Shown here: in pieces, positions 1 through 64,000 of the stretch
Numbering within the stretch: the first letter of the stretch is position 1
Layout of the letters: the number at the start of each line of letters is the position of its first letter
From: Magnetococcales bacterium
GTDB taxonomy: Bacteria > Pseudomonadota > Magnetococcia > Magnetococcales > UBA8363
Length of the DNA stretch: 64,000 nucleotides
Direction of reading: 5' to 3'
Assembly: GCA_015228815.1 (NCBI GenBank)
Contig: JADGCV010000010.1
Location: 46,218-110,217, forward strand
Notes under the pieces: model-generated
What the model saw: only the letters and a program-made list of their open reading frames with translations
What the model was told of the DNA's origin: nothing
The model's database searches: none
Translations under genes and position numbers: made by a program

Positions 1-499
1 GGTCCGCACCCGGGATCAGGTGCATCACCGCTGGGGTCAGCGAGTCTTCCCTGTCCAGGAGCAGTCGCAGTTCCGCGCCCCCTGTATGTGTGTCCCACTC
101 AAGATACACATACACCCCATGGAGATCCTTTCCAAGGGTGGGATGGTCAGGGATTTCGATGTACATGCACCATTCGGGTAGCCTGTAGAGCAGGTCTACA
201 GGGAGATTGCCGGTCGGTGTGGACATGAGCGCACCCATGACCTCGGGGTCGATCTGGTAGATCCCCTGAGTCAATCTCCATGCACCAAGCCCGACTATGA
301 TTGAGCCGTACCCCTCGGCCTCGGGGATCGTCGGAAGATATTCCGTTGCCACGGCGACCCCTGCAGCAATGGGGACATAACACCATAAAGGCCACTCTGG
401 GAGTCCATTCCCTCGGCCAAAAAAGATTTTTTCCAGACCCCTCCAAGCATTGGGAAAGAGCTGAGATACCTCGGATAGGTGCCTCTGTTGTCTTGTCAT
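1..499 (-). CDS. hypothetical protein; start inside window, 3' end beyond the left edge
   Basis: Hand translation of the minus strand from ATG 499-497 stays open to position 1 (MTRQQRHLSEVSQLFPNAWRGLEKIFFGRGNGLPEWPLWCYVPIAAG...VYVYLEWDTHTGGAELRLLLDRED...). It is missing from the ORF track because it is edge-truncated. ATGA overlap with the stop of the upstream gene at 496-499. Confidence 0.5.
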   Translation of the reverse strand, partial: MTRQQRHLSEVSQLFPNAWRGLEKIFFGRGNGLPEWPLWCYVPIAAGVAVATEYLPTIPEAEGYGSIIVGLGAWRLTQGIYQIDPEVMGALMSTPTGNLPVDLLYRLPEWCMYIEIPDHPTLGKDLHGVYVYLEWDTHTGGAELRLLLDREDSLTPAVMHLIPGAD

Positions 500-933
500 T
501 TTGCGCCGCCTTTTCTGGGGCGGCCCCTTCCGGAGGGGGGGAGGGGTGGTGATTGATCGAGAGACATCACCAAGAGCCTGTATTTCGGCTCCGGGATCGG
601 GGTGTGCCGCTGAGACCACGGGTCTCCTGTCCACGCATCAACCGCCGATAAACTTGATCCGGTCAAGTTTGCGATATCTTTATTCCTCAAACCAAATTTC
701 TCGATAAGACAGAGGAACTCCACCTGCCTCCCGGGAGGGTCATACATGATCATTTCGCCTCTCCCTCCAAGGAGGTTCATTATCTTGCCGGGGATGTCGG
801 TGTGGATCACCACTCCCTCTTGCAATGATGCAAGATCAATCACGTCACTTTTGTGCCGTGCTTTTATCTGCCCGGATCTCCTGTCGATCCGGTATGATGT
901 GACTGTCCCGTCAGGGGCTGTTACGGTTATCAT
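496..933 (-). CDS. hypothetical protein with HTH-like C-terminal segment
   Basis: Internal ATG (M72 of track ORF 496..1146) overlaps the stop of the upstream ORF (ATGA 930-933). HTH-like 'FGLRNKDIANLTGSSLSAVDAW'. The first 71 codons of the track ORF are R/P-rich and look non-coding. Confidence 0.5.
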   Translation of the reverse strand: MITVTAPDGTVTSYRIDRRSGQIKARHKSDVIDLASLQEGVVIHTDIPGKIMNLLGGRGEMIMYDPPGRQVEFLCLIEKFGLRNKDIANLTGSSLSAVDAWTGDPWSQRHTPIPEPKYRLLVMSLDQSPPLPPSGRGRPRKGGAK

Positions 934-1727
934 GACAATAGTCCGGTCACGTTCCGGATCATTACTTCCACCCGACTTTGGAGGGTGGATGCCCGTTCTG
1001 TCCACTCCCGGAGTTTTTTGCCGGGGAGGGTCAAATAGATCGCGATGTACCCGTATTCTGGGTCCTCTTGATTCCATTGGTACACAACTCGCCCTCCCTG
1101 GGGGCGGGCGATGCCTATAATCCCGGTCCCATCGCGACGGGTGCACTCCAAGTACCTTTCTTCAAGGTTTCGGTGCCAATCATCTTTTCCCCAAGGCATG
1201 GTGTCGGACAACTCCAATTCACATCTATCAAACCTGCGTGGGTATTCACACACGTAATAATCGTTATTGGCAGCTTCGCCTCCATCGGATGTAAGATAGT
1301 ACACCTCACCCCCTTGGGGGGTAAGCCACGTCTCCATGGCGGTCCATTCTCCCCACCCCCGCGTCTCCTCCCGGAGTTTGAGGGTCTGCCCCATCATATC
1401 TGGAGTCCACAAAAGGTCCCAGGTTGGGACACCATAATGGTTGTCATCCATCTCTAAATGGAAGTAGATGATCCCGTTCCGGAAATCAACTGCCATTCTC
1501 TTCATGTTCTTTCTCCTCCCTTCCTCGTCGGTGAGTTTCCATGCCAGCCCCTGCCGGATTTTGGACCTTCCCTTAACGTAGGGGGTCTCCTCCATCCTTA
1601 TGGTGAGAGTCCCCCCGCAGAGGGTGTCCCCGTTCTCGAGGGGGGACGATAACATCACCTCAAGTTCCCTCACCGCCCCAAAGGTTCCCACTAAGTGAAG
1701 TTGCAAACCATGGTTGGTCCAGACCAT
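930..1727 (-). CDS. hypothetical protein (start uncertain)
   Basis: Protein-like sequence from MVWTNHG... onward. An alternative start is ATG 1505, preceded by GGAGGAG. The 5' part of the 360-aa track ORF overlaps ORF 1747..2028 and was discarded. Confidence 0.45.
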   Translation of the reverse strand: MVWTNHGLQLHLVGTFGAVRELEVMLSSPLENGDTLCGGTLTIRMEETPYVKGRSKIRQGLAWKLTDEEGRRKNMKRMAVDFRNGIIYFHLEMDDNHYGVPTWDLLWTPDMMGQTLKLREETRGWGEWTAMETWLTPQGGEVYYLTSDGGEAANNDYYVCEYPRRFDRCELELSDTMPWGKDDWHRNLEERYLECTRRDGTGIIGIARPQGGRVVYQWNQEDPEYGYIAIYLTLPGKKLREWTERASTLQSRVEVMIRNVTGLLS

Positions 1728-1746
1728 GGTTTGCAACCAATGAGTG

Positions 1747-2028
1747 CTATTCTGGCAAGCGGTATGGCACCAACCTGGAGTCGTTGATGGTATACTCGAC
1801 GCCATCATTGTCGATGATGACGTGACTGTTCTGGTTTTTCCGGCTCGCCGCGATTGCGGCGACAGCAGTCCTGTGAGTCGTGTAGCCTTTGCCGCCGTAA
1901 TACGAGGCTTCAACGACTGCATACTTGCACCCTGAGGCGAAAACGATTTCGCGGTCGAACATATCACTTGCGATATCGTGGATACTGCCAGTCCCGGACA
2001 TTTTCTGCTCAATGACGTAAACGGACAT
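1747..2028 (-). CDS. hypothetical protein (93 aa)
   Basis: ORF with balanced composition at the head of a minus-strand gene string. No motif recognised. Confidence 0.45.
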   Translation of the reverse strand: MSVYVIEQKMSGTGSIHDIASDMFDREIVFASGCKYAVVEASYYGGKGYTTHRTAVAAIAASRKNQNSHVIIDNDGVEYTINDSRLVPYRLPE

Positions 2029-2094
2029 TTTCTTTCTCCAGCCCCTGGATCCCCGAGGCGCGGGTGGAGCAGTGTGCTCCTGATGTCTCTATAT

Positions 2095-2115
2095 ATACAG
2101 CATCCGATGCTGTAT
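2095..2115. promoter_or_regulatory. 21-bp perfect palindrome, candidate operator
   Basis: ATACAGCATC-C-GATGCTGTAT read directly. It lies in the divergent intergenic region between ORF 1747..2028 (-) and the plus-strand early genes. Confidence 0.3.
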
Positions 2116-2247
2116 CAGCAAGCAAGAAAATGCAATGAAGCAACCAAAACCGGCCATAACGCGGCCCATCCGTGGCCGAATCGTCGCCGGTCAAAGACGA
2201 TTATAATCAATGTTGATAACAATTCAAATGTAATTCATATCCGAATC

Positions 2248-2352
2248 GTCCCTGTCGGTCCCTGATTGTCCCGAATCGTCCCGCTCCGTACCTGATCGTC
2301 CCTGTCGGTCCCTGTCGATACTTTGTAGTCCCTATCGGTCCCTGTCCGTCCC
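2248..2352. repeat. helically phased GTCCC array (9 exact copies plus 1 GTACC variant, 10-bp register)
   Basis: GTCCC starts at 2248, 2258, 2268, 2278, 2298, 2308, 2328, 2338 and 2348; GTACC starts at 2288. The register is visible because successive 10-nt blocks of the listing end in 'gtc'. Confidence 0.85.
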
Positions 2353-2419
2353 GCATCATTTTGAAAATGTTGTGTTTATCCGATGAAGGCGATTATCATT
2401 GCCATCCATGGAGGAACAC

Positions 2420-2674
2420 ATGGCACTTGAATCCGATTCGAACGTGGTCTTCATCGATCAACATTCCCTGGCCAACCGCTGGGGAATGGCCACAAAAACA
2501 CTCCGAAACTGGAGGTATATGAAATATGGACCTGGATTTATCAAGATCGGGAAGAAGGTCCTTTACAGCATGAATGATGTGGTTGCCTTCGAGCGGATGA
2601 ACCGCACCGGGACAAGTCATGAACTCCATTCTGGAATAGACTTGATAAAACATGCGGATTTGAGCCATGAATGA
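2420..2674 (+). CDS. excisionase/AlpA-type (MerR-superfamily) HTH DNA-binding protein
   Basis: 'LANRWGMATKTLRNWRYMKYGPGFIKIGKKVLYSMNDVVAFE' matches the helix-turn-helix plus wing pattern of excisionase-family proteins. ATG 2420 follows GGAGGA (2410-2415). Confidence 0.7.
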   Translation: MALESDSNVVFIDQHSLANRWGMATKTLRNWRYMKYGPGFIKIGKKVLYSMNDVVAFERMNRTGTSHELHSGIDLIKHADLSHE

Positions 2675-2772
2675 CAAAGCGAAGAAAACGAAGAAAAACG
2701 TTGACGAAAGCTGTCAGGCTGAGGTAATTCTGGGCACGGAGATTAGACACCTCCACAACCAACGGCGGTCAT

Positions 2773-2801
2773 CCGCCCCCGTCAGTCCTGGCGGTATTTT
2801 T
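2773..2801 (+). terminator. weak intrinsic-terminator-like hairpin
   Basis: CCGCC (2773-2777) pairs with GGCGG (2790-2794), followed by TATTTTT. The stem is only 5 bp. Confidence 0.3.
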
Positions 2802-2963
2802 GCGCCTTGCGTCCGTCAGGACTCCGGGGGCAACCGGCATGTCCAAGCCGAAAGGCTAAAACCGGTTGGCCCAACCGTTGGTGGGGTGTCTAACCCCCGG
2901 AGTCTCGGCGTCCTAGACACACGTCCGTGCTCCGGCGATTCCATCGCGACCAACGGAGTACCG

Positions 2964-3374
2964 ATGATGACCCCAGTCCAACACCCGGATTGCGTCCGGG
3001 ACATGCCCTCGTTTTCCTCCCCATCCCCGATTCTCGTCAGTGACGCCCTGCAAACCCTGCGCGATGCCGCCAGGGAGGGACGGATCGACCCGGACTTTTG
3101 TCAAAGTATCGGGGTCGAGTTTCTGGCATTCGCAAACCCCCGCTTCAGTCCCAGCCTTGTTACCGCCGCGCCTGATTTGTTGCTGGCCTTGGATAACTTG
3201 ATGGACCGGTTGTCTACCATGTACCAAGCCATCGATACCGCCATCGGGTGGTCCGTCAAGAATTTCTTCAATGCTTGGTTACTTGGCAGAGAAGATACAT
3301 TATTTTCCGATGCCATGAATGCAATCAACAAAGCGAAAAGTGAAGAGCCTCTTGTCCATGGAGGCCGCCAATGA
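2964..3374 (+). CDS. hypothetical protein
   Basis: ATG 2964 follows GGAG (2955-2958). The C-terminal 136 aa of track ORF 2667..3374 look protein-like, whereas the first 99 codons are R/S/G/P-rich and contain the hairpins above. Confidence 0.45.
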   Translation: MMTPVQHPDCVRDMPSFSSPSPILVSDALQTLRDAAREGRIDPDFCQSIGVEFLAFANPRFSPSLVTAAPDLLLALDNLMDRLSTMYQAIDTAIGWSVKNFFNAWLLGREDTLFSDAMNAINKAKSEEPLVHGGRQ

Positions 3375-3411
3375 AATCAGAAGCAGCCATTTGTGATTCA
3401 CGGAGGTGGCC

Positions 3412-4425
3412 ATGAGCATCGCCTTTGCCATCATCCATCCGGAGGCCATTGCGCCACCGGGAATGCCCCCTTACGTACATAAAGTGTTGCTTGCCCTGTA
3501 TTCGTTCGCCGGTGGGGCGGCCAAACCCTATTGCTGGCCCTCTGTGGCCACCCTGGCCGAGAAGGCGCGCGTCAGCCTCCGGCGGGTGCCCATGGCCATA
3601 CGGAACCTCGTTGAAACCGGGTGGATTACCGACATCGAGCAGGGTGGTGGCCGCAGGTCCAACGTCTACCATTTACGCTTTGAAGGTCAAGTTATCCACA
3701 CCCCTGACCAAGTGGTCAGGGCACCCCTGACCGGACGGTCAGGGCACCCCCGACCGGATGGTCAGGGGAACATACCAATGAACAAACCAATGGAACCAAC
3801 CACCACCAGCCGGATCGCGGAGCCATGCGTCGGCCCTGTGCTTCGGAACGAAAACATCGGTGGTGGTGGTTTTTCTTCTTCTTCGGAAAAAGCGGTCACG
3901 GTTTCTTTTGCGCCGCCAACCGCTGTGGAAGCCCTGCCCCTGCCGGACAAACTTTCACTTCCGCAGCAGAAGGCCATCAGGAAGCAACTTTCCAAGATTG
4001 ACGCAGAAAAGGCCGCCGAGGTAATCGAGGAATTGTCTGCCGGCCTTGAGGACAAGAAGAACCCGGTGCTGAGCGCCGTTGGCTACACGGTCACGCTCGT
4101 TTCCAACGCCCTGGAGGGACTCCCCGTTCTTGGCCGTGCTTTGAAAGCCAGGGCGGAAGAGGAAAAGAGACGTCGCCGGGAAGAAGCCGAACGGCAGATG
4201 CGCGAACAGGAAAAGGCCGAGATCGAGGCCGAGGCGGCCCGGTCGCGGGAAACCGACGACATGGTCCGGTCCATTCCTCCTGAAGAACTGGCGGAAAAGC
4301 GCAAGGAGTTCATCGCCAGATTGCGCGTCACCAACCGTTTGATTCATGACCTGCATGCCGCCACCGGGTTCAGCAGTCACGGGCATGAAATATTGTTCAG
4401 GGAATGGCTCCGAGCGAATTCGTGA
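3412..4425 (+). CDS. winged-HTH replication-initiator-like protein with coiled-coil C-terminus
   Basis: N-terminal 'YVHKVLLALYSFAGGAAKPYCWPSVATLAEKARVSLRRVPMAIRNLVETGWI' is a typical wHTH of phage/plasmid replication or DnaD-like proteins. E/R/K-rich coiled coil near the C-terminus. ATG 3412 follows GGAGG. Confidence 0.6.
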   Translation: MSIAFAIIHPEAIAPPGMPPYVHKVLLALYSFAGGAAKPYCWPSVATLAEKARVSLRRVPMAIRNLVETGWITDIEQGGGRRSNVYHLRFEGQVIHTPDQVVRAPLTGRSGHPRPDGQGNIPMNKPMEPTTTSRIAEPCVGPVLRNENIGGGGFSSSSEKAVTVSFAPPTAVEALPLPDKLSLPQQKAIRKQLSKIDAEKAAEVIEELSAGLEDKKNPVLSAVGYTVTLVSNALEGLPVLGRALKARAEEEKRRRREEAERQMREQEKAEIEAEAARSRETDDMVRSIPPEELAEKRKEFIARLRVTNRLIHDLHAATGFSSHGHEILFREWLRANS

Positions 4426-4456
4426 AACGTCACATTTTGAGCCGTGAAACGTCACA
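4421..4456. repeat. two direct copies of CGTGAAACGTCACA, 22 bp apart
   Basis: Copies at 4421-4434 (overlapping the stop codon of the initiator-like gene) and 4443-4456, followed by an AT-rich stretch to about 4560. Confidence 0.75.
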
Positions 4457-4577
4457 AAACACCGGAAAATGATCCGAATGATGCATGAAATGTATAGAAA
4501 TCGGCAAAAATGAAACAAGAGAAATCCATATTTCGATTGATGTGATGTAAATCACAACAAGCAAAAGGAAGCACGAC

Positions 4578-4835
4578 ATGACATATTCCCCCGCCCCGTG
4601 GACCAAAAGACCGGATCCGTCTGGATTGGATGAAGAAATCATAGACGAGAACGGAGCCGTCATCGTCGAGGGGACAACCATCAACTTTCTTGCGGATGAA
4701 CTGTTGATTCTGGCGGCACCGGATCTTCTGGCCGCCTGCCAAAAGATGATTGAGGCTTGGGATTGCCGCTGCCCGGAAGCAGGCATTGTGGCGATCCAGC
4801 AAGCCGTTTCCAAGGCGAAAGGAGGTGCGGCATGA
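4578..4835 (+). CDS. hypothetical small phage protein
   Basis: 85-aa ORF with balanced composition. AAGGA lies upstream of ATG 4578. Confidence 0.5.
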   Translation: MTYSPAPWTKRPDPSGLDEEIIDENGAVIVEGTTINFLADELLILAAPDLLAACQKMIEAWDCRCPEAGIVAIQQAVSKAKGGAA

Positions 4836-4841
4836 AAGCCG

Positions 4842-5063
4842 TCATGTCTTCCATTTTTTCCATTCGGCCAGGGATTCAGGTGCTTCCAGGCGTGACCAAT
4901 CCCACCAGCCGAAACTCGACGTATGCCGATAGACCGCTTCAGCGGCCTGTTCCGGCGAGTCGTAGGTGTCGAGTTTTTCCCGGTCGATTGAAAGCTCGTA
5001 CTTTCCTGTTTTCGATGATCGGCGAATCCAAAAGAGTCCCCTGCGGGTCCGCAGCGTCCACAT
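4842..5063 (-). CDS. hypothetical protein (73 aa)
   Basis: Protein-like sequence (MWTLRTRRGLFWIRRSSKTGKYELSIDREKLDTYDSPEQAAEAVY...). The overlapping plus-strand ORF 4757..5128 is R/P-rich and was rejected. Confidence 0.45.
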   Translation of the reverse strand: MWTLRTRRGLFWIRRSSKTGKYELSIDREKLDTYDSPEQAAEAVYRHTSSFGWWDWSRLEAPESLAEWKKWKT

Positions 5064-5283
5064 CCCCCTATCTCCCCTGTCATCAGCCTCGCGCCCGTTC
5101 TGGTGGCGTGAGGACCGATTTCCCGTGACGGAAAAACACTGAAGACATTACTCATTAAAAGGCAGACAAGGCAATAGTATTTATAATTACGTAAATACAA
5201 TGGTATTTTGTTTGCATAATTAACATCTTTTAATGTTTTTTAACACCTTTAACCGCCATGAACATCACTGGAGATAAAGAAAG

Positions 5284-5448
5284 ATGAACACCTTGAGGAG
5301 ACCCGTTACCGCCAGACGCGCCGCCATTGATGTCGATGCGGCTCGGTATCGCACCGGCTTTGCGGATTATTTCTTTTGGCGCTTTTTGAGAACGACGCCG
5401 CTGACACGGTGGTGGCCGCCGAGCGCGAGAGAGAAGAGAGGATCATGA
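5284..5448 (+). CDS. hypothetical small protein (54 aa)
   Basis: Hand-found ORF below the track size cut-off. GGAG lies upstream, and the stop TGA abuts ATG 5449 of the next gene. Confidence 0.3.
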   Translation: MNTLRRPVTARRAAIDVDAARYRTGFADYFFWRFLRTTPLTRWWPPSAREKRGS

Positions 5449-6129
5449 ATGAATACGCCATCCTCTAAAGCCAGGCCCATTATTTTTTCAACCTCGATGG
5501 TTCGAGCAATTCTAAACGGGAAGAAGACCCAAACGCGGAGGGTAGTAACACCACAACCTATTCCACCGATCATGCCAATACCGTCATATCGTCGATCAAG
5601 GAAGAATACACTGGAGATGGATGTCGCATTCGGTCCCAATAATCGCCACAAGGACGGCAGGGTACGATATTGGCAATCCCCTTACGGAATGGAGGGGGAC
5701 CATTTATGGGTACGTGAAACCTGGGGAAAGTGCCCTACGACAGGAAATATAAAATATCGGGCAGATGGTGAAATCCCAGGAATAAAATGGTCACCATCCA
5801 TTTTCATGCCGATAAAGGTGGCTCGAATCAACCTGGAAATTATTCGTGTTGACATCGAACAGATACAAAATATTAGTGAGGAAGATGCCATTGCCGAGGG
5901 ACTCTTCCAAGAAAGTATCTGTATGGATATCCAATGCAATGGTGGCTCCACGATTGAAGTACTTGAGGATCGTTATTTTTGGAAACCGTTTTCTCCTGAC
6001 AATCCAGGCTATGACTCGGCAATCGATGCATATCAAGATTTGTGGGATTCCATCAACTCAGGACGCGGATATGGATGGGATACCAATCCATGGGTATGGG
6101 TTGTTGAGTTCAGAAAAGTGGAAATATAA
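5449..6129 (+). CDS. ASCH-like phage protein
   Basis: N-terminus 'PIIFSTSMVRAILNGKKTQTRRV' is the pattern I associate with ASCH-domain phage proteins. Confidence 0.55.
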   Translation: MNTPSSKARPIIFSTSMVRAILNGKKTQTRRVVTPQPIPPIMPIPSYRRSRKNTLEMDVAFGPNNRHKDGRVRYWQSPYGMEGDHLWVRETWGKCPTTGNIKYRADGEIPGIKWSPSIFMPIKVARINLEIIRVDIEQIQNISEEDAIAEGLFQESICMDIQCNGGSTIEVLEDRYFWKPFSPDNPGYDSAIDAYQDLWDSINSGRGYGWDTNPWVWVVEFRKVEI

Positions 6130-6162
6130 CGACTGCTACCACAACAACGAGGAGTACAAAAA

Positions 6163-6435
6163 ATGCGAAATATTGAAGTCACTCAAGAAGAACACCAAGA
6201 AGAAGGCATCAATCATGAAGCTTTGTATCAGTACATCAACCGGATTGAACGGTTGGAGGAAGAGAAAGCAGACACGGTTAAGGTCATCAACGATGTTTAT
6301 TCCGAGGCGAAGGGCAATGGATTCGACCCGAAGATCATGAAAGAGATCGTAAAGATCAGGAAGAAGTCCAAAGAAGAGCAAGAAGAGTTTGAAACAATTA
6401 TGGAATTATATATGAAAGCGCTTGGAATGAAGTAA
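6163..6435 (+). CDS. GapR-like DUF2312 (UPF0335) DNA-binding protein, copy 1
   Basis: 'LYQYINRIERLEEEKADTVKVINDVYSEAKGNGFDPKIMKEIVKIRKK' matches the DUF2312 core. GAGGAG lies 8 nt upstream of the ATG. Confidence 0.8.
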   Translation: MRNIEVTQEEHQEEGINHEALYQYINRIERLEEEKADTVKVINDVYSEAKGNGFDPKIMKEIVKIRKKSKEEQEEFETIMELYMKALGMK

Positions 6436-6468
6436 GCCAATGTTATTACAAACAATCGGAGAAACACC

Positions 6469-6615
6469 ATGTACAATCAACGCTTCATCTTGGTTCTTGC
6501 ACTTGTAACCGGCGGCTTCATGCTCTTTTTGATCATGAGGAAGAAACTGGAAGATCGGAAGAAACGTTTCCGGAATTGGGAAGAGCAACACAACAGGAAC
6601 AGGCTCGATTTTTAA
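6469..6615 (+). CDS. small membrane protein (48 aa)
   Basis: Hand-found ORF MYNQRFILVLALVTGGFMLFLIMRKKLEDRKKRFRNWEEQHNRNRLDF: one hydrophobic helix followed by a basic tail. GGAGA lies upstream. Confidence 0.4.
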   Translation: MYNQRFILVLALVTGGFMLFLIMRKKLEDRKKRFRNWEEQHNRNRLDF

Positions 6616-6631
6616 CCGCCGGAGAACTGCA

Positions 6632-7165
6632 ATGAAGTTATATCGCTGTAACCGGCTGGCGATGACAACGAGCGATGCCGATTGGTGCCGGAAGTACAAA
6701 CAACGGCAACAGCAAGAGGGAACGGAACCGTTCCAGGACGAATGGGGGCACAAAGGGCAATTGGCAGCGACTGCCTGGAACGAAAACGGCCCGGTCACAT
6801 GCGATGGGTGTAATGGGATGGAACCAGTAAAAATGGAGATAAACGTAATGCACAAAGAACAACGCAAGCCCGGCGATAAAGCGGAACAGAAACCGTACCG
6901 GGTTGAGAAGATGACCAACAGTGAGATGTCGGAGAGAGCCGGGAATCAACTGGATGAACCAGTTGAAAAGGAAAAAAACGCAGGGAAAACGGAATCAGTG
7001 GTGATGACGGGAACGGCATACAAACCTTCGCGTTCTTCCATCAAGATTTCGCTATCGGCCTCCGACGCGGATCTGCTCAAAGCCTTGTCCTCCGCTGGCG
7101 AGGCCATGCGCTGGTCGATGGCACGGGTGATCAAAGCGGCGCTACGGGCGCATTTCCTGGGTTGA
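6632..7165 (+). CDS. hypothetical protein
   Basis: ATG 6632 follows GGAG (6621-6624). No motif recognised. Confidence 0.5.
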   Translation: MKLYRCNRLAMTTSDADWCRKYKQRQQQEGTEPFQDEWGHKGQLAATAWNENGPVTCDGCNGMEPVKMEINVMHKEQRKPGDKAEQKPYRVEKMTNSEMSERAGNQLDEPVEKEKNAGKTESVVMTGTAYKPSRSSIKISLSASDADLLKALSSAGEAMRWSMARVIKAALRAHFLG

Positions 7166-7172
7166 AACGTCG

Positions 7173-7502
7173 ATGGAAGATCAGGTTTTTCCGGAAATGG
7201 ACCCGGTATTGATCTCAGATAACTCGGAATATTCTCCGGAGAAGAGTCTGTGGACGAGTGTTCTGTTGCAGGCCGTTAGGGAAGCCGTCAAACCACCGAA
7301 GTACGATGGTCATTCGAGCCTGTTTGAAAGCCAGATGAACATGAAAAGAGCAAGAGAATGGTTTTTTGCATCGGAGAATCATGTTGGTTCATTCGAATGG
7401 ATCTGCATGATTTTGAATCTCGATACTGAACGGGTGCGTCGGACTGTAAAAGAGATGATCGGGAATGGCACTCGAAAAAGAATGAAGCGGTTTACGCGAT
7501 AG
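7173..7502 (+). CDS. hypothetical protein (109 aa)
   Basis: ORF with balanced composition in the plus-strand early gene string. Confidence 0.5.
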   Translation: MEDQVFPEMDPVLISDNSEYSPEKSLWTSVLLQAVREAVKPPKYDGHSSLFESQMNMKRAREWFFASENHVGSFEWICMILNLDTERVRRTVKEMIGNGTRKRMKRFTR

Positions 7503-7514
7503 AGGATGCAGGAG

Positions 7515-7652
7515 ATGAAAAAAGAACATGGATGTAATTTCTGTGATCAGCCCGCTGATGTCCGGGTCATGGATGGGAACAATACCGAATGGATGATATG
7601 CCAGAATTGCATCGAGATTTTCATGATGGTGTTTACCGGAGAAGGTGGCTGA
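7515..7652 (+). CDS. small zinc-ribbon-like protein (45 aa)
   Basis: Hand-found ORF MKKEHGCNFCDQPADVRVMDGNNTEWMICQNCIEIF... with CxxC...CxxC. It conflicts with track ORF 7589..7786 in another frame, so at most part of each can be real. Confidence 0.35.
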   Translation: MKKEHGCNFCDQPADVRVMDGNNTEWMICQNCIEIFMMVFTGEGG

Positions 7653-7793
7653 CGAGAAAGGAAGCGCAGGAGATGGAAAAGAAGGTACGCGCTGCTTGGC
7701 TTGCGATGACCAAGGCGAGAATGGCCTGGGAAGCGGAGTTGGACGAATACAAAAGAATGGCTGAACAAGAGCTATATAAGAGGTGATGCATCA

Positions 7794-9032
7794 ATGGAAA
7801 CAATTCCAATCAGTAATATTTTAGTTGGGCACCGACTGAGGCGGATTTGTCCGAAGTCAGTGGAAACGCTGGCTCAGAGCATTGGCGAAATCGGATTGAT
7901 GAACCCGGTCATGGTAGTCGCCATAGGCGTGAAGGGTGGTCAGCAATACAAGCTGATTGCTGGCAATCACCGCCTGGAGGCGTGCAAGCAACTTGGGATG
8001 ACCGAGATCGCCGCCAACGTCGTTCCCATTCAGGATGATCTTGACCAGAAGCTGGCAGAGATCGACGAAAACCTTTGCCGGTGCGAACTGAATCACCTGG
8101 AGCGGGCAGAGCATCTGGCGGAAAGGAAAGATGTATACGAGAAAAAACATCCAGAGACAGCAAAAGGTAAAACTGGCGCGCGAAAAATGAACCAATATCT
8201 TGGCCGCGGTATCAACAAAGGTGAAGACGTAAACGAATTAAATTCGTTTACGTCGGATACTGCCCAAAAGACCGGTGCCACGGAGCGCAGCATTCAGAAG
8301 TCAATCCGCCGCGCCAGCAAGATCTCCAAACCAGTCCGGGACCTGATCCGCGATGTGGAGGAGATCGCCGACAACAGTCTGGAACTGGACGCCCTTGCAG
8401 GCATGGATGAAGCGCAACAGAAGGCGGCGGTACAGGCAGTTCTGAACGGAAAAGTCGGTAGCGTGAGAGAGTTTGCGCAACAACAAATGGTAAATAACAA
8501 AGGTGAAGACGTAAACGAATTAAATTCGTTTACGTCGGATACTGCCCAAGACACGATCAAGAAAGTTGGCGCGACGGGCATGTCTGGTAGCGGGAAACAG
8601 ACTGAGAACGAACTTGCTTCGTTCTCAGTTGATACCTCCGAAAAAACCGGCACGAAGGGACGCATTTTTCCGGCGTTTGTCACGGAACGCAGCATCCCAC
8701 CTTCCGTCCCATCTCCGACGTCATCCACCGATCTTTTGGACCAGATCGAGAAATGGAAGCAACGCGCCCTGCAAGCGGAAAATGAGTCCATCAACCTCCA
8801 GCATCGACTGGATGATATCGAACTGAATGGAGCCTTCGGCACGATCAGCCGTGGCGTGATTTTTCAAAAGTTGCTCGACGATCTGGAATTCGGCCTGAGC
8901 CTCAGCCCGGAAAGCTTCTACCCCCAAACACTGCACAATTTCCGCGAACGTTTTCTGCGCCTGATCACCGCTATCGAGCAGGTGTTGAGCGGAATCAATC
9001 AACCAATTCTTTCAAATGGAGAACAACCATGA
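7794..9032 (+). CDS. ParB/Srx-fold N-terminal domain protein
   Basis: 'VETLAQSIGEIGLMNPVMVV...YKLIAGNHRLEACKQLGMTEI' is the ParB-like nuclease/CTPase-fold signature. The gene contains the two 54-bp repeats listed next. Confidence 0.8.
   Translation: METIPISNILVGHRLRRICPKSVETLAQSIGEIGLMNPVMVVAIGVKGGQQYKLIAGNHRLEACKQLGMTEIAANVVPIQDDLDQKLAEIDENLCRCELNHLERAEHLAERKDVYEKKHPETAKGKTGARKMNQYLGRGINKGEDVNELNSFTSDTAQKTGATERSIQKSIRRASKISKPVRDLIRDVEEIADNSLELDALAGMDEAQQKAAVQAVLNGKVGSVREFAQQQMVNNKGEDVNELNSFTSDTAQDTIKKVGATGMSGSGKQTENELASFSVDTSEKTGTKGRIFPAFVTERSIPPSVPSPTSSTDLLDQIEKWKQRALQAENESINLQHRLDDIELNGAFGTISRGVIFQKLLDDLEFGLSLSPESFYPQTLHNFRERFLRLITAIEQVLSGINQPILSNGEQP
8214..8267. repeat. 54-bp repeat copy 1, containing a 29-bp perfect palindrome (8226-8254)
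   Basis: AACAAAGGTGAAGACGTAAACGAATTAAATTCGTTTACGTCGGATACTGCCCAA. Palindrome: GACGTAAACGAATT-A-AATTCGTTTACGTC. Confidence 0.9.
8496..8549. repeat. 54-bp repeat copy 2, containing the same palindrome (8508-8536)
   Basis: Identical to 8214-8267 by eye. Both copies are in frame and encode NKGEDVNELNSFTSDTAQ. Confidence 0.9.
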
Positions 9033-9511
9033 GTCAACCAATTACCATCAATCAAATGCTGCAGATGTCTCTGGGCGAAGTCGCCAGTTTGCCGGCATTG
9101 AGTCTGGTCCTTCTGCAACAGGAGATCGTTGAAATCATGACCCAGATCAAACTTGCCAAGGACATGCTGGACAACGCCATGGTCCGACGGTTCGGCGACC
9201 GGGCCGTTTCCATCCGCCAGGAGAGCGGCAAGGATTTCGGCATGATCCGTTTTCAGGATGGCGAAGTGGAAATCGCCATGGACGTGCCGAAGCGCCCCTC
9301 CTGGGATCAGGAGAAGTTGGCCGGGATCGTCCGGACCATCCGGGATGCCGGGGACGACCCTGGCCAATATGTAGAAATCAGCTTCGACATCTCTGAACGG
9401 AAATATTCCGCCTGGCCGGACAACATCCGCCGGGTGTTTGAACCGGCCCGTATGGTCAAGCCGGGCAAGGCATCCTTCAAGCTCACCGTCCGTGAGCAGG
9501 AGGCGGCGTGA
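9029..9511 (+). CDS. hypothetical recombination-module protein
   Basis: ATG 9029 follows GGAG. The stop overlaps the start of the Sak4-like ATPase gene. No motif recognised. Confidence 0.55.
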   Translation: MSQPITINQMLQMSLGEVASLPALSLVLLQQEIVEIMTQIKLAKDMLDNAMVRRFGDRAVSIRQESGKDFGMIRFQDGEVEIAMDVPKRPSWDQEKLAGIVRTIRDAGDDPGQYVEISFDISERKYSAWPDNIRRVFEPARMVKPGKASFKLTVREQEAA

Positions 9512-10383
9512 TGAGTAACAAACTTCCGATCATCACCGCCGACCAGCGCATGGCCGAACGGCGCGGCATCAAGGGGTGCATTTTCGGCAAGTCGGGCATC
9601 GGCAAGACCACGCTGCTGTGGAGCCTGGATCCGGAGACCACCCTGTTTTTCGACCTGGAGGCTGGCGACTTGGCTGTCGAAGGGTGGCCCGGAGACACCC
9701 TGCGCCCCCGCACCTGGGATGAAATCAGGGATTTTTCCGTTTTCATCGGTGGTCCCAACCCGGCCCTGCGCAACGACCAGTATTTCAGCCAGGCCCATTA
9801 CAACGCCGTCTGCCAGCAGTTCGGTGATCCGGCGGCGCTGAACAAATATCAGACGATTTTCATCGATTCGATCACCGTGGCCGGGCGACTCTGTTTCCAC
9901 TGGTGCAAGGGTCAGCCGCAAGCGTTTAGCGATAAAACTGGGAAGCCGGATCTGCGCGGAGCTTACGGTTTGCACGGCCAGGAGATGATCAACTGGTTGG
10001 TTCACCTTCAGCACACCAGGAACAAGAATATCTGGTTCGTGGGCATCCTCGACGAGAAAACCGACGACTTCAACCGCCGCTTCTTCGCCCCACAAATCGA
10101 AGGTGCCAAGACCGGCCTGGAACTGCCCGGCATCGTTGACCAAGTCATTACCATGACGGAACTTCCTGACGAAAACGGAAAACTGTACCGCGCCTTCGTC
10201 TGCCAAACCATGAACCCCTGGGGTCTGCCCGCTAAAGACCGCTCCGGTCGCCTGGCCATGGTGGAGGAACCCCACCTGGGCCGCCTCATGGCCAAGATCA
10301 GCGGTCCGGTGCGCCCCATCCATGAACGCCTTGAATACGGTCAACCGGCTCCCGCCGAGACCACCACCACTGCTTCCAACTGA
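9511..10383 (+). CDS. Sak4-like RecA-fold AAA ATPase
   Basis: Walker A 'GKSGIGKTTL'. Its size and its position next to a DUF669-like gene are typical of phage Sak4 recombination modules. ATG 9511 follows AGGAGG. Confidence 0.7.
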   Translation: MSNKLPIITADQRMAERRGIKGCIFGKSGIGKTTLLWSLDPETTLFFDLEAGDLAVEGWPGDTLRPRTWDEIRDFSVFIGGPNPALRNDQYFSQAHYNAVCQQFGDPAALNKYQTIFIDSITVAGRLCFHWCKGQPQAFSDKTGKPDLRGAYGLHGQEMINWLVHLQHTRNKNIWFVGILDEKTDDFNRRFFAPQIEGAKTGLELPGIVDQVITMTELPDENGKLYRAFVCQTMNPWGLPAKDRSGRLAMVEEPHLGRLMAKISGPVRPIHERLEYGQPAPAETTTTASN

Positions 10384-10403
10384 CGATACCAGGAGATTAC
10401 ACC

Positions 10404-11099
10404 ATGAATATGAACACTGCTTGGCAGGATTACAACGACGCCGACACCCAGAACAATTTCGACCTGATTCCCAAGGGGACCATCGCACCAGTGCGCATGA
10501 CCATCAAGCCCGGTGGCCTCGACGATCCCAACCAGGGATGGACCGGAGGCTACGCCACCCTCGCCAATAGAAGCGTCGCGGTCTACCTCAACTGCGAGTT
10601 CGTCATCACCGCCGGGGAATACGCCAAGCGCAAGGTCTGGAGCCTGATTGGCCTTCGCAGCCCCAAGGGGCCGGATTGGGGCAACATGGGCCGTACCTTC
10701 ATCCGCGCCATACTCAATTCCGCCCGGGGCCTGTCGGACAAGGACACCTCTCCCCGCGCCCTGGAAGCCCGTCGCATCCGTGGGTTCGTCGATCTGGATG
10801 GCATTGAGTTCCTGGCCAAGATTGACGTGGAAGAAGATGCCAACGGCAATCCGAAGAATGTGATCAAAGTTGCTGTCACCCCGGACATGAAGGAATACCA
10901 AGGGTTCCAGCCTTCTTCCACACCGGTGACCGCTACCACCACCCAGCAGGTTCCCGCCAGCCAGGGCGGGTGGCAACAGCCTCCTCAGCAACAGCAACCG
11001 GCCCAGCAGGGATGGCAACCGTCTCCGCAGAAACCGCCGCAGCAACAGCAACCGGCCCCAGCCCAGGGTATGCCGTCTCGTCCCCTTTGGGCGCAGTGA
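10404..11099 (+). CDS. DUF669-like (putative ssDNA-binding) protein with Q/P-rich tail
   Basis: N-terminal 'FDLIPKGTIAPVRMTIKPGG...' and the position directly after the Sak4-like gene. The C-terminal Q/P-rich low-complexity tail is as in phage SSBs. Confidence 0.55.
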   Translation: MNMNTAWQDYNDADTQNNFDLIPKGTIAPVRMTIKPGGLDDPNQGWTGGYATLANRSVAVYLNCEFVITAGEYAKRKVWSLIGLRSPKGPDWGNMGRTFIRAILNSARGLSDKDTSPRALEARRIRGFVDLDGIEFLAKIDVEEDANGNPKNVIKVAVTPDMKEYQGFQPSSTPVTATTTQQVPASQGGWQQPPQQQQPAQQGWQPSPQKPPQQQQPAPAQGMPSRPLWAQ

Positions 11100-11317
11100 T
11101 GATGAAACGGATCTCATGCCCTGTGTGCGAGGGCAAAGGATGTATCTCGTGCGCAGGGCATGGACGTATCTCGGTCGATTATGAATGTGAAGATTGTCGC
11201 GGGGCAGGTTGGGTTCGCATGCGCCTGGACCTGCCGCCATACCAATTCGGGTCGCGCACCCTGTGCAACTGTTATCGACCGCTGCGCGGAGCGGCCAAAA
11301 AAGCAAAGAGGTCATGA
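11099..11317 (+). CDS. small DnaJ-type zinc-finger protein
   Basis: 'CPVCEGKGCISCAGHG...CEDCRGAG' has CxxCxGxG repeats. The ATG overlaps the preceding stop (TGATG). Confidence 0.5.
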   Translation: MMKRISCPVCEGKGCISCAGHGRISVDYECEDCRGAGWVRMRLDLPPYQFGSRTLCNCYRPLRGAAKKAKRS

Positions 11318-11318
11318 A

Positions 11319-13004
11319 ATGCTGTTGAGACCCAGACAGGAACAGTTCGTGGAGCGGTCGGTGGCGGCCCTCCGCGAACACGGTAATACTCTGGCAGTTG
11401 CATTTACCGGATTTGGAAAAACTATAGCGCTTTCCGCCGTGGTGGGCCGCATGCTGACAGGCAGTGAAGGCAAGGCATGTATTCTGGCCCACCGTGATGA
11501 GTTGACCCGGCAGAACCTGACCAAGTTCAGCCGGGTCAATCCCGGTCTTTCCACCTCCGTGGTAGATGCGGAATCCAAGTCCTGGCGGGGACGGGCCACC
11601 TTCGCCATGGTGCCCACCCTGGCGCGGCAACGCAATCTGGACGCCATGCCGGATCTGGATCTGCTGGTGATCGACGAGGCGCACCATGCCACCGCCGACA
11701 GCTACCGGCGCATCATCGACGTCGCCCGGAACCGCAATCCGGATTGCCGCCTCTACGGAGTTACAGCCACGCCCCACCGGGGCGACAAAAAGTCGTTGCG
11801 TCCCGTCTTCTCCAACATAGCGGATCATGTCCGGCTGGGCGAGTTGATCCAGTCCGGGCATCTGGTCAAACCGCGCACCTTCGTTGTTGACGTCGGCACC
11901 CAGGAGGCATTGAAGAGCGTCAAGAAGACAGTGGACGACTTCGATATGGCCGAAGTCAGCAAGATCATGAACAAAGCCCCGATCACCGAGGCGGTCATCC
12001 GTCATTGGCGGGAAAAGGCCGGTGACCGTAAAACGGTAGTCTTTTGCTCCACCGTGGACCATGCCCGGAATGTCACCGACGCCTACAACGCCGCTGGCAT
12101 CGAGGCGGTGCTGATCCATGGCGACCTCGCCGACGGCGAACGCAAGGCCGCCCTGGCCCGGTTCGAAAAAGGTTCCGCCATGGTGGTGGTCAACGTGGCC
12201 GTCCTCACCGAAGGGTGGGACTACCAACCCACCTCGTGCGTGGTGCTGCTCCGGCCCAGCTCCTACAAATCCACCCTCATCCAGATGGTGGGCCGGGGCC
12301 TGCGCACCGTCGATCCCAATGAGTTTCCCGGGGTAGTCAAGATCGATTGCATTGTTTTGGATTTTGGGACTTCCAGCCTGTTGCATGGCTCCCTGGAGCA
12401 GGACGCCAATCTGAATGGCAAGACGTTCATCGGAAAGGCTCCCACCAAGCAATGCCCGAAGTGCCAGGCCATCGTTCCCCTGGCAACCATGGAATGTCCG
12501 CTATGCGGCCATGTCTGGGAATTGGAAAACGACATCGAAGACGACGCCGAACCCTTGGCCGAGTTCATCATGTCGGAAATCGACCTGCTCAATCGCTCCA
12601 GTTTTTTGTGGGTCGATCTCTTTGGCGACGACGCGGCGCTGATGGCCAATGGATTCACCGCCTGGGGCGGGGTCTTTTGCCTCAACGGGCGCTGGCATGC
12701 GGTAGGTGGCGCAAAGGGAGTCCCGGCCCGGTTGCTCTCCGTCGGTGAACGTATGGTGTGCCTGGCTGCCGCCGACGACTGGCTCAATGAACACGAAAGT
12801 GAAGACGGCGCTCATAAAACCAAGCGTTGGCTGCGGGATCCGCCCACCGAGAAACAGCTCCAATACCTTCCTGCGGAATACCGCCACGACCACGGACTGA
12901 ATCGATACCAGGCATCGGCTTTACTGACGTTTAAATTCAATAAGAAAATCATTCATGATCTGGTGTTTAGAACGGGAACACAACATCTGGAACAGGTCGC
13001 GTAA
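11319..13004 (+). CDS. SF2 DEAD/DEAH-box helicase
   Basis: Motif I 'FTGFGKT', motif II 'VIDEAHH', motif VI 'QMVGRGLR'. A C-terminal CxxC...CxxC zinc ribbon ('CPKCQAIVPLATMECPLCG'). Confidence 0.85.
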   Translation: MLLRPRQEQFVERSVAALREHGNTLAVAFTGFGKTIALSAVVGRMLTGSEGKACILAHRDELTRQNLTKFSRVNPGLSTSVVDAESKSWRGRATFAMVPTLARQRNLDAMPDLDLLVIDEAHHATADSYRRIIDVARNRNPDCRLYGVTATPHRGDKKSLRPVFSNIADHVRLGELIQSGHLVKPRTFVVDVGTQEALKSVKKTVDDFDMAEVSKIMNKAPITEAVIRHWREKAGDRKTVVFCSTVDHARNVTDAYNAAGIEAVLIHGDLADGERKAALARFEKGSAMVVVNVAVLTEGWDYQPTSCVVLLRPSSYKSTLIQMVGRGLRTVDPNEFPGVVKIDCIVLDFGTSSLLHGSLEQDANLNGKTFIGKAPTKQCPKCQAIVPLATMECPLCGHVWELENDIEDDAEPLAEFIMSEIDLLNRSSFLWVDLFGDDAALMANGFTAWGGVFCLNGRWHAVGGAKGVPARLLSVGERMVCLAAADDWLNEHESEDGAHKTKRWLRDPPTEKQLQYLPAEYRHDHGLNRYQASALLTFKFNKKIIHDLVFRTGTQHLEQVA

Positions 13005-13016
13005 CTCCAAGCAAAT

Positions 13017-13118
13017 GGCGTGGCTGGGCTAGGCGCAGCCTGGCACGGCACGGCACGGCACGGTTCGGCATGGCATGGCGTCGCAGGGCAAGGCACGGCA
13101 AGGCGCGGCAAGGCACGG
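13017..13118. repeat. degenerate pentanucleotide tandem array (GGCAN), about 20 units
   Basis: ggcgt ggctg ggcta ggcgc agcct ggcac ggcac ggcac ggcac ggttc ggcat ggcat ggcgt cgcag ggcaa ggcac ggcaa ggcgc ggcaa ggcac, read directly. It starts 13 nt after the helicase stop. Confidence 0.9.
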
Positions 13119-13369
13119 TTTTCAATAAGGCTATTACGTTCATGAACATCGTTTGGACCAGACAGCGTACCAACTGGCACGACCATCATCTGGGGTGGAT
13201 CTCCTTGCCACCGGGGGTGCGTTGCCACCGGGTCTGGTTGGAAGACTTGCTCCCCAGGGAGCGAGTCATCTTCGAGACCCTGCTCAAACGTCATCCTGGG
13301 CACCTCATCGTGCGCCTGGTGGGACGACACCGGGTTCTTTCGAGAAATCTACTGTTGGAGGTTCGCAAC

Positions 13370-13564
13370 ATGATGAATGCAACTGACCTTGAGAAGGAGG
13401 CGATGACCACCGCATTGCGCCCGTTGGGTGAATTCATCGCCAGCATCGGCATGCATCGCCCCCTGGCGGATTACAGCAAGGAAGAAGTGCTGAATATGAT
13501 TAAAGTAGTTATCTCCAGCTACCAGGACTACTTCCAAAAGCACAACGACGACATTCCATTCTGA
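13370..13564 (+). CDS. hypothetical small protein (64 aa)
   Basis: ATG 13370 lies 9 nt after GGAG (13357-13360). The upstream part of track ORF 13070..13564 runs through the pentamer array and was rejected. Confidence 0.45.
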   Translation: MMNATDLEKEAMTTALRPLGEFIASIGMHRPLADYSKEEVLNMIKVVISSYQDYFQKHNDDIPF

Positions 13565-13569
13565 AGGCG

Positions 13570-14229
13570 ATGGAAATGCAATCTGGAGCAAGCACAATGA
13601 TTCAGGTAGCTGCATTGTACGTCGAGACCAATGGCTCGTATTCAGGTCTTTCCAACGTTGATCTGTGGGATGAAGATCGGGACGCCAGGCTTTATAACGG
13701 CCCGTACCCGGTAGTAGCGCATCCACCATGTCAACGTTGGGGACGGTATTGGCACGGATCGCCAGCGAAACCGCATCAGTACTGCCAGGGAGACGACAAC
13801 GGCTGTTTCGCTGCGGCGCTGCATGCGGTGCGAATATATGGCGGGGTTTTAGAACATCCCGCTGACAGCCATGCTTGGCGATGGTTTGGTCTGAATCATC
13901 CACATCGGAAAGGTGGGTGGATCAGTGCTGACAAGGTAGGTGGCCTGACCTGCTGTGTCTGGCAGGGACACTATGGTCATTTCGCAGGAAAACCTACTTG
14001 GCTTTATACCCATGGGATCAATCCTCAGGATCTGATTTGGGGGCCGACGGAGCAGCGGATACATCCGGAAGCATTGAAGAAATACGGATATGAAAAAGCA
14101 CGCAGGATTGGGATGATGGCGATGGTTGGGGGTAGGGACAAAACACGGATACGCAATTCCACACCCCCTACGTTTCGAGATTTGTTGATTGGAATGGCAA
14201 GAACCGTCTCCGTGAGAACCAAACAATGA
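13570..14229 (+). CDS. C5-cytosine-methyltransferase-like protein (PPCQ motif)
   Basis: 'VVAHPPCQRWG' resembles C5-MTase motif IV (PCQ) and 'GGVLEHPADS' resembles motif VI (ENV). I could not recognise a canonical FxGxG SAM motif. Confidence 0.45.
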   Translation: MEMQSGASTMIQVAALYVETNGSYSGLSNVDLWDEDRDARLYNGPYPVVAHPPCQRWGRYWHGSPAKPHQYCQGDDNGCFAAALHAVRIYGGVLEHPADSHAWRWFGLNHPHRKGGWISADKVGGLTCCVWQGHYGHFAGKPTWLYTHGINPQDLIWGPTEQRIHPEALKKYGYEKARRIGMMAMVGGRDKTRIRNSTPPTFRDLLIGMARTVSVRTKQ

Positions 14230-14984
14230 TCGATTTCAATCATTGCGCTGCCTTCGGTGAGATCGTCACCGGTTTGATCGATACCGCACTGGTCGCCGAG
14301 GAAGCCGCCAGTCCACCCCGGCAATATCTGGGTGGCTCCCGGCTGGGCGTCGCCTGTGAACGAGCGTTGCAGTTTGAATACGCCGGTGCCCCCAGAGATC
14401 CGGGCCGGGGGTTCGATGGCAAGATCCTGCGAATCTTCGCCGCCGGGCATCTCTTCGAGGAACTGGCCATCCGTTGGTTGCGGGCCGCCGGATTCAACCT
14501 CGCTGTCCGAAAAAAGGACGGCGGCCAATTCGGCTTTTCGGTGGCCAAGGGGCGCATCCAGGGTCATGTGGATGGCATCCTGACCGGTGGCCCACTCGAT
14601 GTCCCCATGGGCTATCCCGCTCTGTGGGAATGCAAATCACTCAACGACAAATCCTGGAAGGATACCGTCAAGCGTGGGGTGGCCATTTCTAAACCGGTCT
14701 ACGCCTCCCAGATCGCCACCTATCAAGCCTATATGGAGACCGCTGTTCCTGGCATTACCGCCAACCCGGCTCTGTTCACCGCCATCAACAAAAACACCGC
14801 CGAGTTGCATTTTGAACTGGTCCCCTTCGACGCTGCCCTGGCCCAACGCATGACCGACCGGGCGGTGCGTGTCCTCCAGGCTACCGAGGCTGGTGAATTG
14901 TTGCCGCGCATCACCCGCGATCCCAGCCATTTCGAATGCCGCTTCTGCGACTGGCAGGACCGCTGTTGGAGGCTGACATGCTGA
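14226..14984 (+). CDS. PD-(D/E)XK (Cas4/RecB-like) nuclease with Cys cluster
   Basis: 'HVDGIL...LWECKSL' (D...ExK), 'YASQIATYQAY' (QxxxY), and C-terminal 'CRFCDWQDRC' plus an N-terminal Cys, as in 4Fe-4S Cas4-type nucleases. ATGA overlap with the upstream gene. Confidence 0.7.
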   Translation: MIDFNHCAAFGEIVTGLIDTALVAEEAASPPRQYLGGSRLGVACERALQFEYAGAPRDPGRGFDGKILRIFAAGHLFEELAIRWLRAAGFNLAVRKKDGGQFGFSVAKGRIQGHVDGILTGGPLDVPMGYPALWECKSLNDKSWKDTVKRGVAISKPVYASQIATYQAYMETAVPGITANPALFTAINKNTAELHFELVPFDAALAQRMTDRAVRVLQATEAGELLPRITRDPSHFECRFCDWQDRCWRLTC

Positions 14985-14992
14985 CGACCATT

Positions 14993-15280
14993 TCAGTTCG
15001 GAAGGGCATGGAGTTTGATCCCCATCGCCCGGATCACCTTCATGACGGTATCGAAACGTGGTTTCGCCCCTGGGGCGAAGACTTTGTAGAGACTTTCCCG
15101 GCCAAGCCCGGTGTTCTTGGCCAGTTGGGTCATGCCTCGTGCCTTGGCGATGTGGCCGAGTGCCGCAAGCAGCTCCTCCGTGTCGCCATCCGCCATGACC
15201 TGGGAGACGTATTCGGCAATCATCTCATCACTGTCCAGATATTGGGCGGGATCGAATGGTGTATATCCATCGGGATTCAT
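14993..15280 (-). CDS. higA: HigA-family addiction-module antidote protein
   Basis: 'LLAALGHIAKARGMTQLAKNTGLGRESLYKVFAPGAKPRFDTVMKVIRAMGIKL' matches the antidote family paired with HigB-type killers. AAGGAGG lies 8 nt upstream. Confidence 0.8.
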   Translation of the reverse strand: MNPDGYTPFDPAQYLDSDEMIAEYVSQVMADGDTEELLAALGHIAKARGMTQLAKNTGLGRESLYKVFAPGAKPRFDTVMKVIRAMGIKLHALPN

Positions 15281-15283
15281 TGT

Positions 15284-15574
15284 TCAAACCTCCTTGGCCA
15301 TGGTTTGAGCCAGAACGATATCTCGCCTTTGGGTGGATTTGTCGCCACCGCAAAGCAAGATGATTACGGTGCCACCACGCCGGACAAAATACAGTCGATA
15401 CCCGGGGCCATAGTCAACCCGCATTTCGAAGACACCCCCGTCAACCGGTCTCACGTCACCAAGGTTGCCCCTTTCAGCCCTGATCAACCGACGAAGAATC
15501 GCCGTCCTACCCCGAAGATCCTTCAAAGAGGAGAGCCACATACTAAATGTTGGAGATTGGATGATCGCGTTCAT
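15284..15574 (-). CDS. higB: HigB/RelE-family addiction-module killer protein
   Basis: 'FSMWLSSLKD...AILRRLIRAERGNLGDVRPVDGGVFEMRVDYGPGYRLYFVRRGGTVIILLCGGDKSTQRRDI' is the killer-protein family pattern. ATG 15574 is the first ATG; the track start is TTG. Confidence 0.8.
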   Translation of the reverse strand: MNAIIQSPTFSMWLSSLKDLRGRTAILRRLIRAERGNLGDVRPVDGGVFEMRVDYGPGYRLYFVRRGGTVIILLCGGDKSTQRRDIVLAQTMAKEV

Positions 15575-15639
15575 GGGGTGAATTGTATCTATGTAGATAC
15601 GAAAACGCAAGAGGCGGCAGGCCGCTTGGGAGAAGTGGC

Positions 15640-18213
15640 ATGTTGACGCCTCGGCTGGACTTCAACAACACCCAACCCCAACCGGAGAATCTGACGAATT
15701 CCGTCGATTTGACCCCTGATCCGAAGGCCATTGCCGCCTACTTCGATCTGGTCTTCGGCTATTGCGACGGCATGATTTCCCTGCGAGGGCTGACTGATCC
15801 CGGCCAGGGACTGGCCAACCATCCCCACCACGTCTGGATTGAGGCGGATCAGCAGGTTGCGGCCAAAGCCCTTACCTTCGCCCAATGGGCCGCCAACAAC
15901 GGCTCTGCCTTCTACGTCATTCCCGGCACAGTGGCGCAACGTGGACAGGCAAAGGCCAGCGATGTGGTGCAACTCCAGACTGTCCTGGTGGACTTGGACG
16001 CCGGAGATGTGGAAGCCAAACTTGAGCACCTTTCCAACTATCTGGGAGAACCCACTGCCGTCGTTGAATCCGGCGGCATCACGCCGGAGGGACAAAGCAA
16101 GCTGCACGTCTACTGGAAACTGTCGGAACCCGCAGAGAAGGAGGACATCACCCTGGTTTGCCGCCTGCGCCACGAAATTGCCCTCAAGGTGGCTGGCGAT
16201 CCCCACTTTCGCTCTGCGCATCAGCCCATTCGGGTCGCCGGGTCGGTTTATCACAAGCACGGCCACAAACGGTTGGTGGTCTTCCGTACTTTCACTCCAC
16301 AGAAATTCCACCTTCCATTTTTGGCGGAAGCGATAGGCGACATGCCTTCCATGGAAGGGATCGACGTCTCCAAACTGGACTTCAATACCGCGTCCATGGC
16401 CAAACCGTCCGTGGCCTCCATTCTCACCACCCCGGTACGGGACGAAGCCCAGGATGCCTGGACCCGCTTCGATGGAGCATCCGCCGCTATCGGCCACTAC
16501 ATCCGCATGGCCCATGAAGGCCGCATGAAACGTGACGATGCCTGGGAAGCCATCCGCCAATACAACGCCGCCATGCTGCGACCACCATGGTCGGAGAAGC
16601 GGCTGGCTAACGAGTCGGAGAAATTGTGGAAAAAACACTGCGAAAATAATGGTCCAGCGATTGGTGCGCAACGAGGTGATCATGATTGGCCGGAGCCACT
16701 TCCCCTTTCCAATACCATGGAAACGCCACAGCCTTATCCCCTCGATGCTTTGCCAGAAGTGTTGCGAAATGCTGCCCGTGAGGTGGCCCGTTTCGTCAAG
16801 GTTCCCGTCGCTTCTCCGGCAGTGATTGGGCTGTCGGTGGCAGCCCTCGCCATCGGCAAGAAGGCCCGTATCCAGGAACGGCCTGGGCTTTATCACCATT
16901 CTGCCCTGTTCCTCGCCCTGATCGCGGCCAGCGGCGAGCGCAAAAGCCCGCCATTCAAACTTATGACTTTGCCTCTGGAACACTGGATCGAGGGAGAACT
17001 GGATGATTATCACCGACGCGTCGCCGAGGCCTCCACTACCAATCAAGTGCTGGACGCCCTGATTGCCTCCCTGAAAAAACAGGCAACCAGTGCAAAATAT
17101 TCGGAGCAAGCGCAACAAGAATTCGTTCGCAGAATGGCCGAAGAGGAGTGCAAAAGGATTCCAGTGCCGCCTCACCCCCGCATGTTTACTTCCGACGCCA
17201 CCGAGGAACGACTGTTCCAACGCATGCATCTCCGGGGTGGAGAATACGCCGTCCTATCCGGCGAGGGACGCCCCGTCTTCGATGCCATCATGGGCAAATA
17301 TTCGGGCAAGGATCGCACCGGTGATGCCATCTATCTCACTGGAATTTCAGGAGACACCATCACACGCGACCGGGTGGGCAACGAAAACGGTCCCGAGGAT
17401 CGCATGATCGTGAATCCCTGCCTCAACGTTTGCGTCATGGTCCAACCGGACAAGTATTTGGAAGCGGCTCGCCATCCGACCCTGCGGGAATCAGGGGCAT
17501 TGGCCCGTATTTGGCCGGTTTGGCTTCCTTCCTTGGTGGGGACCCGCATGGAGGAGGTCAACGAACCCGGTCTCAACGAGTTTCTCCTGCAACCCTACGA
17601 GGAGACCATCCAGGGGCTTCTCAACGCAAGGGTTACGGAAGAAAAGGACAAATCCGCCTGCCATCTGGTCAGGCTCTCCCCAGAGGCACGGGAATCCCGA
17701 CGGCAATGGCATAACGCCGTGGAACTGCAAATGGCAGAAGGGCGCGATCTGGAAGACGTGCGGGACATCGCCAGCAAGGCGGTCTCGGCCACGGTCAAGG
17801 CGGCGTTGGTGCTGCACCTCCTGGAACGCCCAGGTCTGCTTATGGAGGAAGAATCGGAACTGGATCTGTCCACCTGGGAGCGGGCCAAATTGCTCGGAGA
17901 ATACCACTTGGCAGAGGCGATACGGGTGCAGCGTCTAGCCGGGGATGCGCTTGAATCCGCAGCCCTGAGAGTGGCCCGATGGGCTATGGAGTCTGGAACA
18001 ATGGAGTTTTCGGTCAGAACCCTATGCAAATTTGGACCACGGCCAAGGATGCAAACGAAGGAAGCAGAGTCGATCATGGGATTCATGATCGAAATGAACT
18101 GGGCGAGGAAGCTACCACCAAGTCCAGGAGAACGAGCCATCCGATTTGGCATCAATCCCAAGTGCCGCCATGCCGCCAGTGCCGCCAGGGTAGAGGTGGA
18201 AAGTGAAAAATAG
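15640..18213 (+). CDS. primase-polymerase-like / DUF3987-like replication protein
   Basis: N-terminal 'VLVDLDAGD' (DxD) and 'KLHVYWKL' resemble prim-pol catalytic motifs. 'AWEAIRQYNAAMLRPPWSEKRL' is PriCT-like. The large C-terminal domain is of the type annotated DUF3987 in phage/ICE primases. ATG 15640 follows GGGAG. Confidence 0.6.
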   Translation: MLTPRLDFNNTQPQPENLTNSVDLTPDPKAIAAYFDLVFGYCDGMISLRGLTDPGQGLANHPHHVWIEADQQVAAKALTFAQWAANNGSAFYVIPGTVAQRGQAKASDVVQLQTVLVDLDAGDVEAKLEHLSNYLGEPTAVVESGGITPEGQSKLHVYWKLSEPAEKEDITLVCRLRHEIALKVAGDPHFRSAHQPIRVAGSVYHKHGHKRLVVFRTFTPQKFHLPFLAEAIGDMPSMEGIDVSKLDFNTASMAKPSVASILTTPVRDEAQDAWTRFDGASAAIGHYIRMAHEGRMKRDDAWEAIRQYNAAMLRPPWSEKRLANESEKLWKKHCENNGPAIGAQRGDHDWPEPLPLSNTMETPQPYPLDALPEVLRNAAREVARFVKVPVASPAVIGLSVAALAIGKKARIQERPGLYHHSALFLALIAASGERKSPPFKLMTLPLEHWIEGELDDYHRRVAEASTTNQVLDALIASLKKQATSAKYSEQAQQEFVRRMAEEECKRIPVPPHPRMFTSDATEERLFQRMHLRGGEYAVLSGEGRPVFDAIMGKYSGKDRTGDAIYLTGISGDTITRDRVGNENGPEDRMIVNPCLNVCVMVQPDKYLEAARHPTLRESGALARIWPVWLPSLVGTRMEEVNEPGLNEFLLQPYEETIQGLLNARVTEEKDKSACHLVRLSPEARESRRQWHNAVELQMAEGRDLEDVRDIASKAVSATVKAALVLHLLERPGLLMEEESELDLSTWERAKLLGEYHLAEAIRVQRLAGDALESAALRVARWAMESGTMEFSVRTLCKFGPRPRMQTKEAESIMGFMIEMNWARKLPPSPGERAIRFGINPKCRHAASAARVEVESEK

Positions 18214-18231
18214 GTTTTTGGTAAAAAAGGG

Positions 18232-18275
18232 TGGCGGCATGGCGGCACTGGCGGCAGATGGCGGCATTGGCGGCA
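18232..18275. repeat. five tandem copies of TGGCGGCA (period 8-10 nt)
   Basis: Copies at 18232, 18240, 18249, 18259 and 18268. The array starts 19 nt after the primase-like stop codon. Confidence 0.9.
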
Positions 18276-18401
18276 AATAGGAGACAGATACTGTTTTTAA
18301 TAATTTGATGATGTCTACACCCTCCTATAGGAGGATAAATACGAATAAAAATTGTGTGTAATTGTCTGCATGAATCTAATCAGGATCAGGAGAAAAACGA
18401 G

Positions 18402-18803
18402 ATGAAAGAAATAATCACCCTACCACAAGCCAGAACTCAGGCATGTGAAGGACTCCCAGTCGGTTCCGCCCCTATGTGGAACATGAAACATCGGGAGACC
18501 TATGAGCAGCGGTTAATGGAGATTCTTGATCACGGTAAACGCCCATTCAGCTATGGAGAGTGGATATTTGATCCCGAAACTTTGGTGCTACGCCATAGAC
18601 AAAGCGACTACGAATTGGATCTTGAACGGGCAACAACAGCAGCACAACTCCTTGATTGGATTCTTCAAATATCCAAAAAACCAGGAATGCAACTGGAACA
18701 AATGCTGACCTTGTTGAGAGCGGTAGCAAATGTTCGAAATGTAGGATCGTTACAAGGAGCATTCTGTCCATACGGTCGAACTATGCCTCCGGTTAAATGG
18801 TGA
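18402..18803 (+). CDS. hypothetical protein in an AT-rich islet
   Basis: ATG 18402 lies downstream of AGGAG. The surrounding 18.29-18.85 kb is visibly AT-richer than the flanks. Confidence 0.5.
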   Translation: MKEIITLPQARTQACEGLPVGSAPMWNMKHRETYEQRLMEILDHGKRPFSYGEWIFDPETLVLRHRQSDYELDLERATTAAQLLDWILQISKKPGMQLEQMLTLLRAVANVRNVGSLQGAFCPYGRTMPPVKW

Positions 18804-18901
18804 CATCATGGCAAGCAAAAAAAATAAATGCGGACAGTGGTGATGTTCTTGGCGGGACCCCACCACCGTCCTAACCACATCAACCATCAGGAGGATTGAA
18901 C

Positions 18902-19414
18902 ATGGCTGTTGAGAATTTGCCCTACGAGGACGCAATCAGGAAAGGGATGATCCTTGCCCTGGATCTGGGCAGCAAGACCGGATGGGCATTGGGAGCGCCG
19001 GGCGGCAGGCCCATCATGAGCGGGACAGATGAGTTCCGCCTCGGTCGCTTCGAGGGCGGCGGCATGGTTTTTCTGCGTTTCACCCGCTGGCTGGATGAGG
19101 TCAGAAATCTCACAGTTCCCGCCGGTGGACTGAAGGCGGTCTGCTTCGAAGAGGTGCGAAGGCATATTGGAACCACCGCTGCCCACGTCTATGGCGGCTT
19201 CCTTGCCCACCTCACCGCATGGGCCGAGGCAAATCAGATCCCGTATCAAGGCGTGCCGGTCGGAACCATCAAACGCCACGCTACCGGCAAGGGCAACGCC
19301 AACAAGGCCGCCATGATCGCCGCAATGAAAGCCAAGGGACACCGTCCCGGCGATGACAACGAAGCCGATGCCCTCGCTCTGCTGCATTGGGCGCTGGCCC
19401 AGGAGGTGGTGTGA
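18902..19414 (+). CDS. RuvC-like Holliday-junction resolvase
   Basis: 'ILALDLGSKTGWA' and 'DDNEADALALL' are catalytic acidic motifs. ATG 18902 lies 7 nt after AGGAGG. Confidence 0.8.
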   Translation: MAVENLPYEDAIRKGMILALDLGSKTGWALGAPGGRPIMSGTDEFRLGRFEGGGMVFLRFTRWLDEVRNLTVPAGGLKAVCFEEVRRHIGTTAAHVYGGFLAHLTAWAEANQIPYQGVPVGTIKRHATGKGNANKAAMIAAMKAKGHRPGDDNEADALALLHWALAQEVV

Positions 19415-19632
19415 TGTTTGACGGACCTCGTCCACCGCGTTCCTGTCTGGCCCGGTTGCAGGCAACCCGACGCGATCCCGAACGGGAGCGATGTAACGGC
19501 TGGCGTAACCACGGCATCCTGGTGGTGTCAGAAAACGATCCACGGCTGGGTTGGCCCGAACGGGAGATGATCAGGCATCTGGCCGAAAAACTGTTTGGCA
19601 ATCGCAAGGGAAAGGAGGCATGCCGTGGTTGA
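19414..19632 (+). CDS. hypothetical small protein
   Basis: ATG 19414 overlaps the RuvC-like stop (TGATG). 72 aa. Confidence 0.4.
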   Translation: MFDGPRPPRSCLARLQATRRDPERERCNGWRNHGILVVSENDPRLGWPEREMIRHLAEKLFGNRKGKEACRG

Positions 19633-20044
19633 ATCGAAATGGACCCCAAAGCTGGTGGCCGACCGTCTGGAAGAAGCTGCCAGCACCCTGCGCCGTCTCC
19701 CGGTGACCGGGATGAAACCCAGAGAACATGGCAACTCCTGGCCCACGGTGATCCACGACGCCATGGAAGCCTACGGCTGGAACGATGCCGAACTCCGTCC
19801 GGGACCGCCTCCGGCGGATGCCATCACCCGCATGGACGAATGTCTGGAGTGGTTGCGGTGGGTTGCTCCCGAGGAAATCCGGCTGGTCTGGCTGCGTGCG
19901 GAACGGATGCCTTGGAAGGAGATCATGCGTCGGTTCGGAGTTTGTCGGACCACGGTCTGGTCCAGGTGGATGGCGGCTTTGCTCCAGATCGCCACGCACC
20001 TCAACGCTGGTTCTGGGAAAAAGATGTTTAAACACGGTGTTTAA
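19625..20044 (+). CDS. HTH regulator (sigma-70 region-4-like; DUF6362-like)
   Basis: GTG 19625 follows AAGGAGG (19612-19618). The C-terminal 'MPWKEIMRRFGVCRTTVWSRWMAALLQIA' is a region-4-type HTH. Confidence 0.5.
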   Translation: MVESKWTPKLVADRLEEAASTLRRLPVTGMKPREHGNSWPTVIHDAMEAYGWNDAELRPGPPPADAITRMDECLEWLRWVAPEEIRLVWLRAERMPWKEIMRRFGVCRTTVWSRWMAALLQIATHLNAGSGKKMFKHGV

Positions 20045-20143
20045 ACATCTTCACGCTGAACATCCGAGACAGAATTTGCTATGATCCTGACTATGATCGC
20101 GGAATCGCGCGCACGGCGACGCCGGCCTCTCTGATCACCGCCC

Positions 20144-20181
20144 AAACCCGCCCGGAACACTCTGTGGCGGGTTTTGCTTTT
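20144..20181 (+). terminator. rho-independent terminator
   Basis: AAACCCGCC (20144-20152) pairs with GGCGGGTTT (20166-20174), followed by TGCTTTTT. Confidence 0.7.
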
Positions 20182-20276
20182 TGGGAGACCATTTCAGAGT
20201 TTGGCAACATGAACCCGCTTGGGGAGATACCAACGTGAAACACGGATTGGCCGTCAGTCGAATCAAAGGTGTTCGT

Positions 20277-20474
20277 ATGGTCTGTCGCAAATGTCAGGCT
20301 GAATGGCTATTGCCCCTGGACGCAGTTTCCCTGCCGCCACGCTGCTTCAATTGCCAGGCAACCGTTCCGATCGAACCCCTCCAGGACGCACTCCGTGGAA
20401 TCGCCCGCTTGAAAAACGCCGTGGTCAGCGGCAGTAGCACGTTTGAATTCGACGCCGTAGTCGAGAAAACGTAA
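20277..20474 (+). CDS. small zinc-ribbon-like protein (start uncertain; alternative GTG 20235)
   Basis: 'CRKCQ...CFNCQ' motif pair. The track start (TTG 20181) lies inside the terminator. Confidence 0.4.
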   Translation: MVCRKCQAEWLLPLDAVSLPPRCFNCQATVPIEPLQDALRGIARLKNAVVSGSSTFEFDAVVEKT

Positions 20475-20491
20475 TCAACCGGCAAACGCCA

Positions 20492-21151
20492 ATGTTCACC
20501 GTCACCGCCAACGAGGCCGCCATCAACCGCGCCTTCGACACCCTGGAAAAGCAATTGCGTTTCGCTGCCGCCCAGGCCCTCACCCACACGGCCCAGGACG
20601 CTCAGGTAGAAGTAAAGCGGCAGCTTCCCGAACGCTTCACCATCCGCACCAACTGGTTGGCCAAGGGCATCCGCATCCGTCCGGCCAGCAAGAGTACCTT
20701 GTCGGCATCGGTGTTGGTGAAGGACGCCTTCATGGCCCTGCAGGAAACCGGTGGTGACAAGACCTCCACTTCCGGTAGCGCCCTGGGCGTGCCGGTGGGG
20801 GCACGGCCCACGCCGCAGAGCATCATCCGCCCATCGAATTTTCCCGGTGCGATGGCATCGAGGAAAGGATACTTCATCGGCGTTCCGCGTGGATGGAATG
20901 TCAGTGTGGCCTACACTGCAACCGGGAGATCACGGAAAAACTTTTGGAGAAGCCAAGAGGTGAAACCGGGTGTCTGGCAGCGGCTGGGATACAAAGGTCG
21001 TAGCGGACTGAAATTGATGTACGTCTTTGAAGAAAAGGTGCGGCTCAAACCCAGGTTCGGTTTTCGCGCGACGGTACGCAAGGTGGCGGCGGAACGCTTC
21101 CCCCATCGATTTGCCGAGGCGTTGAAAAAGGCCCTGGCGACGGCACGGTAG
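20492..21151 (+). CDS. hypothetical phage protein
   Basis: 219-aa ORF. The N-terminal pattern is loosely reminiscent of HK97 gp10-type proteins, but I cannot support a firm call. Confidence 0.5.
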   Translation: MFTVTANEAAINRAFDTLEKQLRFAAAQALTHTAQDAQVEVKRQLPERFTIRTNWLAKGIRIRPASKSTLSASVLVKDAFMALQETGGDKTSTSGSALGVPVGARPTPQSIIRPSNFPGAMASRKGYFIGVPRGWNVSVAYTATGRSRKNFWRSQEVKPGVWQRLGYKGRSGLKLMYVFEEKVRLKPRFGFRATVRKVAAERFPHRFAEALKKALATAR

Positions 21152-21159
21152 CGGAAATG

Positions 21160-21185
21160 CAAAACCGCCCCGTTTCCGAGGCGGT
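21160..21185 (-). terminator. intrinsic terminator for the minus-strand DUF3489 gene
   Basis: ACCGCC/GGCGGT stem with a TTTT run on the minus strand, 14 nt after the reconstructed stop at 21199. Confidence 0.5.
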
Positions 21186-21198
21186 CGTTGGGGGTTGG

Positions 21199-21330
21199 CT
21201 ATTGAGCAAAGTAGGTGGTGAATGAACCGGGTGATCCTTGTTGGTTTGGTCCAACCACCCTCAACTTGTTGGTGGTGATCACCAGCCCCAGTTTCTTTTT
21301 GGCGATGGAGAGGAAGCCCCTGATGGTGTG
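21199..21330 (-). pseudogene. DUF3489 gene, 3' fragment displaced by the RIT insertion
   Basis: The minus strand from 21330 reads HTIRGFLSIAKKKLGLVITTNKLRVVGPNQQGSPGSFTTYFAQ*. Joined to 24703 it restores ...GWQG|HTIRGF..., the conserved DUF3489 'GWQxHTVRG' core. Confidence 0.8.
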
Positions 21331-21442
21331 TCCTTTATGCCGACATCGGCATAAAGGACATTATGCCGACGTCCGGATTATGCCGAACTGCGTTGGCAAA
21401 CCATTATCCGGGGCGGTGCTCGCTGCGATGGCATCGGCATAA

Positions 21443-22432
21443 TCAGAGAGCCTCGAGGAAGGCGAGCAGTTTATCGGTCGGTCGGAAACGGCCGGGTTTT
21501 GTTTCTATCGGAGCCGTCTTTTCCAAAGCGCGTTCCTTGATCTCCAGATCCGCGTGCAGGTAGATTTGGGTTGTCTCGATCTGTTCGTGGCCGAGCCAGA
21601 GCGCGATCACCGAAGTGTCGATGCCGGCCCGCAGCAGGCGCATGGCTGCGGAGTGCCTCAGTACATGCATGGTCACCCGCTTGTGTGCCAAGGATAGACA
21701 AACGGTCGTTGCGACCTCGACATATCCGGCCAGTCGGCGTTCGAGCGCGTCGCGGCTGAGGGCGCGTCCAATCCGTGTTGGGAACACCGGGTCCGCAGGC
21801 AGACCTGCGCGCTCGGCCAGCCAGGACCGCAGGAGCGCGACGGTGCCCGAGGTGAGCGGCGTGATCCGCTGCTTTCTCCCCTTGCCATTGCAACTGACAT
21901 GCGCGCCAAGTCCGAGATGGACGTCGGCACAGCTCAGCCCGATCAGTTCAGAGGCCCGAAGCCCGGTCTGGACGGCGAGTCCGAACAGCGCCGTGTCGCG
22001 CCGCCCAGTCCATGTCGCCCGATCCGGCGCGCCCAGCAGGGTTTCGATTTCCACCTCGGTCAGGTAGGTCACAAGCCGTCGCTCAAAGCGTTTCGGTGGA
22101 ATGGCGAGAACGCGTTCGATGGTGGCAGCATGTTCAGGATGGCGAAGTGCTGCGTAACGGAACAGGGAGTGGATCGCGGCAAGTCGTGCGTTGCGCGTGC
22201 GCACGCTATTCTTCCTATGGCTCTCCAGATGGTCGAGGAAGGCACCGATCAGAGGCGCGTCGAGATCGTTGATATCGAGTCGGCTTGGCGTCTTGCCGCG
22301 TTGCTCCGAAGCGAAAACCAAGAGCAACCGCAGTGTGTCGCGATAGGCACCCACCGTGTTCGGGCTGACCTGCCGTTGGCGGATAAGGCGATCGGAAAAG
22401 AACGCCTGTAGGGTCGTGGTGAGCGCACTCAT
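21443..22432 (-). CDS. ritC: tyrosine recombinase, third gene of trio
   Basis: R...HxLRH...Y catalytic pattern ('LRASELIGL', 'HVLRHSAAMRLL', 'WLGHEQIETTQIY'). 4-bp overlap with ritB. Confidence 0.85.
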   Translation of the reverse strand: MSALTTTLQAFFSDRLIRQRQVSPNTVGAYRDTLRLLLVFASEQRGKTPSRLDINDLDAPLIGAFLDHLESHRKNSVRTRNARLAAIHSLFRYAALRHPEHAATIERVLAIPPKRFERRLVTYLTEVEIETLLGAPDRATWTGRRDTALFGLAVQTGLRASELIGLSCADVHLGLGAHVSCNGKGRKQRITPLTSGTVALLRSWLAERAGLPADPVFPTRIGRALSRDALERRLAGYVEVATTVCLSLAHKRVTMHVLRHSAAMRLLRAGIDTSVIALWLGHEQIETTQIYLHADLEIKERALEKTAPIETKPGRFRPTDKLLAFLEAL

Positions 22433-23349
22433 GCATCACCTCGCAGGTGGCGCTCGAGCCGAACGCAGGCCAACTCCATCAGTTCCGGCGCGGACGAAAG
22501 GTACCAGTAGGTGTCGCCGGGATCGGCATGACCGAGATACGTGGACAGGATCGCAAGGCGGGAACCAGGGGCGCTTGTCCTGTAGTCATCGGCGATGGTG
22601 CTGACGGCGAAGCTGTGCCGAAGATCGTGGATCCGGGGCCGGCAGGTCGCCGAGCGCGGGGCAATGCCACAGTGATGCAAAAGTTTGCTGAAAATCGGCT
22701 GCACGACAGTGTAACGCAATCGCTTTCCAGCCGAGTTGGACAGCAAGACCTTCACGGTCTCCTCACCGGGGCGATCGTCCCGGCGCAGGTATGTATCCAA
22801 GGCCGCGACTGTTGTTGGATGCAGCGGCAATTCGCGGGACTTGCCGAATTTGCCGTTGCGGACCGTGAGGATGCCACCCGCCGCATCGAAGTCGTTGCAG
22901 TCGAGGCCGATTGCCTCGCCAATGCGCATGCCGGTTGTCGCCAGGAGGCCGATCAGCATCCGGTATGTCGCCTGCACATGTGATCCGCGCAGGTAGCTCG
23001 TGGCCCGCATCAGATCCGCGATCTCCTGCGGCGTGTAGAGATACGGCGTCGCGCGACGCCCTCTCGCCGGTAGAAGATCATCGGGCGGCACCTCGGTCAT
23101 CGGGTCGAGTGCGCGGAGGTGCCGGGCGAAGAGGCGAACATCGGCCAGACGTCTGGAGTACCATGTCGCGGCGGCGCCTACGGGTAGGATCGCCCAGGCC
23201 AGCGCCGTCTCGGTCCGGATATGAGCCTCGCCACGATCTTCGGCGAAGGCGATGAACTGGCCGACAAGCCGCTCAGCTTTGTCCATCTTGTAGCCGAGGG
23301 CGCGCCGCATGGTCAGATAATCGGTAAGGGCCTGACGAAGTGGGCTCAT
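22429..23349 (-). CDS. ritB: tyrosine recombinase, second gene of trio
   Basis: 'MRIGEAIGL', 'HDLRHSFAV', 'YLGHADPGDTYWY'. 4-bp overlaps on both sides. Confidence 0.85.
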   Translation of the reverse strand: MSPLRQALTDYLTMRRALGYKMDKAERLVGQFIAFAEDRGEAHIRTETALAWAILPVGAAATWYSRRLADVRLFARHLRALDPMTEVPPDDLLPARGRRATPYLYTPQEIADLMRATSYLRGSHVQATYRMLIGLLATTGMRIGEAIGLDCNDFDAAGGILTVRNGKFGKSRELPLHPTTVAALDTYLRRDDRPGEETVKVLLSNSAGKRLRYTVVQPIFSKLLHHCGIAPRSATCRPRIHDLRHSFAVSTIADDYRTSAPGSRLAILSTYLGHADPGDTYWYLSSAPELMELACVRLERHLRGDA

Positions 23350-24560
23350 TGTTCGTCCTCCGGCCAGGGGCGCGCGATCAGGCGCAAGCTGTCCCGGTCG
23401 ACCTTGGCGTAGATCGCTGTGGTTTCTACTCGGCGATGACGCAGCAGTTGGCCGATCTCCGGCAAGGATGCGCCGGCGCGTAAAAGCTCGGTTGCCGCAG
23501 TATGGCGCAGGCGATGCGCATGGACGCGCCCAAGACCCGCCCGCCGGGCGGCGTCCGCCACGATGGTGCTCACACGAGTCGCGCCAAGCGCGTGATGTGG
23601 TGCGAAGTGCCGGACGAACACGGTTCGGCCCAGGGCGTCCGTAGGCCGGGCGCTTGCCAGATACTCTGCCAGTTTGAGACCGACATCAGGCGGCAATGGC
23701 ATCCGTTCATGACAATTGCCCTTGCCGCCCACAATGATCGTGCCAGCGCGCCAGTCGATATCGTCGAGCCTGAGCCCGGCAACCTCGCCGCGCCGCAGAC
23801 CGAGGCGTACCAACAGGGTCAGTATCGCCAGGTCGCGGCAACCGACGGGCGTGTGGGCATCACATGCGGCAAGAAGGCTCCGCACCTGATCGGGTTCGAG
23901 CCCCTTGGGCAGCCCGGCCAGTCGGCGGCGCGCAACCGTCGGCACGGCAGAGACGAGCGATCGTTCCGTGACGCCATCGAGATGCAGAAATCCGAGGAAC
24001 GAGCGCAGCGCCGTGACCGTCAGCTTTGCCACACCGCTGTTCAGACGCGGGCACCAGGCCATCACGAAGGATGTGATATCAGCCGGGGTCAGGCTCCCGA
24101 GTTGGAGACCATTGGCAGACATCCTTCGGTCCAGAAACGGGCGCAGGCAATTAATGTATCCAATGGCCGTCACCGGGACCAAGCCACGTTCCGTGGCCAG
24201 GAAGCGCTGGTACCGGTTCAGAATTCTTCCGGCAGGTCCGTCCTCCCCGGGGGGGTCGACTACAGGCGAGATCCCCAGCTCGCGAAGATAGCCGAGAATG
24301 GGTTCCAGTCCCTTGCGGGTCTTGGGTTTGGCGGCACCGGCAGAACGGCGATCCGACAGAAAACGATCAATCTGCGCCATGGACAAATCGCTTGCGGTGA
24401 GCTGCCGCATCTGCAGCCAGTCGCTCAAATCGCGCAGTAGCCACCGTTGTTGTAAAATCGTTCCGGGCGCATATCCTTGCCGCCGCAAATTTTCCGCAAA
24501 GCCCTCCGAAAGGGCCGCAAGCGGAGCGCTACTCGGTGTCTTGCTGGGGTCAATCAACAT
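23346..24560 (-). CDS. ritA: tyrosine recombinase, first gene of trio
   Basis: 'LRRGEVAGLRLDDI', 'HRLRHTAATELL', 'LLRHRRVETTAIY'. GGAG lies upstream of ATG 24560. Confidence 0.85.
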   Translation of the reverse strand: MLIDPSKTPSSAPLAALSEGFAENLRRQGYAPGTILQQRWLLRDLSDWLQMRQLTASDLSMAQIDRFLSDRRSAGAAKPKTRKGLEPILGYLRELGISPVVDPPGEDGPAGRILNRYQRFLATERGLVPVTAIGYINCLRPFLDRRMSANGLQLGSLTPADITSFVMAWCPRLNSGVAKLTVTALRSFLGFLHLDGVTERSLVSAVPTVARRRLAGLPKGLEPDQVRSLLAACDAHTPVGCRDLAILTLLVRLGLRRGEVAGLRLDDIDWRAGTIIVGGKGNCHERMPLPPDVGLKLAEYLASARPTDALGRTVFVRHFAPHHALGATRVSTIVADAARRAGLGRVHAHRLRHTAATELLRAGASLPEIGQLLRHRRVETTAIYAKVDRDSLRLIARPWPEDEQ

Positions 24561-24702
24561 TGAAGTCTCCTCGTTTCGAAGTGAAAGAGGAGATATTACC
24601 AGTTCTCGGCCCTATGGATTATGCCGACCAATGGGCAACAGATTTGAGGTTATTCAGAAGCATACAGACCTACATCGGCATAATCCAGGCATCGGCATAA
24701 TG

Positions 24703-25206
24703 ACCTTGCCATCCCGTTGCTGCGGCGATCTGGGCGGCGGTCGCTCCTTCCGGGCGTTTCAGCATCTCAATGACCTTCGCCTTCTTGGTGTTGTCCCTGG
24801 CCTTCGGTGTCTTGGCGATGGCCTGTTCGGCAGTGGCGACCTCTGCCTCGACGTCGTTGTTGGTTTCAAGCGTTGTGGCCGCTGGCGGTTCGTTGGCCTG
24901 AACCTGCCAGTCCCAGACCATCCCCTGTTGGGCTGCAACAATTTCGGCATCCTCTTTGGCCTGTCGCTCTGCCTCGCTGCGGTTCAGGTATTGACCTCGT
25001 GCCGATTTGAAGTCTGGATCCAGCACCATCAAGGTGTGCATCGGTATCTTGTCGTCTTCGGTGATGAGTCCTTTGGCCCGGAGGGATGTAAGGACCTTGT
25101 TCACTGCGCCACCCTTGATGTGATCTGGCATCGGGTGGATCGACCCATCTTCGCGGGTGGTTGCGGCCATAAGGATCATCTCTTGGGTTTTTGTCAGCTG
25201 GCTCAT
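24703..25206 (-). pseudogene. DUF3489 gene, 5' fragment (as it stands the ORF runs on into RIT sequence to 24670)
   Basis: 'ILMAATTREDGSIHPMPDHIKGGAVNKVLTSL' and 'MLKRPEGATAAQIAAATGWQG' parallel the intact paralogue 28000..28731. The last 10 codons, HYADAWIMPM*, are encoded by the RIT terminal repeat. Confidence 0.8.
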
Positions 25207-25613
25207 GGTCTTCGCTCCTGAAGAGTTTTTGTTTTCGATGGCCCCATGAAGCTATCGTTTGCGTCACATAATCAAGCGCAAAATTGTTTTGATTTGATGA
25301 TTTTTAATATCATAAACCTTACCATGATCGGCACGAACCGGATGGGACGGTTGTTATGGAGCGAGGGATAAATTACAAGAGAAGAGTAAAACAAGTAAAA
25401 GAGTTAAAAAATCCCTTGACAAAGGCGTTTGAGTACGGTTTTCACCCAAATTCGGTCACCGAAAAGAGGAACGAAATGCTCTATAACAACCGAGTATTCC
25501 AATGGTTATTCGTGAATTTTTCAATAATATCATTATTTTGGGTCCTTCCTGGCCATGGACCCGATGGGTGCCGCGCGACCCCGGCATTTCGCTAGCGCCA
25601 GACGATTTCACAA

Positions 25614-25825
25614 GGTTGACAAATCCCGGTTGACACGGTTGACAAATCAGGACCAGAAGCCTGTTGTGAATGCATTTTTTTGTCAACCAAACCTTGTCAA
25701 CCAGACCCGGTTGCCAGCCGGATTTGTCAACCAACACCTGTCAACCGGACTGGTTGACAAAACCCTTTCCCTGGAAGCAAACCATGCCACTGCAAATTGA
25801 AAACTGGCCCCTGGACCGGTTGACA
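25614..25825. promoter_or_regulatory. cluster of nine GGTTGACA / TGTCAACC sites (iteron/operator array)
   Basis: Forward copies at 25614, 25628, 25637, 25752 and 25818. Reverse copies at 25681, 25695, 25725 and 25739. One degenerate copy (GGTTGCCA) at 25709. Confidence 0.8.
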
Positions 25826-27118
25826 CCCTACGCGCGAAATCCCAGGCGCAACGATGAGGTGGTGGACCGCATGGTGGGGGCCATCCGGGAGTTCGGCTTT
25901 CGTATTCCCATCGTTGCCAAAAGCGATGGACTGGTAGTGGATGGCCATCTGCGCCTCAAGGCGGCCCGGCGACTGGGAATGGTGGAGGTGCCGGTGGTGT
26001 TGGCCGACGACCTCACGGAGGCCCAGATCAAGGCCTTCCGGTTGCTGGCCAATCAATCCGCCAACTGGGCGCAGTGGGATGAGGATCTGCTCAAGGTTGA
26101 GCTGGAAGAGCTGCGCGCCCTGGATTTTAATCTGGAGATGACCGGGTTTGACCTCTCCGAAATCGACCGCATGCTGGAAAGGGAGGGTGGCGAGGAAGGC
26201 GGAGGCGGTTCCTGCGGCACCGAGATCATCCCGGAACCACCGGCTACCCCGGTTACCCGGGCGGGGGATCTGTGGATCCTGGGGGATCATCGTCTTCTCT
26301 GCGGCAGCAGTCTGGTGGCGGAGGATGTCATTCGCCTGATGAACGGCGAACGGGCGGTTTTATTTGCGACCGACCCGCCTTATCTGGTGGACTACAACGG
26401 CACCAATCATCCTCCCAACAGTGCCCGCAAGGCCAAAACCGCCCGGGGTGACACGGGTGGCACCAACGGCAACAAGGATTGGTCCGCCACCTACGGGGTC
26501 ACATGGGACGACTCTTCCCAGGGGCCGGAACTCTACGAGGGATTCATCAGGAATGCCATCGACCATGCCATCGATCCCCATTCGGCCTGGTACTGTTGGC
26601 ATGCGTCCAAACGCCAGGCCATGTTGGAATCCATCTGGGAGAAGTACGGAGCCTTCGTTCACCAGCAACTGATCTGGTCCAAGACCCGTGCGGTCATGAC
26701 CCGGACCCATTATCTTTGGGGGCACGAGCCGTGTTTCTTTGGCTGGATCAAGGGCAACAAACCGCCCCGGGTAAGCGAAGAATATCTCTCCACCGTCTGG
26801 CACATGGCTGGCCTGGAGGGTGACGATCGTCCGGAACACCCGACGCCCAAGCCCCTGGACTGCTTCGCCATTCCCATGAAGCAGCATGTCCAGCCGGGCG
26901 GTCTTTGCTACGAACCCTTTTCCGGTTCCGGCTCGCAGATCATGGCCGGCGAAAAGACTGGACGGCGCGTATTCGCCATGGAGATCAGCCCGGTCTATGT
27001 GGATGTGGCGGTGAAACGATTCATTCAGACCACCGGGCGGATCGTCTACCTGGACGGCTCCGGGGGGAAAACGTTCGAGGATGCAGCGGCGGAACGGGGA
27101 ATTGATTTGAATTCCTGA
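25784..27118 (+). CDS. ParB-like-domain / DNA methyltransferase fusion (N6-A or N4-C class, beta order)
   Basis: N-terminal 'YARNPRRNDEVVDRMVGAIREFGFRIPIV...VVDGHLRLKAARRLG' (ParB-like). 'FATDPPY' (motif IV) precedes 'YEPFSGSGS' (motif I). Confidence 0.85.
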   Translation: MPLQIENWPLDRLTPYARNPRRNDEVVDRMVGAIREFGFRIPIVAKSDGLVVDGHLRLKAARRLGMVEVPVVLADDLTEAQIKAFRLLANQSANWAQWDEDLLKVELEELRALDFNLEMTGFDLSEIDRMLEREGGEEGGGGSCGTEIIPEPPATPVTRAGDLWILGDHRLLCGSSLVAEDVIRLMNGERAVLFATDPPYLVDYNGTNHPPNSARKAKTARGDTGGTNGNKDWSATYGVTWDDSSQGPELYEGFIRNAIDHAIDPHSAWYCWHASKRQAMLESIWEKYGAFVHQQLIWSKTRAVMTRTHYLWGHEPCFFGWIKGNKPPRVSEEYLSTVWHMAGLEGDDRPEHPTPKPLDCFAIPMKQHVQPGGLCYEPFSGSGSQIMAGEKTGRRVFAMEISPVYVDVAVKRFIQTTGRIVYLDGSGGKTFEDAAAERGIDLNS

Positions 27119-27202
27119 AGATCCAGCCTTTCCAGACAGGCCATGGGGACGTAAAGTACCGGGATTCGTTGCCCATTTTCTTCCAGCGCAGACGGTGTTC
27201 CC

Positions 27203-27559
27203 ATGAGTTCCCTGACCAAAGCCGAGATCGTCGAGACCCTCTACCGCAACCTTGGTGCGGGCTGGACACGGCCCCAGGCGCAGGACCTGGTGGAATCGGT
27301 TCTTGAAATGATCCGGTCATCGCTGGAACGAGGGGAAACGGTCAAACTGCCCGGTTTTGGCAACTTTTCCGTCCGAAAGAAACGCGCCCGGGCGGGCCGT
27401 AATCCCAAAAGCGGCGAGGAGGTGGAAATCTCCGCCAGGAAGGTGGTGAGTTTCAAACCCAGTTCCATGCTGAAAGACAGGGTGAGTGGCCAGCCCTCCC
27501 AAAGGGCCGCAGAAATACCCGGACAATGCCGGGTGATTTCCGAGAAAGCTTCGATGTGA
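27203..27559 (+). CDS. ihfA: integration host factor alpha-like (HU/IHF family) protein
   Basis: 'LTKAEIVETLY...VKLPGFGNFSVRKKRARAGRNPKSGEEVEISARKVVSFKPSSMLKDRV' aligns along its length with my memory of E. coli IhfA. Confidence 0.8.
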   Translation: MSSLTKAEIVETLYRNLGAGWTRPQAQDLVESVLEMIRSSLERGETVKLPGFGNFSVRKKRARAGRNPKSGEEVEISARKVVSFKPSSMLKDRVSGQPSQRAAEIPGQCRVISEKASM

Positions 27560-27562
27560 CCG

Positions 27563-28000
27563 CTACGCGTCGATGCGATAGGCGGTGTGATCGTTCTGTA
27601 GGGCGTCCGGATCCATGGGCTTGCCGCCCAGGCCCTCGATGATCTTTCGGAGGGTTGGGCTTCGCCACCCGGTCACCTCGGCGAGCTGGGCGATGGTGGC
27701 CCCCTCGGGACGCTTCATCAGGGCAAACATCACCTCCTCCTTGATGACGGCGCGCAGGGCCGGGTTCGGCTTCCGCCGCAGGATGTCCGCCATGCCCAGG
27801 GCGTAGGCCTCTTCGAGGGCGTGGAGAATGAAGGTCCAGTTCGATTGGGTGACCTTGATGTGCCGCTCGGCGATGTCGAGCAGCGGTTGATGGGCGGCGA
27901 TGGTCGTGACCTTGGCCGGCATGGAAGAGCGCACGGCCCAGTCCCGATGGATCTCCTGTTGCCGTGCTTCGGCGTCGAAGGAATGGTCGGTCATCGTCAT
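27563..28000 (-). CDS. DUF3489-like protein (divergent paralogue)
   Basis: 'LMKRPEGATIAQLAEVTGWRSPTLRKIIEGL'. ATG 28000 overlaps the stop of the upstream paralogue (ATGA). Confidence 0.6.
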   Translation of the reverse strand: MTMTDHSFDAEARQQEIHRDWAVRSSMPAKVTTIAAHQPLLDIAERHIKVTQSNWTFILHALEEAYALGMADILRRKPNPALRAVIKEEVMFALMKRPEGATIAQLAEVTGWRSPTLRKIIEGLGGKPMDPDALQNDHTAYRIDA

Positions 28001-28731
28001 CACTCCGCTATTTTGTAGGTCGTGCAGCCGCCCTTGGCGTTGGGTCCGACGTGGTGCAGGCGCTCGGTCGTGACCTTCAGGCCCAGGCGTTTCTTGAGGG
28101 TACCGGAGATGGCTCCCCTCACCGTGTTGGAACTCCACAATGTTGCCTGAACAATCTGCTCGATGGTGGCTCCCTCCGGGCGCTTCATCATTTCGATCAT
28201 GAGATTCTGTTTGGAATTCTCCCGGGGAGCGGCTTTGCGCGGGGCTCTTCCCGCGGCAGCCAGGCCGGCCTGATAGGCGGCGGTGAGGGCGTTTTTGATG
28301 GGGCCGATATCGTGCATTTGCCCGTCGTAGACGGCCCTGTTGGGGTCAAGCGTGTCAATGCTCAGGTACCTTTGGGCGATGTCATCCAGGATGATGTCCA
28401 GTGAATCCGGTTTGATGTCTTGCGGCTCCCCGGAGTTTTCCTGTTCCGGATTGGGTTGGGGGCCGGTTTTCTCTTCCAGTTCAGATGCGCAGGCCTCTGG
28501 CAGTTCCAGTGGTTCCTGACCGATGGCGCGGCGCCCCGCGTCGCTGATGCACCAGTTGCGGTATGGCGGGTTGAGGCTGGTATCCTCGATCATGCCCCGT
28601 CCTTCCAGGGCGGTGATCACCTTCATGGCGGCACCCCCTTTGATCTTCTCCGGCAGGGGGTGAATGCTTCCATCCGGGCGGCTGGCGGCGGTTTCAAGGA
28701 TGGTCTTCTGGGCGGTGGTGAGGTTGGTCAT
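28000..28731 (-). CDS. DUF3489 protein (intact paralogue)
   Basis: 'ILETAASRPDGSIHPLPEKIKGGAAMKVITAL' and 'MMKRPEGATIEQIVQATLWSSNTVRGAISGTLKKRLGLKV'. ATG 28731 follows AGGAG. Confidence 0.65.
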   Translation of the reverse strand: MTNLTTAQKTILETAASRPDGSIHPLPEKIKGGAAMKVITALEGRGMIEDTSLNPPYRNWCISDAGRRAIGQEPLELPEACASELEEKTGPQPNPEQENSGEPQDIKPDSLDIILDDIAQRYLSIDTLDPNRAVYDGQMHDIGPIKNALTAAYQAGLAAAGRAPRKAAPRENSKQNLMIEMMKRPEGATIEQIVQATLWSSNTVRGAISGTLKKRLGLKVTTERLHHVGPNAKGGCTTYKIAE

Positions 28732-28893
28732 CTCTTCAAGTCTCCTGTTTGGATTGCTGTGCGTCGTTGCACCCATGAAGCCATGGAATCGGATGACATA
28801 TCCAGAACTGTTTGATCCACTTTTTCATAATATTTTCATCATGTTTCACGTTGGTTGCACAGAACTGCCGTGATCCATGGAGCCACCACGACC

Positions 28894-29493
28894 ATGCAGA
28901 TCAGTCAATCGGAATGGGCACGGCGGCAGGGATTTTCGCGCCAGTATGTGAGCAAGCTGGTCAAAAGCGGCATCATTCGTCTGGTGAATGGGCAGATCGA
29001 CACGGATCAGGCCGAGTCGGCGTTGGCGGCCACCCGTGAACCGGCGCGGGCGCTGCAACGCAAGGAAAATCCGCTGCAAACACCCGTGCCGGTTGTCACA
29101 CCGCCAATCAAAAAAGAGGCACCCGGGAGCGTGCTTCCCGTTTTGCCGGACATCCCCGGCGGGAACGCGGGGGATTTGTCCACGCTTTTGCTCAAGGCCC
29201 GCATCAAAAGCGAGATCAAACGGGCCAGTCTGTTGGAGATTCGGGAGAAGGTGGAAAGCGGCAAGTTGGTGGATAGTGACGAAATGCATGCAGCGGCATT
29301 CAACCGGGGACGTGCGATCCGGGCGGCCTGGGAGGCATGGCCCAACCGGGTGGCTGGCACCATGGGGGCGGAACTGGGGGTGGAAACACGCACCATGCGC
29401 ATTCTTCTGGAAAAATTCGTGCGCTCGCATCTCCAGGAGTTGGCTGGGATGGATGGAGAAAATCATGGGTGGCAGCACAGCGGAGCAGTATGA
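28894..29493 (+). CDS. terS: terminase small subunit
   Basis: N-terminal HTH 'ISQSEWARRQGFSRQYVSKLVKSGII', and the position directly upstream of terL-type sequence. Confidence 0.7.
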   Translation: MQISQSEWARRQGFSRQYVSKLVKSGIIRLVNGQIDTDQAESALAATREPARALQRKENPLQTPVPVVTPPIKKEAPGSVLPVLPDIPGGNAGDLSTLLLKARIKSEIKRASLLEIREKVESGKLVDSDEMHAAAFNRGRAIRAAWEAWPNRVAGTMGAELGVETRTMRILLEKFVRSHLQELAGMDGENHGWQHSGAV

Positions 29494-29614
29494 CGAAGCC
29501 TATTTCCAAGGGTTGCGGCCCGATCCAGTGCTGATGGTCTCGCAGTGGGCCGATCGGCAAACGTTCGCAACGGATTGTGTTCCATTTTTCATGGATGGGG
29601 TCATGAAATTTTGA
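29465..29614 (+). pseudogene. remnant of a second terL allele (first ~30 codons, then unrelated sequence and a stop)
   Basis: 'TAEQYDEAYFQGLRPDPVLMVSQWADRQ' versus the intact TerL 'TARLYNEAFSQGLRPDPLLLVSQWADRH' (20/27 identical by eye). It overlaps the terS 3' end, as a genuine terL start would. Confidence 0.65.
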
Positions 29615-29621
29615 GGAACTC

Positions 29622-29683
29622 GGCACTGCGTGGCGGGGCTGGGCACGGCATGGCAGGGCATGGCGCGGCAATGCAAGGCAAGG
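29622..29683. repeat. degenerate pentanucleotide array (GGCAN), about 12 units
   Basis: ggcac tgcgt ggcgg ggctg ggcac ggcat ggcag ggcat ggcgc ggcaa tgcaa ggcaa. Same family as 13017-13118. Confidence 0.9.
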
Positions 29684-29745
29684 ATTTTATCGAAAGTCAT
29701 TTTACCTGTTGGACAACCGGATCAACTCCCACTGGAAAAATCATC

Positions 29746-30339
29746 ATGAAAAGACTATCGATCAGCATCGAGGGCGTGACGCCACTCCTGATGAACAAGT
29801 TCCATGACGCGGCCCAAATGGCGGCCACCAGTGGAACACGCATCAGCACGATAGGAAACAAGGGCACGCCACGGGAAATCGCAGAGAGCAAGCTCTACAT
29901 CGGGCAGGAGGGGATGCCGATCATCCCGAATCCCAACTTGTTCCGGGCGATCATCGACGGAGGCAGTTTTTTCAAGAGCGGCAAATCCAAAGTGACGACC
30001 ATCAAATCGTCTCTTATTCCGGCCTGTCTCTCCATTGAGGAAATGGAGATCCCCGTCACCCACAAAGATCCATGGATGGTGGATACGCGCCCTGTCCGCA
30101 TTCCCTCGACTGGGGGACGCATCCTGGCGCATCGCCCTTGCTTCCATGACTGGAAATTGAGGTTCACGGCCCTTCTCGATGACGAAATCATCACCTTGCG
30201 ATTGTTGAGAGACATCGTGGATGCAACGGGTATCCGGATCGGTCTGGGCGATTTTCGTCCAGCATGTAAAGGACCGTTCGGCAAGTTTGTCGTGACCAAC
30301 TGGCAAGAGGACGAAATGGATGCCAGAAAGGTGGCGTAA
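29746..30339 (+). CDS. hypothetical protein carried by the terS/terL-junction cassette
   Basis: 197-aa ORF MKRLSISIEGVTPLLMNKFHD... with balanced composition. No motif I can name. Confidence 0.6.
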   Translation: MKRLSISIEGVTPLLMNKFHDAAQMAATSGTRISTIGNKGTPREIAESKLYIGQEGMPIIPNPNLFRAIIDGGSFFKSGKSKVTTIKSSLIPACLSIEEMEIPVTHKDPWMVDTRPVRIPSTGGRILAHRPCFHDWKLRFTALLDDEIITLRLLRDIVDATGIRIGLGDFRPACKGPFGKFVVTNWQEDEMDARKVA

Positions 30340-30425
30340 TGGCCACCCTCGACGAATTGCAGATCCGCCGGGACCGACTTCTGGAAACAGTTGCTGGAAT
30401 TGGTGGAGAAGGAAACAGACGATGA
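30339..30425 (+). pseudogene. possible remnant of a terS 3' end (28 codons)
   Basis: '...LLETVAGIGGEGNRR*' parallels the resident TerS C-terminus '...LQELAGMDGENHG'. The stop overlaps the terL ATG (ATGA), the normal terS/terL arrangement. Confidence 0.4.
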
Positions 30426-32332
30426 GTGAAACGGCCAGACTTTACAACGAGGCCTTCTCCCAAGGGCTGCGGCCAGATCCTTTGTTGCTGGTCTCCCAAT
30501 GGGCCGACCGGCACAGGGTGCTCTCCTCGGTCTCCTCCAGCGAACCCGGTGCTTGGCGCACCGCACGCACCCCGTATCTGAAGGAGGTAATGGACTGCCT
30601 GTCGCCATCCTCTCCGGTGGAACGAGTGGTTTTCATGTCTGGCTCGCAGCTCGGAAAAACCGAAGCGGGCCTGTGCTGGTTGGGATACATCATCCATCTG
30701 TCGCCGGGTCCGATCCTGATGACCCAGCCCTCGTTGGAGATGGCCAAGACCTACTCCAAACAACGCCTGGATCCGCTGGTGGAGGCCAGCCCGGCGTTGC
30801 GGGATCTGGTGCGTGAACCGCGCTCCCGAGACTCCGGCAACACGATTTTCGTGAAAGAATTTCGCGGCGGTATCCTCAGGATCACCGGGGCCAACTCGGC
30901 GGCGGGGCTTTCCTCCATGCCGGTTCGGTTTCTGTTTCTCGATGAGGTGGACCGCTACCCTGGCGACGTGGATGGAGAAGGCGATCCGGTGGCACTGGCC
31001 ACCCAACGCACCGTCACCTTCTCCAACCGCAAAATACTGATTGTCTCCACTCCGACCATCAAGGGTTTTTCCCGCATCGAGGGTGCCTATGCCGAAAGCG
31101 ATCAGCGTCGGTATTGGGTGCCCTGCCCGGAGTGCCAAAAGGAACAGGTTCTGGTCTGGAAACAGGTGCGTTGGCCGAAAAATCAACCGGAAAATGCCCA
31201 TTACGTCTGCATTCATTGCGAGGCGATCATCCCGGAACACCGCAAAGGCTGGATGCTGGAGCGTGGCCGCTGGATCGCCGGGGCCAGGGGCAATGGTTTG
31301 ATTGCGGGGTTTCATCTGTCAAGCCTTTACAGCCCCATGGGTTGGGTTTCCTGGGGGCAGATCGCCGAGGAGCATGTGCAGGTTCACCGGGATCCGTTTC
31401 GCTTGAAGGTATGGGTCAATACCAAACTGGGCGAAACCTGGGAGGAGATTGCCGAGAAACTGGACAGCGAAGGATTGATGGAACGCCGCGAGCTGTTCGG
31501 CGACCTGTTGCCCGTTGGCGTCGTGGTCCTGACCGCAGGTATTGACGTCCACCCAGACCGTTTGGAGATTGAAATCGTTGGTTGGGGACGGGATGAGGAG
31601 TCCTGGTCCATCAAGCACATCGTGATTTTTGGAGACCCAACGGCACCAACGGTTTGGGATGATCTGGACCATCTGCTGCGTTCCACCTTTGCGCATTCGC
31701 GGCAGATGGATGACCTTCCCATCTTTGCCGCTGCCATCGACACCGGCGGTGCCAACACCATGTCGGCCTATGCCTTCTGTCGGGACCGGCAGGATCGGAG
31801 GGTGTGGGGCATCAAGGGAATCGGCGGCATGGGCAAACCACTTTGGCCGCTGCGGGCCAGTCGTAACAACAAGGGACGGATCCCGCTGTTTATCATCGGT
31901 GTCGATGCTGCCAAGGAATCGATTTACGCCAGGCTGCGCATCAAAACCCCTGGGCCAGGCTATTGCCACTTCCCGAAGGATCGAGACGCCGAATGGTTTC
32001 GCCAATTGACGTCAGAAAAAGTAGCCACCCGTTACGTCAAAGGTCGTCCCATCCGGGAGTGGAAAAAACCGGACAGCGCACGCAACGAGGCGTTGGACTG
32101 CCGGGTTTATGCCGTGGCGGCCCTGCACGGCATGATGAACATGGGGTTTCGGCTGAACGTCGAGGCAGACTGGCAGGAAAAAATTCCTCTCAAGGAGGGG
32201 ATCACCGTTGTTACTCCTGTCGAGGAGCCGCGATTGGTGTTGCCTGAAAAAAACCGGATTGTTGCGCCGCCACAGATTGAGAAACCACGGTGGCTTGCAG
32301 GTCGGCGTTCTGGGTGGTTGGACAGGAGGTAA
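30422..32332 (+). CDS. terL: terminase large subunit, lambda GpA family
   Basis: 'WADRHRVL...ARTPYLKEVMD', 'MSGSQLGKTE' (Walker A-like), 'FLFLDEVD' (Walker B), and 'CPECQ...CIHC' zinc-finger-like segment. 636 aa. Confidence 0.9.
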   Translation: MSETARLYNEAFSQGLRPDPLLLVSQWADRHRVLSSVSSSEPGAWRTARTPYLKEVMDCLSPSSPVERVVFMSGSQLGKTEAGLCWLGYIIHLSPGPILMTQPSLEMAKTYSKQRLDPLVEASPALRDLVREPRSRDSGNTIFVKEFRGGILRITGANSAAGLSSMPVRFLFLDEVDRYPGDVDGEGDPVALATQRTVTFSNRKILIVSTPTIKGFSRIEGAYAESDQRRYWVPCPECQKEQVLVWKQVRWPKNQPENAHYVCIHCEAIIPEHRKGWMLERGRWIAGARGNGLIAGFHLSSLYSPMGWVSWGQIAEEHVQVHRDPFRLKVWVNTKLGETWEEIAEKLDSEGLMERRELFGDLLPVGVVVLTAGIDVHPDRLEIEIVGWGRDEESWSIKHIVIFGDPTAPTVWDDLDHLLRSTFAHSRQMDDLPIFAAAIDTGGANTMSAYAFCRDRQDRRVWGIKGIGGMGKPLWPLRASRNNKGRIPLFIIGVDAAKESIYARLRIKTPGPGYCHFPKDRDAEWFRQLTSEKVATRYVKGRPIREWKKPDSARNEALDCRVYAVAALHGMMNMGFRLNVEADWQEKIPLKEGITVVTPVEEPRLVLPEKNRIVAPPQIEKPRWLAGRRSGWLDRR

Positions 32333-32334
32333 CG

Positions 32335-32372
32335 AAAAAAATACCGCCCCCTTTGTAGGGGCGGCAGTTTTT
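32335..32372. terminator. bidirectional intrinsic terminator between convergent genes
   Basis: An A-run, then CCGCCCC (32344-32350) pairing with GGGGCGG (32358-32364), then a T-run. Confidence 0.7.
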
Positions 32373-32584
32373 CAGACGCCATCAAAAAACACCTCGGCAT
32401 CATCGCCGTATTCAGCAGCCTTATGAACAGAGGCCTTGATGCGGGCGCGGGCAAGGCGATGCGCGATCTTGGTGTCCCTGGTCTGTGCTTTTTTGCTGCG
32501 ACGATTCCGGTAAGTATCCCAGGGAAAAGTGTCATGCCCAGGGCAGCAAAAAACATCTTCGCGACGGACTCCGTAGGGTTTCAT
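32372..32584 (-). CDS. hypothetical small basic protein (70 aa)
   Basis: ATG 32584 lies 8 nt after AAGGAGG on the minus strand. Confidence 0.5.
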   Translation of the reverse strand: MKPYGVRREDVFCCPGHDTFPWDTYRNRRSKKAQTRDTKIAHRLARARIKASVHKAAEYGDDAEVFFDGV

Positions 32585-32800
32585 GGATTGGTCCTCCTTC
32601 ATGGCTGATGTGATGACGACATGAAGCCATCAGAGGCGGACACATATCAAGAAAATAATGAGAAATTTTTCAATAAAAACAGTGATTGCGATGATGTGTC
32701 GCAAACCGTGGACGGGTTTACAGAATTGGTGGGGCGAGTTGCCCGGAAATCGCCGCCGTCCGATGTTTTGAAACCGGAGCGGCGGCGTAATTCCAGGGAA

Positions 32801-33079
32801 TCAATGCACCATACCGATGGCTTTGCGATAGACATCAAGCATGGTTTCCTTCTCATCCAGTTCGTGTTCTTCCATTTTCCGGATCTTGAGAAGTTCTTTC
32901 ATTATTTTGACATCGAAACCATTTCCTTTGGCTTCCTGGAACACCTCCTTGATGTCTTCGCAGAGGGTCGTCTTTTCTTCCTCAAGACGCTCGATTCGTT
33001 CCAGATAGCGAAGCAGAACTTCACCAGGGATACCTTGGTATTCGGAGGGGACTGCGGGGGATTTTTGGACTTCCGGCAT
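32801..33079 (-). CDS. GapR-like DUF2312 protein, copy 2
   Basis: 'LLRYLERIERLEEEKTTLCEDIKEVFQEAKGNGFDVKIMKELLKIRKM'. ATG 33079 lies 7 nt after AAGGAG. Confidence 0.75.
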   Translation of the reverse strand: MPEVQKSPAVPSEYQGIPGEVLLRYLERIERLEEEKTTLCEDIKEVFQEAKGNGFDVKIMKELLKIRKMEEHELDEKETMLDVYRKAIGMVH

Positions 33080-33205
33080 ATTCGACTCCTTGATGCATGA
33101 ATGTGCGATGTCAAAATTTCGTAAAACACAGCTCCATATCATCATCGCAAGCAATAGGTGTGCCTTATCGGAACGTAGCCATTATGTATGGCTGGAGTAA
33201 ACGTC

Positions 33206-33409
33206 ATGGCTTTCACGCAAACAGAACTTGATGAACTCAAACAAGCCTACGCCTCCGGTGCCCTGCGCGTCGTCCACGAAGGCAAAACGGTCGAATACGG
33301 GTCGGAGGCCGATTTGCTGCGCCGTATCCGCATGGTTGAGGGCGAATTGAAAACCACGACTGGTCAGAATGCACCCAACGTCAGTTTTGCCAGTTTTTCC
33401 AGGGGCTGA
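33206..33409 (+). CDS. head-tail joining protein gpW family
   Basis: 'FTQTELDELKQAYASGALRVVHEGKTVEYGSEADLLRRIRMVEGEL' fits the gpW pattern and sits between terL and portal. ATG 33206 lies 8 nt after GGAG. Confidence 0.7.
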   Translation: MAFTQTELDELKQAYASGALRVVHEGKTVEYGSEADLLRRIRMVEGELKTTTGQNAPNVSFASFSRG

Positions 33410-34866
33410 TGGGCATGAATATGCTTGATCGCATTGTGGTGGCCATCTCGCCAGAGCGAGGTCTGCGCCGTGTTCGAGCCAGGGGGGCCATCGATGTTTT
33501 GCGCCGTGAATACGATGGTGCCAAGACTGGCCGTCGCACCGATGGGTGGATTACGCCCGGCAATGACGCCAACGCAGAAATCGCCATCGCCTCCACCCGG
33601 TTGCGCAACCGCGCCAGGGATCTGGTGCGCAACAACCCGTTTGCTGCCAAGGCGGTCATCACCTATGCCTCCAGCATGGTAGGCTCCGGCATCCGTCCCA
33701 GGCCCAAAGCCGAATCCAAAGTTCTGGACGCTCAGATCACCAGTCTGTGGGAGGATTTTTCCAACCAATGTGATGCCGACGGTCGCACCAACTTTTACGG
33801 TATCCAAACATTGATGGTGCGCAGCATGGTGGAGAGCGGGGAATGCCTCCTCCACATGATCAGCCGCCCATCATCTTTCGGGCTGGCCGTGCCGCTGCAA
33901 CTCCGGGTGCTGGAAGCTGACCATCTGGATGTTTCTCGTGACCAAAACCTTCCGGGTGGTGGCTTCATCCAGCAGGGGATCGAGTTCGACAGCCACGGAA
34001 CCCGGGTGGCTTATTGGCTCTACCCACAACACCCGGGGTCGTCCAACATCACCGCCAAAACGGTGAGTATTCGTGTTCCGGCATCAGATGTGGTCCACCT
34101 TTTTGACCGCATGCGCCCCGGACAAAACCGTGGCGTCACCTGGTTCGCACCAGCGTTGCTGCGCATGCGTGATCTCGACGACTACGATGAAGCGGAGTTG
34201 ATGCGCAAAAAGATCGAGGCCTGTTTCGTCGGGTTTGTCATCAACGCCGATCCTGGTCAGTCGCTATCGATTCCAAAGACAGAAGCCAACGAAAAACGGG
34301 TGGAATCGTTCGAGCCGGGCATGGTGTCGTATTTGCCTCCCGGAAAAGATATCCGTTTTGGTTCCCCGGCAACCACCTCTGGATATGTCGAATACATGCG
34401 CTGGCACTTCCACGCGGTATCGGCGGCCTTGGGGCTGACCTACGAATTGCTGACGGGTGACCTGTCCCAGGTCAACTATTCCTCCCTGCGTGCCGGATTG
34501 ATCGAGTTTCGCCGTCGGATCGATGCCATGCAACGACAGGTGTTGGTTCCGCAGCTCTGTACCCCAGTCTGGAACCGGTTTTTGTCCACCGCCCAAGCTG
34601 CCGGGCTGGTGGGTGATGGCAAAATCAGAATCCAGTGGACGCCGCCCCGGTTTGAAGCGGTTGACCCGCAAAAAGACACCATGGGCGAAATCCTCATGAT
34701 CCGGGCCGGATTGATGTCTCTTGCCGAGGGAATTGCCCGCCAGGGCTACGATCCCGACGTTGTAACGGCGGAATTCGCCGAGATGAATAAGGTTCTTGAC
34801 CAACTGGGTATCACTCTGGATACCGATCCCCGCAAATCGACCCGCAACGGGCAGCACAGGCAGTAG
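33409..34866 (+). CDS. portal protein, lambda family
   Basis: 'REYDGAKTGRRTDGWITPGNDANAEI...LRNRARDLVRNNPFAAKAV' is a lambda-type portal N-terminus. Size and position fit. Confidence 0.85.
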   Translation: MGMNMLDRIVVAISPERGLRRVRARGAIDVLRREYDGAKTGRRTDGWITPGNDANAEIAIASTRLRNRARDLVRNNPFAAKAVITYASSMVGSGIRPRPKAESKVLDAQITSLWEDFSNQCDADGRTNFYGIQTLMVRSMVESGECLLHMISRPSSFGLAVPLQLRVLEADHLDVSRDQNLPGGGFIQQGIEFDSHGTRVAYWLYPQHPGSSNITAKTVSIRVPASDVVHLFDRMRPGQNRGVTWFAPALLRMRDLDDYDEAELMRKKIEACFVGFVINADPGQSLSIPKTEANEKRVESFEPGMVSYLPPGKDIRFGSPATTSGYVEYMRWHFHAVSAALGLTYELLTGDLSQVNYSSLRAGLIEFRRRIDAMQRQVLVPQLCTPVWNRFLSTAQAAGLVGDGKIRIQWTPPRFEAVDPQKDTMGEILMIRAGLMSLAEGIARQGYDPDVVTAEFAEMNKVLDQLGITLDTDPRKSTRNGQHRQ

Positions 34867-34890
34867 AAACAAACCACCGGAGAAAAAGAA

Positions 34891-36960
34891 ATGGAAAAAA
34901 GAATCGACCTGCCCATGCAGGTTCGGTCGGCCAGTTTCGTCCCGGAAACGGTCAATGCCGAGGCACATACCGTTGAAATGGTATGGTCCACCGGGGCCAC
35001 GGTGCGCAGACGCGATTGGATGTCCGGCCAGAGTTACGATGAAATCCTCTCCATGGACCCAGCCCATGTTCGTCTTGGCCGACTCAACGGTGGGGCACCT
35101 CTTCTGAACAGCCATCAGGCATCCACGCTTGATGATGTCATTGGCGTTGTGGACCGGGCATGGATCACTCCCGGAACCAACGGATACGAGGGACGTGCCA
35201 GTGTGCGTTTTTCCCAACGAGAAGATGTAGCGCCGATCTTCAAAGACGTTCAGGACGGAATTCTGCGCAATGTCTCGGTTGCCTACACCGTTCACAAATA
35301 CGAAATCACGGAAGAAAGAGGAAAGGTCCCGGTCTGGCGGGCGGTGGACTGGTCGCCTTTGGAACTATCCGCAGTCCCGATTGGTGCCGATCCGGGTGCA
35401 GGTTTCCGCTCGACCGAACCCAAAACCAACCCATGTGAAATAGTCCATACCAAAGGAGCAGAAATGTCTGATCAAGCCCGAACCCCAGCAGAAGTGGCGA
35501 CAGATTCTGCCGCCAATACGACCACCCCTCAGGCGACGCAACCCAAAGGGACAGAAATGCCAGACCCCGTCGCTCCCACGGAAGACACGGCCTCAAAACC
35601 TGTCGAAACCCGATCTGCTGTCTTGGGAAAACCCGATGATGCACCCACCCAGACCCGTGCCACCACCGTGGAAGATACAGAGTCCATGATCAAGCGGGCG
35701 TTGGCGGCTGAACGCAAACGGTTGGCGGACATTTACGATGCCCAGGAGAAACTCAAAGTGGATCGCTCTTTTGCTGATAAACTGGTCAAAGAAGGCGTTG
35801 GTCTGGACGATGCCCGCAGGAGCCTTATCGATGAAGCCGCCAAGCGTTCCGGCGAGATTCAAAACCACGTGATCACCATCGGCCAGGATGAAAAAACCAC
35901 CCGCAATGCGGCGGTGGAAAACGCTTTGCTGCACCGTTTTGACCCAACCAACCATAAACTCACCGATGCTGCCCGCGAATGGCGTGGGTTGACGTTGCTG
36001 GAAATGGCCAGGACATTTTTGGAGAAGGACAATCATCGTGTAACCAATGGTCTTTCCCGGCATGAATTGGCCACTCGCGCACTGCACACCACGTCGGATT
36101 TCCCGACTATTTTAGCCAACGTGGCCAACAAAACCCTGCGCAACGCTTATGAAACTGCTCCGCGTACCTTCCAGCCTTTCTGCCGCCAGGTGACTGCCAA
36201 TGACTTCAAAGCCATGACCCGGGTGCAACTGGGCGAGGCCCCGGCTTTGGACAAAGTCAACGAGGGTGGCGAATACAAACGTGGTCCCATGGGTGAGGGA
36301 AAAGAATCCTACCGGGTGGAAACCTATGGCAAGATCATTTCCATTTCGCGACAAGTTTTGGTCAACGACGACCTGAATGCGTTCACCCGTATTCCGCAAT
36401 TATTCGGTGTGGCGGCGGCCAATTTGGAAAGCGATGTGATTTGGAGCATCTTCACCTCCAACCCGAATATGGGCGATGGGGTGGCGCTTTTTCATGCCAA
36501 TCACAAGAACCTGGCGGCGGCTGGCACCACCATTTCAGTTGCATCCCTCGCCGCTGCCCGCAAAGCCATGGCGGTCCAAACCGGGTTGGATGGCACGACC
36601 ATCCTCAATGTTCGTCCCGCATTTATCCTTGTCCCGGCAGCGTTGGAGGTTACTGCCGAACAGCTTTTGGCGGTGAATCTGTTCCCAGCCAAATCCGTTG
36701 ATGTGGTCACCCCATCCATTCGTTCGTTGGTGGTCATCGCCGAGCCGCGTCTGGACGCATCCAGTGATAAAACTTGGTATTTATCTTCAAATCCAAGTCA
36801 GATCGACACCATCGAGTATGCCTATTTGGAGGGCCAGACCGGTGTCTACATCGAAACCCGCATGGGTTTTGAGGTGGATGGCGTGGAGATCAAAGCCCGG
36901 CTGGATTTCGGGGCCAAGGCCATCGATTGGCGTGGATTCTTCAAGAATCCAGGCGCGTAA
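34891..36960 (+). CDS. prohead protease (HK97/U35-type) - scaffold-like linker - major capsid protein fusion
   Basis: N-terminal 'GAPLLNSHQASTLDDVIGVV' protease motif, an acidic/Ala-Thr-rich middle segment, then a ~300-aa capsid-like C-terminal domain. It is the only capsid candidate in the head module. Confidence 0.75.
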   Translation: MEKRIDLPMQVRSASFVPETVNAEAHTVEMVWSTGATVRRRDWMSGQSYDEILSMDPAHVRLGRLNGGAPLLNSHQASTLDDVIGVVDRAWITPGTNGYEGRASVRFSQREDVAPIFKDVQDGILRNVSVAYTVHKYEITEERGKVPVWRAVDWSPLELSAVPIGADPGAGFRSTEPKTNPCEIVHTKGAEMSDQARTPAEVATDSAANTTTPQATQPKGTEMPDPVAPTEDTASKPVETRSAVLGKPDDAPTQTRATTVEDTESMIKRALAAERKRLADIYDAQEKLKVDRSFADKLVKEGVGLDDARRSLIDEAAKRSGEIQNHVITIGQDEKTTRNAAVENALLHRFDPTNHKLTDAAREWRGLTLLEMARTFLEKDNHRVTNGLSRHELATRALHTTSDFPTILANVANKTLRNAYETAPRTFQPFCRQVTANDFKAMTRVQLGEAPALDKVNEGGEYKRGPMGEGKESYRVETYGKIISISRQVLVNDDLNAFTRIPQLFGVAAANLESDVIWSIFTSNPNMGDGVALFHANHKNLAAAGTTISVASLAAARKAMAVQTGLDGTTILNVRPAFILVPAALEVTAEQLLAVNLFPAKSVDVVTPSIRSLVVIAEPRLDASSDKTWYLSSNPSQIDTIEYAYLEGQTGVYIETRMGFEVDGVEIKARLDFGAKAIDWRGFFKNPGA

Positions 36961-36978
36961 AGTTTGAGGAGGAATGCG

Positions 36979-37308
36979 ATGAGAAACTGGATCCAACCGG
37001 GCGACACGATCACGGTGGTCGCCCCTGCCGCCGTCAATGGTGGCGATGGGTTGATGGTCGGTGCCTTGTTTGGCGTGGCGGTCTCCACTGCCGTCATCGG
37101 CACCAATGTGGAAATGGCTACCACCGGTGTGGTGGACCTGCCCAAGGCCTCCGGTGCCATCACCCAGGGTGCAAAACTTTACTGGGACAACACCGCAAAG
37201 AACGTTACCACGACCGTTGGCACCAACACCTTGATTGGTTGCGCCATCGTGGTCGCTGCCGTTGGCGACACCACCGCCCGGGTACGGCTGAATGGGGTCG
37301 TGGCGTGA
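36979..37308 (+). CDS. DUF2190 head decoration/cement-like protein
   Basis: 'GDTITVVAPAAVNGGDGLMVGALFGVAV...TTGVVDLPKASGAITQGAKLYWD'. ATG 36979 lies 6 nt after GAGGAGG. Confidence 0.75.
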   Translation: MRNWIQPGDTITVVAPAAVNGGDGLMVGALFGVAVSTAVIGTNVEMATTGVVDLPKASGAITQGAKLYWDNTAKNVTTTVGTNTLIGCAIVVAAVGDTTARVRLNGVVA

Positions 37309-37322
37309 GTCGCTGGGACACA

Positions 37323-37670
37323 ATGCGTACATTGTTGAACCGATCCTGTTTTGCCACCTTCAGCATTCCGGTGGTGTACACCCCCTCCCTGGAAAACAGG
37401 ATGGAGTTGGGCGGCATGCCCATCAATCTGGTCGGAATCTTCGATGAAAAACGTGAAATCGTCTCTCTGATGGGAAATGGTGGCCTCGATGTCGTCATCC
37501 CGCGCGCCGTTCTGGAGATCAAAATCTCCGATCTGGGCATCGAGCCCATGGCCGAAGACGATGTGACCATCGATGGGGTGCCGTATCGCGTGTTCGAGGT
37601 CCAGCCTGACGGGAAGGACCTGGCCATTCTGGTTCTCAACCGCATTCAGGATCCATTCGCGGTTTTTTGA
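37323..37670 (+). CDS. putative head-tail connector/adaptor protein
   Basis: 115-aa ORF directly after the capsid/decoration genes. The call rests on position only. Confidence 0.45.
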   Translation: MRTLLNRSCFATFSIPVVYTPSLENRMELGGMPINLVGIFDEKREIVSLMGNGGLDVVIPRAVLEIKISDLGIEPMAEDDVTIDGVPYRVFEVQPDGKDLAILVLNRIQDPFAVF

Positions 37671-37682
37671 CTGGAGCGCCCC

Positions 37683-38078
37683 ATGGTGTCACAAGCAAAT
37701 AATTTCAAATTTTATCGCGGCGACACCAAGGTCTTCACCCTGTCGTTTGCCGCCGTGGCCGGAACGCCGATCGATATCACCGGCCACGAGTTGTGGTTCA
37801 CCATGAAACATTCACCCAATGATCCGGACGTGGCCGCCGTACTTCAAAAGCGGATCGTTTTTCCGGCGACCCCGGAATCGGTGGCCGGGGCGGGTTCACT
37901 GACCCTCCATTCGACCGAGACCGCAGTCATCGAGCCGGGGGTGTATTTCTATGACATGCAAAAGGTCATTCCCGGCATTCCAGGAGAGCCGAACACACCG
38001 CCGGTGGTTGCGACCCTCATCAGCGGGCGCATCCAGGTGCTGCCGGACATCACCCAAAGATGCGGTTCATCGCCATGA
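37683..38078 (+). CDS. hypothetical structural protein
   Basis: 131-aa ORF. Position only. Confidence 0.5.
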   Translation: MVSQANNFKFYRGDTKVFTLSFAAVAGTPIDITGHELWFTMKHSPNDPDVAAVLQKRIVFPATPESVAGAGSLTLHSTETAVIEPGVYFYDMQKVIPGIPGEPNTPPVVATLISGRIQVLPDITQRCGSSP

Positions 38079-38548
38079 CCGGGCAACGGATCGAGGTCAC
38101 GGTTGGCGAACAACCCATCGTCGTGACCCTGGGCGAGCCGCAGCTCAAAGTCGCCGTCAAGGATGAATGGCTGAATTTTTCCGCACCGGTCGTTCTGCAA
38201 TCGACCGGAGGATGGCCCTTTGGGGAAAACCCCAGGCGGGTGAACGGGATTGCCCAAAACGTTCCGACGATTGTGGATCGCGTGGTGATGCCAGGGCAGT
38301 ACCGGCAGGTCAAATGGCTGCTGGCCATCACGGATTCCTCCCTCGGTCTGGGAATCGGCAGTGAGATCAACGTGTTCATGAGAGGAGGCATCATCGATTT
38401 CACGGAATACGCAATCACAGGGGATGCAGACATTCTCACCTACAAGATTGATTTCGTTGTGGACGGGGATGAGGTGTTGATGATGTTGACGTCGTTTTAC
38501 GACGGATTGCTGGATGTAGTCAGCATGAAAATCGGTATTTTTTCTTGA
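38060..38548 (+). CDS. hypothetical structural protein (alternative start ATG 38075 overlapping the upstream stop)
   Basis: 162-aa ORF. Position only. Confidence 0.5.
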   Translation: MRFIAMTGQRIEVTVGEQPIVVTLGEPQLKVAVKDEWLNFSAPVVLQSTGGWPFGENPRRVNGIAQNVPTIVDRVVMPGQYRQVKWLLAITDSSLGLGIGSEINVFMRGGIIDFTEYAITGDADILTYKIDFVVDGDEVLMMLTSFYDGLLDVVSMKIGIFS

Positions 38549-38576
38549 ACAAACAACCTGATTTTGGAGATCAATC

Positions 38577-40256
38577 ATGGGTACTGTTGCCCCGTTTCGC
38601 ATCAAAGGTGGGTTGGACCTTGATGGCAAGGTTCAATTCCAGGTGTTTCCTTCCATTCCGTCTGGTACGCAGGCGGATTTGCTGTCCGTAGGATCCTTGG
38701 CGATTGCCCAGGACAGTGGCCAATGGTATCGCAAAACCACCATTGGTGCCGGTCCGGACAAATGGGCCGCGTTGCTCACGTCGATGGATACCCTGGGGAT
38801 CGCCCCCAACTGGCTCAGTCCGGTAGACGCCGCAATCACTGCGGTCATGACCAAAACGGAAGCGAAAACCGTCGCGCTGGCCATGCCGAACCTGCCCATT
38901 CGTGTCCTGTGCGCGAATCTTTCGGACGCTACCGCTGCCATCCATGACGCGGGGTTTTATCCCCAGGCCGGGGTACTCATGGATCCGGCGGTGGCCAATC
39001 CTCCGGGGAGCCATGTCTACGAACTTCGTTCCACGCTTCCGATCACAGCAGACACCTCGGCTGGTAATGATTTGACACTGGAGCTTACCACCAACAATCC
39101 GGTGGATGCGACCGAGACCACCGGTACCATCGTCGGCAACGCCATCGCCGTGAACCTGAAAAACACCGCCGGTACCTCCACGGCAACGATGTTCGATGTG
39201 GTCCGTGCCCTCGAAGCGGTGGATACGGACAACAGGGTCAGGATGCATTGTCCCGATTTTACCGCAGAGCAGATTGCCGCCGGGGTCGATACCCTCACCC
39301 CGTGCCCCTTGCCGTTGCCGCCGACCGCCTTCACTGGCGGATCGGCGGCACGAATTGGCTTCGAGAAGGTTCCCGTCCGGGAGATCCAGGATGAGACCCG
39401 GCAAAACTTTGCTGGCGATACGGTGTATGTCGCGGAGGGTGCCGAGAAGGGGTCCGTCTACTGCTACAACATGGACCAGGTCTGGGTGAAACAGGGGGCC
39501 AGCAACGTTTTGGAAACCGGCTTCATTCAAACCTTTGTCGGCAAATCCGGTGATGGCGCGGAGCTGCCGACCTATTCCAGCAACGCCATCGTGACTCAAT
39601 CGGCCAACCTGGAAACCGCCATCGGTCAGTTGGACGCGGCGGAGCAGGATACCCGTGATTTCATTGGGATGAGTGTCGGCGAGGAGATGCCGCTCTACGC
39701 CACCACCCATGTCGTCGAGCAGGGGGCCAGTCTCAATGAGGCCATCAGCCAGTTGGATCTGGAACTTTCCTACCTGTCCGCCTTCATGGGCAAGGTCAAA
39801 GGCAATGGGCTGCCCGTTTATGCCTCCACCAGGATTGTGACCCAGAATGGCACGCTTGAAGAGGCCATCAGCCAGTTGGATGACGCCTTGGGGACCGTGA
39901 GCCACGAGAGCAACGTAACCCAGGTGACGACGGCGGTTACTGCCGATTCCATCCTCATGGAACAGGAAATGGCCGCCGAGTGGCTCATTCATGCGCGGGA
40001 AGTCGCCAATCCCGGCAACGTTTATTTTACTCGTATCCTTGCCGCGCACAATGCCGCCATCGGCCTCCCTGCGACCGCCGCCCATTTCAACGAATCCGGC
40101 ATCATCGAACTGGGGCAACCCATCGACGGCTTTGCCATCACCATGGACGTGGAAACCTCGGGTCCGTTGAATGCCCGGACCATGCGGTTGCGCATGGCCT
40201 CCGTCGTACCGGTGGACGTGACCCTGTCCCGCTCCATCGTGCGCCGGGCGGCGTAA
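38577..40256 (+). CDS. fibre-like structural protein
   Basis: Three spaced 'L(E/N)(T/E)AI(G/S)QLD' heptad-like motifs and long Ala/Thr/Val-rich beta-type sequence. 559 aa. Confidence 0.5.
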   Translation: MGTVAPFRIKGGLDLDGKVQFQVFPSIPSGTQADLLSVGSLAIAQDSGQWYRKTTIGAGPDKWAALLTSMDTLGIAPNWLSPVDAAITAVMTKTEAKTVALAMPNLPIRVLCANLSDATAAIHDAGFYPQAGVLMDPAVANPPGSHVYELRSTLPITADTSAGNDLTLELTTNNPVDATETTGTIVGNAIAVNLKNTAGTSTATMFDVVRALEAVDTDNRVRMHCPDFTAEQIAAGVDTLTPCPLPLPPTAFTGGSAARIGFEKVPVREIQDETRQNFAGDTVYVAEGAEKGSVYCYNMDQVWVKQGASNVLETGFIQTFVGKSGDGAELPTYSSNAIVTQSANLETAIGQLDAAEQDTRDFIGMSVGEEMPLYATTHVVEQGASLNEAISQLDLELSYLSAFMGKVKGNGLPVYASTRIVTQNGTLEEAISQLDDALGTVSHESNVTQVTTAVTADSILMEQEMAAEWLIHAREVANPGNVYFTRILAAHNAAIGLPATAAHFNESGIIELGQPIDGFAITMDVETSGPLNARTMRLRMASVVPVDVTLSRSIVRRAA

Positions 40257-40343
40257 CTCTGCATCCATATCATCCTTTGCCGTTGGACCCGCCAGAGCGG
40301 AAGGGACCCAAGCCTTCCGCTTTGCGCGTTTTGGGGGAGATCG

Positions 40344-40679
40344 ATGACGACGCCCGATTTCACTTCCGCCTATCGTGTCCGGTGCCTGTCGCTCGATGGT
40401 CACGTCGGCATTTTTTCCGGGGATGAAGACCCCCGGACGATGGATACCTCCTCTTTCCCGGTCGGGTCGGTGTACTTCCAGACCGACGGCACGACCTGGA
40501 AACGCACGGGTCCGGCGGCATCCGCATGGATCAAGGACGGCCAACCAAACCCCCGTGGCGATGGATGCCCCTGGTTGCAGGTGGTCCGGGCCGTCCAGGC
40601 GACCTCAACGGAAGCGCAGGTACTCAGGTTGATACAAATGATGTCCATGGGAACACGTTGCAATCACGAACACCATTGA
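40344..40679 (+). CDS. hypothetical protein
   Basis: 111-aa ORF after GGGGGAG. Confidence 0.4.
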
Positions 40680-40698
40680 AGAAGGAGCAGTACACGTC

Positions 40699-42183
40699 AT
40701 GTCGAAACACATTCATTTTAATGCCGAGTCCAGGTCTTTCATCTTTGCCGAAGATGTCGGCGGCCCGGGAACGCCAGGGGCGAATCTGGTCACCGGGGCG
40801 GAACCACAGTCAGAACCGAACGCAGGGGATTGGTGGCTGAACGCCTTGAATTTCGAAGTTTCAGAGTTTGTCGGTGACCAATGGGTGGTGCGCGGCACGC
40901 TCAGGCGTGGTCAGGCGGTCCCTGGAGAACGGGGTCTCCCCGGACCCCAGGGGATTCAAGGAATCAAGGGTGATCCCGGCGATGTCGGTCCCCAAGGATC
41001 CCAGGGACCTCAAGGACCCCAGGGGATTCAAGGAATCAAGGGGGACAGCGGTAACATCGGACCCGCTGGACCCCAAGGTCCCCAAGGATCCCAAGGACCT
41101 CAAGGTTTGACCGGTCTGCAGGGGATCAAGGGTGACACCGGTGACGGCGGACCCCAAGGCCCCCAAGGTTCTCAAGGATCCCAAGGTTTGACCGGTCCGC
41201 AGGGGATCAAGGGTGACACCGGTGACGGCGGCGGAATGGTACCGGGCTATTTCGGCATGAATGATTGGATGGGCGTGGTCAAGAGAATCGGTTCCGTGAC
41301 ACTTGGAACGTCGATTCAAAAAATGATCTATTGCCCGAGCAATCACTATCTGTATGCGTTGGACAATGATGGGGTCGGTACCGTCAAGGTGTTGAACCCA
41401 TTGAACAACACCACGGTCGCCAGCTTCGCTCTGCCATCGGGACTCGGTGTTGGTACCGGCATGGCCTACAGCCCAGTCAACGACAAACTTTACATCGTCA
41501 CGCAAAGCAACAGCGTGGTCGTCATCGATCCCGCGACCAACGCCCTGGCCCCGGTGCAACCCATCGGGGTTGGTTCAAGCCCGGTCGCCATCGAATACTG
41601 CCCGGCAAACGACCGGCTGTATGTCTCGAATGCCGAAAGCAGCACCATTTCGGTCATCGATCCTTCGTTGAATACGGTCGTGGCCACGATTCCCCTGAGT
41701 GCGATGCCGGGCCAGATGGCCTACAGCCCCGTCAACGACAAACTTTACATCGTCACGCAAAGCAACAGCGTGGTCGTCATCGATCCGGTGAACCATTCCC
41801 CGATGACGGGCATCTCTGTCGGCGAGGGTCCCCTTTCCATCTCCTATTGTCCAGTCAACAACAGGATCTATACGACAAACCCCGGTGAAGGGACGATTTC
41901 CGTCATCGATCCCATGGACAACACGGTGCCCTACACCATGGGGATCAGTGCTGGACTTCCACAAGGCATCATCTACTGCCCGGACACCCGGAGAATGATG
42001 GCGACGACCGTTTTCCCGGGCAAGGTCATCGCCATCGAACCGACGGTCTACTCCGGAGGCCGGGAGACCGTCGCCGTGGCACTGACGGGATCGGGAAATG
42101 TTTCCCAAAACCTCGTGTATTGTCCTGTCAATCAAAGAAAATATGTCTTGCAGGGAGATTCCGGGGTACTCATCTTTTCCTGA
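40699..42183 (+). CDS. collagen-like (GXY) / YVTN-type beta-propeller repeat fibre protein
   Basis: About 34 uninterrupted G-X-Y triplets (nt ~40924-41235), then repeated '[23 protein letters not shown]' and '[23 protein letters not shown]' blades. Confidence 0.75.
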
Positions 42184-42204
42184 CCCCATCGGATTGGAGC
42201 TTGA

Positions 42205-42624
42205 ATGGACGATTATCTCGCCGCTGCCCCCTTGATCGTGGCCCGGCTCAATGAGCGGATCGGCAACGTCACCATCAAGCCGGTCTGGGGCATGCCCAGG
42301 ATCCAGGAGACCTTCGACCTGCCCCCGGCGGTGTGGGTCTTCCTGGAGGAGGATCGTCCCGGCCAAGCCAACCTGTTGGAGGATGGGGTGTCACAGCGGG
42401 TCGAGCAAATATGGCTCTGCCTGATGGTCGTCAATGATGCCGAACACGAAGCGGGGCTTTTGATCAGTCAAATCATCGCGGCATTGAACGGTTGGCAACC
42501 CGCAGGGGAGACGTTTGCGCCGTTCACGCGCGTCAAATCAACCTTTGCTCCGGATCACTCGCCCACCGGGATGTACTACTTCCCGGTGGCGTTTTCCACC
42601 CATTTTGTCTTCCAGAAGGATTAA
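42205..42624 (+). CDS. putative tail completion/terminator protein
   Basis: 139-aa ORF immediately upstream of the tube-like gene. Position only. Confidence 0.4.
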   Translation: MDDYLAAAPLIVARLNERIGNVTIKPVWGMPRIQETFDLPPAVWVFLEEDRPGQANLLEDGVSQRVEQIWLCLMVVNDAEHEAGLLISQIIAALNGWQPAGETFAPFTRVKSTFAPDHSPTGMYYFPVAFSTHFVFQKD

Positions 42625-42628
42625 ACTC

Positions 42629-43531
42629 ATGGCGAGCAGCCAAGTCAGTCTCATCGGTGTCGGCAGGGTGTTCATCGGATTGCGCTCCGGCGGCAAGTTG
42701 CGCTTCGTTGGACAGGTGAAGGAGTTCAAGTTAACCATCTCGGAGAAGACCGAAGAATTGAAGGATTATGTCAATGGCGGCGGCCTGGCGGACAGCGTCA
42801 GTTTCATCGAAAAGGTGGAAGCCTCCCTCACGTTTGCCAGTCTGTCGGTGAAAAACCTTGCGTTGGCCCTGCGTGGCGTCGATGGCCCGACGGAGGAGAT
42901 CACGAAGAACAATGAAGAATACATCGCCTACCAGGGAGGACTCATCCCGTTGGAAGGGGTGGGACTGAAAAATGAAACCGTGACCGTTGCCCCGGCGACC
43001 CTCTGGACGGCGATCACGCCTTTCGTCTCCGGCGACCTCATCAAACCCACCGTGGGCACCCATTTTTATCGCTGCAAAACCGCAGGGACCAGTGGCACCA
43101 CGGCTCCCACCTGGAAAACCGATGGCACCGATACCACCGACGGAACCATCACCTGGACCGACATGGGAACCATGGCCTTGACCGCCAGCGAATACGAACT
43201 CACCAGTGCGGGAATCTTCATCCCGGAGACCTCCACCAAGATTTCCCCGCAGGGCACCCCGGTCAAGGTCACCTGCACCACCTCTGCCGGGTCCATCATC
43301 CAAACGTTGGTCAATGCGGGCGAAGCGTATCGGATCGTGTTCGCGGGCAAAAATTTTGCCCGTGCTGGCAGTCCCCTGTCGGTCGATCTTTTTCGGGTCA
43401 AATTTTCTCCGGTGAAGGATCTTTCGTTCATCGGGGAATCGTTCGCGGAATTGCCTTTGACCGCCAGCGTGCTGTCCGATGACACCAGGACCGGCGTGGG
43501 CCTCAGCTCATTTTGCAAAATCGAACTGTAA
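42629..43531 (+). CDS. putative major tail tube protein
   Basis: 300-aa ORF directly before the chaperone/tape-measure pair. ATG 42629. Confidence 0.5.
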   Translation: MASSQVSLIGVGRVFIGLRSGGKLRFVGQVKEFKLTISEKTEELKDYVNGGGLADSVSFIEKVEASLTFASLSVKNLALALRGVDGPTEEITKNNEEYIAYQGGLIPLEGVGLKNETVTVAPATLWTAITPFVSGDLIKPTVGTHFYRCKTAGTSGTTAPTWKTDGTDTTDGTITWTDMGTMALTASEYELTSAGIFIPETSTKISPQGTPVKVTCTTSAGSIIQTLVNAGEAYRIVFAGKNFARAGSPLSVDLFRVKFSPVKDLSFIGESFAELPLTASVLSDDTRTGVGLSSFCKIEL

Positions 43532-43543
43532 GGAGGGAGGATC

Positions 43544-43942
43544 ATGCGCCGCAGCAAAACCATCACCCTGGGCCACCCGCCACGGGAAGTGACCCTCCGG
43601 GAACCGACGGTTGCCGAAATACGCAACTGGCTCCTGGATCTGGAACGACTCAAGAACGACCCCATCGATTTCGTGACCCATGGCCTGTTCAACGACGCCT
43701 CGCTGACCGACCTTGTGCTGATGTCCAATCTGTCATTGGCGGACCTGGAGACGATGGTCCCCTCGGAACTCCGGGAATTGATCACCGCCTGTCAGGAGTT
43801 GAACCCCGATTTTTTTACCGTGCGCCAGCGTCGGATGCTGATGTGGCAGATGGAGGCGCACAAAGCCTATGCGACGCTGACCAGGGAGCAACAATGGATG
43901 ATCTCCGAGCCGGGTCCGGTGGAAACGATTTCGCCTCCATGA
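43544..43942 (+). CDS. tail assembly chaperone (gpG-like)
   Basis: Small acidic ORF immediately upstream of the tape-measure gene, after AAGGAGGGAGG. A -1 frame extension is open to 44067. Confidence 0.6.
   Translation: MRRSKTITLGHPPREVTLREPTVAEIRNWLLDLERLKNDPIDFVTHGLFNDASLTDLVLMSNLSLADLETMVPSELRELITACQELNPDFFTVRQRRMLMWQMEAHKAYATLTREQQWMISEPGPVETISPP
43810..43816 (+). promoter_or_regulatory. candidate -1 programmed frameshift site T_TTT_TTT
   Basis: A run of seven T placed as X_XXY_YYZ in the gpG-like frame (gaT TTT TTT acc). The -1 frame is open from here to TAA 44065-44067, which abuts the tape-measure ATG. Confidence 0.45.
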
Positions 43943-44067
43943 GCAACCATCTGGTCCGGTCGGCCTGCACCCTGGCGCGGGCAGGTCATGCCGGGGTGTT
44001 TCACTATCCATGGTCGGTGTTCATGGCCGCGATGGATGAGCTGTCAGCCTCTTTGAAGAGAAAATAA

Positions 44068-47000
44068 ATGCCTACGGCTTCTCTTGAATTCGCCCTTTTC
44101 ATGGACACCGCCAACATTGCCCAGGGGATGGGGCGTGCCAGGAAGGAAGTGGCGGCGGGTTTGCGTGGCATGACCCAGGCAGCCAAGGATGAACGCAGGC
44201 GTATCGAAGATGCATTGGCCAACATGACCGCCTTCCGGGAACTCAAAAAAGGGGTTGCCGAGGCCAGGGCCGAATGGGTGAAGACTCACACGGAGGCCAC
44301 CCGGCTTGGGGCGGCATTGAACCAGGTTGGCCCACCCACAAAGGCGATGAACCGGGAGTTTGAAACAGCGAAAAAAGTCGCAGCCGAAGCCCAAGCCACT
44401 TTTGTCCAGCAGAATGTCACCCTCCATTCCCTGCGCACCGCGATGGCCGCTGCCGGGGTGTCTACGACCGGTTTGGCTGCGGCTCAGGCCAGACTTCGTG
44501 CCGAGTTGGTCGCCAATGAGGCCAGGTTTCAGGCACAGTCCCGCTCGATGTCGCGCATCCAGGATGCCAGAAACATCCTCGACCTTGGCTCCAGGGTCAA
44601 CACCGACCGGGATATTCTGCGTCTCCAGGCGGCCTACGAACGGTTGCGTGCCTCCGGGAATCTGACCGGCATCGAGTTGGCACGCGCCCATGTAAAAATG
44701 ACGGAAGGCATCATCGCCTTGCGCAACGGCACGGACGGTTGGGCGGCACGCCTTGCCCTGGTCCGGGAACAACTGGTGCAACTGGCCATTGTCGGTGCGG
44801 GGATTGGCTTGGCGGCCAGGGAGGCCATCGCCTTCGAATCCGCCATGGCCAATGTTCGCAAGGTGGTGGATTTCCAGACCCCCGGCGAATTCAAGGAGTT
44901 GACCGCCGATCTTAAACACCTGTCGCGGGAAATTCCGACCTCCCTGGACGGTCTGGCGAAAATCGCCGAGGCGGGCGGGCAGATGGGGATTGCCACCAGG
45001 GAGATTCGTGGATTTACGGAAATCGTGGCCAAGATGTCCACGGCGTTCAACATTTCCCCCAACGAAGCCGGGGAAGCGGTCGGTCGGCTGATGAACATTT
45101 TCAAGTTGACCGTGCCGGAGACCCAACGTTTGGGCGACGCCCTCAATCATCTGGGAAACAACACCAACGCGGTGGAACGGGACATCCTCAACGTCCTGAA
45201 CCGCACGGGTAGCATGGCCAAGGTGTTTGGACTCGCCAATACGGAGGCCGCTGCCCTTGGAACGGCATTTTTGGCCCTGGGGCGTCCCCCGGAGATTGCC
45301 GCCACGGGCATCAACGCCTTGATGCAGACCCTCCAGACCGCCCCCACCCGTGAGGGGGAGTTCAAGCAGGCGTTGCAGCGTATCGGTTTTTCCGCCGAGC
45401 AGTTGGCCGCCGACCTTGCCAAAGCGCCACAGCAAACCTTGATGCATTTTCTGGAAACATTGAAAAGCCTGGACGCACAGACCCAATCGGAAACTTTGGT
45501 GAGGCTTTTTGGCCGGGAATATGCCGACGACCTTGCCCTCCTGCTGACGGGTCTGGACACCTACAAAAAGACCCTCGATCTGGTGGCCAAAGAGACCCAC
45601 TATGCGGGGTCGATGCAGAAGGAGTTCAACGAACGGGTCAAGACCACCGCCTCCCAGATACAATTGGCAGGCAATGCCTTCTCCGAAGCGGGGGTGAATC
45701 TGGGGTCTGCGTTTTTGCCTGCCATTGTCGCGGCCTCTCAAGGGATGGCCGCGATGGCCCATGGCGTTGCGGTTCTGGCCGACCGTTTTCCCCTTTTATC
45801 CGCATCCGTCGTTGCAACCGTGGCAGCCCTGGCGGGATGGGGTGCATTGCGGTTGGCGTGGAGCGTCATGCGGGCCGGGGTCATGGCGTTGACTGTCGAA
45901 CTGGGTTCGCTTGCCGTGGCGGCTCGTGCGTTGGTGCTTTCGCCAGTAGGAGCCGTGTTGACCGCTGCGGGTGTCGCGGCCTATGCGTTGGCCAAAGCCA
46001 CCGCCTCCAGCGTCCTGCCGTTGCTGGAAAACGCCGCTGCCCTGGGCAAAAGTCGGGAGGCGACGGCGGAAAAAATCAAAGTTCTGGAGACGTTGAAAAA
46101 AACTCTGGAGACCACCAAGGAAGGGACCCGGGAACACCTCGCTGCGGAAGAAAAACTGGCGGCCATTCTGCCAAAAGCCAATCTTTCTCTGGACGAGCAG
46201 GGACGAATTCTGGCCAGGACAGGAACGGCTGCCAGCGTCAACACCGAAAAACTCAAAGAATATCTCGACATGCTCAAACGAGAGGATCGCCAAACCCTGG
46301 CGTTGCAACTGGAGACGCAATCGCGGGCCTTGAGTGTCGGAAAAAAGGAACTGGCCTCCTATACCGAAGGCTTGCGCCATTGGTATGGCATCGGTGTTGG
46401 CAAGGCACAAACCGAATCGCAAAAATTTTGGCTGTGGTTGAACAAACTGACCGGCACCTACGAGCAGAATATCACCAAGGGTGCGGAACTGCGCCGCCAA
46501 TTCGATGAATCAGGGACCGGGTTGAACTCTTTGTTGACCGAGGCGAAAAAGGCGGGGATGTCCATGGAGGATCTGGGTCGGGCCATGGATGGCATCCATG
46601 CCGATGCCGCGACCAAAGGACAGGTCCTGGCCCTTTTCCGGGACATGACGGGTGCAGCGACCGCCGCCGCCGGAAAGGTGGGCACACTTGCCGACACCTT
46701 CAAACAATTCTCCATCGCCCTTTCCGGACCAACCGCCGCCGCCAGGAAAGGATTCGTGGAGGCCATGGGTGCCGCCGAGCTCCAACTGGGCAAATACAAT
46801 GAAGCCCTGGGGCAGCGCCGGGCAAAACTGAAGGATGCGGTGGACAACGAAACCAACTCGTACAAAGCCATGGCATCCGCCGCCGCAGTCGCCTTCGAAA
46901 CGGTCACCCAGGTCCTGGACGAGCAATTCGACCATCGCCGTGACCGGTTGCAAGCCATGGCGGGCGAGGAAGCACAGGCGCATCAGGTCTCCCAACGGGC

Positions 47001-48615
47001 CATGCTGCATGCCACCACCGCCCTGGCCATCGAGGAAACCCACGCCAAACTGACCCAGGCCGACCGGTCCATGCGGCAGTCCCTGGAATTATCGAAAAAA
47101 GAGTTTCAAACCAAGATCGACCATGCCAGGCGGCTGGGACTGGATGCCGCCAGGGTGGATGAGGAACGTTTGCAATCCCAGCGTGGCATCCTGGAAAAAA
47201 CGGCGGTCGCCTATCGCCAAAACATCGACCGGATGATCCAGGAGGAAAGACGGTTGCGGGATGAAGCCAGGAGTCTCGCCGAGCAGCGCAAGGAGTTCAA
47301 CGCATCGGTGGCGGATCGCGTGGCCAACGTCCAGGAAAAGGGGATGGACCCCGTGCAGGTCGATGTCTCCCGGCAAAAACGTCTTGCCGTGGAGCAATCC
47401 CAGGCCGAGGCTGCGTTGCAGGCGGGGAATTTTGCAACCGCGCGCAAACATGCCGAGAAGATGATCGCCCTGGCCGAATCGACCTCCGATGCGGTGCGCC
47501 GGGGTGACCAGGTGGTGATGGACGCCAAGACGGCAACAGCCCGTGCCATTCAACAGGTTCAGGCCGCGGCACAAATCGAAAACCAGGCATTTCTCGCGGA
47601 AGAAAAGGCAAACGTGGAAGCTGCCGATGCCCTGCAAACATCGGCGGCGGCATCAACCGACACGTTGACCCGATTGCGGAATGTTTTGCAAGAGGTCGAT
47701 GCCGCTCTTGCCAAGGACCATACCCTCATCCTTGGAGCCGACACGAAAAAAATAGCGCAAATCGGCCCGGAAATCGATGCGATCCTGGAGAAGATCAATC
47801 CGGTGGTGCAAATCAAGGCCGAACTTCAAAGCAGTGCAACGGCGTTGGAAACCGTCATCGAGGATGTGCGCCAAGGGGCCACCGACCGGGCCAAAGCGAA
47901 GATCGATCACGCCGCCAACATTTTTGCATCATTCAAGACAGAATTTGCCGGTTGGCAGCCGGAGGTCAAGGCGACCTTCGATGCGGTTGCCGCACACAAC
48001 GCCATCGATGGCCTGGTGGCCAAGATCAAGGAGATTGACAACCAGGGAGCCAAGGTGACGTTCGAAGCGGAAACCAGTGCTGCCATGGGCAAGATCGATC
48101 ATTTGATTGCCCGGATCACGGACATTCCGTCCGAGAAAACAGTCACCATCAACTATATCGAACGCAAGAATGTTGCCCCGAACCAGGGGGTTGCGACGGG
48201 GTTTGCCCGTGGCGGCTTCCTGCCGGGTTGGGGCGACGAAGACAACGTCCCCGCCTGGTTGCAGCCAGGCGAATTCGTGTTGAACAAGCAGGCCGTGCGC
48301 AAATACGGGCTGGAAAAAATTCACGCCCTGAACCAAATGCGGCTGCCACAGTTCGCGCACGGAGGTTTGGTGCGGCAACTGCGATCCAAGATGCCACGGT
48401 TTGAAATGGGTGGCGTGGTGCGCAATCTGGTGATTCCGACCCTGCCACGGATGTCATTCGCGGGTGGCGGGGCGGTCACACCTCCGGTTGAAGGGGTGGT
48501 GCGACTTGAATTGATCACGAACAGCCACCGGGTTCCCCCATCCCTCACCGGCAGCCGGGCACAAGTTCGTGAGTGGGTTCAGGCATTGCAGGAGTCGCAG
48601 CGGGGGATGGCGTAA
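44068..48615 (+). CDS. tail tape measure protein
   Basis: 1515 aa, Ala/Leu/Glu-rich coiled-coil character. Core 'GLAKIAEAGGQMGIATREIRGFTEIVAKMSTAFNISPNEAGEAVGRLMNIF' is typical of TMPs. Position after G/GT. Confidence 0.9.
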   Translation: MPTASLEFALFMDTANIAQGMGRARKEVAAGLRGMTQAAKDERRRIEDALANMTAFRELKKGVAEARAEWVKTHTEATRLGAALNQVGPPTKAMNREFETAKKVAAEAQATFVQQNVTLHSLRTAMAAAGVSTTGLAAAQARLRAELVANEARFQAQSRSMSRIQDARNILDLGSRVNTDRDILRLQAAYERLRASGNLTGIELARAHVKMTEGIIALRNGTDGWAARLALVREQLVQLAIVGAGIGLAAREAIAFESAMANVRKVVDFQTPGEFKELTADLKHLSREIPTSLDGLAKIAEAGGQMGIATREIRGFTEIVAKMSTAFNISPNEAGEAVGRLMNIFKLTVPETQRLGDALNHLGNNTNAVERDILNVLNRTGSMAKVFGLANTEAAALGTAFLALGRPPEIAATGINALMQTLQTAPTREGEFKQALQRIGFSAEQLAADLAKAPQQTLMHFLETLKSLDAQTQSETLVRLFGREYADDLALLLTGLDTYKKTLDLVAKETHYAGSMQKEFNERVKTTASQIQLAGNAFSEAGVNLGSAFLPAIVAASQGMAAMAHGVAVLADRFPLLSASVVATVAALAGWGALRLAWSVMRAGVMALTVELGSLAVAARALVLSPVGAVLTAAGVAAYALAKATASSVLPLLENAAALGKSREATAEKIKVLETLKKTLETTKEGTREHLAAEEKLAAILPKANLSLDEQGRILARTGTAASVNTEKLKEYLDMLKREDRQTLALQLETQSRALSVGKKELASYTEGLRHWYGIGVGKAQTESQKFWLWLNKLTGTYEQNITKGAELRRQFDESGTGLNSLLTEAKKAGMSMEDLGRAMDGIHADAATKGQVLALFRDMTGAATAAAGKVGTLADTFKQFSIALSGPTAAARKGFVEAMGAAELQLGKYNEALGQRRAKLKDAVDNETNSYKAMASAAAVAFETVTQVLDEQFDHRRDRLQAMAGEEAQAHQVSQRAMLHATTALAIEETHAKLTQADRSMRQSLELSKKEFQTKIDHARRLGLDAARVDEERLQSQRGILEKTAVAYRQNIDRMIQEERRLRDEARSLAEQRKEFNASVADRVANVQEKGMDPVQVDVSRQKRLAVEQSQAEAALQAGNFATARKHAEKMIALAESTSDAVRRGDQVVMDAKTATARAIQQVQAAAQIENQAFLAEEKANVEAADALQTSAAASTDTLTRLRNVLQEVDAALAKDHTLILGADTKKIAQIGPEIDAILEKINPVVQIKAELQSSATALETVIEDVRQGATDRAKAKIDHAANIFASFKTEFAGWQPEVKATFDAVAAHNAIDGLVAKIKEIDNQGAKVTFEAETSAAMGKIDHLIARITDIPSEKTVTINYIERKNVAPNQGVATGFARGGFLPGWGDEDNVPAWLQPGEFVLNKQAVRKYGLEKIHALNQMRLPQFAHGGLVRQLRSKMPRFEMGGVVRNLVIPTLPRMSFAGGGAVTPPVEGVVRLELITNSHRVPPSLTGSRAQVREWVQALQESQRGMA

Positions 48616-48626
48616 AACCCGGTTCT

Positions 48627-48827
48627 TTACACCGGAGAAATTGCAATACCTTCGGTGATGAAAGCCTCTGTGGCAGGAATGCTCTGTTCCCTGTTGGTTT
48701 GACGCCCCCGTCGAATCAGCCTGTTGCCGATATATTCATCAGCCTCCTCAAAGAATGTATCGGTCAGTTCTGGAGCATCGTCAGGATCAACCCACTCTGC
48801 TTCCATATTTGATTTGTTCTCGTTCAT
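48627..48827 (-). CDS. brnA: BrnA-like antitoxin
   Basis: Small acidic ORF overlapping the 3' end of the BrnT-like gene ('EAEWVDPDDAPELTDTFFEEA'). Confidence 0.65.
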   Translation of the reverse strand: MNENKSNMEAEWVDPDDAPELTDTFFEEADEYIGNRLIRRGRQTNREQSIPATEAFITEGIAISPV

Positions 48828-49068
48828 TGGCTTTCCTCAAGGAAATGATGCGGAGCGTATCTTCTCTCCGAGTCCAGACCATTACGATCATACGGTTATC
48901 AAGTTTACCAAAGGTAACAAACCGCTGTTCACCGTAATCTCTACGTTGGTCAGCCCATGTAAAATGGTGTCGAGCAAACACTTCACCTGCACGAGCAAAA
49001 TCAAGATTTCTCACAAGAAGGGTCTTGTCGCGCTTTACAGGGTCATAAGTGATCTTCATATCGTCCAT
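48787..49068 (-). CDS. brnT: BrnT-like (DUF497) ribonuclease toxin
   Basis: 'ITYDPVKRDKTLLVRNLDFARAGEVF...GEQRFVTFGKLDNRMIVMVWTRREDTLRIISLRKANEREQIKY' follows the DUF497 pattern. Confidence 0.8.
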   Translation of the reverse strand: MDDMKITYDPVKRDKTLLVRNLDFARAGEVFARHHFTWADQRRDYGEQRFVTFGKLDNRMIVMVWTRREDTLRIISLRKANEREQIKYGSRVG

Positions 49069-49098
49069 TGTAGTGACGTGTTCAATAAGGAATCAACC

Positions 49099-49464
49099 AT
49101 GAAACGCCTCGGAGATCTTTTTCTTCCCGACTCCATCCAATGGAAAAATCAATACGATTGGGCACCTGTGGCCCAGGAGACGGGACGGACCCTGGGTGGC
49201 AGCCAGGTGGTGTGGAACGTCTCCCTGGTCGGTGGTCGTCCGATTGATTTGGAGGCCAGCGGCGATGTGACCTGGCTCACTCGTGTCCAGGTGGAGGCGA
49301 TCCATGCCATGGCTGTGCAGCCGGGCGGCATTTTTGATCTGATCCTGGATGACGATTTGTTCCAGGTGATGTTTCGGCACCAGGATCCACCGGCAAGTTC
49401 CTTCCAACCGATTTATCCATACGCCCCATTTTTCAATGGTCTCATCAAACTGATGCAGGTGTGA
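49099..49464 (+). CDS. distal tail protein candidate (hypothetical)
   Basis: First ORF after the TMP and the TA pair. Position only. Confidence 0.45.
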   Translation: MKRLGDLFLPDSIQWKNQYDWAPVAQETGRTLGGSQVVWNVSLVGGRPIDLEASGDVTWLTRVQVEAIHAMAVQPGGIFDLILDDDLFQVMFRHQDPPASSFQPIYPYAPFFNGLIKLMQV

Positions 49465-49465
49465 C

Positions 49466-50506
49466 ATGCCCATCGAGAACCAACAGATAAAATTCATGAA
49501 GTCCCAGACCGTCAGCGATGCAGCGGGCAACGGTGGACGGATGTCCGATCTGGAGGCCGCCAACGGCGTCAAAAACAACGTCTGGCCCGACGTGCCCGCC
49601 AGCGAGCGGCAAAATGGCTCCACCAAATTCCGCAAAATATTCATCAAGGTCGCGAGTCCCGACAACCTCATGCTCAAGGAGACCCGGGTGTTCATCCAGA
49701 CACCGACCCCCGCCGGGGACAGGGTGGTGTTCTTTGCGGGCACGCAACGGGATGTACAATCGGAGGTGTCCGGCATTGCGCAAATTCAATATGGCAGCGG
49801 GTCGTTGAACGCCGAGGTCTCAGCCGGGGCCTCTGTCATCACCGTGAATGTGGAAGACCCGGCGGATGCCATCTTCAGCCCTGGCCAGATGATCCGCATC
49901 TCCAACAAGACCTCGGTCGAAGATCTTGAAGGAATGGAGGAGTTCGTTTCCATCGACGCCGTCACCTGGAACGGAAACCTTGCCACCCTGACCCTGGCGG
50001 CTGGGACGACTCTGACCAATGCCTATCTGGCTGCCGATACCACCAGGGTGGCCTCGGTGTTTGAATACGGGGAGGTTTGGGCGAAGACCAGCAATTACGC
50101 CCTTTCGACAACCTCCGGAACCTTTGGTGGCTGGAATGGTTCTGGCAGTCCACCGGTTACACTGACCGAGGCCAGGATCGCGGATCACATCGCAGGCATC
50201 GAGCAGACCTGGACGCTCACGATTGGATATTACGGTCAAGATTTCCAATGCGTGGGTGATACGGTTGGACCTTTGGGACAGGGCCAGATGGCGGAACCCT
50301 TTGCGCCCAACAATCCCGCCCACTCCAGGCCCTATTTTACCCTTCCCCCGTCGTTTTGGGGTGGATCGTGGCAGAACGGTGAGGTGGTGTCATTCACCAC
50401 CCACCCCGCAGCCATCCCCATCTGGGAAAAACGGATCATTCCGCCCGGCACCGATTCATTGGCCGGTGACCGGGTGGTGATCGGCGTTGCTGGAGAGAGC
50501 GAGTGA
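49466..50506 (+). CDS. hypothetical tail/baseplate protein
   Basis: 346-aa ORF, tightly packed in the gene string. Confidence 0.5.
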   Translation: MPIENQQIKFMKSQTVSDAAGNGGRMSDLEAANGVKNNVWPDVPASERQNGSTKFRKIFIKVASPDNLMLKETRVFIQTPTPAGDRVVFFAGTQRDVQSEVSGIAQIQYGSGSLNAEVSAGASVITVNVEDPADAIFSPGQMIRISNKTSVEDLEGMEEFVSIDAVTWNGNLATLTLAAGTTLTNAYLAADTTRVASVFEYGEVWAKTSNYALSTTSGTFGGWNGSGSPPVTLTEARIADHIAGIEQTWTLTIGYYGQDFQCVGDTVGPLGQGQMAEPFAPNNPAHSRPYFTLPPSFWGGSWQNGEVVSFTTHPAAIPIWEKRIIPPGTDSLAGDRVVIGVAGESE

Positions 50507-51459
50507 TGGGTGAAGTCTCGGCAAACCTGCACCTCGACGTTCATTCCCCGTCGTCCGACCAGGATTCCCTCTCCTTTGCCCAGGATCCCGTTTTTGAACT
50601 GGTCGTGGATGGCACCGATCAGGAGGGCAACAAACCGGTCACGATCGAACACAAGTGCAATGCGGTTGTCAGCATGTCCGTTTGGCTGCAATACACCTGG
50701 AACCGCCCCCCCAACGGATTCGAAGCGTTGAAAATGCTGACCCCAGGGCAAAAGCGGGTCAAGGTATTCTGCCCCAAGGCCATGGACAAGGCGGTCAAAA
50801 TCTACGTGGACAACTCCAGGGAAAGTGTGCGGAGCATGGGCCGTCGCAATGATCCGGTGACGGAAACGCTGACCTGGAGTGGCGAGGTGTGGAAGCCGCT
50901 GCGGTACCCTTATGACAATCCGGAGGCGACGATCATCGAAAGAACCGTGTTCCGGGATCGGAAGGGCAATCGGGTCGCCGAGCCAAAATATGACCGGAGA
51001 AGATGCGGTTACGCCACAGCAATGGAAGCCATCGGTGCGCTCGTCGTGCAGTATGCGCCGGGGTATTCCCTGTTTCAGATCGAGTACGATACCGGAAAAC
51101 AGGTTGCCTCCAGGGAATTGTTTGAAGAGATGAAAAAATGTTGGATCAGCGGCGACATCGGCAAGGCTTCTGTGCCACCCGTGCGTCTGGTGGCCATCTC
51201 CGACCGGGCAGCGGTCAGCGCACAGTTCGAACGGTCGTTCTGGCCCAAGGGATTTCCCAAAGTACGGATCATCTTCCCCGAGGAGGTCAGGAGCAAGAAT
51301 ATGTTCATCGAAAATCAAGGCACCCGGGAGACGGTCACTGAAATGATACCGTTGAACGCGGACGATCCTGAAACATTGTATGGGGTAAAAAAGACGACCT
51401 CTATCGAGGGAGAAAACGAGGATGGAGAAAAATTTTATTTCAGGTTTTTGAACCCATGA
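50506..51459 (+). CDS. hypothetical tail/baseplate protein
   Basis: ATG 50506 overlaps the upstream stop (TGATG) and follows GGAGAG. Confidence 0.5.
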   Translation: MGEVSANLHLDVHSPSSDQDSLSFAQDPVFELVVDGTDQEGNKPVTIEHKCNAVVSMSVWLQYTWNRPPNGFEALKMLTPGQKRVKVFCPKAMDKAVKIYVDNSRESVRSMGRRNDPVTETLTWSGEVWKPLRYPYDNPEATIIERTVFRDRKGNRVAEPKYDRRRCGYATAMEAIGALVVQYAPGYSLFQIEYDTGKQVASRELFEEMKKCWISGDIGKASVPPVRLVAISDRAAVSAQFERSFWPKGFPKVRIIFPEEVRSKNMFIENQGTRETVTEMIPLNADDPETLYGVKKTTSIEGENEDGEKFYFRFLNP

Positions 51460-52046
51460 CCCTCATCGTGGATCTTGGCCCTTTCCAAGAAATCGTGCTG
51501 GTTCAGTTCAACAAATTTTGTTACGGACGGGCCATGATCGGTACGAGAGTCACTCAGCCCCAGGGGTCGTGGCCCGGATCGTACATGGAATACGGTTATT
51601 TTGTTGCGGACAAGGGATTCCCCGATCCCTGGCTTCAGTGGCTGGCCCAAAAGATCGCCGAACACATCCCTGATCAGTCACATCCCCGGTTCACGTGGCT
51701 ACTGCAAGCAGATGCCTTTGATGAGACAACAGGCCAATGGGTTCCATTCAAGCGCGGGCTTGTCGATTTCAAGGTGAACTTTTGGCAACACAGTCCGCCG
51801 CCGTATTCGGCGCAGGTGACCGTGGATCGGATCTGGCCGGAAGGAACCCTGGAAACTGTGTCAGTGGATTCTATGACCCTGCCCTGGGCAGGGGTTCATA
51901 TGTTTCACCCGGAGTACCACCTCACCCCGCAAAATCCACCGCCGCCTCCCTCCGATCCACCGGCAACCTGGCCTTATCACCCCAGCAACAGAACGTATTT
52001 CAAGGAACAAAGAATCCGGGTTTATCCGCCACCCTTGCCAGCATGA
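51456..52046 (+). CDS. hypothetical tail protein
   Basis: ATGA overlap with the upstream gene. Confidence 0.5.
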   Translation: MTLIVDLGPFQEIVLVQFNKFCYGRAMIGTRVTQPQGSWPGSYMEYGYFVADKGFPDPWLQWLAQKIAEHIPDQSHPRFTWLLQADAFDETTGQWVPFKRGLVDFKVNFWQHSPPPYSAQVTVDRIWPEGTLETVSVDSMTLPWAGVHMFHPEYHLTPQNPPPPPSDPPATWPYHPSNRTYFKEQRIRVYPPPLPA

Positions 52047-52061
52047 GTTGGAGTTGTGATC

Positions 52062-52709
52062 ATGGCCATCAATCAATATCTGGATCGGGTGAAACAACCC
52101 GCCATCGTCAGCGGGACAGGGGGCTATGTGTTTTCGAATGCATCCACCCTGATGGGTTACAGGACGTTTCAGGACGTGGTCGGTGGGGTGTATGGCGTCC
52201 CTTATTGTGCGGAACATGGCGCGAATTGGGAGGTCGGGGAAGGGACTTTTGATTGGGGTGCCAATACGTTGAACCGAACTTTGGTGATCTGCACCAACCA
52301 GAGCGGGGATGGCGTTTTGCTGCCTTGGGGGACCGATGAGGTGGTCACGGTATCCCTGGTGCATCATGCCAGGTCGATCCAGAATGCAACCAACGCCGGA
52401 ATCATCATTCCGAAATACGGCCCCTTGTCCGTTGCCAACGGGACGTTCAGGTTTTATCCGCCGCAGGAGATGTTTCTCCGACACCTGGATGCCTGGGTCG
52501 GGACTCCTGCGGCAGGGCAGGACATCAAGTTTACCGTCAAGAAAGGGACCTACAGCCTGGCCACGGGGATCATTGCTGCCGGGGCGTACAAGATGACCTC
52601 CCAGACGCTTCCGGTGTTCAGCATCAATCCCAATGTATGGCTTGCGATCAACATCACCCAGGTTGGAACCACCACAGCCGGTACGGATCTTTGCGTGCGA
52701 TTCATGTGA
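52062..52709 (+). CDS. hypothetical tail protein
   Basis: ATG 52062 lies 8 nt after GGAG. The track start is GTG 52056. Confidence 0.5.
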   Translation: MAINQYLDRVKQPAIVSGTGGYVFSNASTLMGYRTFQDVVGGVYGVPYCAEHGANWEVGEGTFDWGANTLNRTLVICTNQSGDGVLLPWGTDEVVTVSLVHHARSIQNATNAGIIIPKYGPLSVANGTFRFYPPQEMFLRHLDAWVGTPAAGQDIKFTVKKGTYSLATGIIAAGAYKMTSQTLPVFSINPNVWLAINITQVGTTTAGTDLCVRFM

Positions 52710-52712
52710 ATC

Positions 52713-53330
52713 ATGGCCATTTCATCCTCCTCCATTGCCGAAGTGGCCATCGCAACGGAAAGACCACCCGTCATGGCCGTTGCCGTGCAGGCATGGAGCG
52801 AGCAGCGGTATGGCAACCTGACAACGGGGACGCAAAACGCGCAGAGCTATGGCATGTTTGCCATCACCGCCGCCAGCGAACAGCGGTATGGCAACCTGAT
52901 GGCAGGGACGCAAAACGCGCAGAGCTATGGCATGTTTGCCATCACCGCCGCCAGCGAGCAGCGATACGACCACTGTTTTCTGCCGCGCATCGCCCACCTG
53001 CAACGGTACGGTGGCTTGATGTCCGAGGCCCAAGGGGCGTTCCCGTATGGCAACGGTCCGGTCCAGGGACAACACGACCAACCGATCACATTTACCCTGG
53101 ACATTGCTTTTTCACAGGGATGGACCCTTATGGCGGTCATGCGGGCACAATGTGCGCAGCCATGGACTTCCACCACGTCGGTCATGATGCAGGGTACCTT
53201 TCGGTATGACCTGTTGGCGCGCAATCCCGTCTTGGCCTCATCGAGGCAAATATGGAATCTGTCCGATGACCGGTCGGTCCGGCGTGCAGGCAACGTCATT
53301 CGTGCCTTTCATTTCGGAGAATTGATATGA
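52713..53330 (+). CDS. hypothetical tail protein with internal 26-aa tandem repeat
   Basis: 'EQRYGNL(T/M)(T/A)GTQNAQSYGMFAITAAS' occurs twice, followed by a partial third copy. Confidence 0.5.
   Translation: MAISSSSIAEVAIATERPPVMAVAVQAWSEQRYGNLTTGTQNAQSYGMFAITAASEQRYGNLMAGTQNAQSYGMFAITAASEQRYDHCFLPRIAHLQRYGGLMSEAQGAFPYGNGPVQGQHDQPITFTLDIAFSQGWTLMAVMRAQCAQPWTSTTSVMMQGTFRYDLLARNPVLASSRQIWNLSDDRSVRRAGNVIRAFHFGELI
52800..52967 (+). repeat. 78-bp in-frame tandem repeat, about 2.15 copies
   Basis: Units at 52800-52877 and 52878-52955, with a partial unit from 52956. A few substitutions between units. Confidence 0.85.
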
Positions 53331-54715
53331 TCGGCTCCATCATTTCCGCCACCCTGTCCCAGGCGGAAATGGATTTTGCCTGGAGTGGTACTTTTGAGGT
53401 GACAAACCCGGCATCGTTTCAGCGCATCCGCATCGATGATCCCATCGATCTGGAACTGGGTGGTGAAATCTTTAAGTTAATTGTTGACAACAAAACGCTG
53501 GAGCGGGATGGCGTTGGCATGCCACGGCTCACAGTCTCGGTAATCAGCCCCACGGTGCGTTTTACCACACCTCGCGCTACCCCATTGGACAGAGTTTGGG
53601 ACTCGCCCGTGTGGGCCAGGGACGCGGCAGAAGAGTCCATTGGCGAAGCCGTTGAATGGGACTTGGTGAACTGGCTGATCACAGGAGGGCGTCTGGCAGT
53701 GCACGAGGCCTTACCACTGGATGTCGTCCGCACCATTACCGCAGCCGTAGGTGGCTTGGTGGAGTCCCTGCCGGATGGGACGCTCCGGGTCCGGCATCGC
53801 TTTCCGGTGGCAGTGCCAGCCTGGGCGACGGCCAACGTGGATCATGTTTTGACCGATGAGTCCGACAACCTCTCTTGCCGCGAATCCCACATCCTGCGCA
53901 CCCGGGTCAACAAAGTGCTGGTCCGGGGCTATTTGCCATCTGGAACAGGGTTCTTATCCGTCGAGGTTGACTCGCGGCCTGACGGTTTGAACCACGGACG
54001 CACCAGCTTTTTTGCCGGAGACACGGCCCACCTGCTGGTGCATGCCGGTGATGATGTTGCCTTGGAAGACCCGCTTGTTTCCGCCGGGGTGATCCTGCCG
54101 GGGGGATGGCAGGTGATCAGCATGACGCAGGATCTGGTGTTCAACAGGGTGGCGACTGCCACATTGGACAAACCCGCCATCGGCATTGACTCGGTGATCT
54201 GGATCGGCAATGACCTGGGTGATCTCACCCTGGAGTCCGACAATCGCACGGTTTCTGTCCCGAATGCGGGTGTGGCCATCGCCAGAGTGACGTATCGTTC
54301 CATAGCGTGTGCCTGGGGCCTGTCCTCGCCATCGACCGTGGCCGGGTTGAGCGAATATCCGGTGCAGGTCCATTTCTCAGGTACGACTGGAGAAGTACTT
54401 GATGCAGGCGAGATTTTTTGCCAACGGGGTGATGGGGCGTTTCGTGGCACGGACATCTCCGACCCGCTTCTGACGACTGATGAAGCCAAGCGTTCCCGTG
54501 GTCGGGCGGAAATCGATGCGGGTGAATCCCTCCAGGAGGTCTCATTGACCTGCCTGCATCGGCCAGGATTTATGCCGGGGCAGCTCGTGGAAGTTCACGA
54601 TGCCCTGATGGGTCTCTCCTGGCGCGGCAAGATTACCTCGGTGAGCCATTTCGCCGCCGGGGCGAAACTGATCACTTCGTTGGAGTTGTTGCGCTATGTC
54701 CAGCCCTCTGTTTGA
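53327..54715 (+). CDS. hypothetical large distal tail protein
   Basis: 462-aa ORF. ATGA overlap with the upstream gene. Confidence 0.5.
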   Translation: MIGSIISATLSQAEMDFAWSGTFEVTNPASFQRIRIDDPIDLELGGEIFKLIVDNKTLERDGVGMPRLTVSVISPTVRFTTPRATPLDRVWDSPVWARDAAEESIGEAVEWDLVNWLITGGRLAVHEALPLDVVRTITAAVGGLVESLPDGTLRVRHRFPVAVPAWATANVDHVLTDESDNLSCRESHILRTRVNKVLVRGYLPSGTGFLSVEVDSRPDGLNHGRTSFFAGDTAHLLVHAGDDVALEDPLVSAGVILPGGWQVISMTQDLVFNRVATATLDKPAIGIDSVIWIGNDLGDLTLESDNRTVSVPNAGVAIARVTYRSIACAWGLSSPSTVAGLSEYPVQVHFSGTTGEVLDAGEIFCQRGDGAFRGTDISDPLLTTDEAKRSRGRAEIDAGESLQEVSLTCLHRPGFMPGQLVEVHDALMGLSWRGKITSVSHFAAGAKLITSLELLRYVQPSV

Positions 54716-54917
54716 CCTGCGAGAACTTCTCTCCGGAAACGCGCCGGTGGCGGGGATGGTGATTTCAATCGATCATGGCGTGGCACAGGTGGCAACAAGG
54801 AAGGGGGTGGTCGAAGTCGCTGCTGAAGGGATCAGGGTTGGTAACCGGGTGGTGGTGAAGGACGGTCGAGCAGTAAGAGTGCAGGATGTCGTTGATGCGC
54901 CGGTGTTTCTTGTGTGA
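54696..54917 (+). CDS. hypothetical small protein, last gene of the phage-like block
   Basis: 73-aa ORF overlapping the upstream gene by 20 nt. Confidence 0.4.
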   Translation: MSSPLFDLRELLSGNAPVAGMVISIDHGVAQVATRKGVVEVAAEGIRVGNRVVVKDGRAVRVQDVVDAPVFLV

Positions 54918-55261
54918 TGTCGCCATCCCTGCCGCTCCCCTTGATCCGCATCCTTGCATCCGTCGGGAGTCCCTGCGTCTTGTTCAGGTTTACATCGCCG
55001 GACTCAAACCCAATGTGGCGTTCAGGTTGTCGCCGACAACGACCAGGTCCAGTCCGTCGGGAAATTTTCGCGCCAAACATGCCGGGAATATTTTCATCAG
55101 TGTGGCGAATTTGCTTGATTCTTGCGGGGGTGGGTAATCATAATGTGGATTCATGGAATGGAGGGTGACCGAAGGAATTTTTTCGCGAGTATCGGCCCTC
55201 TCTGACTGTTTCCCTACAACCGGCGCGCCAGTTCCCAACTTTACTATATTTTGGAGGTTTA

Positions 55262-55861
55262 ATGATTAAATTCTTAGGCAATTTGATCGTATTTGTAACT
55301 TTAGCGGCAATGTCCATGACAGGATGCGGAAATATTGTAGTACCAGGACAACATCTCACTGTCACTACAAACATCAAGCCCTGTCTTCAATCAAAATACG
55401 ACGGTGATTTTGGTTTAACACTTGGAGTTGAACAAATTAAGTGGCAAGACAAGCTGGTCAAGTTTGGCATTGATAATCTGCCAAAATCACAGAAAAGAAT
55501 GCTTGAGCAGCAATTTACATGGATTCCTCAGGACAAGTTCATAGTATTTGACGTTTACCTTGAAAACCGCGCTCAAAGTCCGGTGACATGGAACCCCAGG
55601 AATGCACCAGTGTTCGCTCTGCTTGATAAAAAGGGAACCATGTATAATGCATCAGGACAGAACGAAGGGAATATGGATGATATCTCAGCAAAGATAATGA
55701 TAGGTGCGACAGTAAACCCAGGACGGAAACTGAGAGGAACAGTCGTATTCGACGTTCCTAGAACGGATTCGTATGTTCTGCTCGTTAAACAAGGTAAATG
55801 GACAGGTGGATGGAGCGTTATTGGCGGCAATGAATTTATGAGATGCAATGTTGATAGTTAA
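55262..55861 (+). CDS. lipoprotein (DUF4352-like Ig-fold candidate)
   Basis: Signal peptide plus lipobox 'AAMSMTGC'. GGAGG lies upstream of the ATG. Confidence 0.7.
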   Translation: MIKFLGNLIVFVTLAAMSMTGCGNIVVPGQHLTVTTNIKPCLQSKYDGDFGLTLGVEQIKWQDKLVKFGIDNLPKSQKRMLEQQFTWIPQDKFIVFDVYLENRAQSPVTWNPRNAPVFALLDKKGTMYNASGQNEGNMDDISAKIMIGATVNPGRKLRGTVVFDVPRTDSYVLLVKQGKWTGGWSVIGGNEFMRCNVDS

Positions 55862-55932
55862 CACGTATAAGATCGTAGCCGTTCAGGCTCCCTCTCCCTC
55901 TGGGAGAGGGCCGGGGTGGGAGGATGTCATTT

Positions 55933-57084
55933 ATGCAGCTTAAAAGTTTGGTCAGCGTCTTTTCGACTTATTTCCTCCTGATTGGCTTGGCCATCTGCTT
56001 GGCTATGGTTCCGTCGGTAGTCGATGCAAGTGATTCTGACAAAAATGTTTACACGGTCCAGGTTTCTGCGAGTCGCTCGCGCGAGGACGCCATTGCCGAA
56101 ATGGAAAAACTGCGACGACAGGGTTTTACCCCTTTCATGCTGGATATTTATAATAGTAAGAACATCCTCTGGCATACTGTACAGATTGGCTATGATACCA
56201 ATTTACAGGTCGCTAAAAAACAAGCCCGGAAATTCAGGAAGAAAAGTGGGAAAAGTGCCGAAGTGTTAACGCTTCCCGCAACATCATTTGCTTACTTTAA
56301 GCTGCGTGCATCAGGAGAATCTTTTGAAGGGACTCAGAAATTATGGACAAATCAGCCATCACCAGCGATAGAAGAGCCTCCCAAAAATTTATCTGGTACC
56401 TATTCGCAGCAACCATCAGTGAGTTTGAAGGACATAAAACCAGACGTCTCTGATCCTGTGACCGATGGTAAGAAATTGAAGAGTATGGAACCAGACGTCC
56501 CAGATTCTTTAGACGTCGCGAGCCCTTTGACCAATGATAAGAAATGGTATGTTGTTGCCAGTGTTGGTGTATCTCATGTTGGTAAAAGTTCTGAAGATTT
56601 GGATCGCGACCTTTCCTCTCAAGGTTTTACCACCACTTCCTCAATCGATAGAACCAACCAAGGTTTAAAGTTGATTGGAGGGTACAAGTTTGCTCGGTAT
56701 TTAGGAGTTGAGGCTGGTTTTGTCCATTTCACGAAAGTCAACACCAAGATAGACGCATCTAATGCGGGCGGCATTGCCAATGCGGTCGTCAACCACGCTC
56801 CATTGACGATGAACGGTGCTGTAATGTCTGGGGTTGGCACTTGGCGAATTACCCCTGAAATCGCTTTACATGGAAAGGCCGGTGGATTTTTGTGGAACGG
56901 AAAGGTCAACGCCAACGCCCTGGGGGATAGCGTAACCCGCAAAGATGATGGCATCGATCCAATATTGGGTGTAGGTGCCGAGTTTAACATATCAGACCAG
57001 ACGTTGTTTCGTATCGAATGGGATCGGTATTTAACTTCCGATAAGATGGATCTCTTTTCTTCTGGAGTTGGAGTCCGGTTTTAA
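55933..57084 (+). CDS. SPOR-domain / C-terminal beta-barrel outer-membrane protein
   Basis: Signal peptide ending 'VVDA|SD'. 'YTVQVSASRSREDAIAEMEKLRRQGFTPFM...WHTVQIGYDTNLQVAKKQARKF' is SPOR-like. The C-terminal alternating beta strands end in '...GVGVRF' (aromatic terminus of OMP barrels). Confidence 0.7.
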   Translation: MQLKSLVSVFSTYFLLIGLAICLAMVPSVVDASDSDKNVYTVQVSASRSREDAIAEMEKLRRQGFTPFMLDIYNSKNILWHTVQIGYDTNLQVAKKQARKFRKKSGKSAEVLTLPATSFAYFKLRASGESFEGTQKLWTNQPSPAIEEPPKNLSGTYSQQPSVSLKDIKPDVSDPVTDGKKLKSMEPDVPDSLDVASPLTNDKKWYVVASVGVSHVGKSSEDLDRDLSSQGFTTTSSIDRTNQGLKLIGGYKFARYLGVEAGFVHFTKVNTKIDASNAGGIANAVVNHAPLTMNGAVMSGVGTWRITPEIALHGKAGGFLWNGKVNANALGDSVTRKDDGIDPILGVGAEFNISDQTLFRIEWDRYLTSDKMDLFSSGVGVRF

Positions 57085-60000
57085 TGCGTATACTTACAAA
57101 AAGACAATTAATACCTCCTTTTGGCTATCCATTGATTGTTGGTCTGGTATTGGTTCTGCTTGTTATTTCTGGGTGCTTTGAAGGGGGTAACGTTGATATT
57201 ATAACCAAACAAACATCTGATGACACTGATATCAGTTCCTCTGGCGGGGACGGTATTGGACCTGATGATAATATTTATATAGTTACTTTCGATGGTACAT
57301 CCTCAGACTCATCAGAATCTTCAGCAAATAATAACGCTTCACTGTTAGCAGACTTCGAAACAATAGATATACCAAAGAGAGGATTTGCAAATAATTATTC
57401 TTCATTTGATTTTCTATCAAAAACTGGTGCCAGATTTGATCGCCTTTTATCTTTTAGTACAAAATTTGCGTTCGCACAATCATTTGATAGAGTGAGATGG
57501 TTATCTCAACATGTGCAGATGGATTCTGAATTTTGTTATGAAGAAAAGAAAAAATATCCGGGAAATGCCTATTGCGGATTTGCTTCAGTCTTGATGGGAG
57601 CGGACTATCTTTTAAATGGGGAAACTACACCAAAGGCACCAGCGACCCTTGGTTATAGTGATGATACGTCAAGATGGATCGTAAATTCTGTAAAAGATGC
57701 ATTCAAAGATAAATACAGTCCATGTGGCGGCCTCCTTGGTATCCTTCCAGATGATGACATACCAACGTTTGCTAAAGAGCTAGGTGTGAGTAAACCAGAC
57801 TCACAATCAAAATCTGATGGAGCCACACCATTTGATAAAACAAGTCGTTCTAAAACTGCAGCAGAAGAATGGCTTAGAACCGCCTTGAATAATCGTCGGC
57901 CTGTAGTTGCAAGAATTCCTTACCAAGGTAATAAAATTCTTGGGCAAAAATCAAGAGAGAATTATTTCTCAGGAGGAACAAAAACAGTAGAAATGAAGGC
58001 AGACCCAAAGTCGGAGAAAGACCCAGAGTCGGTTGTTCGTCATTGGATATTGATCGCTGAAATAAATGACGATACGGTTTTGACCTATGATCCGGATCCG
58101 CATGCCAAGAATGAAGAAGCTGGCATAAGGAGGTATACCAAGAGTTCATTTTTTGAACAGCTAGTAGACAATAGGAATAAATCTAAAGGTCGGATGTTTA
58201 TGTATCAATTATGTGCGGATTGTGAATCTGGTACAGAGGCATTTGCAGCACCAGCCCAAGGAGTAACATTAAGCCTTAATCATTTGCACACAGCAGGCAA
58301 CAGCACTCCCATTGTGTCACCTCTTGTTCCAAATTGCCAGTTTTCTTCACAAAACATGCCTCCTGGACTGTCATTGGATACAGAAGGGCGGATTAATGGT
58401 ACGGCAACACAAACAGGATCATCTTCACCGACAATTATAATGCAATGTAACAATGATAATGTTAATCGTGTAGCGACAAAAAATATTAGTATGACAATCG
58501 TTTCAGATAATTTGAATACCACACCAGGGACGGATACAATAGCCAGCATTGATCTTATTACCCTATCAAAGCTCAAAAATGGTAAAGTTGGAAATATATA
58601 TTCATTGCCACTTTCCACATCCAGAGCATCTGATTCTTTATCTTTCAGCGTTATTGACGGAAAATTACCACCCGGCCTAAACCTGACTGGCGGTACTATT
58701 GTGGGAAAACCAACTCTAAGTGGTACCTACAGTTTCGATATACGTGCAACAATATCAACAGCTTCAGCTACGAAAAACTTTACAATAGTTGTCGATCCCC
58801 AAACGGATGCTCTAGTAATTGCGCCAACGCTAAATAAAATACAACCTGATACCGTTTTAGGCAAAAACGGACAGCAGCTAATGAAGTTAGTCGGTTCTGG
58901 ATTTAGCGATGGCTCGCGTGTTCGCCTTGTGGACATTACCAACAATGTAACCTATGAAAAAAGTCCGGTATCCGTAAAGGATGCCGAAATTGAGATTAGA
59001 GCCAACTTCTCTACAGACAAAGCCACCTGGACGGCTACTGTAGTAGGGCCAACAGGATTGGAGTCTGCACCTGTTTCATTTTCAGTGTTGGCTCCAAGTA
59101 CAGAAGCAAGTCGTCCCATCGTGTGGCCAAGAGCTTGGACGCAGCCACTTGATGACGACCTCAGAGTGACTGCAGAGTATGGAGCCTTTGGTAAAGATTG
59201 TTCGAATGCCGATCTAACGGCAGTGTATACATACTATCTCGATAGTGGTCGACTGGAACACCTCGGCTTGGACTTATCTGCTGCTGCTGGAAAAGTTGTA
59301 AAGAGCATTGCACCGGGTAAGGTTATCTATAGTGGAAAGATGTGGACTGAAAAATGGGCTGACGTTATTCTGGTAGAACATTGGACTACCAGTGCGGAAA
59401 CTTTCACAGCGGTATACGGCCATCTTAATTCAAGTGTGAAAAAAGGCGATGAAGTCAAGGCAGGAGACCAGCTTGGTACAGTTTATAATCTGCCGTCTCC
59501 GTATGGATCTCATCTTCACTTTGGCGTTGCAAAAGACAGGCAAACCTCTGTTCCAGGATTTTCCAGTGATAACAATTCAACAAATGGCGCATGCACACAG
59601 CATCCTGGTGTAACTATTAATCCAGAAACTTTCTTGCAAGGGAGATCACCGGCAGATGTTGCTCCTACAAATGCAAAGTTGGCTATTCCAATCAACTTGA
59701 CGCCTGGCAGTGAGACGAGTCCAGGAAGCACCGTAGGGAGTGGTCAAGTCACCTTAAGTTGGTCCTCAGTAACTGGGGCAACGTATTACGAAGTCATAGT
59801 TAAAGATACTGATACAGGCTCTTCACAAAGCACGACTGTAAAGACTACATCTTATAGTTCCAACCTTGTCCCTGGAAAAAAATATCAATGGTATGTTTCT
59901 GCATGTAACGGTAACGGCTGCTCCAAACACACCTTAGGTCAATATTTCCAAACTCCAGGAGATAGCATACCAGATACGCCGACCATCGACATGACCAACT

Positions 60001-61448
60001 CTGTATTTGGAAGTATTACCGGTCCAGGTACAATGATGAGTAGTACGTCGGTAAGCCTGTCATGGAGTACGATGAGTCGGGCGACACGCTACGAACTAGG
60101 TGTTCGGGATGTCACTACCAATAACCTCGTTGTAGATACCTCTATTGTTGGAACATCCTATACTGCAAATCTGGATCCAGAAAAACAATACAAGTGGAAT
60201 GTCGCTGCCTGTAATAGTTCCGGATGTTCAAAATATACAACTCCAATCTATTTTCAAACACCAAAACTCGCTGCCTCATTTTCACCGCCTGTTGTAACCT
60301 TGACCGATGGCCAGATCGGTTCCAATCCTCCTGTCCCTGTAGCAGGTACCTTGACTGTCAATAGTGGTTCATCTGGTACATCAGGGACATTGAGTGCCAA
60401 CAATCCTGACGGTGGTTCATTGACCTATAGTATCGTGACCAATGGGTCGAAGGGGGTGGCAACGATCACTAATTCTGCCACCGGAGCCTACACCTATGCG
60501 CCAAACGCTGGTAGCAGTGGGACGGATACATTCACCTTCAAAGTTAACAATGGCAAAGTGGATTCCAATGTTGCGACGATCACGGTCACGATCACTCCGG
60601 ACAGCGCGGTGGTGCCGACCATCACTTCATTGAGCCCGACCAGTATGACCGCCTCTGGGACGCAACAGACCCTGACAATCAACGGCAGCAATTTTGTTGC
60701 TGGTAACCTGGTTCAGTTCAAGTGGGGCGTAGGATCAGAAGCCAATATTTGGAAAAATTCGACTTCGACACCGAGTGTGACGTCCAACCAAATCAGCCTG
60801 GGTATATATCCTGGCACCGTCTCCGATACGATTCATGTTCGTGTATGTACCAACAGCGATGCAATCAATTGTTCTTCACAACAATCTATGACAGTAACGT
60901 CTGCAACTTCATTTTCACCGCCTGTTGTAACCTTGACCGATGGTCAGATCGGTTCCAAAGGTATCGTTGCCAAGACCGGTCAAACCACATCTTATGCAGC
61001 GGGGGACGATGGTGCCCTGCAAAAGGGCGTTGCTTGGCCCAACCCGCGCTTCACCGATAATAGCAACGGCACGGTCACGGACAATCTGACAGGTTTGATT
61101 TGGCTCAAGAGTGCCAATTGCTTTAACCCTCAGGATTGGACCTCTGCCCTGGCCACGGCCAAAGGGTTGGCCAATGGGCAGTGCGATCTGGCGGATGGCT
61201 CCGTTGCCGGTGATTGGCGACTACCCAACATCAACGAACTGGAAAGTTTGGTCGACTATAGTCATCATTGGCTCTATCAGGAGGCCGGGTATCCGTTTTC
61301 GGGCGTCCGGCTCAGCCACTATTGGTCGGGCTCCACGCACGCCCACTACACGTCCGGCGCCTGGTACGTGCACCTCGGCTACGGCATCGTGTACCACAAC
61401 GACAAGGCGAACAGCAACCTTGTCTGGCCTGTGCGAGGCGGAGAATGA
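57084..61448 (+). CDS. 1454-aa multidomain lipoprotein, DGR target 1 (papain-like peptidase, Ig/IPT/FN3-like repeats, M23 peptidase, C-terminal DUF1566 domain carrying VR1)
   Basis: Lipobox 'LLVISGC'. Candidate Cys/His pair 'GNAYCGFASVLMG' / 'VRHWILIAEINDD'. 'PPGLSLD'/'PPGLNLTGGTIVGKPT' Ig-type repeats. M23 motifs 'HLGLDLSAAAG', 'AVYGHL', 'GSHLHFGV'. Two FN3-like 'LSWS...Y(Y/E)...Y.W.V.ACN..GCS' modules. DUF1566 'DWRLPNINELESL'. Confidence 0.85.
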   Translation: MRILTKRQLIPPFGYPLIVGLVLVLLVISGCFEGGNVDIITKQTSDDTDISSSGGDGIGPDDNIYIVTFDGTSSDSSESSANNNASLLADFETIDIPKRGFANNYSSFDFLSKTGARFDRLLSFSTKFAFAQSFDRVRWLSQHVQMDSEFCYEEKKKYPGNAYCGFASVLMGADYLLNGETTPKAPATLGYSDDTSRWIVNSVKDAFKDKYSPCGGLLGILPDDDIPTFAKELGVSKPDSQSKSDGATPFDKTSRSKTAAEEWLRTALNNRRPVVARIPYQGNKILGQKSRENYFSGGTKTVEMKADPKSEKDPESVVRHWILIAEINDDTVLTYDPDPHAKNEEAGIRRYTKSSFFEQLVDNRNKSKGRMFMYQLCADCESGTEAFAAPAQGVTLSLNHLHTAGNSTPIVSPLVPNCQFSSQNMPPGLSLDTEGRINGTATQTGSSSPTIIMQCNNDNVNRVATKNISMTIVSDNLNTTPGTDTIASIDLITLSKLKNGKVGNIYSLPLSTSRASDSLSFSVIDGKLPPGLNLTGGTIVGKPTLSGTYSFDIRATISTASATKNFTIVVDPQTDALVIAPTLNKIQPDTVLGKNGQQLMKLVGSGFSDGSRVRLVDITNNVTYEKSPVSVKDAEIEIRANFSTDKATWTATVVGPTGLESAPVSFSVLAPSTEASRPIVWPRAWTQPLDDDLRVTAEYGAFGKDCSNADLTAVYTYYLDSGRLEHLGLDLSAAAGKVVKSIAPGKVIYSGKMWTEKWADVILVEHWTTSAETFTAVYGHLNSSVKKGDEVKAGDQLGTVYNLPSPYGSHLHFGVAKDRQTSVPGFSSDNNSTNGACTQHPGVTINPETFLQGRSPADVAPTNAKLAIPINLTPGSETSPGSTVGSGQVTLSWSSVTGATYYEVIVKDTDTGSSQSTTVKTTSYSSNLVPGKKYQWYVSACNGNGCSKHTLGQYFQTPGDSIPDTPTIDMTNSVFGSITGPGTMMSSTSVSLSWSTMSRATRYELGVRDVTTNNLVVDTSIVGTSYTANLDPEKQYKWNVAACNSSGCSKYTTPIYFQTPKLAASFSPPVVTLTDGQIGSNPPVPVAGTLTVNSGSSGTSGTLSANNPDGGSLTYSIVTNGSKGVATITNSATGAYTYAPNAGSSGTDTFTFKVNNGKVDSNVATITVTITPDSAVVPTITSLSPTSMTASGTQQTLTINGSNFVAGNLVQFKWGVGSEANIWKNSTSTPSVTSNQISLGIYPGTVSDTIHVRVCTNSDAINCSSQQSMTVTSATSFSPPVVTLTDGQIGSKGIVAKTGQTTSYAAGDDGALQKGVAWPNPRFTDNSNGTVTDNLTGLIWLKSANCFNPQDWTSALATAKGLANGQCDLADGSVAGDWRLPNINELESLVDYSHHWLYQEAGYPFSGVRLSHYWSGSTHAHYTSGAWYVHLGYGIVYHNDKANSNLVWPVRGGE
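61287..61442 (+). repeat. DGR variable region VR1 (with invariant flanks)
   Basis: Gap-free alignment with 63752-63907. The first 22 and last 21 nt are identical. About 34 mismatches (hand count) in the central 114 nt, mostly in codon positions 1-2 of NNC codons. Confidence 0.85.
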
Positions 61449-63025
61449 TGGTCCCCTCTTCCCTGTCATCCATGGATCATCCCCTGTTCACTGCGGAGAA
61501 CCTTTATTGGGCCTGGCGAAAATGTAGGCGTCGAAAAAGCCATATCCGGAGCGCTACCGATTTTGAGTACAATCTGGAAGAGAACCTGTTCGCCTTGCGT
61601 GATGAGTTGCGGCGGCGACGTTACTGTCCCGCTCCCTCGCGGGCCTTTCTGGTGGCAAAGCCCAAACGTCGGGAAATCTTTGCAGCTCAATTTCGTGACC
61701 GCGTGGTCCATCATCTTCTCGTGGATCACCTGGAACCGGGTTGGGAGCGCCGTTTTATTCATGATTCCTTTGCCTGCCGTAAAGGCAAGGGGACCCATGC
61801 GGCGGTGGAACGACTGCGTTCCATGACGCGCCAAGTGACTGCCAACGGTTCCCGCCCGGCGTGGTATCTGCAGTTGGACATCAAAGGCTTCTTCATCTCC
61901 ATCGATCGGCGGATCCTTTTTTCAAGGTTGGTGGCGCACGAAATAGATCCCGTCGTCCTCGATCTGATCCGGCTTCTGGTTTTCCACGACCCCACCCGGA
62001 ATTGCCGCTTGTGCGGTCAGCCCATGTCCGCGTTTCAGGCGTTACCGGCCCATAAGACCCTGTTCAAGGCTGCCTCGGAGTGTGGGCTCCCCATCGGCAA
62101 TCTGACCAGCCAGTTTTTCGCTAACGTCTATTTGGATACACTGGATCAGTTTTGTAAGCATCACCTGAAAATCCGGCATTATGTCCGCTATTGTGACGAT
62201 TTCGTGATTCTGGCCAACCATGCGGACGAGTTGCGGGTCTGGGAGCGGCAGATTGAAACATTTCTCTGGGCTCACCTCCGATTGCGTTTGAATGAGAAAA
62301 GGAAACTGCGCCCCGTTTCCGACGGTATCGATTTTCTGGGATACATCGTGCGCCCGGATTATCTTCTGACACGCAAGCGTGTGGCGGGCGCTCTTCGGGA
62401 AAGACTGTCCGGAGCTCAAGCCATTCTGGTAGCTGAAGGTATGACGCTGGCTGAGGGGGAATCCCGTTTTTTCCCTTGGAACCGGACTCTTATGAACCGA
62501 GTCAGACAATGGCTGGTCTCCTTTCGCGACCATACCGAACGGGCCTCCAGTCACCGTCTTTGGGGTGACATGATACGCCGTTTCCACTGGTTGGATGAAT
62601 ATTTCATCTGGCGCAACGGCATCCCAAACTTTCGTTACCCGCCACCCTTCCATTCTCAGAGTTTTAATCAGCAGAAACGTTGGTTCCTCAGTCTGTTTCC
62701 GGATCACGTGGTCATGATCCGATTGGGCTCCTACTGGGAGATCGCTGCGTCCCGCGCCGACCTGTTACCTATTCCCAGTTGGCACGGTCGGCGTTTTACT
62801 GAACGCAGTTTCCAGGCGATCAACCGCATCCTTCTGACTCGATGGGGGCGTGTGGTCTGGATTGATGAGACCGGACGGAGGATCACTCCCATTGCGGAAC
62901 GAGTATTGACAGGACACTGGCCGGGGAATTTTTCGGGTTGTCCACCAAAACCAGATTCTCCAATGGTTGTTGAAGAGCGGCATGGAGGTGAAAAGCCTCC
63001 TTTTCAGCAGGCGGAACAAGGGTGA
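61445..63025 (+). CDS. DGR-type reverse transcriptase with MutS-domain-I-like C-terminal extension (alternative start ATG 61472)
   Basis: 'FRDRVVHHLLVDHL', 'SFACRKGKGTHAAV', 'GLPIGNLTSQFFANVYL' (62093-62113) and 'YCDD' (62189-62200). The ATGATG start overlaps the target-1 stop. Confidence 0.9.
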   Translation: MMVPSSLSSMDHPLFTAENLYWAWRKCRRRKSHIRSATDFEYNLEENLFALRDELRRRRYCPAPSRAFLVAKPKRREIFAAQFRDRVVHHLLVDHLEPGWERRFIHDSFACRKGKGTHAAVERLRSMTRQVTANGSRPAWYLQLDIKGFFISIDRRILFSRLVAHEIDPVVLDLIRLLVFHDPTRNCRLCGQPMSAFQALPAHKTLFKAASECGLPIGNLTSQFFANVYLDTLDQFCKHHLKIRHYVRYCDDFVILANHADELRVWERQIETFLWAHLRLRLNEKRKLRPVSDGIDFLGYIVRPDYLLTRKRVAGALRERLSGAQAILVAEGMTLAEGESRFFPWNRTLMNRVRQWLVSFRDHTERASSHRLWGDMIRRFHWLDEYFIWRNGIPNFRYPPPFHSQSFNQQKRWFLSLFPDHVVMIRLGSYWEIAASRADLLPIPSWHGRRFTERSFQAINRILLTRWGRVVWIDETGRRITPIAERVLTGHWPGNFSGCPPKPDSPMVVEERHGGEKPPFQQAEQG

Positions 63026-63316
63026 ATGAATTTTGCAAACCCGGACCAGCCGGGTGTGAGGGAAGGAAGGGGACGCTCGGTCAGGATCAGGACCAACCTC
63101 AGATGAATGCAAAAATGAAATTTGCGGCTGCTCCAGAGAGTGAAGAAAAGGCGGCACCGTCAACGCGGGTGAGGCGGAAGGGACGAAAACCTGGAGGATA
63201 GATGCTGTTCTGAAGAGTTGATTGGCCGAGTAACGATCGGGTCTTTGGCTACTGTAGTCGTGGTTGTGGGAGTGACATATCGGTACTGAAGTGACGGCCT
63301 TGGAAGGGAGGAAACG

Positions 63317-63913
63317 GTGAAACGGATGCGCATGTTTTTGGATAACGGGGTAGCAGAGTGGATACTGGCCATATCTTTATTTTTTGTATTTTCCTCAGTG
63401 CATGCTGCGGGAGCGCCGCCCGCCCCGGTTCCCAAGACGGGCCAGACCACTTTGTATGGCGCTGGCGACGACGGCGCGTTGCAAAAGGGTTTGGCATGGG
63501 CCACCCCCCGCTTTTCGGACATGGGAGATGGGACGGTACGGGATACCCTGACCAGTCTGATCTGGATGAAAAATGCCAATTGTTGGGGTGACATGGCTTG
63601 GTTATCCGCCCTGGCCAAGGTTGCTGGTCTTAACGGTGGCACGGAAACCTGTTCCGGCTATACCGGGAACCAAACCGACTGGCGTCTGCCGAGTATCAAG
63701 GAACTTAGAAGCCTGATCGACTATGGTCATTTCAAACCGGCGTTGTCGGCTGGGTATCCGTTTTCGGGCGTCCAGACCAACTACTATTGGTCTGGATCCA
63801 CGGTCGCGAGTGGCACGTCCGGCGCATGGGTCGTGAGCCTCGACAACGGCTACGTGAACGACAGCGACAAGACGTACAGTTTCTATGTCTGGCCTGTGCG
63901 AGGCGGACCATAG
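63317..63913 (+). CDS. secreted DUF1566-domain protein, DGR target 2 (carries VR2)
   Basis: GTG 63317 follows GGGAGG. Signal peptide '...FVFSSVHA|AG'. 'KTGQTTLYGAGDDGALQKG', 'DWRLPSIKELRSL'. Confidence 0.85.
   Translation: MKRMRMFLDNGVAEWILAISLFFVFSSVHAAGAPPAPVPKTGQTTLYGAGDDGALQKGLAWATPRFSDMGDGTVRDTLTSLIWMKNANCWGDMAWLSALAKVAGLNGGTETCSGYTGNQTDWRLPSIKELRSLIDYGHFKPALSAGYPFSGVQTNYYWSGSTVASGTSGAWVVSLDNGYVNDSDKTYSFYVWPVRGGP
63752..63907 (+). repeat. DGR variable region VR2 (with invariant flanks)
   Basis: See VR1. Same length and same invariant ends: GGGTATCCGTTTTCGGGCGTCC ... GTCTGGCCTGTGCGAGGCGGA. Confidence 0.85.
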
Positions 63914-63951
63914 GGCCTTGGATACTTTGGGTGCTTTGCGAGGGGGGAGTG

Positions 63952-63977
63952 CAGAGGGGGGAGGCTTCCCCCCTCTG
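63952..63977 (+). other. GC-rich hairpin downstream of VR2 (10-11 bp stem, GGCT tetraloop)
   Basis: CAGAGGGGGG-AGGCTT-CCCCCCTCTG read directly. It lies 45 nt after the last invariant VR2 base. Confidence 0.8.
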
Positions 63978-63992
63978 CCCGCCGCAGGCGGG
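63978..63992 (+). other. second short GC hairpin (terminator-like)
   Basis: CCCGCC-GCA-GGCGGG followed by ATTCTTGT. The window ends at 64000. Confidence 0.5.
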
Positions 63993-64000
63993 ATTCTTGT

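Follow-up and report, generated by a model that had tools for sequence, protein, structure and literature searches.

Why should a lipoprotein of 1454 residues carry two peptidase domains together with the variable lectin-fold domain of a diversity-generating retroelement (DGR), and could the lectin direct where the peptidases act? We addressed this question in a window of 64,000 nucleotides, the whole stretch of DNA that was analysed, which contains the giant gene, the reverse transcriptase (RT) gene whose ATG overlaps the TGA of the giant gene, and a second, small DGR target (Table 1).

Table 1 Positions of the features discussed, numbered from the first nucleotide of the window
Feature	Position (nt; aa)	Strand	Basis or remark
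DUF4352 lipoprotein gene, first of the low-GC island	55262–55861	+	Pfam E 9e-12; GC 0.41, GC3 0.39
SPOR gene with C-terminal OmpA-like 8-stranded barrel	55924–57084	+	Pfam SPOR E 6.5e-10, OmpA_membrane E 1e-16
Giant lipoprotein ORF	57084–61448	+	1454 aa, no interruption; P0001 is the identical protein
Signal peptide with lipobox ISG/C (Cys31)	57084–57176	+	Directly from sequence
GG-x4-PDDN-(L/I)-x-I-x-x-F motif, conserved	57240–57293	+	5′ of the papain-like module
Papain-fold (clan CA, C39-like) Cys-peptidase module	57483–58250; aa ~134–389	+	Alignment, ortholog Pfam, AlphaFold/Foldseek
Two He_PIG Ig-like domains	58284–58800	+	Pfam E 3e-14, 2 stretches
Putative IPT/TIG-like domain	58806–59093; aa ~575–670	+	Likeness to the second TIG domain
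Peptidase M23 domain	59259–59546; aa 726–821	+	Pfam E 1e-17, 64 bits (cut-off 28.7)
Two FN3 domains	59730–60266	+	Pfam fn3 E 1e-10, 2 stretches
50-nt direct repeat, first copy	60276–60325	+	Encodes linker SFSPPVVTLTDGQIGS; 98% identical to 60909–60958
Big_9 Ig domain	60324–60590	+	Pfam E 2.6e-11
IPT/TIG domain	60615–60851	+	Pfam TIG E 1.2e-5, 25.7 bits (cut-off 20.9)
50-nt linker repeat, second copy	60909–60958	+	Repeat comparison, GC, L014 homology
Lcl_C/DUF1566 domain	61068–61436; aa 1329–1451	+	Pfam E 2.4e-25
VR1-like segment	61283–61442	+	Diversified body; last 21 nt GTCTGGCCTGTGCGAGGCGGA identical to VR2
TR-type 3′ end and RT junction	61440–61475	+	GGAGAATGATGGTCCCCTCTTCCCTGT; alignment to the L014 TR–RT junction
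DGR-type RT	61445–63025	+	Pfam RVT_1 E 8e-20; IGNLTSQ and YCDD motifs
Small secreted Lcl_C protein, second DGR target	63317–63913	+	198 aa; Pfam E 1e-28
VR2, VR-type end GGAC	63748–63907	+	Repeat comparison
12-bp GC hairpin 3′ of VR2	63951–63978	+	Fold z-score −2.6; homologous to L014 VR1/VR2 hairpins

The product of the giant gene is an exported lipoprotein built of two separable units, an enzyme payload and a DGR chassis. Its signal sequence, read directly as MRILTKRQ...LVLVLLVISG/C, has the lipobox cysteine expected from a sequence-only reading of this DNA, which had described a lipoprotein in which a papain-like module, a clear M23 metallopeptidase and a chain of Ig/IPT/FN3-like spacers precede a diversified tip. 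A lipobox of the same type followed by a poly-Gly run was found in the homologs L003, L004, L006 and P0022. The spacer chain was likewise recovered by Pfam as two He_PIG, two fn3, one Big_9 and one TIG domain; a further IPT-like domain, which gave no match in the Pfam search, is putative and is kept in P0003, P0019 and L004. The C-terminal tip is an Lcl_C (DUF1566) domain, a fold described in the literature as that of C-type lectins.

To judge by its residues, the M23 domain is catalytically complete. The motifs HLGLD (H726, D730), YGHL (H780) and HLHF (H810, H812) supply all five catalytic or zinc-binding residues and align with those of the active enzyme TagE (PDB 5j1l, E 3.6e-6), and the motifs quoted in the sequence-only reading are thus all there, none of them degenerate. 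The closest NCBIfam families were those of the peptidoglycan metallopeptidases Pgp6, MepM and Pgp3, each match lying under its family cut-off.

The N-terminal module had been proposed as papain-like from a candidate cysteine in GNAYCGFASV (C164) and histidine in VRHWILI (H320). Pfam gave it no significant match, the sole hit being to the C39-like family DUF3335 at E 0.14; the orthologous module of L004, however, passes Peptidase_C39_2 (PF13529; 30.2 bits, cut-off 24). Every family member that spans these columns has Gln, Cys, His and Asp at the positions of Q142, C164, H320 and D336/D338. For an AlphaFold (AF2) model of the module (pLDDT 80, pTM 0.84) the top Foldseek matches in the PDB were all papain-fold proteins, at E values of about 1e-4 and moderate TM scores of 0.43–0.53; C83 phytochelatin-synthase-like proteins matched best, and PCAT1 and 3erv were also among the matches. 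The segment His-x15-DPDP gave a weak profile match to the C39 domain of ComA. These results support the predicted papain-like fold. By fold search the module resembles C39, C83, C71, C1 and C66-type enzymes, not NlpC/P60 or CHAP, so that the earlier description of both domains as of peptidoglycan-hydrolase type fits the M23 domain, with its peptidoglycan metallopeptidase relatives in NCBIfam and the PDB, and does not extend to the papain-fold module.

The two units differ in base composition, with GC3 values of 0.21–0.41 in the payload against 0.6–0.65 in Lcl_C, the RT and the small target. Homology to the DGR target of locus L014 (Magnetococcus) begins exactly after the second copy of the 50-nt linker repeat. 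We take this copy to mark the boundary between enzyme and DGR because it ends where both the L014 homology and the rise in GC begin. We conclude that a low-GC enzyme payload (aa 1 to about 1290) has been grafted, at about nt 60,960, onto a high-GC chassis of the Magnetococcus sp. YQC-9 type, consisting of the Lcl_C/DUF1566 domain with its variable region (VR), the RT and the second, small Lcl_C target.

The payload belongs to a very rare family, of which 1.84 billion clustered proteins contained only 7 representatives. The defining feature of the family is a papain-fold module that had not been classified before, with He_PIG and IPT-like domains C-terminal to it. The link between the payload and DGR lectins recurs. 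In P0019 this payload, M23 domain included, is fused to an Lcl_C domain of another subtype. In locus L001 the same payload (P0003) is followed 30 nt further on by a separate Lcl_C gene, beyond which come the accessory gene avd, a template repeat (TR) whose A-to-N changes are clean, the RT gene and a small target. An independent case was found in a Nitrospinota genome (L032), where a complete DGR targets a lipoprotein with M23, NHL repeats and Lcl_C; of the differences inside the variable stretch, essentially all lie at TR adenines, and the M23 domain of this lipoprotein is unrelated to that of the window (24% identity). Two family members, P0020 and P0021, lack M23 and Lcl_C and lie at loci without a DGR, which indicates that the core function of the payload is independent of the variable tip.

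These homologs bear on whether the fusion is an artefact. A contig that was chimeric at the GC shift or at the 50-nt repeat would leave peptidase and DGR lectin as separate polypeptides, and would explain the sharp composition break at ~nt 60,900 with the direct repeat exactly at the junction; the same contig also has a second suspicious join, at VR1/TR. We consider this very unlikely, as the frame is open through the junction, P0019, which comes from a different sample, provides an independent fused homolog, L001 has the two parts as neighbouring genes, and L004 shares, until its contig ends, the TIG module found here ahead of Lcl_C.

An origin in the adjacent prophage is in our view highly improbable. 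Genes for terminase, portal, head-protease, tape measure and tail fibre mark a siphovirus-like prophage whose end, near 54.7 kb, is some 0.5 kb upstream, and the giant protein might be a lysin and receptor-binding protein of its virion that the DGR of the phage diversified. Phage DGRs usually lie after the tail genes, tail-associated lysins often contain M23, and the GC of the RT and the small target is phage-like. However, both targets have signals for secretion, the giant protein a lipobox and the small protein a Sec signal; two envelope genes separate the tail module from the giant gene; and the homologous loci L001, L009 and L011 lie amid chromosomal housekeeping genes, without phage genes.

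Relatives of the RT numbered 584, and most of the 80 that were kept have Lcl_C ORFs nearby; the order of large target, RT and small target is shared with L001, L014, L032 and L089. Between the VR-like segments of the two targets, mismatches fell 28 times at codon positions 1–2 and 7 times at position 3, compared with 66 and 63, respectively, in the upstream Lcl_C coding sequence (Fisher p 0.002). In 15 of the 25 variable codons of the pair both copies read NNC, and one copy had A at 23 of the 35 VR mismatch positions, against 53 of 129 upstream. The claim of a diversified tip is upheld to the extent that this VR-like pair exists; it can be verified only in part, as the TR is absent from the window.

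A search of the 64-kb window recovered no TR and no avd; the TR could lie on the 117-kb source contig beyond nt 64,000. In relatives, avd sits between VR1 and the TR. The VRs of the small target and of L014 end in the VR-type GGAC, followed by CTTGGAT and then a GC hairpin, whereas the VR of the giant gene has none of these three (fold z-score +1.8, hence no hairpin) and instead carries GGAG and the RT junction. Within the conserved 3′ stretch of 21 nt, VR1 passes into a TR-type end and the start of the RT, which implies that the cassette was either deleted by VR × TR recombination or collapsed in assembly. Direct-repeat recombination between VR1 and TR would be the simplest cause, with ~1 kb deleted, and the tip would then have been diversified in the past and be frozen at present; alternatively, the assembler collapsed VR1 onto the TR. 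Because TR and avd are missing and the giant gene's VR ends as a TR does, the DGR cannot, as its assembled sequence reads, diversify anything.

We propose that the lipid anchor would place the protein at the cell envelope and that its roughly seven β-sandwich domains would keep the lectin tip distant from the anchor. The tip would bind a ligand, on which both hydrolase domains would then act, a logic like that of lysostaphin-type bacteriolysins with a targeting domain that a DGR could rewrite. The most likely M23 substrate would be peptide cross-links in the walls of other cells. Retargetable hydrolysis is by this analysis a plausible function, and the explanation as a whole (a grafted payload–chassis lipoprotein, tip-directed hydrolysis and a deleted or collapsed cassette) is the best available one, to which we give roughly even credence. 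Reaching the peptidoglycan of another cell requires surface exposure or release of a lipid-anchored enzyme and an accessible target wall.

Two other functional readings have to be weighed. The protein may be an adhesin in which, as in Legionella LdtA, only the variable lectin tip acts outwards and the peptidases serve their own protein, the C39-like module cleaving the conserved GG motif for maturation or anchor release and M23 locally opening the cell's own peptidoglycan, or tethering the protein to it, in the course of export or anchoring. C39 domains are bacteriocin-processing peptidases that cleave after Gly-Gly, and GG-x4-PDDN, which might serve for double-glycine processing or form part of a propeptide as a strand, lies ~70 residues before the catalytic Cys and is common to 7 family members (the window protein, P0003, P0019, P0018/L003, P0020, P0021 and L004). 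The adhesin reading also agrees with the envelope genes directly 5′. Here this is the gene for SPOR and the OmpA barrel, the last base of whose stop codon is also the A of the ATG that starts the giant gene; in L004 it encodes a CsgG-like lipoprotein that includes an SH3 domain. The large Lcl_C targets close to related RTs agree as well, since most of them contain Ig, cadherin or PKD domains only and so appear adhesin-like. We nevertheless regard it as rather unlikely. M23 domains whose role is confined to scaffolding or activation (EnvC, NlpD, DipM) have lost their zinc ligands, and here all five residues are retained in four homologs; the upstream partner genes differ between loci; and two M23 lineages are linked independently to DGR lectins, which is hard to square with M23 as a mere housekeeping aid to export. 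The other reading, a surface hydrolase acting on non-wall targets, we judge unlikely. Its tip would capture variable glycans or proteins (detritus, S-layers, pili, phage particles) for the peptidases to degrade, for nutrition or protection. The papain-fold module, nearer to C83, C39, C1 and C66-type enzymes than to NlpC/P60 and CHAP, which are cell-wall families, speaks for such targets, as do the other hydrolases in related DGR targets, a caspase C14 in L089 and LCAT-like α/β hydrolases in L025 and L026, which suggest a general theme of enzyme plus variable binder that is not specific to the cell wall. Against it, the nearest characterised relatives of the M23 domain are peptidoglycan endopeptidases.

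The combination of two peptidases and a DGR lectin in one lipoprotein is rare and has apparently not been described. We found no pairing of a DGR with M23 in this sense in the open-access literature, in agreement with the sequence-only reading, and the large DGR surveys that we consulted report adhesion or Ig domains for DUF1566 targets (category 'd' of Wu et al. 2018, PMC5758913) and proteases in other target classes only (PMC5758913, PMC10907252). The protein shares with Legionella pneumophila LdtA and Treponema denticola TvpA a lipoprotein signal, a C-terminal lectin-fold domain with VR and a cellular context; those are binders only, whereas this one has in addition two peptidase domains and some 1300 residues, and its cassette is without TR and avd. 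Conflict-system DGR targets also tie a DGR-variable lectin-fold sensor to a peptidase, by fusion or neighbourhood (Dore et al. 2024, PMC10907252; Wu et al. 2018 classes b4 and b5, PMC5758913; Vallota-Eastman et al. 2020). Those targets combine STAND, NACHT or MoxR-vWA, FGE-sulfatase-type CLec and trypsin, caspase or S8 peptidases, and are read by their authors as defence or signalling (PMC10907252, PMC5758913). By our own reading of their architectures they are cytoplasmic, whereas the window protein is exported, of DUF1566 type, and has M23 and papain-fold domains.

The module shares the papain fold and the order Q...C...H...D with the C39 and C39-like families (PF13529, PF11814), but it falls under every Pfam cut-off, spans ~250 aa with large insertions and has no attached ABC transporter. 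The DGR of Magnetococcus sp. YQC-9 (L014) is a close relative of the chassis: identity is 51% for the RT and 55% for the Lcl_C tip, the two have homologous VR/TR scaffolds and a nearly identical TR–RT junction, and the gene order and the GC hairpin after the VRs are shared. L014, however, retains avd and TR between VR1 and the RT, and its large target bears another payload, with aBig_2, dockerin and a VWA7_N domain, which we take to be Het-C-like. Lysostaphin, zoocin A and enterolysin A combine an M23 (LytM) domain with HxxxD, H and HxH motifs and a separate C-terminal targeting domain that chooses the cells attacked. The window protein shares these catalytic residues and has a separate, putative targeting domain at the C-terminus; in the bacteriolysins that domain is SH3b or TRD, whereas here it is a DGR-type Lcl_C lectin fold on a lipid-anchored protein of 1454 aa with a second (Cys) peptidase module.

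The giant gene reads as one unbroken frame of 1454 codons, and its product is identical to a protein already on record (P0001, from a 117,497-bp contig). At its N-terminus we read from the sequence a lipoprotein signal, MRILTKRQ...GLVLVLLVISG/C, with the lipobox cysteine at Cys31 (consensus [LVI][ASTVI][GAS]C). Pfam searches, alignment and fold search bore out the anatomy proposed by a sequence-only reading, which had named an M23 peptidase, a papain-like module, Ig/IPT/FN3-like spacers and a DUF1566 tip. We conclude that the gene encodes an exported lipoprotein (its lipidation being predicted) with a long β-sandwich stalk and a DGR-type lectin tip. Both predicted hydrolase domains keep complete catalytic residues; we found neither degenerate motifs nor a failure of M23 or papain-like fold support.

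Features of the window and of related loci (window nucleotides or giant-protein residues unless a locus is named)
Feature	Position	Strand	Basis or remark
Giant lipoprotein gene	57084-61448	+	candidate DGR target
GG-x4-PDDN-(L/I)-x-I-x-x-F motif	57240-57293 (aa 53-70)		between lipobox and papain-like module
Gln	Q142	+	WxSQ motif
Cys	C164	+	YCG(F/P/H) across family, YCGF in window
His	H320	+	H(W/F)(V/I) across family
Asp	D336/D338	+	(D/S)DP or DSD across family, YDPDP in window
IPT-like domain	aa ~575-670	+	inferred, sequence resemblance only
Peptidase_M23	aa 726-821	+	Pfam PF01551, 64.4 to 67.8 bits, cut-off 28.7
TIG	aa ~1178-1256	+	Pfam, 25.7 bits, cut-off 20.9
Big_9	giant protein	+	Pfam
fn3, two domains	giant protein	+	Pfam
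He_PIG, two domains	giant protein	+	Pfam
Lcl_C/DUF1566	aa 1329-1451	+	Pfam, E 2e-25
160-nt repeat, copy 1	61283-61442		3′ end of giant gene
160-nt repeat, copy 2	63748-63907		3′ end of small target gene
RT gene	61445-63025		Pfam RVT_1, E 8e-20
Small Lcl_C target gene	63317-63913		198 aa, secreted
Low-GC island	55,200-60,900		GC 0.35-0.50, GC3 0.21-0.41
50-nt direct repeat	60276-60325 and 60909-60958		98% identical
Tyrosine recombinase trio	21443-24560	-	329, 306 and 404 aa
5-nt-period arrays	13014-13118 and 29609-29693		GGCAC/GGCAT/GGCAA...
Phage module	28000-54715		siphovirus-like
Large terminase	30320-32332		phage module
Portal	33409-34866		phage module
Fused head-protease/major head	34891-36960		phage module
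Collagen-repeat tail fibre	40699-42183		phage module
85-nt repeat	41461-41800		in tail fibre gene
Tape measure	44068-48615		phage module
78-nt tandem duplication	52797-52952		inside ORF 52713-53330
Tail protein	53327-54715		phage module
Dockerin-like repeats of P0003	L001 10124-10392		with signal peptide
First Lcl_C target of L001, frameshifted stretch	L001 13760-13990		within VR1
Caspase C14 and PKD domains	L089 275-2626		Pfam, large Lcl_C ORF near related RT
LCAT-like alpha/beta hydrolase	L025 11254-15537; L026 11443-14949		Pfam, large Lcl_C ORFs near related RTs
VWA7_N with dockerin	L014 5123-8782		Pfam, large Lcl_C ORF near related RT
NACHT	L020		Pfam, large Lcl_C ORF near related RT
Protein kinase	L044		Pfam, large Lcl_C ORF near related RT

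The clear M23 metallopeptidase that had been called from the motifs HLGLDL, GHL and HLHFGV was confirmed by a profile match above its cut-off. Its zinc ligands (H726-x3-D730 and H812) and catalytic histidines (H780 and H810) are all intact and align residue for residue with those of the active Vibrio TagE, so the motifs are not degenerate. These key residues are also kept in the homologous proteins P0003 and P0019 and at the homologous locus L003. The nearest NCBIfam relatives of the domain are the peptidoglycan metallopeptidases Pgp6, MepM and Pgp3, all scoring below their full-length cut-offs.

The papain-like module was harder to place. Its best Pfam match in the window protein was the C39-like DUF3335 at a sub-threshold E = 0.14, and the orthologous module of the homologous locus L004 exceeded the Peptidase_C39_2 (PF13529) cut-off (30.2 versus 24 bits). 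Word-index protein searches with the N-terminal module returned no match for the single sequence and one fragment for a profile, and an exhaustive profile search was needed to find a family of seven members among 1.84 billion cluster representatives; a metagenome scan added four partial members. The motif order Gln, Cys, His, Asp is constant in all family members that span those columns. Against the PDB, the family profile gave sub-threshold matches only, to the ComA C39 domain (E = 0.8, aligned over His...DPDP) and the DUF4150-domain protein 9l5u (E = 0.13), which would lend weak support to a papain-like fold. An AlphaFold (AF2) model built from the seven-sequence alignment reached a pLDDT of 80.3 and a pTM of 0.84 (a model from two sequences was unusable at a pLDDT of 44). 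Every significant Foldseek match of this model in the PDB was papain-fold (2bu3, 8z4n, 3bcn, 6v9z and 3erv; E from 1e-4 to 6e-2), and the matches included phytochelatin-synthase-like Alr0975, CtaG, the pseudomurein endoisopeptidase PeiR, ervatamin, papain, the PCAT1 C39 domain, IdeS and a Bacillus anthracis C39-like protein. Since the matches were exclusively papain-fold and the TM-scores moderate (0.4–0.5), we label the modelled domain an unclassified clan-CA module, and not NlpC/P60 or CHAP. The conserved residue order and predicted fold agree with the papain-like module first read from GNAYCGFASV (Cys) and VRHWILI (His). The accompanying description of both enzymes as peptidoglycan-hydrolase-type domains holds for M23, by its nearest relatives, and is not borne out for the papain-fold module.

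About 70 residues before the catalytic Cys lies a GG-x4-PDDN motif that is conserved in seven family members; cleavage after the double glycine, or a propeptide strand, may account for it. The main rival to retargetable hydrolysis is that the peptidases serve the giant protein itself, the C39-like module, for example, cutting at this motif. This could be so: the conserved motif could be a double-glycine processing site, and envelope genes lie upstream (SPOR and OmpA in the window, a CsgG-like gene in L004). At the N-termini of P0003 and of another family member, P0021, a signal peptide and tandem dockerin-like repeats (DxDGNG...TDGLLxxR) replace the lipobox, which suggests scaffold attachment rather than a lipid anchor.

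The RT gene adjoins the giant gene, its ATG at 61445 overlapping the giant gene's TGA; its product carries the DGR-type IGNLTSQ and YCDD motifs, and its relatives belong to loci with TR/VR pairs. Downstream of the RT lies the small target gene. At their 3′ ends the two Lcl_C genes share a 160-nt repeat with 78% identity, copy 1 falling inside the C-type-lectin-fold domain of the giant protein; ahead of the repeat, identity between the lectin domains is only 59%. Mismatches at codon positions 1–2 versus 3 numbered 28 versus 7 inside the repeat and 66 versus 63 upstream of it (Fisher p = 0.002). Both copies read NNC at 15 of the 25 variable codons, and at 23 of 35 mismatch positions one or other of the copies has A. 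By this pattern the pair looks like two VRs written from one AAC-rich TR. Neither copy is itself the TR, because A occupies the presumed template at just 12 (copy 1) and 14 (copy 2) of 39 mismatches. Neither a repeat search nor sensitive blastn turned up a third copy anywhere in the 64 kb of the window, and tblastn with the avd proteins of L014 (Magnetococcus sp. YQC-9) and L032 (Nitrospinota) found no avd there; the TR may be located past nt 64,000, outside the window. Copy 1 ends in a TR-type GGAG followed by the RT junction and lacks a VR-type end (IMH). A hairpin follows copy 2 (z = −2.6) but not copy 1 (z = +1.8). Retrohoming requires a VR-type 3′ end (IMH) and a downstream hairpin or cruciform, and Guo et al. 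2011 reportedly described the role of both. The earlier claim of a DGR target thus stands as to the adjoining RT and the diversification signature in the Lcl_C VR, and falls short as to TR, avd and the VR-type 3′ end.

The gene order of related loci bears on this mixture. Searching species-representative genomes with a profile of the RT yielded at least 584 relatives, from which the top 80 loci were kept. The order in L001 (the P0003 locus), L014, L032 and the RT-related locus L089 was a large Lcl_C target with VR1, avd (where checked), TR, RT and a small Lcl_C target with VR2. The L014 RT is 51% and its lectin tip 55% identical to those in the window. A GGAC end, then CTTGGAT, then a GC hairpin are common to both L014 VRs and window copy 2. 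The L014 TR, ending GGAGAATGGTGATTCCGTCTTCCCTGT, and window copy 1, ending GGAGAATGATGGTCCCCTCTTCCCTGT, both continue into the RT. From this TR-like 3′ end running into the RT and the missing hairpin, unlike copy 2 and the L014 VRs, we infer that copy 1 is a hybrid in which the VR1 5′ flank and diversified body are joined to a TR 3′ end. The switch from VR1 to TR falls within 21 identical bases, GTCTGGCCTGTGCGAGGCGGA. A crossover at an earlier point of copy 1 was rejected, since mismatches other than A continue to the last variable codon. Relative to the order in its relatives, the window is missing about 1 kb, corresponding to the VR1 flank, avd and TR body. Direct-repeat recombination between VR1 and TR, or an assembler jump between the repeats, would explain the loss, and either would yield the hybrid sequence. 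As assembled, the cassette is without a template, avd or a VR-type acceptor end on the giant gene. The junction is useful either way, as a case of DGR death by recombination of its own repeats or as a warning of assembler collapse at DGR loci.

Composition also divides the giant gene. Within the low-GC island lie a DUF4352 lipoprotein gene, a SPOR and OmpA-barrel gene and the initial ~1290 codons of the giant gene, whose ATG starts on the final base of the SPOR and OmpA-barrel gene. At about nt 60,900 GC rises again to 0.55–0.60 (GC3 0.6–0.65) and from there resembles that of the RT, the small target and the prophage nearby; GC3 around the island is 0.6–0.7. Homology to the L014 target starts at VAKTGQTTSY, about nt 60,966. 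A 50-nt direct repeat encoding the linker SFSPPVVTLTDGQIGS brackets the Big_9–TIG segment, its second copy directly preceding the start of the DGR-type lectin homology, and resembles a scar left by recombination in domain shuffling. In the L014 target the same type of tip is joined to quite another N-terminal part (VWA7_N, aBig_2 and dockerin). The island's composition suggests a block acquired from a different genome. A contig chimeric at the GC break would give the same break in composition, but this is unlikely, as the frame is open across the junction and independent homologs are fused or adjacent. We conclude that the giant gene is a recent compositional graft.

Elsewhere, most of the window is mobile DNA, as indicated by three tandem tyrosine recombinase genes in a 'recombinase in trio' arrangement and, upstream of them, ParB-like, helicase, DUF3987 and methylase genes. 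About 0.5 kb separate the low-GC island from the end of a siphovirus-like prophage or phage module. The module's collagen-like tail fibre gene contains an 85-nt repeat (92% identical, copies 255 nt apart), and a 78-nt sequence is tandemly duplicated (94% identical) in a further ORF. Two 5-nt-period repeat arrays, 16.5 kb apart and 60–72% alike, could be iterons, or recombination or packaging sites. No tRNA genes were found in the window, and a promoter and terminator scan gave results at chance level.

The peptidase–DGR link recurs in other loci. P0019 (1275 aa, 41% identity) has the same succession of papain module, He_PIG, IPT-like, M23 and FN3 domains as the giant protein, and ends in an Lcl_C domain of another subtype. 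P0003 (907 aa, 41–42% identity) has the same modules through M23; a separate Lcl_C gene starts 30 nt after its gene, and beyond that come avd, TR, RT and a small Lcl_C target. The TR of this locus shows clean A-to-N changes against two VRs, and the surrounding genes are chromosomal. A phage virion role for the giant protein is unlikely given this chromosomal context of its homologs and the secretion signals on both targets. In the first Lcl_C target at L001 the reading frame shifts two times inside VR1, and the called gene stops prematurely at an in-frame TAG; this is either a decaying target or an assembly mixing VR variants. No DGR was found near P0020 and P0021, family members without M23. 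L032 encodes a lipoprotein with M23, NHL repeats and Lcl_C, whose M23 is unrelated (24% identity) with motifs intact. Its VR differs from the neighbouring TR, within the variable stretch, essentially only at TR adenines, and avd and RT are in place.

Among 20 large Lcl_C ORFs located close to related RTs, a Pfam scan found Ig, cadherin or PKD domains in most; the sample is biased, coming from the 80 best of at least 584 loci, and does not amount to a census. Others carried enzyme-type domains or, in one case each, NACHT or a protein kinase (see table); among L089, L025, L026 and L014, TR/VR status was checked for L014 and L089. A narrow M23 HMM count over the 80 loci, which gave one ORF, was set aside for the Pfam scan because it had missed L032.

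In the proposed mechanism, modelled on lysostaphin-type bacteriolysins, the lectin tip would select a ligand and the enzyme domains would act on whatever the tip holds; the most likely substrate of the M23 domain would be cell-wall cross-links of other cells. The retargetable activity first suggested from sequence is a reasonable proposal and gains support from the recurrence in other lineages. Because M23 and Lcl_C recur together in the unrelated L032 with a complete DGR, the idea can be tested in a still-active system. A broader reading, which we put forward as speculative and rather improbable, is that DGR lectin cassettes are portable, rewritable targeting modules grafted onto different exported hydrolases, so that bacteria would possess lytic or degradative weapons of a 'retargetable' class; the window would then hold a low-GC payload on a Magnetococcus-type chassis, later inactivated by VR × TR recombination. 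The putative examples would be M23 (acquired at least twice independently), the new papain-fold peptidase, caspase C14, LCAT-like lipases and a VWA7_N-domain protein. If true, it would be the enzymatic counterpart of phages retargeting receptor binding.

DGR targets are generally regarded as binders, namely phage receptor-binding proteins, adhesins and intracellular conflict-system sensors. An exported, DGR-rewritable lectin with catalytically intact hydrolases would widen DGR biology from what is bound to what is attacked or degraded, and would be a natural template for lysins of programmable specificity. The sequence-only reading had not seen such a combination described; likewise, a full-text literature search for this kind of DGR and M23 pairing returned unrelated papers only, and the DGR surveys examined do not mention such peptidase payloads. 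An 'M23' entry in the supplement of Roux et al. 2021 is a general label of a phage protein cluster and does not denote a DGR target. Among DGR variable proteins the giant protein belongs to the DUF1566 class, as does Legionella LdtA; adhesion and Ig domains are the reported extensions in this class (PMC5758913). Protease-bearing DGR targets have been reported among FGE-sulfatase-type targets (PMC5758913), and STAND or vWA-MoxR conflict systems include DGR targets with trypsin, caspase or S8 peptidases (PMC10907252). In lysostaphin-type bacteriolysins, secreted enzymes that lyse other bacteria, a C-terminal domain binding the target cell wall directs the M23 domain; the giant protein is analogous in architecture, which bears on how it may work rather than on membership of that group.

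Follow-up and report, generated by a model that had tools for sequence, protein, structure and literature searches.

Diversity-generating retroelements (DGRs) that serve more than one target are already known, and approximately 29% of known DGRs carry no accessory gene (PMC5758913). Systems that combine a MutS-like (MSL) protein and Avd with DUF1566/CLec2 targets constitute Architecture D, target category d, of Wu et al. 2018 (PMC5758913). The uncultured loci L005, L007, L010, L011, L012, L014, L015 and L016, which are among the relatives compared below, belong to this Architecture D group. As DGRs of this class, targets of this family and layouts with several targets have all been described, the present locus adds little as a DGR. 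It does offer a worked example in which a reverse transcriptase (RT) and two blocks resembling variable regions (VRs) are no guarantee of a working element, and comparison with relatives pinpoints both the place where the template (TR) is expected and what has replaced it. The features of the locus are listed in Table 1; the complete 64 kb (64,000 nt) stretch of DNA analysed is referred to as the window.

Table 1 Features of the cassette in the window.
Feature	Position	Strand	Description	Source
Target gene 1	57084..61448	+	1454-aa predicted lipoprotein	ORF listing, Pfam
Target 1 Lcl_C domain, C-terminal	aa 1329-1451, nt 61068-61436	+		Pfam
Block 1	61287..61442	+	VR-like, fills the TR slot immediately 5' of the RT start
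TR-type 3' flank, GAATGATGGTCCCCTCTTCCCTGTCA	61443..61468	+	Homologous to the relatives' post-TR sequence GAATGATGGCCCCGTCTTCCCTG
DGR-type reverse transcriptase	61445..63025	+	526 aa, intact
Target gene 2	63326..63913	+	195 aa as called; signal peptide and Lcl_C domain	ORF listing, Pfam
Block 2	63752..63907	+	Canonical variable region (VR2)
VR-type 3' flank	63908..63950	+	CTTTGG-like repeats (CCTTGG, ACTTTGG, TGCTTTG), as after the relatives' VRs
GC-rich hairpin GCAGAGGGGGGAGGCTTCCCCCCTCTGC	63951..63978	+	12-bp stem, 4-nt loop, ~44 nt 3' of VR2

Two VR-like blocks and the reverse transcriptase between them

A preliminary description of this DNA reported two blocks of 156 nt that align without gaps and have identical ends of 22 and 21 nt. 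Both alignment and occurrence counts confirm this, and in a self-comparison the pair appears as a match of 160 nt at 78%. The first 22 nt (GGGTATCCGTTTTCGGGCGTCC) and the last 21 nt (GTCTGGCCTGTGCGAGGCGGA) are the same in blocks 1 and 2; the 64 kb contains exactly two copies of each, and shuffled sequences are expected to contain none. The block termini have also been given as CCGTTTTCGGGCGTCC...GTCTGGCCTGTGCGAGGCGGA. Between the identical ends we find 34 differences, distributed over codon positions 1, 2 and 3 as 15/13/6, which reproduces exactly the approximate count reported before; the reported concentration in NNC codons was also recovered, with 20 of the 24 differing codons in block 1 being NNC. 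As an upstream control we used the portion of the two domains that precedes the block, where 109 codons align. These are 57.8% identical, with differences of 35/36/67 by codon position, and the identity profile jumps sharply from this level to 100% at both block ends. Compared with the upstream control, the block centre has a deficit of changes at codon position 3 (Fisher p = 0.001). This is not the pattern of ordinary paralogue divergence.

Both target proteins match the Pfam family PF07603 Lcl_C (formerly DUF1566), with E-values of 2e-25 and 1e-28, and the matches cover the last ~120 residues. In target 1 this C-terminal domain is preceded by Pfam matches to an M23 peptidase (aa 726-821), fn3 and Big_9, and the N-terminus has a signal with a putative lipobox, ISGC, read by eye from the sequence. 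An alternative GTG start at 63317 would extend target 2 to 198 aa; its counterpart in relatives is a target of ~197-201 aa located 3' of the RT. An AlphaFold model of target 2 has a domain pLDDT above 90. When used in a fold search, the best match of the model was the C-terminal domain of Legionella Lcl (8q4e, E 1e-5), and further matches comprised many weak ones to C-type lectin-like domains (E 0.007-0.5). No match was obtained by searching the PDB with the target 2 sequence. The earlier assignment of the block ends to DUF1566/C-type-lectin-fold domains agrees with the Lcl_C matches in both targets and with the fold match of target 2, and the view that both blocks are VR-like ends of Lcl_C/C-type-lectin-like domains is supported. 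The C-terminal location of a VR within a C-type lectin fold, as is typical of DGR targets, is found for both targets by Pfam and again in the target 2 model. The target 1 sequence has an exact match on record as a called protein, and both proteins are singletons in the protein collection, assigned to an NCBI contig of 117,497 nt.

The RT contains LPIGNLTSQFFANVYLD and YVRYCDDF, corresponding to motif 4 ([LIV]GxxxSQ) and the catalytic YxDD by which DGR-clade RTs are recognised. LPIGNLTSQ and YCDD are invariant in an alignment with six relatives, to which the RT is 54-64% identical and in which it shows no sign of decay. Pfam identifies an RVT_1 match (E 8e-20), and the best match among PDB sequences is the 328-aa RT 8ub7_A (E 5e-39), which we take to be the Bordetella phage bRT; group II intron RTs score 1e-13 or weaker. 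The window RT is thus a DGR-type enzyme as judged from its sequence, and the DGR hallmarks attributed to it previously are present. A C-terminal extension of ~200 aa is conserved within the clade. BLASTP and Pfam searches for a MutS_I-like identity of this extension gave no match, and hhalign against MSL proteins reached a probability of 30% only (E 5.5e-4). RT scans of genome, metagenome and viral contigs recovered distant relatives only.

The template slot in related loci and in the window

Ten RT-bearing relatives were compared (L001, L005, L007, L009, L010, L011, L012, L014, L015 and L016). The usual gene order in the clade is target(VR1) - MutS-like - bAvd - A-rich TR - RT - small target(VR2). 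The bAvd gene lies directly before the template slot in eight of the nine relatives with visible upstream genes (L005, L007, L010, L011, L012, L014, L015 and L016; the short contig of L001 was left out of this count). Seven of these eight also carry a MutS_I-like gene, the L010 contig beginning in an unidentified partial ORF at that point. In L009, the closest relative by RT, an MNT/HEPN pair is located upstream of the TR in place of avd. A small Lcl_C target follows the RT in 6/10. The template slot abuts the RT start in all ten; it is A-rich in nine, with 43-49 A and 10-17 AAC codons per 138 nt, and eroded in L011. The nine A-rich TRs end in GGA, followed immediately by GAATGATGG, which is the RT start. 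Mismatches between TR and VR fall at TR adenines in 13/13, 15/15, 15/15, 20/22 (two boundary positions excluded) and 23/26 cases. The target - ... - RT - target layout is served by a single TR in these loci, and no TR was found 3' of target 2 among the relatives examined.

In the window, this slot is filled by block 1. The 3' flank of block 1 is exactly that of the relatives' TRs; it supplies the last codon and stop of target 1 (GAA TGA) and contains the RT start codons at 61445 and 61448. The 5' side of block 1 is target 1 coding sequence. VR-type downstream elements are lacking, and there is no GC hairpin after block 1, the fold of 61443-61535 being no better than that of shuffled sequences. 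The elements expected of a DGR recipient, an IMH-type end and a GC-rich inverted repeat, are present at VR2 but not at block 1, and relatives have a homologous hairpin downstream of their VRs. An 18-nt similarity of 57170-57187 to the VR2 flank was judged to be due to chance. The proposal of two variable regions is not supported as it stands for block 1, which is not a normal VR but sits in the TR slot with a TR-type 3' flank. Block 1 contains 26 A and three AAC codons in the 138-nt register; among the 16 template-AAC positions, these codons occupy the final three (chance 1/560).

The block differences were set against the TRs of four relatives, L009, L005, L010 and L007, the closest of those compared. 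Adenine sites in these TRs cover 27 of the 34 differences, and the remaining seven fall at sites without adenine in any of the four; as an indirect gauge of the footprint of adenine mutagenesis claimed earlier, the former agree with it and the latter do not. The two blocks differ at 15 of the 16 AAC-template codons. Over 51 homologues, entropy is 3.10 bits at the 16 AAC-template positions versus 1.13 elsewhere in the block (p = 1e-7). Between block 2 and the TR of L009, 16 of 24 mismatches are located at TR adenines. Without any retroelement, the blocks might be paralogous lectin-like domains with ends homogenised by gene conversion and centres diverging under positive selection, and an excess of change at codon positions 1 and 2 would also be expected from diversifying selection. 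However, the blocks enclose a DGR-type RT, 15 of the 16 AAC codons in the relatives' TRs correspond to codons that differ, identity rises sharply to 100% at the block ends, and the flanks show homology to those of VRs and TRs in canonical DGRs. Gene conversion of this kind is close to excluded.

Within the window, we found no nearby TR whose mismatches with the VRs are confined almost entirely to its adenines. A third copy of either block end is absent from the 64 kb, low-stringency BLAST (78% sensitivity) detected no diverged TR, and a scan of both strands for AAC/AAT density returned no 40-codon stretch with at least nine such codons. The TR 5'-flank motif is also absent from the window. A tblastn search with Avd and MSL sequences from L005 and L007 gave no window match at E < 0.1, and both genes characteristic of the MSL/Avd type (Architecture D) are missing from the 64 kb. 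No Rfam family was found in the 54-64 kb region, and exact 21-mer and TR-junction patterns had 0 matches in viral contigs. There is no TR, avd or MutS-like gene in the window, and the cassette there is not a complete DGR. The claim that one cassette diversifies two proteins is thus not upheld for the window copy; since TR and accessory genes are missing and block 1 occupies the TR slot, it fits the ancestor and the relatives instead.

Each block was also considered as the template of the other and rejected, as just 10/34 differences lie at block 1 adenines and 12/34 at block 2 adenines. It is highly improbable that block 1 acts as the template today, in the form of a coding TR fused with target 1 from which the RT would rewrite VR2. 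Such a role would be consistent with its location in the TR slot, the TR-type 3' flank, co-transcription with the RT and the 26 adenines left, but with so few differences at these adenines VR2 was not copied from block 1, and the window has neither avd nor the conserved motif of the TR 5' flank.

Origin and state of the cassette

The explanation that we favour, with some reservation, is that the locus is a degenerate copy of the Legionella-like DGR clade with MutS-like and bAvd genes, which diversifies Lcl_C/DUF1566 C-type-lectin-like proteins, and that in this copy recombination between VR1 and TR removed the template and the helper genes. The host is probably a Magnetococcales bacterium. The RT sequence, the target and flank homology suggest descent from the MSL/Avd class, with target1(VR1) - MSL - avd - TR - RT - target2(VR2) as the putative ancestral order. 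The ancestral RT would have copied the RNA of an adenine-rich TR with errors at adenines, and the cDNA would then have replaced VR1 and VR2. The blocks would have identical ends and differ in NNC codons because error-prone TR copies replaced both regions. Subsequent recombination between VR1 and TR, which are direct repeats, would have removed MSL and avd together with the A-rich template and the elements downstream of VR1, bringing the end of target 1 right up against the RT start. Block 1 would therefore be a frozen VR in the TR slot, and block 2 would still be a structurally normal recipient. With an intact RT, no template and no Avd, the cassette would be incapable of self-diversification and would depend on a TR and Avd encoded at another place in the genome. 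We take it to be a probable relic, either frozen or non-autonomous. The lack of decay in the RT implies that the deletion would be recent or that the RT is still in use.

A different view, which we consider unlikely, holds that the DGR is intact and active, both blocks being working VRs and the TR (with or without avd) lying just beyond the window or at a different genomic location. The RT is indeed intact, VR2 has all recipient elements, and all 34 differences could formally correspond to adenines of an unseen TR. The contig, of 117 kb, continues past the window end, 93 nt after target 2, and the ~29% of known DGRs that do without an accessory gene provide precedent for part of this view. A further point in its favour is L017, a related Magnetococcales MAG with two VR-bearing targets and no RT or template nearby, the VR2 of which carries the identical 21-mer GTCTGGCCTGTGCGAGGCGGA; as the L017 targets have no nearby RT, service in trans may be normal in the lineage. 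Set against this, the template slot abuts the RT in 10/10 relatives, and in the window both the slot and its 3' flank are taken up by block 1, which has neither VR-type flank nor hairpin. In the relatives examined no TR follows target 2, and one TR for both blocks would have to carry adenines at seven sites that lack them in the L009, L005, L010 and L007 TRs, including stop-prone AAA and AGA codons. Two observations can nevertheless be held against a relic: with the window ending so soon after target 2, TR and avd may sit further along the contig or genome, and in L009, the closest relative by RT, the gene position immediately 5' of the TR is not occupied by avd.

With respect to the recombination between VR1 and TR, the AAC run at the end of block 1 would fit a crossover near 61398. 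This placement is tentative, as a TR-derived last 45 nt of block 1 would conflict with block 2, which disagrees with such a tail at four non-adenine sites (61407, 61415, 61419 and 61420). The same AAC-rich 45 nt could be true TR sequence common to VR1 if the junction were an assembly artefact, in which the assembler jumped from VR1 to TR via their common 3' end and dropped ~1.2 kb from the canonical layout. VR and TR are repeats of nearly the same sequence and have exact common ends, the relatives and closest homologues derive from metagenomes or MAGs, and the source is probably a MAG. However, exact identity with block 2 extends over just 21-22 nt, below usual final k-mers, and VR and TR were correctly resolved in the assemblies of eight relatives. 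The join moreover preserves the reading frame and yields a complete ORF of 1454 aa, as real recombination also predicts. We regard an artefact as decidedly improbable.

If the junction is real, VR-TR recombination would represent one concrete route of DGR death, showing how a hypervariable surface protein becomes fixed and bearing on estimates of active DGRs in genomes. The TR slot of L011 contains 27 A and five AAC codons, though this locus retains MSL, Avd and the flanks on either side of the TR, which shows that template loss has occurred elsewhere in the clade too. It is conceivable, if rather doubtful, that template loss is a recurrent and possibly selected switch-off or "locking" of DGR-diversified surface proteins in the clade. 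This idea draws on the VR1 fused into the TR slot in the window, on L011, in which the TR slot would have been overwritten by VR-like sequence, and on the RT-less pair of L017. If true, these loci would be snapshots of DGR self-inactivation via VR-TR recombination or self-homing. In a bolder version, the fused block 1 would still be a coding template, such that the sequence of one surface protein would seed variation in the other.

Comparison with known DGRs

The mechanistic prototype is the DGR of Bordetella phage BPP-1 (mtd-avd-TR-brt), whose RT belongs to the same family as the window RT. Both have a VR that ends a C-type-lectin-fold protein and is followed by a GC hairpin, and the adenine-specific substitution footprint of BPP-1 has a putative counterpart in the window. 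In BPP-1, however, the target Mtd is a phage tail-fibre protein of another CLec subclass, there is a single VR, and a spacer between TR and brt primes cDNA synthesis. BPP-1 is a phage element, whereas the window cassette adjoins a phage-like region but is not assigned to it.

The Legionella pneumophila DGR with target LdtA was compared using the copy on plasmid NZ_CP016869. It resembles the window in that its target is a surface lipoprotein of the DUF1566 family whose VR is C-terminal; the presence of an outer-membrane beta-barrel gene upstream of the target was counted as a further likeness. A four-helix-bundle (Avd) gene, TR and RT follow the target on the same strand, and 21/22 TR/VR mismatches are located at TR adenines. 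The RT is 41% identical to the window RT over the RT domain, and the Legionella Lcl C-terminal domain (8q4e) is the best fold match of window target 2. In contrast to the window, the Legionella RT is shorter and lacks the C-terminal extension, the TR lies ~80 nt before the RT as opposed to abutting it, and there is one target, with the TR and avd that are both absent from the window copy.

Like DGRs with several or remote targets, the window has a pair of VR-bearing targets whose block ends agree. The RT-less target pair of L017 may be an example of this class; the window has an RT and no template, and L017 has neither nearby. The Architecture D relatives have the same Lcl_C target domain with a C-terminal VR as both window targets. 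They agree with the window in block ends, in TR-RT junction sequence and in the repeats and hairpin that follow the VR, and the RT is 54-64% identical (six aligned) with its C-terminal extension conserved. The window copy differs in lacking MSL, avd and an A-rich TR, and in that its TR slot has been fused with the end of target 1.

Repeat blocks and genes of the cassette

The two blocks at the ends of target genes 1 and 2 were found to align without gaps, as given in the preliminary description. They share identical ends of 22 nt (5') and 21 nt (3'), neither of which has a further copy in the 64 kb (two occurrences each, 0 expected by chance), and their centres contain 34 differences, distributed 15/13/6 over codon positions 1/2/3. 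The domains upstream of the blocks were used as a control: over 109 aligned codons these share 57.8% identity, and their differences (35/36/67) display the usual third-position excess. Relative to this control, identity rises to 100% at both block ends, and the codon-position bias in the block centre is significant (Fisher p = 0.001). This indicates that both blocks have been overwritten by something beyond ordinary divergence.

When compared with solved structures, the reverse transcriptase (RT) located between the blocks best matches a 328-aa RT (8ub7_A, E 5e-39), with group II intron RTs far behind (1e-13). Its C-terminal extension of ~200 aa (residues ~330-526) is conserved across the clade. 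No match to this extension was obtained by BLASTP or Pfam, and a profile comparison with the MutS_I-like accessory proteins of the clade gave a weak match (hhalign probability 30%, E 5.5e-4, 80 columns). Weak MutS_I similarity has been reported for three DGR RT extensions by Wu et al. (PMC5758913).

Target 1 has a predicted lipoprotein-type signal, as read off the sequence. For target 2, the AlphaFold model has a domain pLDDT > 90, and a fold search using this model identified the Legionella Lcl C-terminal domain as the best match (E 1e-5), followed by many weak matches to C-type lectin-like domains (E 0.007-0.5). Together with the Lcl_C assignments, these matches bear out the DUF1566/C-type lectin fold originally proposed. 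The closest target 2 homologues are DUF1566 proteins from Magnetococcales MAGs. Within target 1, two copies of a 50-nt direct repeat (98% identical, both encoding the linker SFSPPVVTLTDGQIGS) enclose a 633-nt segment with a Big_9/cadherin-like domain, immediately before the Lcl_C domain; this bracketing suggests a recent domain insertion or duplication via recombination.

Upstream of the cassette is a phage-like gene block, and no tRNA genes were found in the window. A stretch of low GC content (35-48%, compared with 55-60% on both sides) holds a DUF4352 gene, the OmpA-like beta-barrel/SPOR gene and target 1 up to about codon 1070. The DGR part is ~55% GC, a content shared by the Lcl_C end of target 1. 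This difference in composition suggests that target 1 is chimeric, with a foreign N-terminal part joined to a DGR-borne domain; fusions of such a kind have been proposed by Roux et al. 2021 (PMC8144416).

Features of the window and of related loci
Feature	Sequence	Position	Remarks
Phage-like gene block	window	7794-54715	ParB_N, DEAD/ResIII helicase, DUF3987, N6/N4 methylase, terminase, portal, capsid, tape measure, tail
Two tyrosine recombinases	window	21443-24560	minus strand
Large terminase gpA	window	30320-32332	
Lambda-family portal	window	33409-34866	
Capsid	window	34891-36960	
Tape measure	window	44068-48615	
Tail genes	window	up to 54715	PHROG matches
Low-GC stretch	window	55200-60300	
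OmpA-like beta-barrel/SPOR gene	window	55924-57084	stop overlaps target 1 start
Target gene 1	window	57084-61448	1454 aa; M23 peptidase, fn3, Big_9, C-terminal Lcl_C (PF07603, ex-DUF1566)
50-nt direct repeat in target 1	window	60276-60325; 60909-60958	
Block 1	window	61287-61442	
RT	window	61445-63025	526 aa, intact; Pfam RVT_1; LPIGNLTSQ and YCDD
RT C-terminal extension	window	62430-63025	
Target gene 2	window	63326-63913	small predicted secreted Lcl_C protein
Block 2 (VR2)	window	63752-63907	
VR-type repeats and hairpin	window	63908-63978	
12-bp GC hairpin	window	63951-63978	
VR-type repeats and hairpin	L005	8758-8850	
VR-type repeats and hairpin	L007	12111-12200	
VR-type repeats and hairpin	L014	3310-3360	
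VRs of the two targets with surroundings	L007	8395-8636; 11936-12177	
VR	L011	1348-1502	
TR slot	L011	2524-2678	
Two Lcl_C targets	L017	7825-10594	
Repeat array	L017	10604-11573	
Legionella plasmid DGR	NZ_CP016869	979-5155	

Layout of related loci

RT homologues (54-64% identity) were traced to their contigs to obtain related loci, one of which (L001) was taken from a contig scan. In eight loci (L005, L007, L010, L011, L012, L014, L015 and L016) a bAvd gene is found before the template slot and RT. A small MutS_I-like gene lies upstream of bAvd in seven of the eight, the L010 contig beginning in a partial ORF at this point. An Lcl_C target is located ahead of the accessory genes in L005, L007, L011 and L012, where the contigs reach far enough, and a ~197-201-aa Lcl_C target follows the RT in six loci. 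This MSL-plus-Avd architecture with DUF1566-type targets is the layout described by Wu et al. (PMC5758913). The template repeat (TR) is strongly A-rich in nine loci (43-49 A and 10-17 AAC codons in a 138-nt register), as compared with 22-34 A and 1-7 AAC for the variable regions (VRs) in the same register, and TR/VR mismatches occur at TR adenines in 13/13, 15/15, 15/15, 20/22 (two boundary positions excluded) and 23/26 cases. The two-target layout around the RT is thus conserved in the clade, with one TR serving both targets in the relatives.

The template-slot block ends in ...GGA in all ten RT-bearing relatives, and is directly followed by GAATGATGG(C/T)CC...CTTCCCTG or a close variant, a TR 3' flank within which the RT start codon lies. 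Ahead of the block is a conserved non-coding motif, AAAGTGRRCGGAYTT. The VR 3' flank instead consists of CA(A/G)T(A/G)(A/G), a CTTTGG-like repeat run and a G-rich hairpin. After every VR of the clade, three or four (Y)CTTTGG repeats precede this hairpin (GGGGGG..TGCAG..GGGGGGAG...CCCCCC); the repeats are absent from the TR flank, and may represent a recipient-site element specific to the clade.

Individual loci depart from this pattern. The VRs of the two L007 targets are mutually identical, sharing all 15 changes relative to the TR, and their surroundings are 96% identical over 242 nt, which implies a very recent duplication or conversion between the targets. The L011 TR slot is A-depleted and VR-like (27 A and 5 AAC codons, as opposed to 43-49 A and 10-17 AAC in intact TRs), despite the presence of MSL, bAvd and both TR-type flanks. 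Only 9 of its 25 mismatches with the L011 VR occur at slot adenines, and no other block copy exists on the 9.7-kb contig; this template looks to have been overwritten by gene conversion or self-homing.

Block 1 and the missing template

At block 2 the VR-type flank is complete, hairpin included. Block 1 is followed by GAATGATGGTCCCCTCTTCCCTG, a 3' flank of the TR type, with no hairpin after it, and its 5' side is target-1 coding sequence. Block 1 thus occupies the TR slot but is VR-like in content (26 A, 3 AAC), and all parts found between VR1 and TR in the relatives are missing. That block 1 now serves as a coding template is very unlikely, given that VR2 is not copied from block 1.

A third copy of either block end is absent from the 64 kb, BLAST at a sensitivity recovering the 78% block pair detected no further block copy in the window, and neither strand of the window has a 40-codon stretch with even nine AAC/AAT codons. 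By these searches, the template repeat presupposed by the preliminary description is not present within the 64-kb window. The TR 5' motif of the relatives is likewise absent from the window, and tblastn with the relatives' Avd and MutS-like proteins gave no match there. These absences refer to the window, which ends 93 nt past target 2 and covers part of a source contig of 117,497 nt. When either block was considered as template of the other, only 10 (block 1) or 12 (block 2) of the 34 differences fell at presumed-template adenines.

In L017, an RT-less Magnetococcales target pair (MAG GCA_015228925.1), two adjacent Lcl_C targets each end in a VR-like block with VR-type flank, and one block has a 21-mer end identical to that of the window. 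The 10 kb upstream and 2.5 kb downstream contain no RT, TR or avd, and a dense array of 44-69-nt repeats follows. A TR and avd located outside the window would agree with this example of VR-bearing targets distant from any RT, as well as with the proximity of the window end to target 2, but we consider it unlikely: the native TR slot is already occupied, and a TR occurs after target 2 in no relative examined.

Based on comparative anatomy, recombination between VR1 and TR is the most likely origin of the window arrangement. The two would be direct repeats ~1.2 kb apart, and a single crossover or slippage between them would delete the VR1 flank, MSL, avd and the template, leaving target 1 reading into the TR flank. 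Indeed, target 1 ends with a codon and stop (GAA TGA) that belong to the TR flank. Of the 16 positions with AAC in the relatives' TRs, block 1 has AAC at only the final three (1/560 by chance), suggesting a crossover near 61398. The block 1 tail after ~61398 and block 2 disagree, however, at four sites that are not adenines; possible alternatives are an exchange inside the shared 21 nt, or different template alleles as the source of the two blocks. Support for different alleles comes from 7 of the 34 differences, for which the four closest relatives in the comparison (L009, L005, L010 and L007) have no adenine in their TRs; at 4 of these sites block 1 has the L005/L010 TR state and block 2 the L009 TR state. 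A single TR could explain all differences only if some of its adenines fell at uncommon positions, AAA and AGA codons among them. An assembly collapse across the repeat, in place of VR1-TR recombination, is quite improbable, as little exact sequence is shared and the repeats were correctly resolved in the assemblies of eight relatives.

Indirect evidence for past adenine mutagenesis comes from the other 27 of the 34 differences, which coincide with TR adenines of the relatives, and from the AAC-template codons, 15/16 of which differ between the blocks. Across 51 target 2 homologues, column entropy is 3.10 bits at the 16 AAC-template positions, compared with 1.13 for the rest of the block and 1.14 for the rest of the domain (p = 1e-7). 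Taken with the RT and the homologous flanks, these data make it very likely that both blocks originated from a DGR, and a history with no retroelement involved is extremely unlikely.

In the Bordetella phage and Legionella DGRs, TR RNA is reverse-transcribed by an RT-Avd complex that makes errors opposite adenines, and the resulting cDNA takes the place of the VR, with the VR 3' end and downstream structure as guides. By analogy, target 2 could still receive mutagenised cDNA, and target 1 would no longer do so because its recipient flank has been lost. With neither template nor Avd, the cassette is probably non-autonomous, and its anatomy points to past homing and present inactivity. As the RT is undamaged, either the event was recent or the RT is still in use, the missing parts being provided in trans. 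The proposal that one cassette diversifies two proteins thus fits the two-target, single-TR layout of the relatives and is not supported for the window copy, which is without template, Avd or target 1 recipient flank.

Comparison with known DGRs

Among described systems, the window copy is closest to MSL/Avd DGRs with DUF1566/CLec2 targets, for example the Legionella pneumophila DGR (PMC5758913). The Legionella plasmid copy is arranged as porin - DUF1566 target - four-helix-bundle gene - TR - RT, with 21/22 mismatches at TR adenines. In contrast to Legionella, the window's clade has a TR abutting the RT start, an RT with the conserved C-terminal extension and a second small target downstream of the RT; what sets the window copy apart from its own clade is the lack of template and accessory genes. 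The porin-family gene is directly upstream of the Legionella DUF1566 target, as the OmpA-like beta-barrel gene is upstream of window target 1, and such genes may encode a conserved outer-membrane partner for DUF1566 surface lipoproteins. Multi-target DGRs are already known, and the window copy is a degenerate member of a known DGR class.

Follow-up and report, generated by a model that had tools for sequence, protein, structure and literature searches.

A degenerate MutS domain I-like extension on the reverse transcriptase of a diversity-generating retroelement cassette that probably lost its Avd gene and template repeat

The window, the whole 64-kb stretch of DNA that was analysed, contains a reverse transcriptase (RT) gene of a diversity-generating retroelement (DGR) between two target genes that each carry a repeat at the 3' end. 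The features of this cassette, all on the + strand, are as follows.

57084–61448, +: target gene 1, 1454 aa (list of open reading frames, ORFs; Pfam Peptidase_M23, fn3, Big_9 and a C-terminal Lcl_C)
61283–61442, +: repeat copy 1 (repeat search; alignments with the template and variable repeats of related loci L001 and L086)
61445–63025, +: DGR RT gene, 526 aa, intact ORF (Pfam RVT_1 E 8e-20; AF2; Foldseek; RT alignment A1)
61667–62350, +: fingers/palm domain of the RT, residues 75–302 (Pfam RVT_1)
62657–62929, +: degenerate MutS domain I-like C-terminal domain of the RT, residues 405–495 (profiles, AF2, Foldseek, conservation, pI)
62933–63022, +: unconserved C-terminal tail of the RT, residues 497–526, predicted to be disordered (pLDDT below 50; not conserved in A1)
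63317–63913, +: target gene 2, 198 aa, whose N-terminus resembles a signal peptide and which carries Lcl_C (ORF list; Pfam Lcl_C E 1e-28)
63748–63907, +: variable repeat 2, VR2 (repeat search; alignment with the L086 template repeat as proxy)
63951–63978 and 63979–63991, +: a pair of neighbouring GC-rich hairpins 3' of VR2 (DNA fold)

The 526-aa protein is the RT of a DGR. It carries the I/V-G-x-x-x-S-Q motif and the YxDD box of the DGR clade as IGNLTSQ (residues 217–223) and YCDD (residues 249–252), both of which occupy invariant columns of A1. AF2 modelled the whole RT with a pLDDT of 89.4 and a pTM of 0.80, and the best fold match of this model in the PDB was the bRT of the Bordetella phage DGR (8ub7; E 6e-23, 30% identity), with a TM of 0.87 on the target for the RT core in the fold search. 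The sequence departs from its family at 14 of 198 conserved columns, towards the high end for family members. With the ORF intact and half of these departures (7 of 14) common to the nearest relative, there is no clear sign of decay, and the departures are no evidence of pseudogenisation.

The Pfam RVT_1 match is restricted to residues 75–302, so the ORF extends ~140 aa past the thumb, as the original prediction had noted. That prediction had also proposed that the extension resembles domain I of MutS. The segment at 62660–62926, translated in the RT frame, reads SFNQQKRWFLSLFPDHVVMIRLGSYWEIAASRADLLPIPSWHGRRFTERSFQAINRILLTRWGRVVWIDETGRRITPIAERVLTGHWPG. Pfam and NCBIfam searches with the whole RT and with its last 154 aa returned RT matches and no MutS_I; the window domain lies below the gathering threshold of PF01624 in a single-sequence Pfam search, and scanning 61 domain sequences of the family one by one gave weak MutS_I matches for two of them (best E 0.085). 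Comparison of profiles gave a clearer answer. When the profile of the RT-extension family (A2) was aligned by hhalign with a profile of 16 DGR MutS_I domains, 14 of them above the Pfam cut-off (A5), the match covered 89 columns with a probability of 99.2% and an E value of 1.5e-19. A5 itself matched MutS domain I structures (Taq, E 7e-16; E. coli, E 6e-10). The top match of A2 among PDB sequences was Taq MutS residues 16–57 at a marginal E of 0.077, and A2 aligned with the standalone MSL protein of L001 with an hhalign probability of 87.7% (E 3.4e-6). A search with A2 among 1.84 billion representatives found Pfam-positive MSL proteins and RT-MutS_I fusions (E 2e-7 to 8e-4).

Structure comparison gave a divided result. 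Foldseek with the full RT model matched RTs throughout and no MutS, and the C-terminal domain was for this reason modelled on its own (pLDDT 89.5). Among the best 30 PDB matches of the domain model, 19 were MutS or MSH chains with TM values of 0.45–0.63, at weak E values of 0.2–2.6. Part of the central region of MutS_I is absent from this model. The proposed likeness went undetected by Pfam and with the full-length model, and it held in the profile-profile comparison. It goes beyond chance at the level of profiles only. We conclude that the extension is a basic domain of ~90 aa that derives from MutS domain I and is located after the thumb. At 50% identity the family bearing it forms 142 clusters, and it accounts for about 34 of the best 80 GTDB loci, the relatives having been collected by a search with the full RT alignment; in the GenBank phage collection no RT had a match that spans the extension.

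In the AF2 prediction, the extension consists of helices at residues 407–417 and 453–466 and strands at 422–427, 430–435, 450–452, 470–479 and 484–492. In topology this predicted fold resembles MutS domain I (PF01624), the mismatch-binding domain of bacterial MutS and of MSH3/MSH6, and a helix with QQ near the N-terminus, a hairpin of the form G-x-aromatic-x-Glu and strands with VAxxEQ/ER towards the C-terminus can be aligned between the two. Within the hairpin, G428-S-Y430-W-E432 corresponds to G-D-F36-Y-E38 of MutS, and the Phe-X-Glu position therefore reads Tyr430-Trp-Glu432, with Tyr in place of the stacking Phe; the connector, clamp and ATPase domains of MutS are lacking in the window RT. 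Most members of the window's clade keep the hairpin, and across the family an aromatic residue equivalent to Phe36 is present in 55 of 61 members (90%) and Glu at the position of Glu38 in 45 of 61 (74%). The extension is strongly basic (pI 11.5 in the window, family median 10.8). Its most conserved residues (Q410, H421, W472, ETG 475–477, ER 485–486 and RW 491–492) are specific to the extension family rather than general to MutS_I. Since the strongest conservation lies in these family-specific residues and the Phe and Glu are not invariant, the domain may have another role. In the window's clade it has also degenerated, the central helix/strand segment of MutS_I having become a variable loop and GFP having changed to RFP.

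Both target proteins end in Lcl_C (E 1e-25 to 1e-28). The repeats occupy the 3' ends of the two genes, and that of target gene 1 is located within the Lcl_C domain. The arrangement expected of a DGR, a target whose ligand-binding fold bears a variable repeat (VR) at its C-terminus, occurs twice in the window. The repeat search of the window found these two copies only and no separate template repeat (TR). Copy 1 and VR2 differ at 35 positions; copy 1 has an A at 10 of these and VR2 at 13. Copy 1 was considered as the TR of VR2 and rejected, as 25 of the 35 mismatches fall at non-adenines of copy 1. Neither copy is adenine-matched as a template of the other, and no TR/VR pair with adenine-specific differences is thus present within the window. 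When compared with the TR of L086, copy 1 had mismatches at 19 of 43 TR adenines and at 13 of 105 other positions, and VR2 at 16 of 43 and 7 of 105, respectively; six non-adenine mismatches were common to the two. This adenine bias indicates that both copies were diversified by a TR now missing from the window. Copy 1 is VR-like along its full length, yet it is placed in the slot of the TR. Its 3' flank, GAGAATGATGG, is identical to the TR-RT junction of L001 and L086, and the TGA stop of target gene 1 overlaps the RT start (ATGA). The hairpins that follow VR2, which we take to be a kind of DGR target-recognition element, are missing 3' of copy 1; in L001 the same tandem element is found 3' of both VRs.

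Most DGRs carry the accessory gene avd. When the six-frame ORFs of the 64-kb window were searched with Avd and MSL HMMs derived from the relatives, neither gene was detected up to an E of 20, which agrees with the predicted lack of Avd near the RT. The motif of the avd-TR spacer was not found in the window either. The combination that the original prediction had named as contrary evidence, an Avd gene together with a shorter RT isoform, was also absent from the window, as neither element is present there. Its suggestion that the fused domain goes with a lack of Avd did not hold across the relatives. Related loci that bear the extension and have no less than 580 nt of sequence before the RT number 25; of these, 24 encode Avd directly upstream, and the fused domain is therefore no replacement for Avd. 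The single exception is L086, the closest relative, which has an intact RT ORF and no intact avd. Because L086 keeps the 3' end of avd and the spacer, its loss of avd is secondary.

In the closest clade the cassette runs in the order Lcl_C target (VR1), MSL, Avd, a conserved spacer of ~230 nt, TR, RT with extension and Lcl_C target (VR2), with the MSL-Avd-TR-RT order seen in L001, L003–L008, L087 and L088. The MSL proteins of these relatives are standalone, 105–128 aa long and above the Pfam MutS_I cut-off (E as low as 1e-15). Sister clades hold less degenerate RT-MutS_I fusions, and among the loci examined a separate MSL gene occurred solely with a degenerate fused domain.

The order in the window is instead VR1 abutting the RT start, the RT, and target gene 2 with VR2 and the hairpins, so that the VR of target gene 1 adjoins the RT exactly where the relatives have their TR. 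We infer that a deletion of ~1.2 kb between VR1 and the TR eliminated the TR along with the spacer, avd and MSL. Recombination through short homology, within the last ~23 identical nucleotides, may have caused it, or else a cDNA that bridged VR1 and the 5' end of the RT gene. That MSL, the spacer and a separate TR are missing along with Avd fits such a secondary deletion and not a design independent of Avd. With the TR included in the deletion, the cassette in the window can probably no longer diversify its targets, and the arrangement suggests that it is inactive. The window ends 87 nt past VR2, and a TR or Avd gene may sit on another part of the 117-kb contig or at another site in the genome.

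A deletion looks likelier than a misassembly as the cause of the missing segment. We consider it unlikely that the gap arose in assembly or marks a minority variant of the population, with the contig having jumped from VR1 to the TR through their common sequence. Such a jump would be favoured by near-identical VR and TR sequences lying ~1.2 kb apart and by the heterogeneity of VRs in populations, both of which complicate assembly, and no exact match to the 5' end of the RT was found in the public metagenome and viral contigs scanned. However, if copy 1 is VR1 throughout, only ~23 nt of exact identity would have been available for the jump, and the final k-mers in assembly are usually longer than this. 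The join also preserves the reading frame of target gene 1, whose Lcl_C terminus is normal.

Compared with the BPP-1 DGR (bRT-Avd-TR RNA, 8ub7), the element in the window is alike in its RT core, in adenine-specific VR differences, in post-VR hairpins and in its location beside phage tail genes. It differs in that the bRT, at 328 aa, has no C-terminal domain whereas the window RT of 526 aa has one, and in that both Avd and a separate TR are missing from the window cassette. The bRT of the Bordetella phage needs Avd. Closer parallels come from the DGR survey of Wu et al. 2018 (Nucleic Acids Res 46:11, PMC5758913), which described three RTs with a weak MutS_I motif in the extension as well as MSL genes, in line with the original prediction, which mentioned MutS-like accessory functions in DGR surveys. 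The three RTs share with the window RT a DGR RT and a MutS domain I-like extension of up to ~150 aa after the thumb. The window domain is too divergent for Pfam, however, requires profile-profile comparison and belongs to a larger clade than the three RTs described there. MSL proteins, which appear in Architecture D of Wu et al. and as the Msl of Bacteroides and Legionella DGRs, belong to the same domain family and the same type of element, and close relatives of the window encode MSL beside Avd. Unlike the standalone MSL, the module in the window is a degenerate part of the RT itself, and the window has no MSL gene.

As for function, we suggest that in intact relatives the fused domain, alone or with MSL, may act during integration by binding the cDNA:VR heteroduplex where its DNA is mismatched or distorted, and that the bound domain would help this mismatch-dense intermediate evade host MutS-dependent repair. 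The earlier idea of a module that could bind or shield the A-mismatched heteroduplex is plausible in this light. In Bacteroides, deletion of host mutS raises DGR retrohoming 5- to 10-fold, and Msl is counted among the recognised DGR accessory factors (bioRxiv 10.1101/2024.11.15.621889). Retrohoming of the Bordetella phage is reported not to need host MutS (Wu et al. 2018, PMC5758913), which counts against an anti-repair role. We found no functional study of MutS-like accessory proteins (Msl) in the literature. Taken as a whole, the combination of a DGR RT with a MutS_I-derived domain, a ~1.2-kb deletion in the window and a mismatch-binding role in intact relatives is the best explanation, and we hold it with moderate confidence.

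The same domain could alternatively serve to recognise target DNA by reading the distorted structure (hairpins or a cruciform) 3' of the VR, without an anti-repair function. This is a minor possibility in our estimation. Its position directly after the thumb, its strongly basic character and the conserved tandem hairpins 3' of every VR in the clade would suit such a role. MutS-family proteins bind kinked or branched DNA, and group II intron RTs, the closest non-DGR RT family, carry a DNA-binding D domain after the thumb; the likeness of the extension to that domain is one of position, with no sequence or fold relationship found. The Phe-X-Glu-like hairpin of most members, however, suits mismatch-type contacts equally well or better, and the standalone MSL gene would be left unexplained.

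It is likewise rather improbable that the extension has lost all MutS-like DNA functions and is a structural or RNA-binding appendage, holding the DGR RNA or mediating RT oligomerisation. Loss of the central MutS_I segment, strongest conservation in family-specific motifs and the basic charge are in keeping with such an appendage, and the pTM of the whole-RT model may indirectly suggest a domain packed on the RT. Retention of the mismatch-hairpin aromatic and Glu in most members argues against it, as do the less degenerate fusions of the sister clades.

Returning to a role at the heteroduplex, one quite doubtful variant is that in intact relatives the fused domain and MSL pair as the two unequal domain I copies do in a MutS dimer, sit on the adenine-mismatched cDNA:VR heteroduplex and act as a decoy that blocks host MutS. 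The occurrence of MSL only alongside a degenerate fused domain would fit a sharing of tasks between the two copies. If true, host MutS would be blocked at the heteroduplex and the new sequence fixed.

A DGR that works independently of Avd, with the fused MutS_I module standing in for it, is very improbable here: the Avd-free window, the lack of intact avd in L086 with both RT ORFs intact, and the Avd-less DGR lineages on record (Wu et al. 2018, PMC5758913) speak for it, but Avd accompanies the extension in all relatives counted above except L086, whose loss is secondary. The TR is missing from the window too; an accessory protein cannot make up for that, and copy 1 has not been the template of VR2.

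RT-fused MutS_I motifs and MSL genes were already known, and the window RT adds a member to them. Much of the unexplained C-terminal extension in DGR RTs appears to be derived from MutS domain I, and this extension coexists with Avd and, in one clade, also with a separate MSL gene. A seemingly Avd-less DGR can be a deletion remnant without its TR, which calls for caution. Because the cassette in the window is likely such a remnant, intact relatives such as L001, L004 or L005 are the suitable test cases, in which the extension offers a testable handle on cDNA integration and on escape from mismatch repair in DGRs.

The RT start codon and the TGA that ends the upstream 1454-aa gene overlap (ATGA), and the annotated features of the RT are:

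61445 (ATG) to 63025 (stop), + strand: DGR RT ORF, 526 aa, containing 62660-62926
RT residues 75-302: RVT_1 (Pfam)

No Pfam domain was found beyond RVT_1 in the remainder of the 526-aa protein. In the RT frame, 62660-62926 translates as SFNQQKRWF...GSYWE...VVWIDETGRR...AERVLTGHWPG, as the original prediction had read it. Structure prediction of the full RT, which had been proposed as a check, gave a confident AlphaFold2 model (pLDDT 89.4, pTM 0.80; 62 homologues as input) in which residues 405-495, the extension, form an alpha/beta unit of their own and residues 497-526 a disordered tail. The top structural match of the whole model was the Bordetella phage DGR reverse transcriptase 8ub7 (E 6e-23, 30% identity, TM 0.87 on target), with group II intron RTs ranking behind it. 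This fold match, together with the IGNLTSQ and YCDD motifs invariant among RT homologues, indicates that the window RT is a DGR reverse transcriptase.

More than 100 homologues with 48-64% identity span >90% of the RT protein, including the extension. Across an alignment of 61 extension domains (A2), Q410, G428 and R486 are invariant, and H421, W472, E475-T-G477, E485 and R491-W492 nearly so. The extension had been predicted to resemble MutS domain I. Single extension sequences, whether from the window RT or from family members taken one at a time, did not reach the Pfam MutS_I cut-off; the homology became firm once profiles were used. Searched against 177,635 PDB sequences, the A2 profile matched first to Taq MutS residues 16-57 (E 0.077), with its GxFWE lining up with GDFYE of Taq MutS. 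Comparison of A2 by hhalign with a standalone MutS_I protein encoded beside a related RT gave a probability of 87.7% (E 3.4e-6). A profile search run exhaustively over 1.84 billion representatives recovered 142 clusters, some of them short standalone proteins or further DGR RTs that pass the Pfam MutS_I cut-off (E 1e-13 to 4e-4). The A5 profile, built from 16 DGR MutS_I domains of which all but P0215 and P0247 clearly passed this cut-off, aligned with A2 over 89 columns at 99.2% probability (E 1.5e-19) and matched domain I in the MutS of Taq and E. coli and in MSH6 and MSH3 (E 7e-16 to 5e-6). When the extension was modelled alone (pLDDT 89.5), MutS/MSH chains made up 19 of its top 30 PDB fold matches, with TM 0.45-0.63 at weak E values (0.2-2.6); all other matches among the 30 had TM <=0.42. 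We conclude that the extension derives from MutS domain I and has degenerated. Relative to A5, A2 has a variable loop in place of the middle MutS_I helix/strand segment, and GFP is replaced by RFP. The mismatch-hairpin position is occupied in the window RT by Tyr430-Trp-Glu432; aromatic residues fill the first position in 55 of the 61 family members, and 45 have Glu at the third. The extension is strongly basic across the family (median pI 10.8, net charge +6).

Extensions of up to about 150 aa have been described in about 20% of DGR RTs, with weak MutS_I identity in three related RTs (Wu et al. 2018, PMC5758913). The window RT is of the same kind as these three but more divergent. About 34 of its 80 best GTDB relatives carry a MutS_I-like extension, and the GenBank phage collection contained no RT covering it.

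In related loci with RTs 51-60% identical to the window RT (L001, L003-L008, L087, L088), the cassette runs Lcl_C target, MSL, bAvd, spacer, TR and RT with extension, usually with a second Lcl_C target 3' of the RT where downstream sequence continues. The MSL of these relatives is a MutS_I gene of about 105-115 aa; the MSL accessory gene has been found always alongside avd (Wu et al. 2018, PMC5758913). Two or three bases separate the TR end from the RT start. The avd-TR spacer (~230 nt) is strongly conserved between L001 (5682-5853) and the aligned regions of L005, L086, L087 and L088 (alignment A6), with invariant blocks including CGGGCGAGCC and ATCATTGTGCGTCCG; it probably forms a structured segment within the DGR RNA.

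HMMs built from relatives picked up Avd in about 70 of the 85 loci fetched, but in the window they gave no match to Avd or MSL, even with E values up to 20 allowed. The predicted absence of Avd around the RT was thus confirmed for the window. The fused domain is not a substitute for Avd, because Avd lies directly upstream of the RT in 24 of 25 non-window extension-bearing loci with at least 580 nt of upstream sequence. The sole exception, L086 (region 52-793 and 794-835), keeps the last ~30 nt of avd (GETGHGQNR*), the whole spacer and an intact A-rich TR, with a nucleotidyltransferase/HEPN (toxin-antitoxin-like) gene pair in place of the avd body. This indicates that the Avd loss in L086 is secondary too. 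A separate MSL gene is missing beside RTs at 36-45% identity, whose fused MutS_I is more canonical (A5 E mostly 1e-12 to 1e-32). In the window's clade the fused domain is degenerate and MSL is encoded as a gene of its own. By locus, the near-canonical type was seen in L009-L024, L036, L051, L058 and L076, and the degenerate type in L001-L008, L087 and L088. Protein P0223 (112 aa) resembles an MSL N-terminal half fused to the C-terminal half of the RT extension (…PIDWIAETGRPFARIAERVVTVTW), and P0196 starts with an Avd-like MAQYEHLAIYKKAMDL followed by a MutS_I domain. Both look, from their sequences, like products of deletions inside DGR cassettes.

The genes flanking the window RT both end in an Lcl_C domain and share a 160-nt repeat (copy 1, 61283-61442; copy 2, 63748-63907; 78% identical), with no third copy in the window. 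Neither copy can be the template of the other, as A stands at only 10 of the 35 mismatches in copy 1 and at 13 in copy 2. The TR of L086, the nearest relative (RT 64% identical), served as a stand-in for the lost template. Against it, copy 2 differs at 16 and copy 1 at 19 of the 43 TR adenines, with 7 and 13 differences, respectively, at the remaining 105 positions; six non-adenine differences are common to both. By this sequence comparison, the adenine-weighted differences identify both copies as variable repeats (VR1 and VR2) written from a template now gone.

VRs throughout this clade are each trailed by two adjacent GC-rich hairpins, as at VR2 of the window (63951-63991) and at both VRs of L001 (about 4828-4875 and 8800-8848); copy 1, which adjoins the RT, lacks them. 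The 3' flank of copy 1 (…GGCGGAGAATGATGG…) exactly matches the TR-RT junction flank of relatives (…GGAGGAGAATGATGG…), and its 5' side continues into the full-length target gene. The avd-TR spacer motif was absent from the window. The simplest reading is a ~1.2 kb deletion joining VR1 to the TR-RT junction, of which the window's 'Avd-less' state is the remnant. Recombination inside the last ~23 identical bases could have produced it, or a cDNA of mutagenised TR plus the RT 5' end may have bridged both sites. An assembly error at the VR1-RT junction is possible but less likely, since the shared stretch available for a misjoin is so short (~23 bases). With neither TR nor spacer nor Avd, the cassette is unlikely to be active. 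Its RT reading frame is still intact, and half of the RT's departures from the family consensus are common to the nearest relative, so the event either happened recently or has yet to leave visible decay in the RT.

At 1454 aa, target 1 (57084-61448) is unusually large; it carries an M23 peptidase domain alongside fn3, Big_9 and its variable Lcl_C domain. One of its internal segments is enclosed by a 50-nt direct repeat (60276-60325 and 60909-60958, 98% identical) that encodes SFSPPVVTLTDGQIGS, suggesting domain duplication or insertion. Ending at the target 1 start, a 386-aa ORF (55924-57084) carries SPOR and OmpA-like beta-barrel domains. Further upstream, a 1515-aa ORF (44068-48615) has a phage minor-tail/tape-measure domain (PhageMin_Tail, E 1e-36), so the DGR, which lies just downstream, sits where a phage or prophage tail module ends. 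Shortly before this tape-measure gene, a 494-aa ORF (40699-42183) with collagen triple-helix repeats followed by a DUF4394/beta-propeller-like region may be a tail fibre.

The extension combines MutS_I homology with a post-thumb position, basic charge and a partly kept mismatch hairpin, and it occurs together with Avd and MSL. Recognition of the post-VR hairpins, or a purely structural or RNA-binding function, would be compatible with these features. The putative role is binding of mismatched or distorted DNA during cDNA integration, and most likely the module would help the mismatch-dense cDNA:VR heteroduplex evade host mismatch repair. Such a role fits the report that Bacteroides DGR retrohoming increases 5- to 10-fold, in an all-or-nothing manner, when mutS is deleted, and the status of Msl as a recognised DGR accessory factor (bioRxiv 10.1101/2024.11.15.621889).
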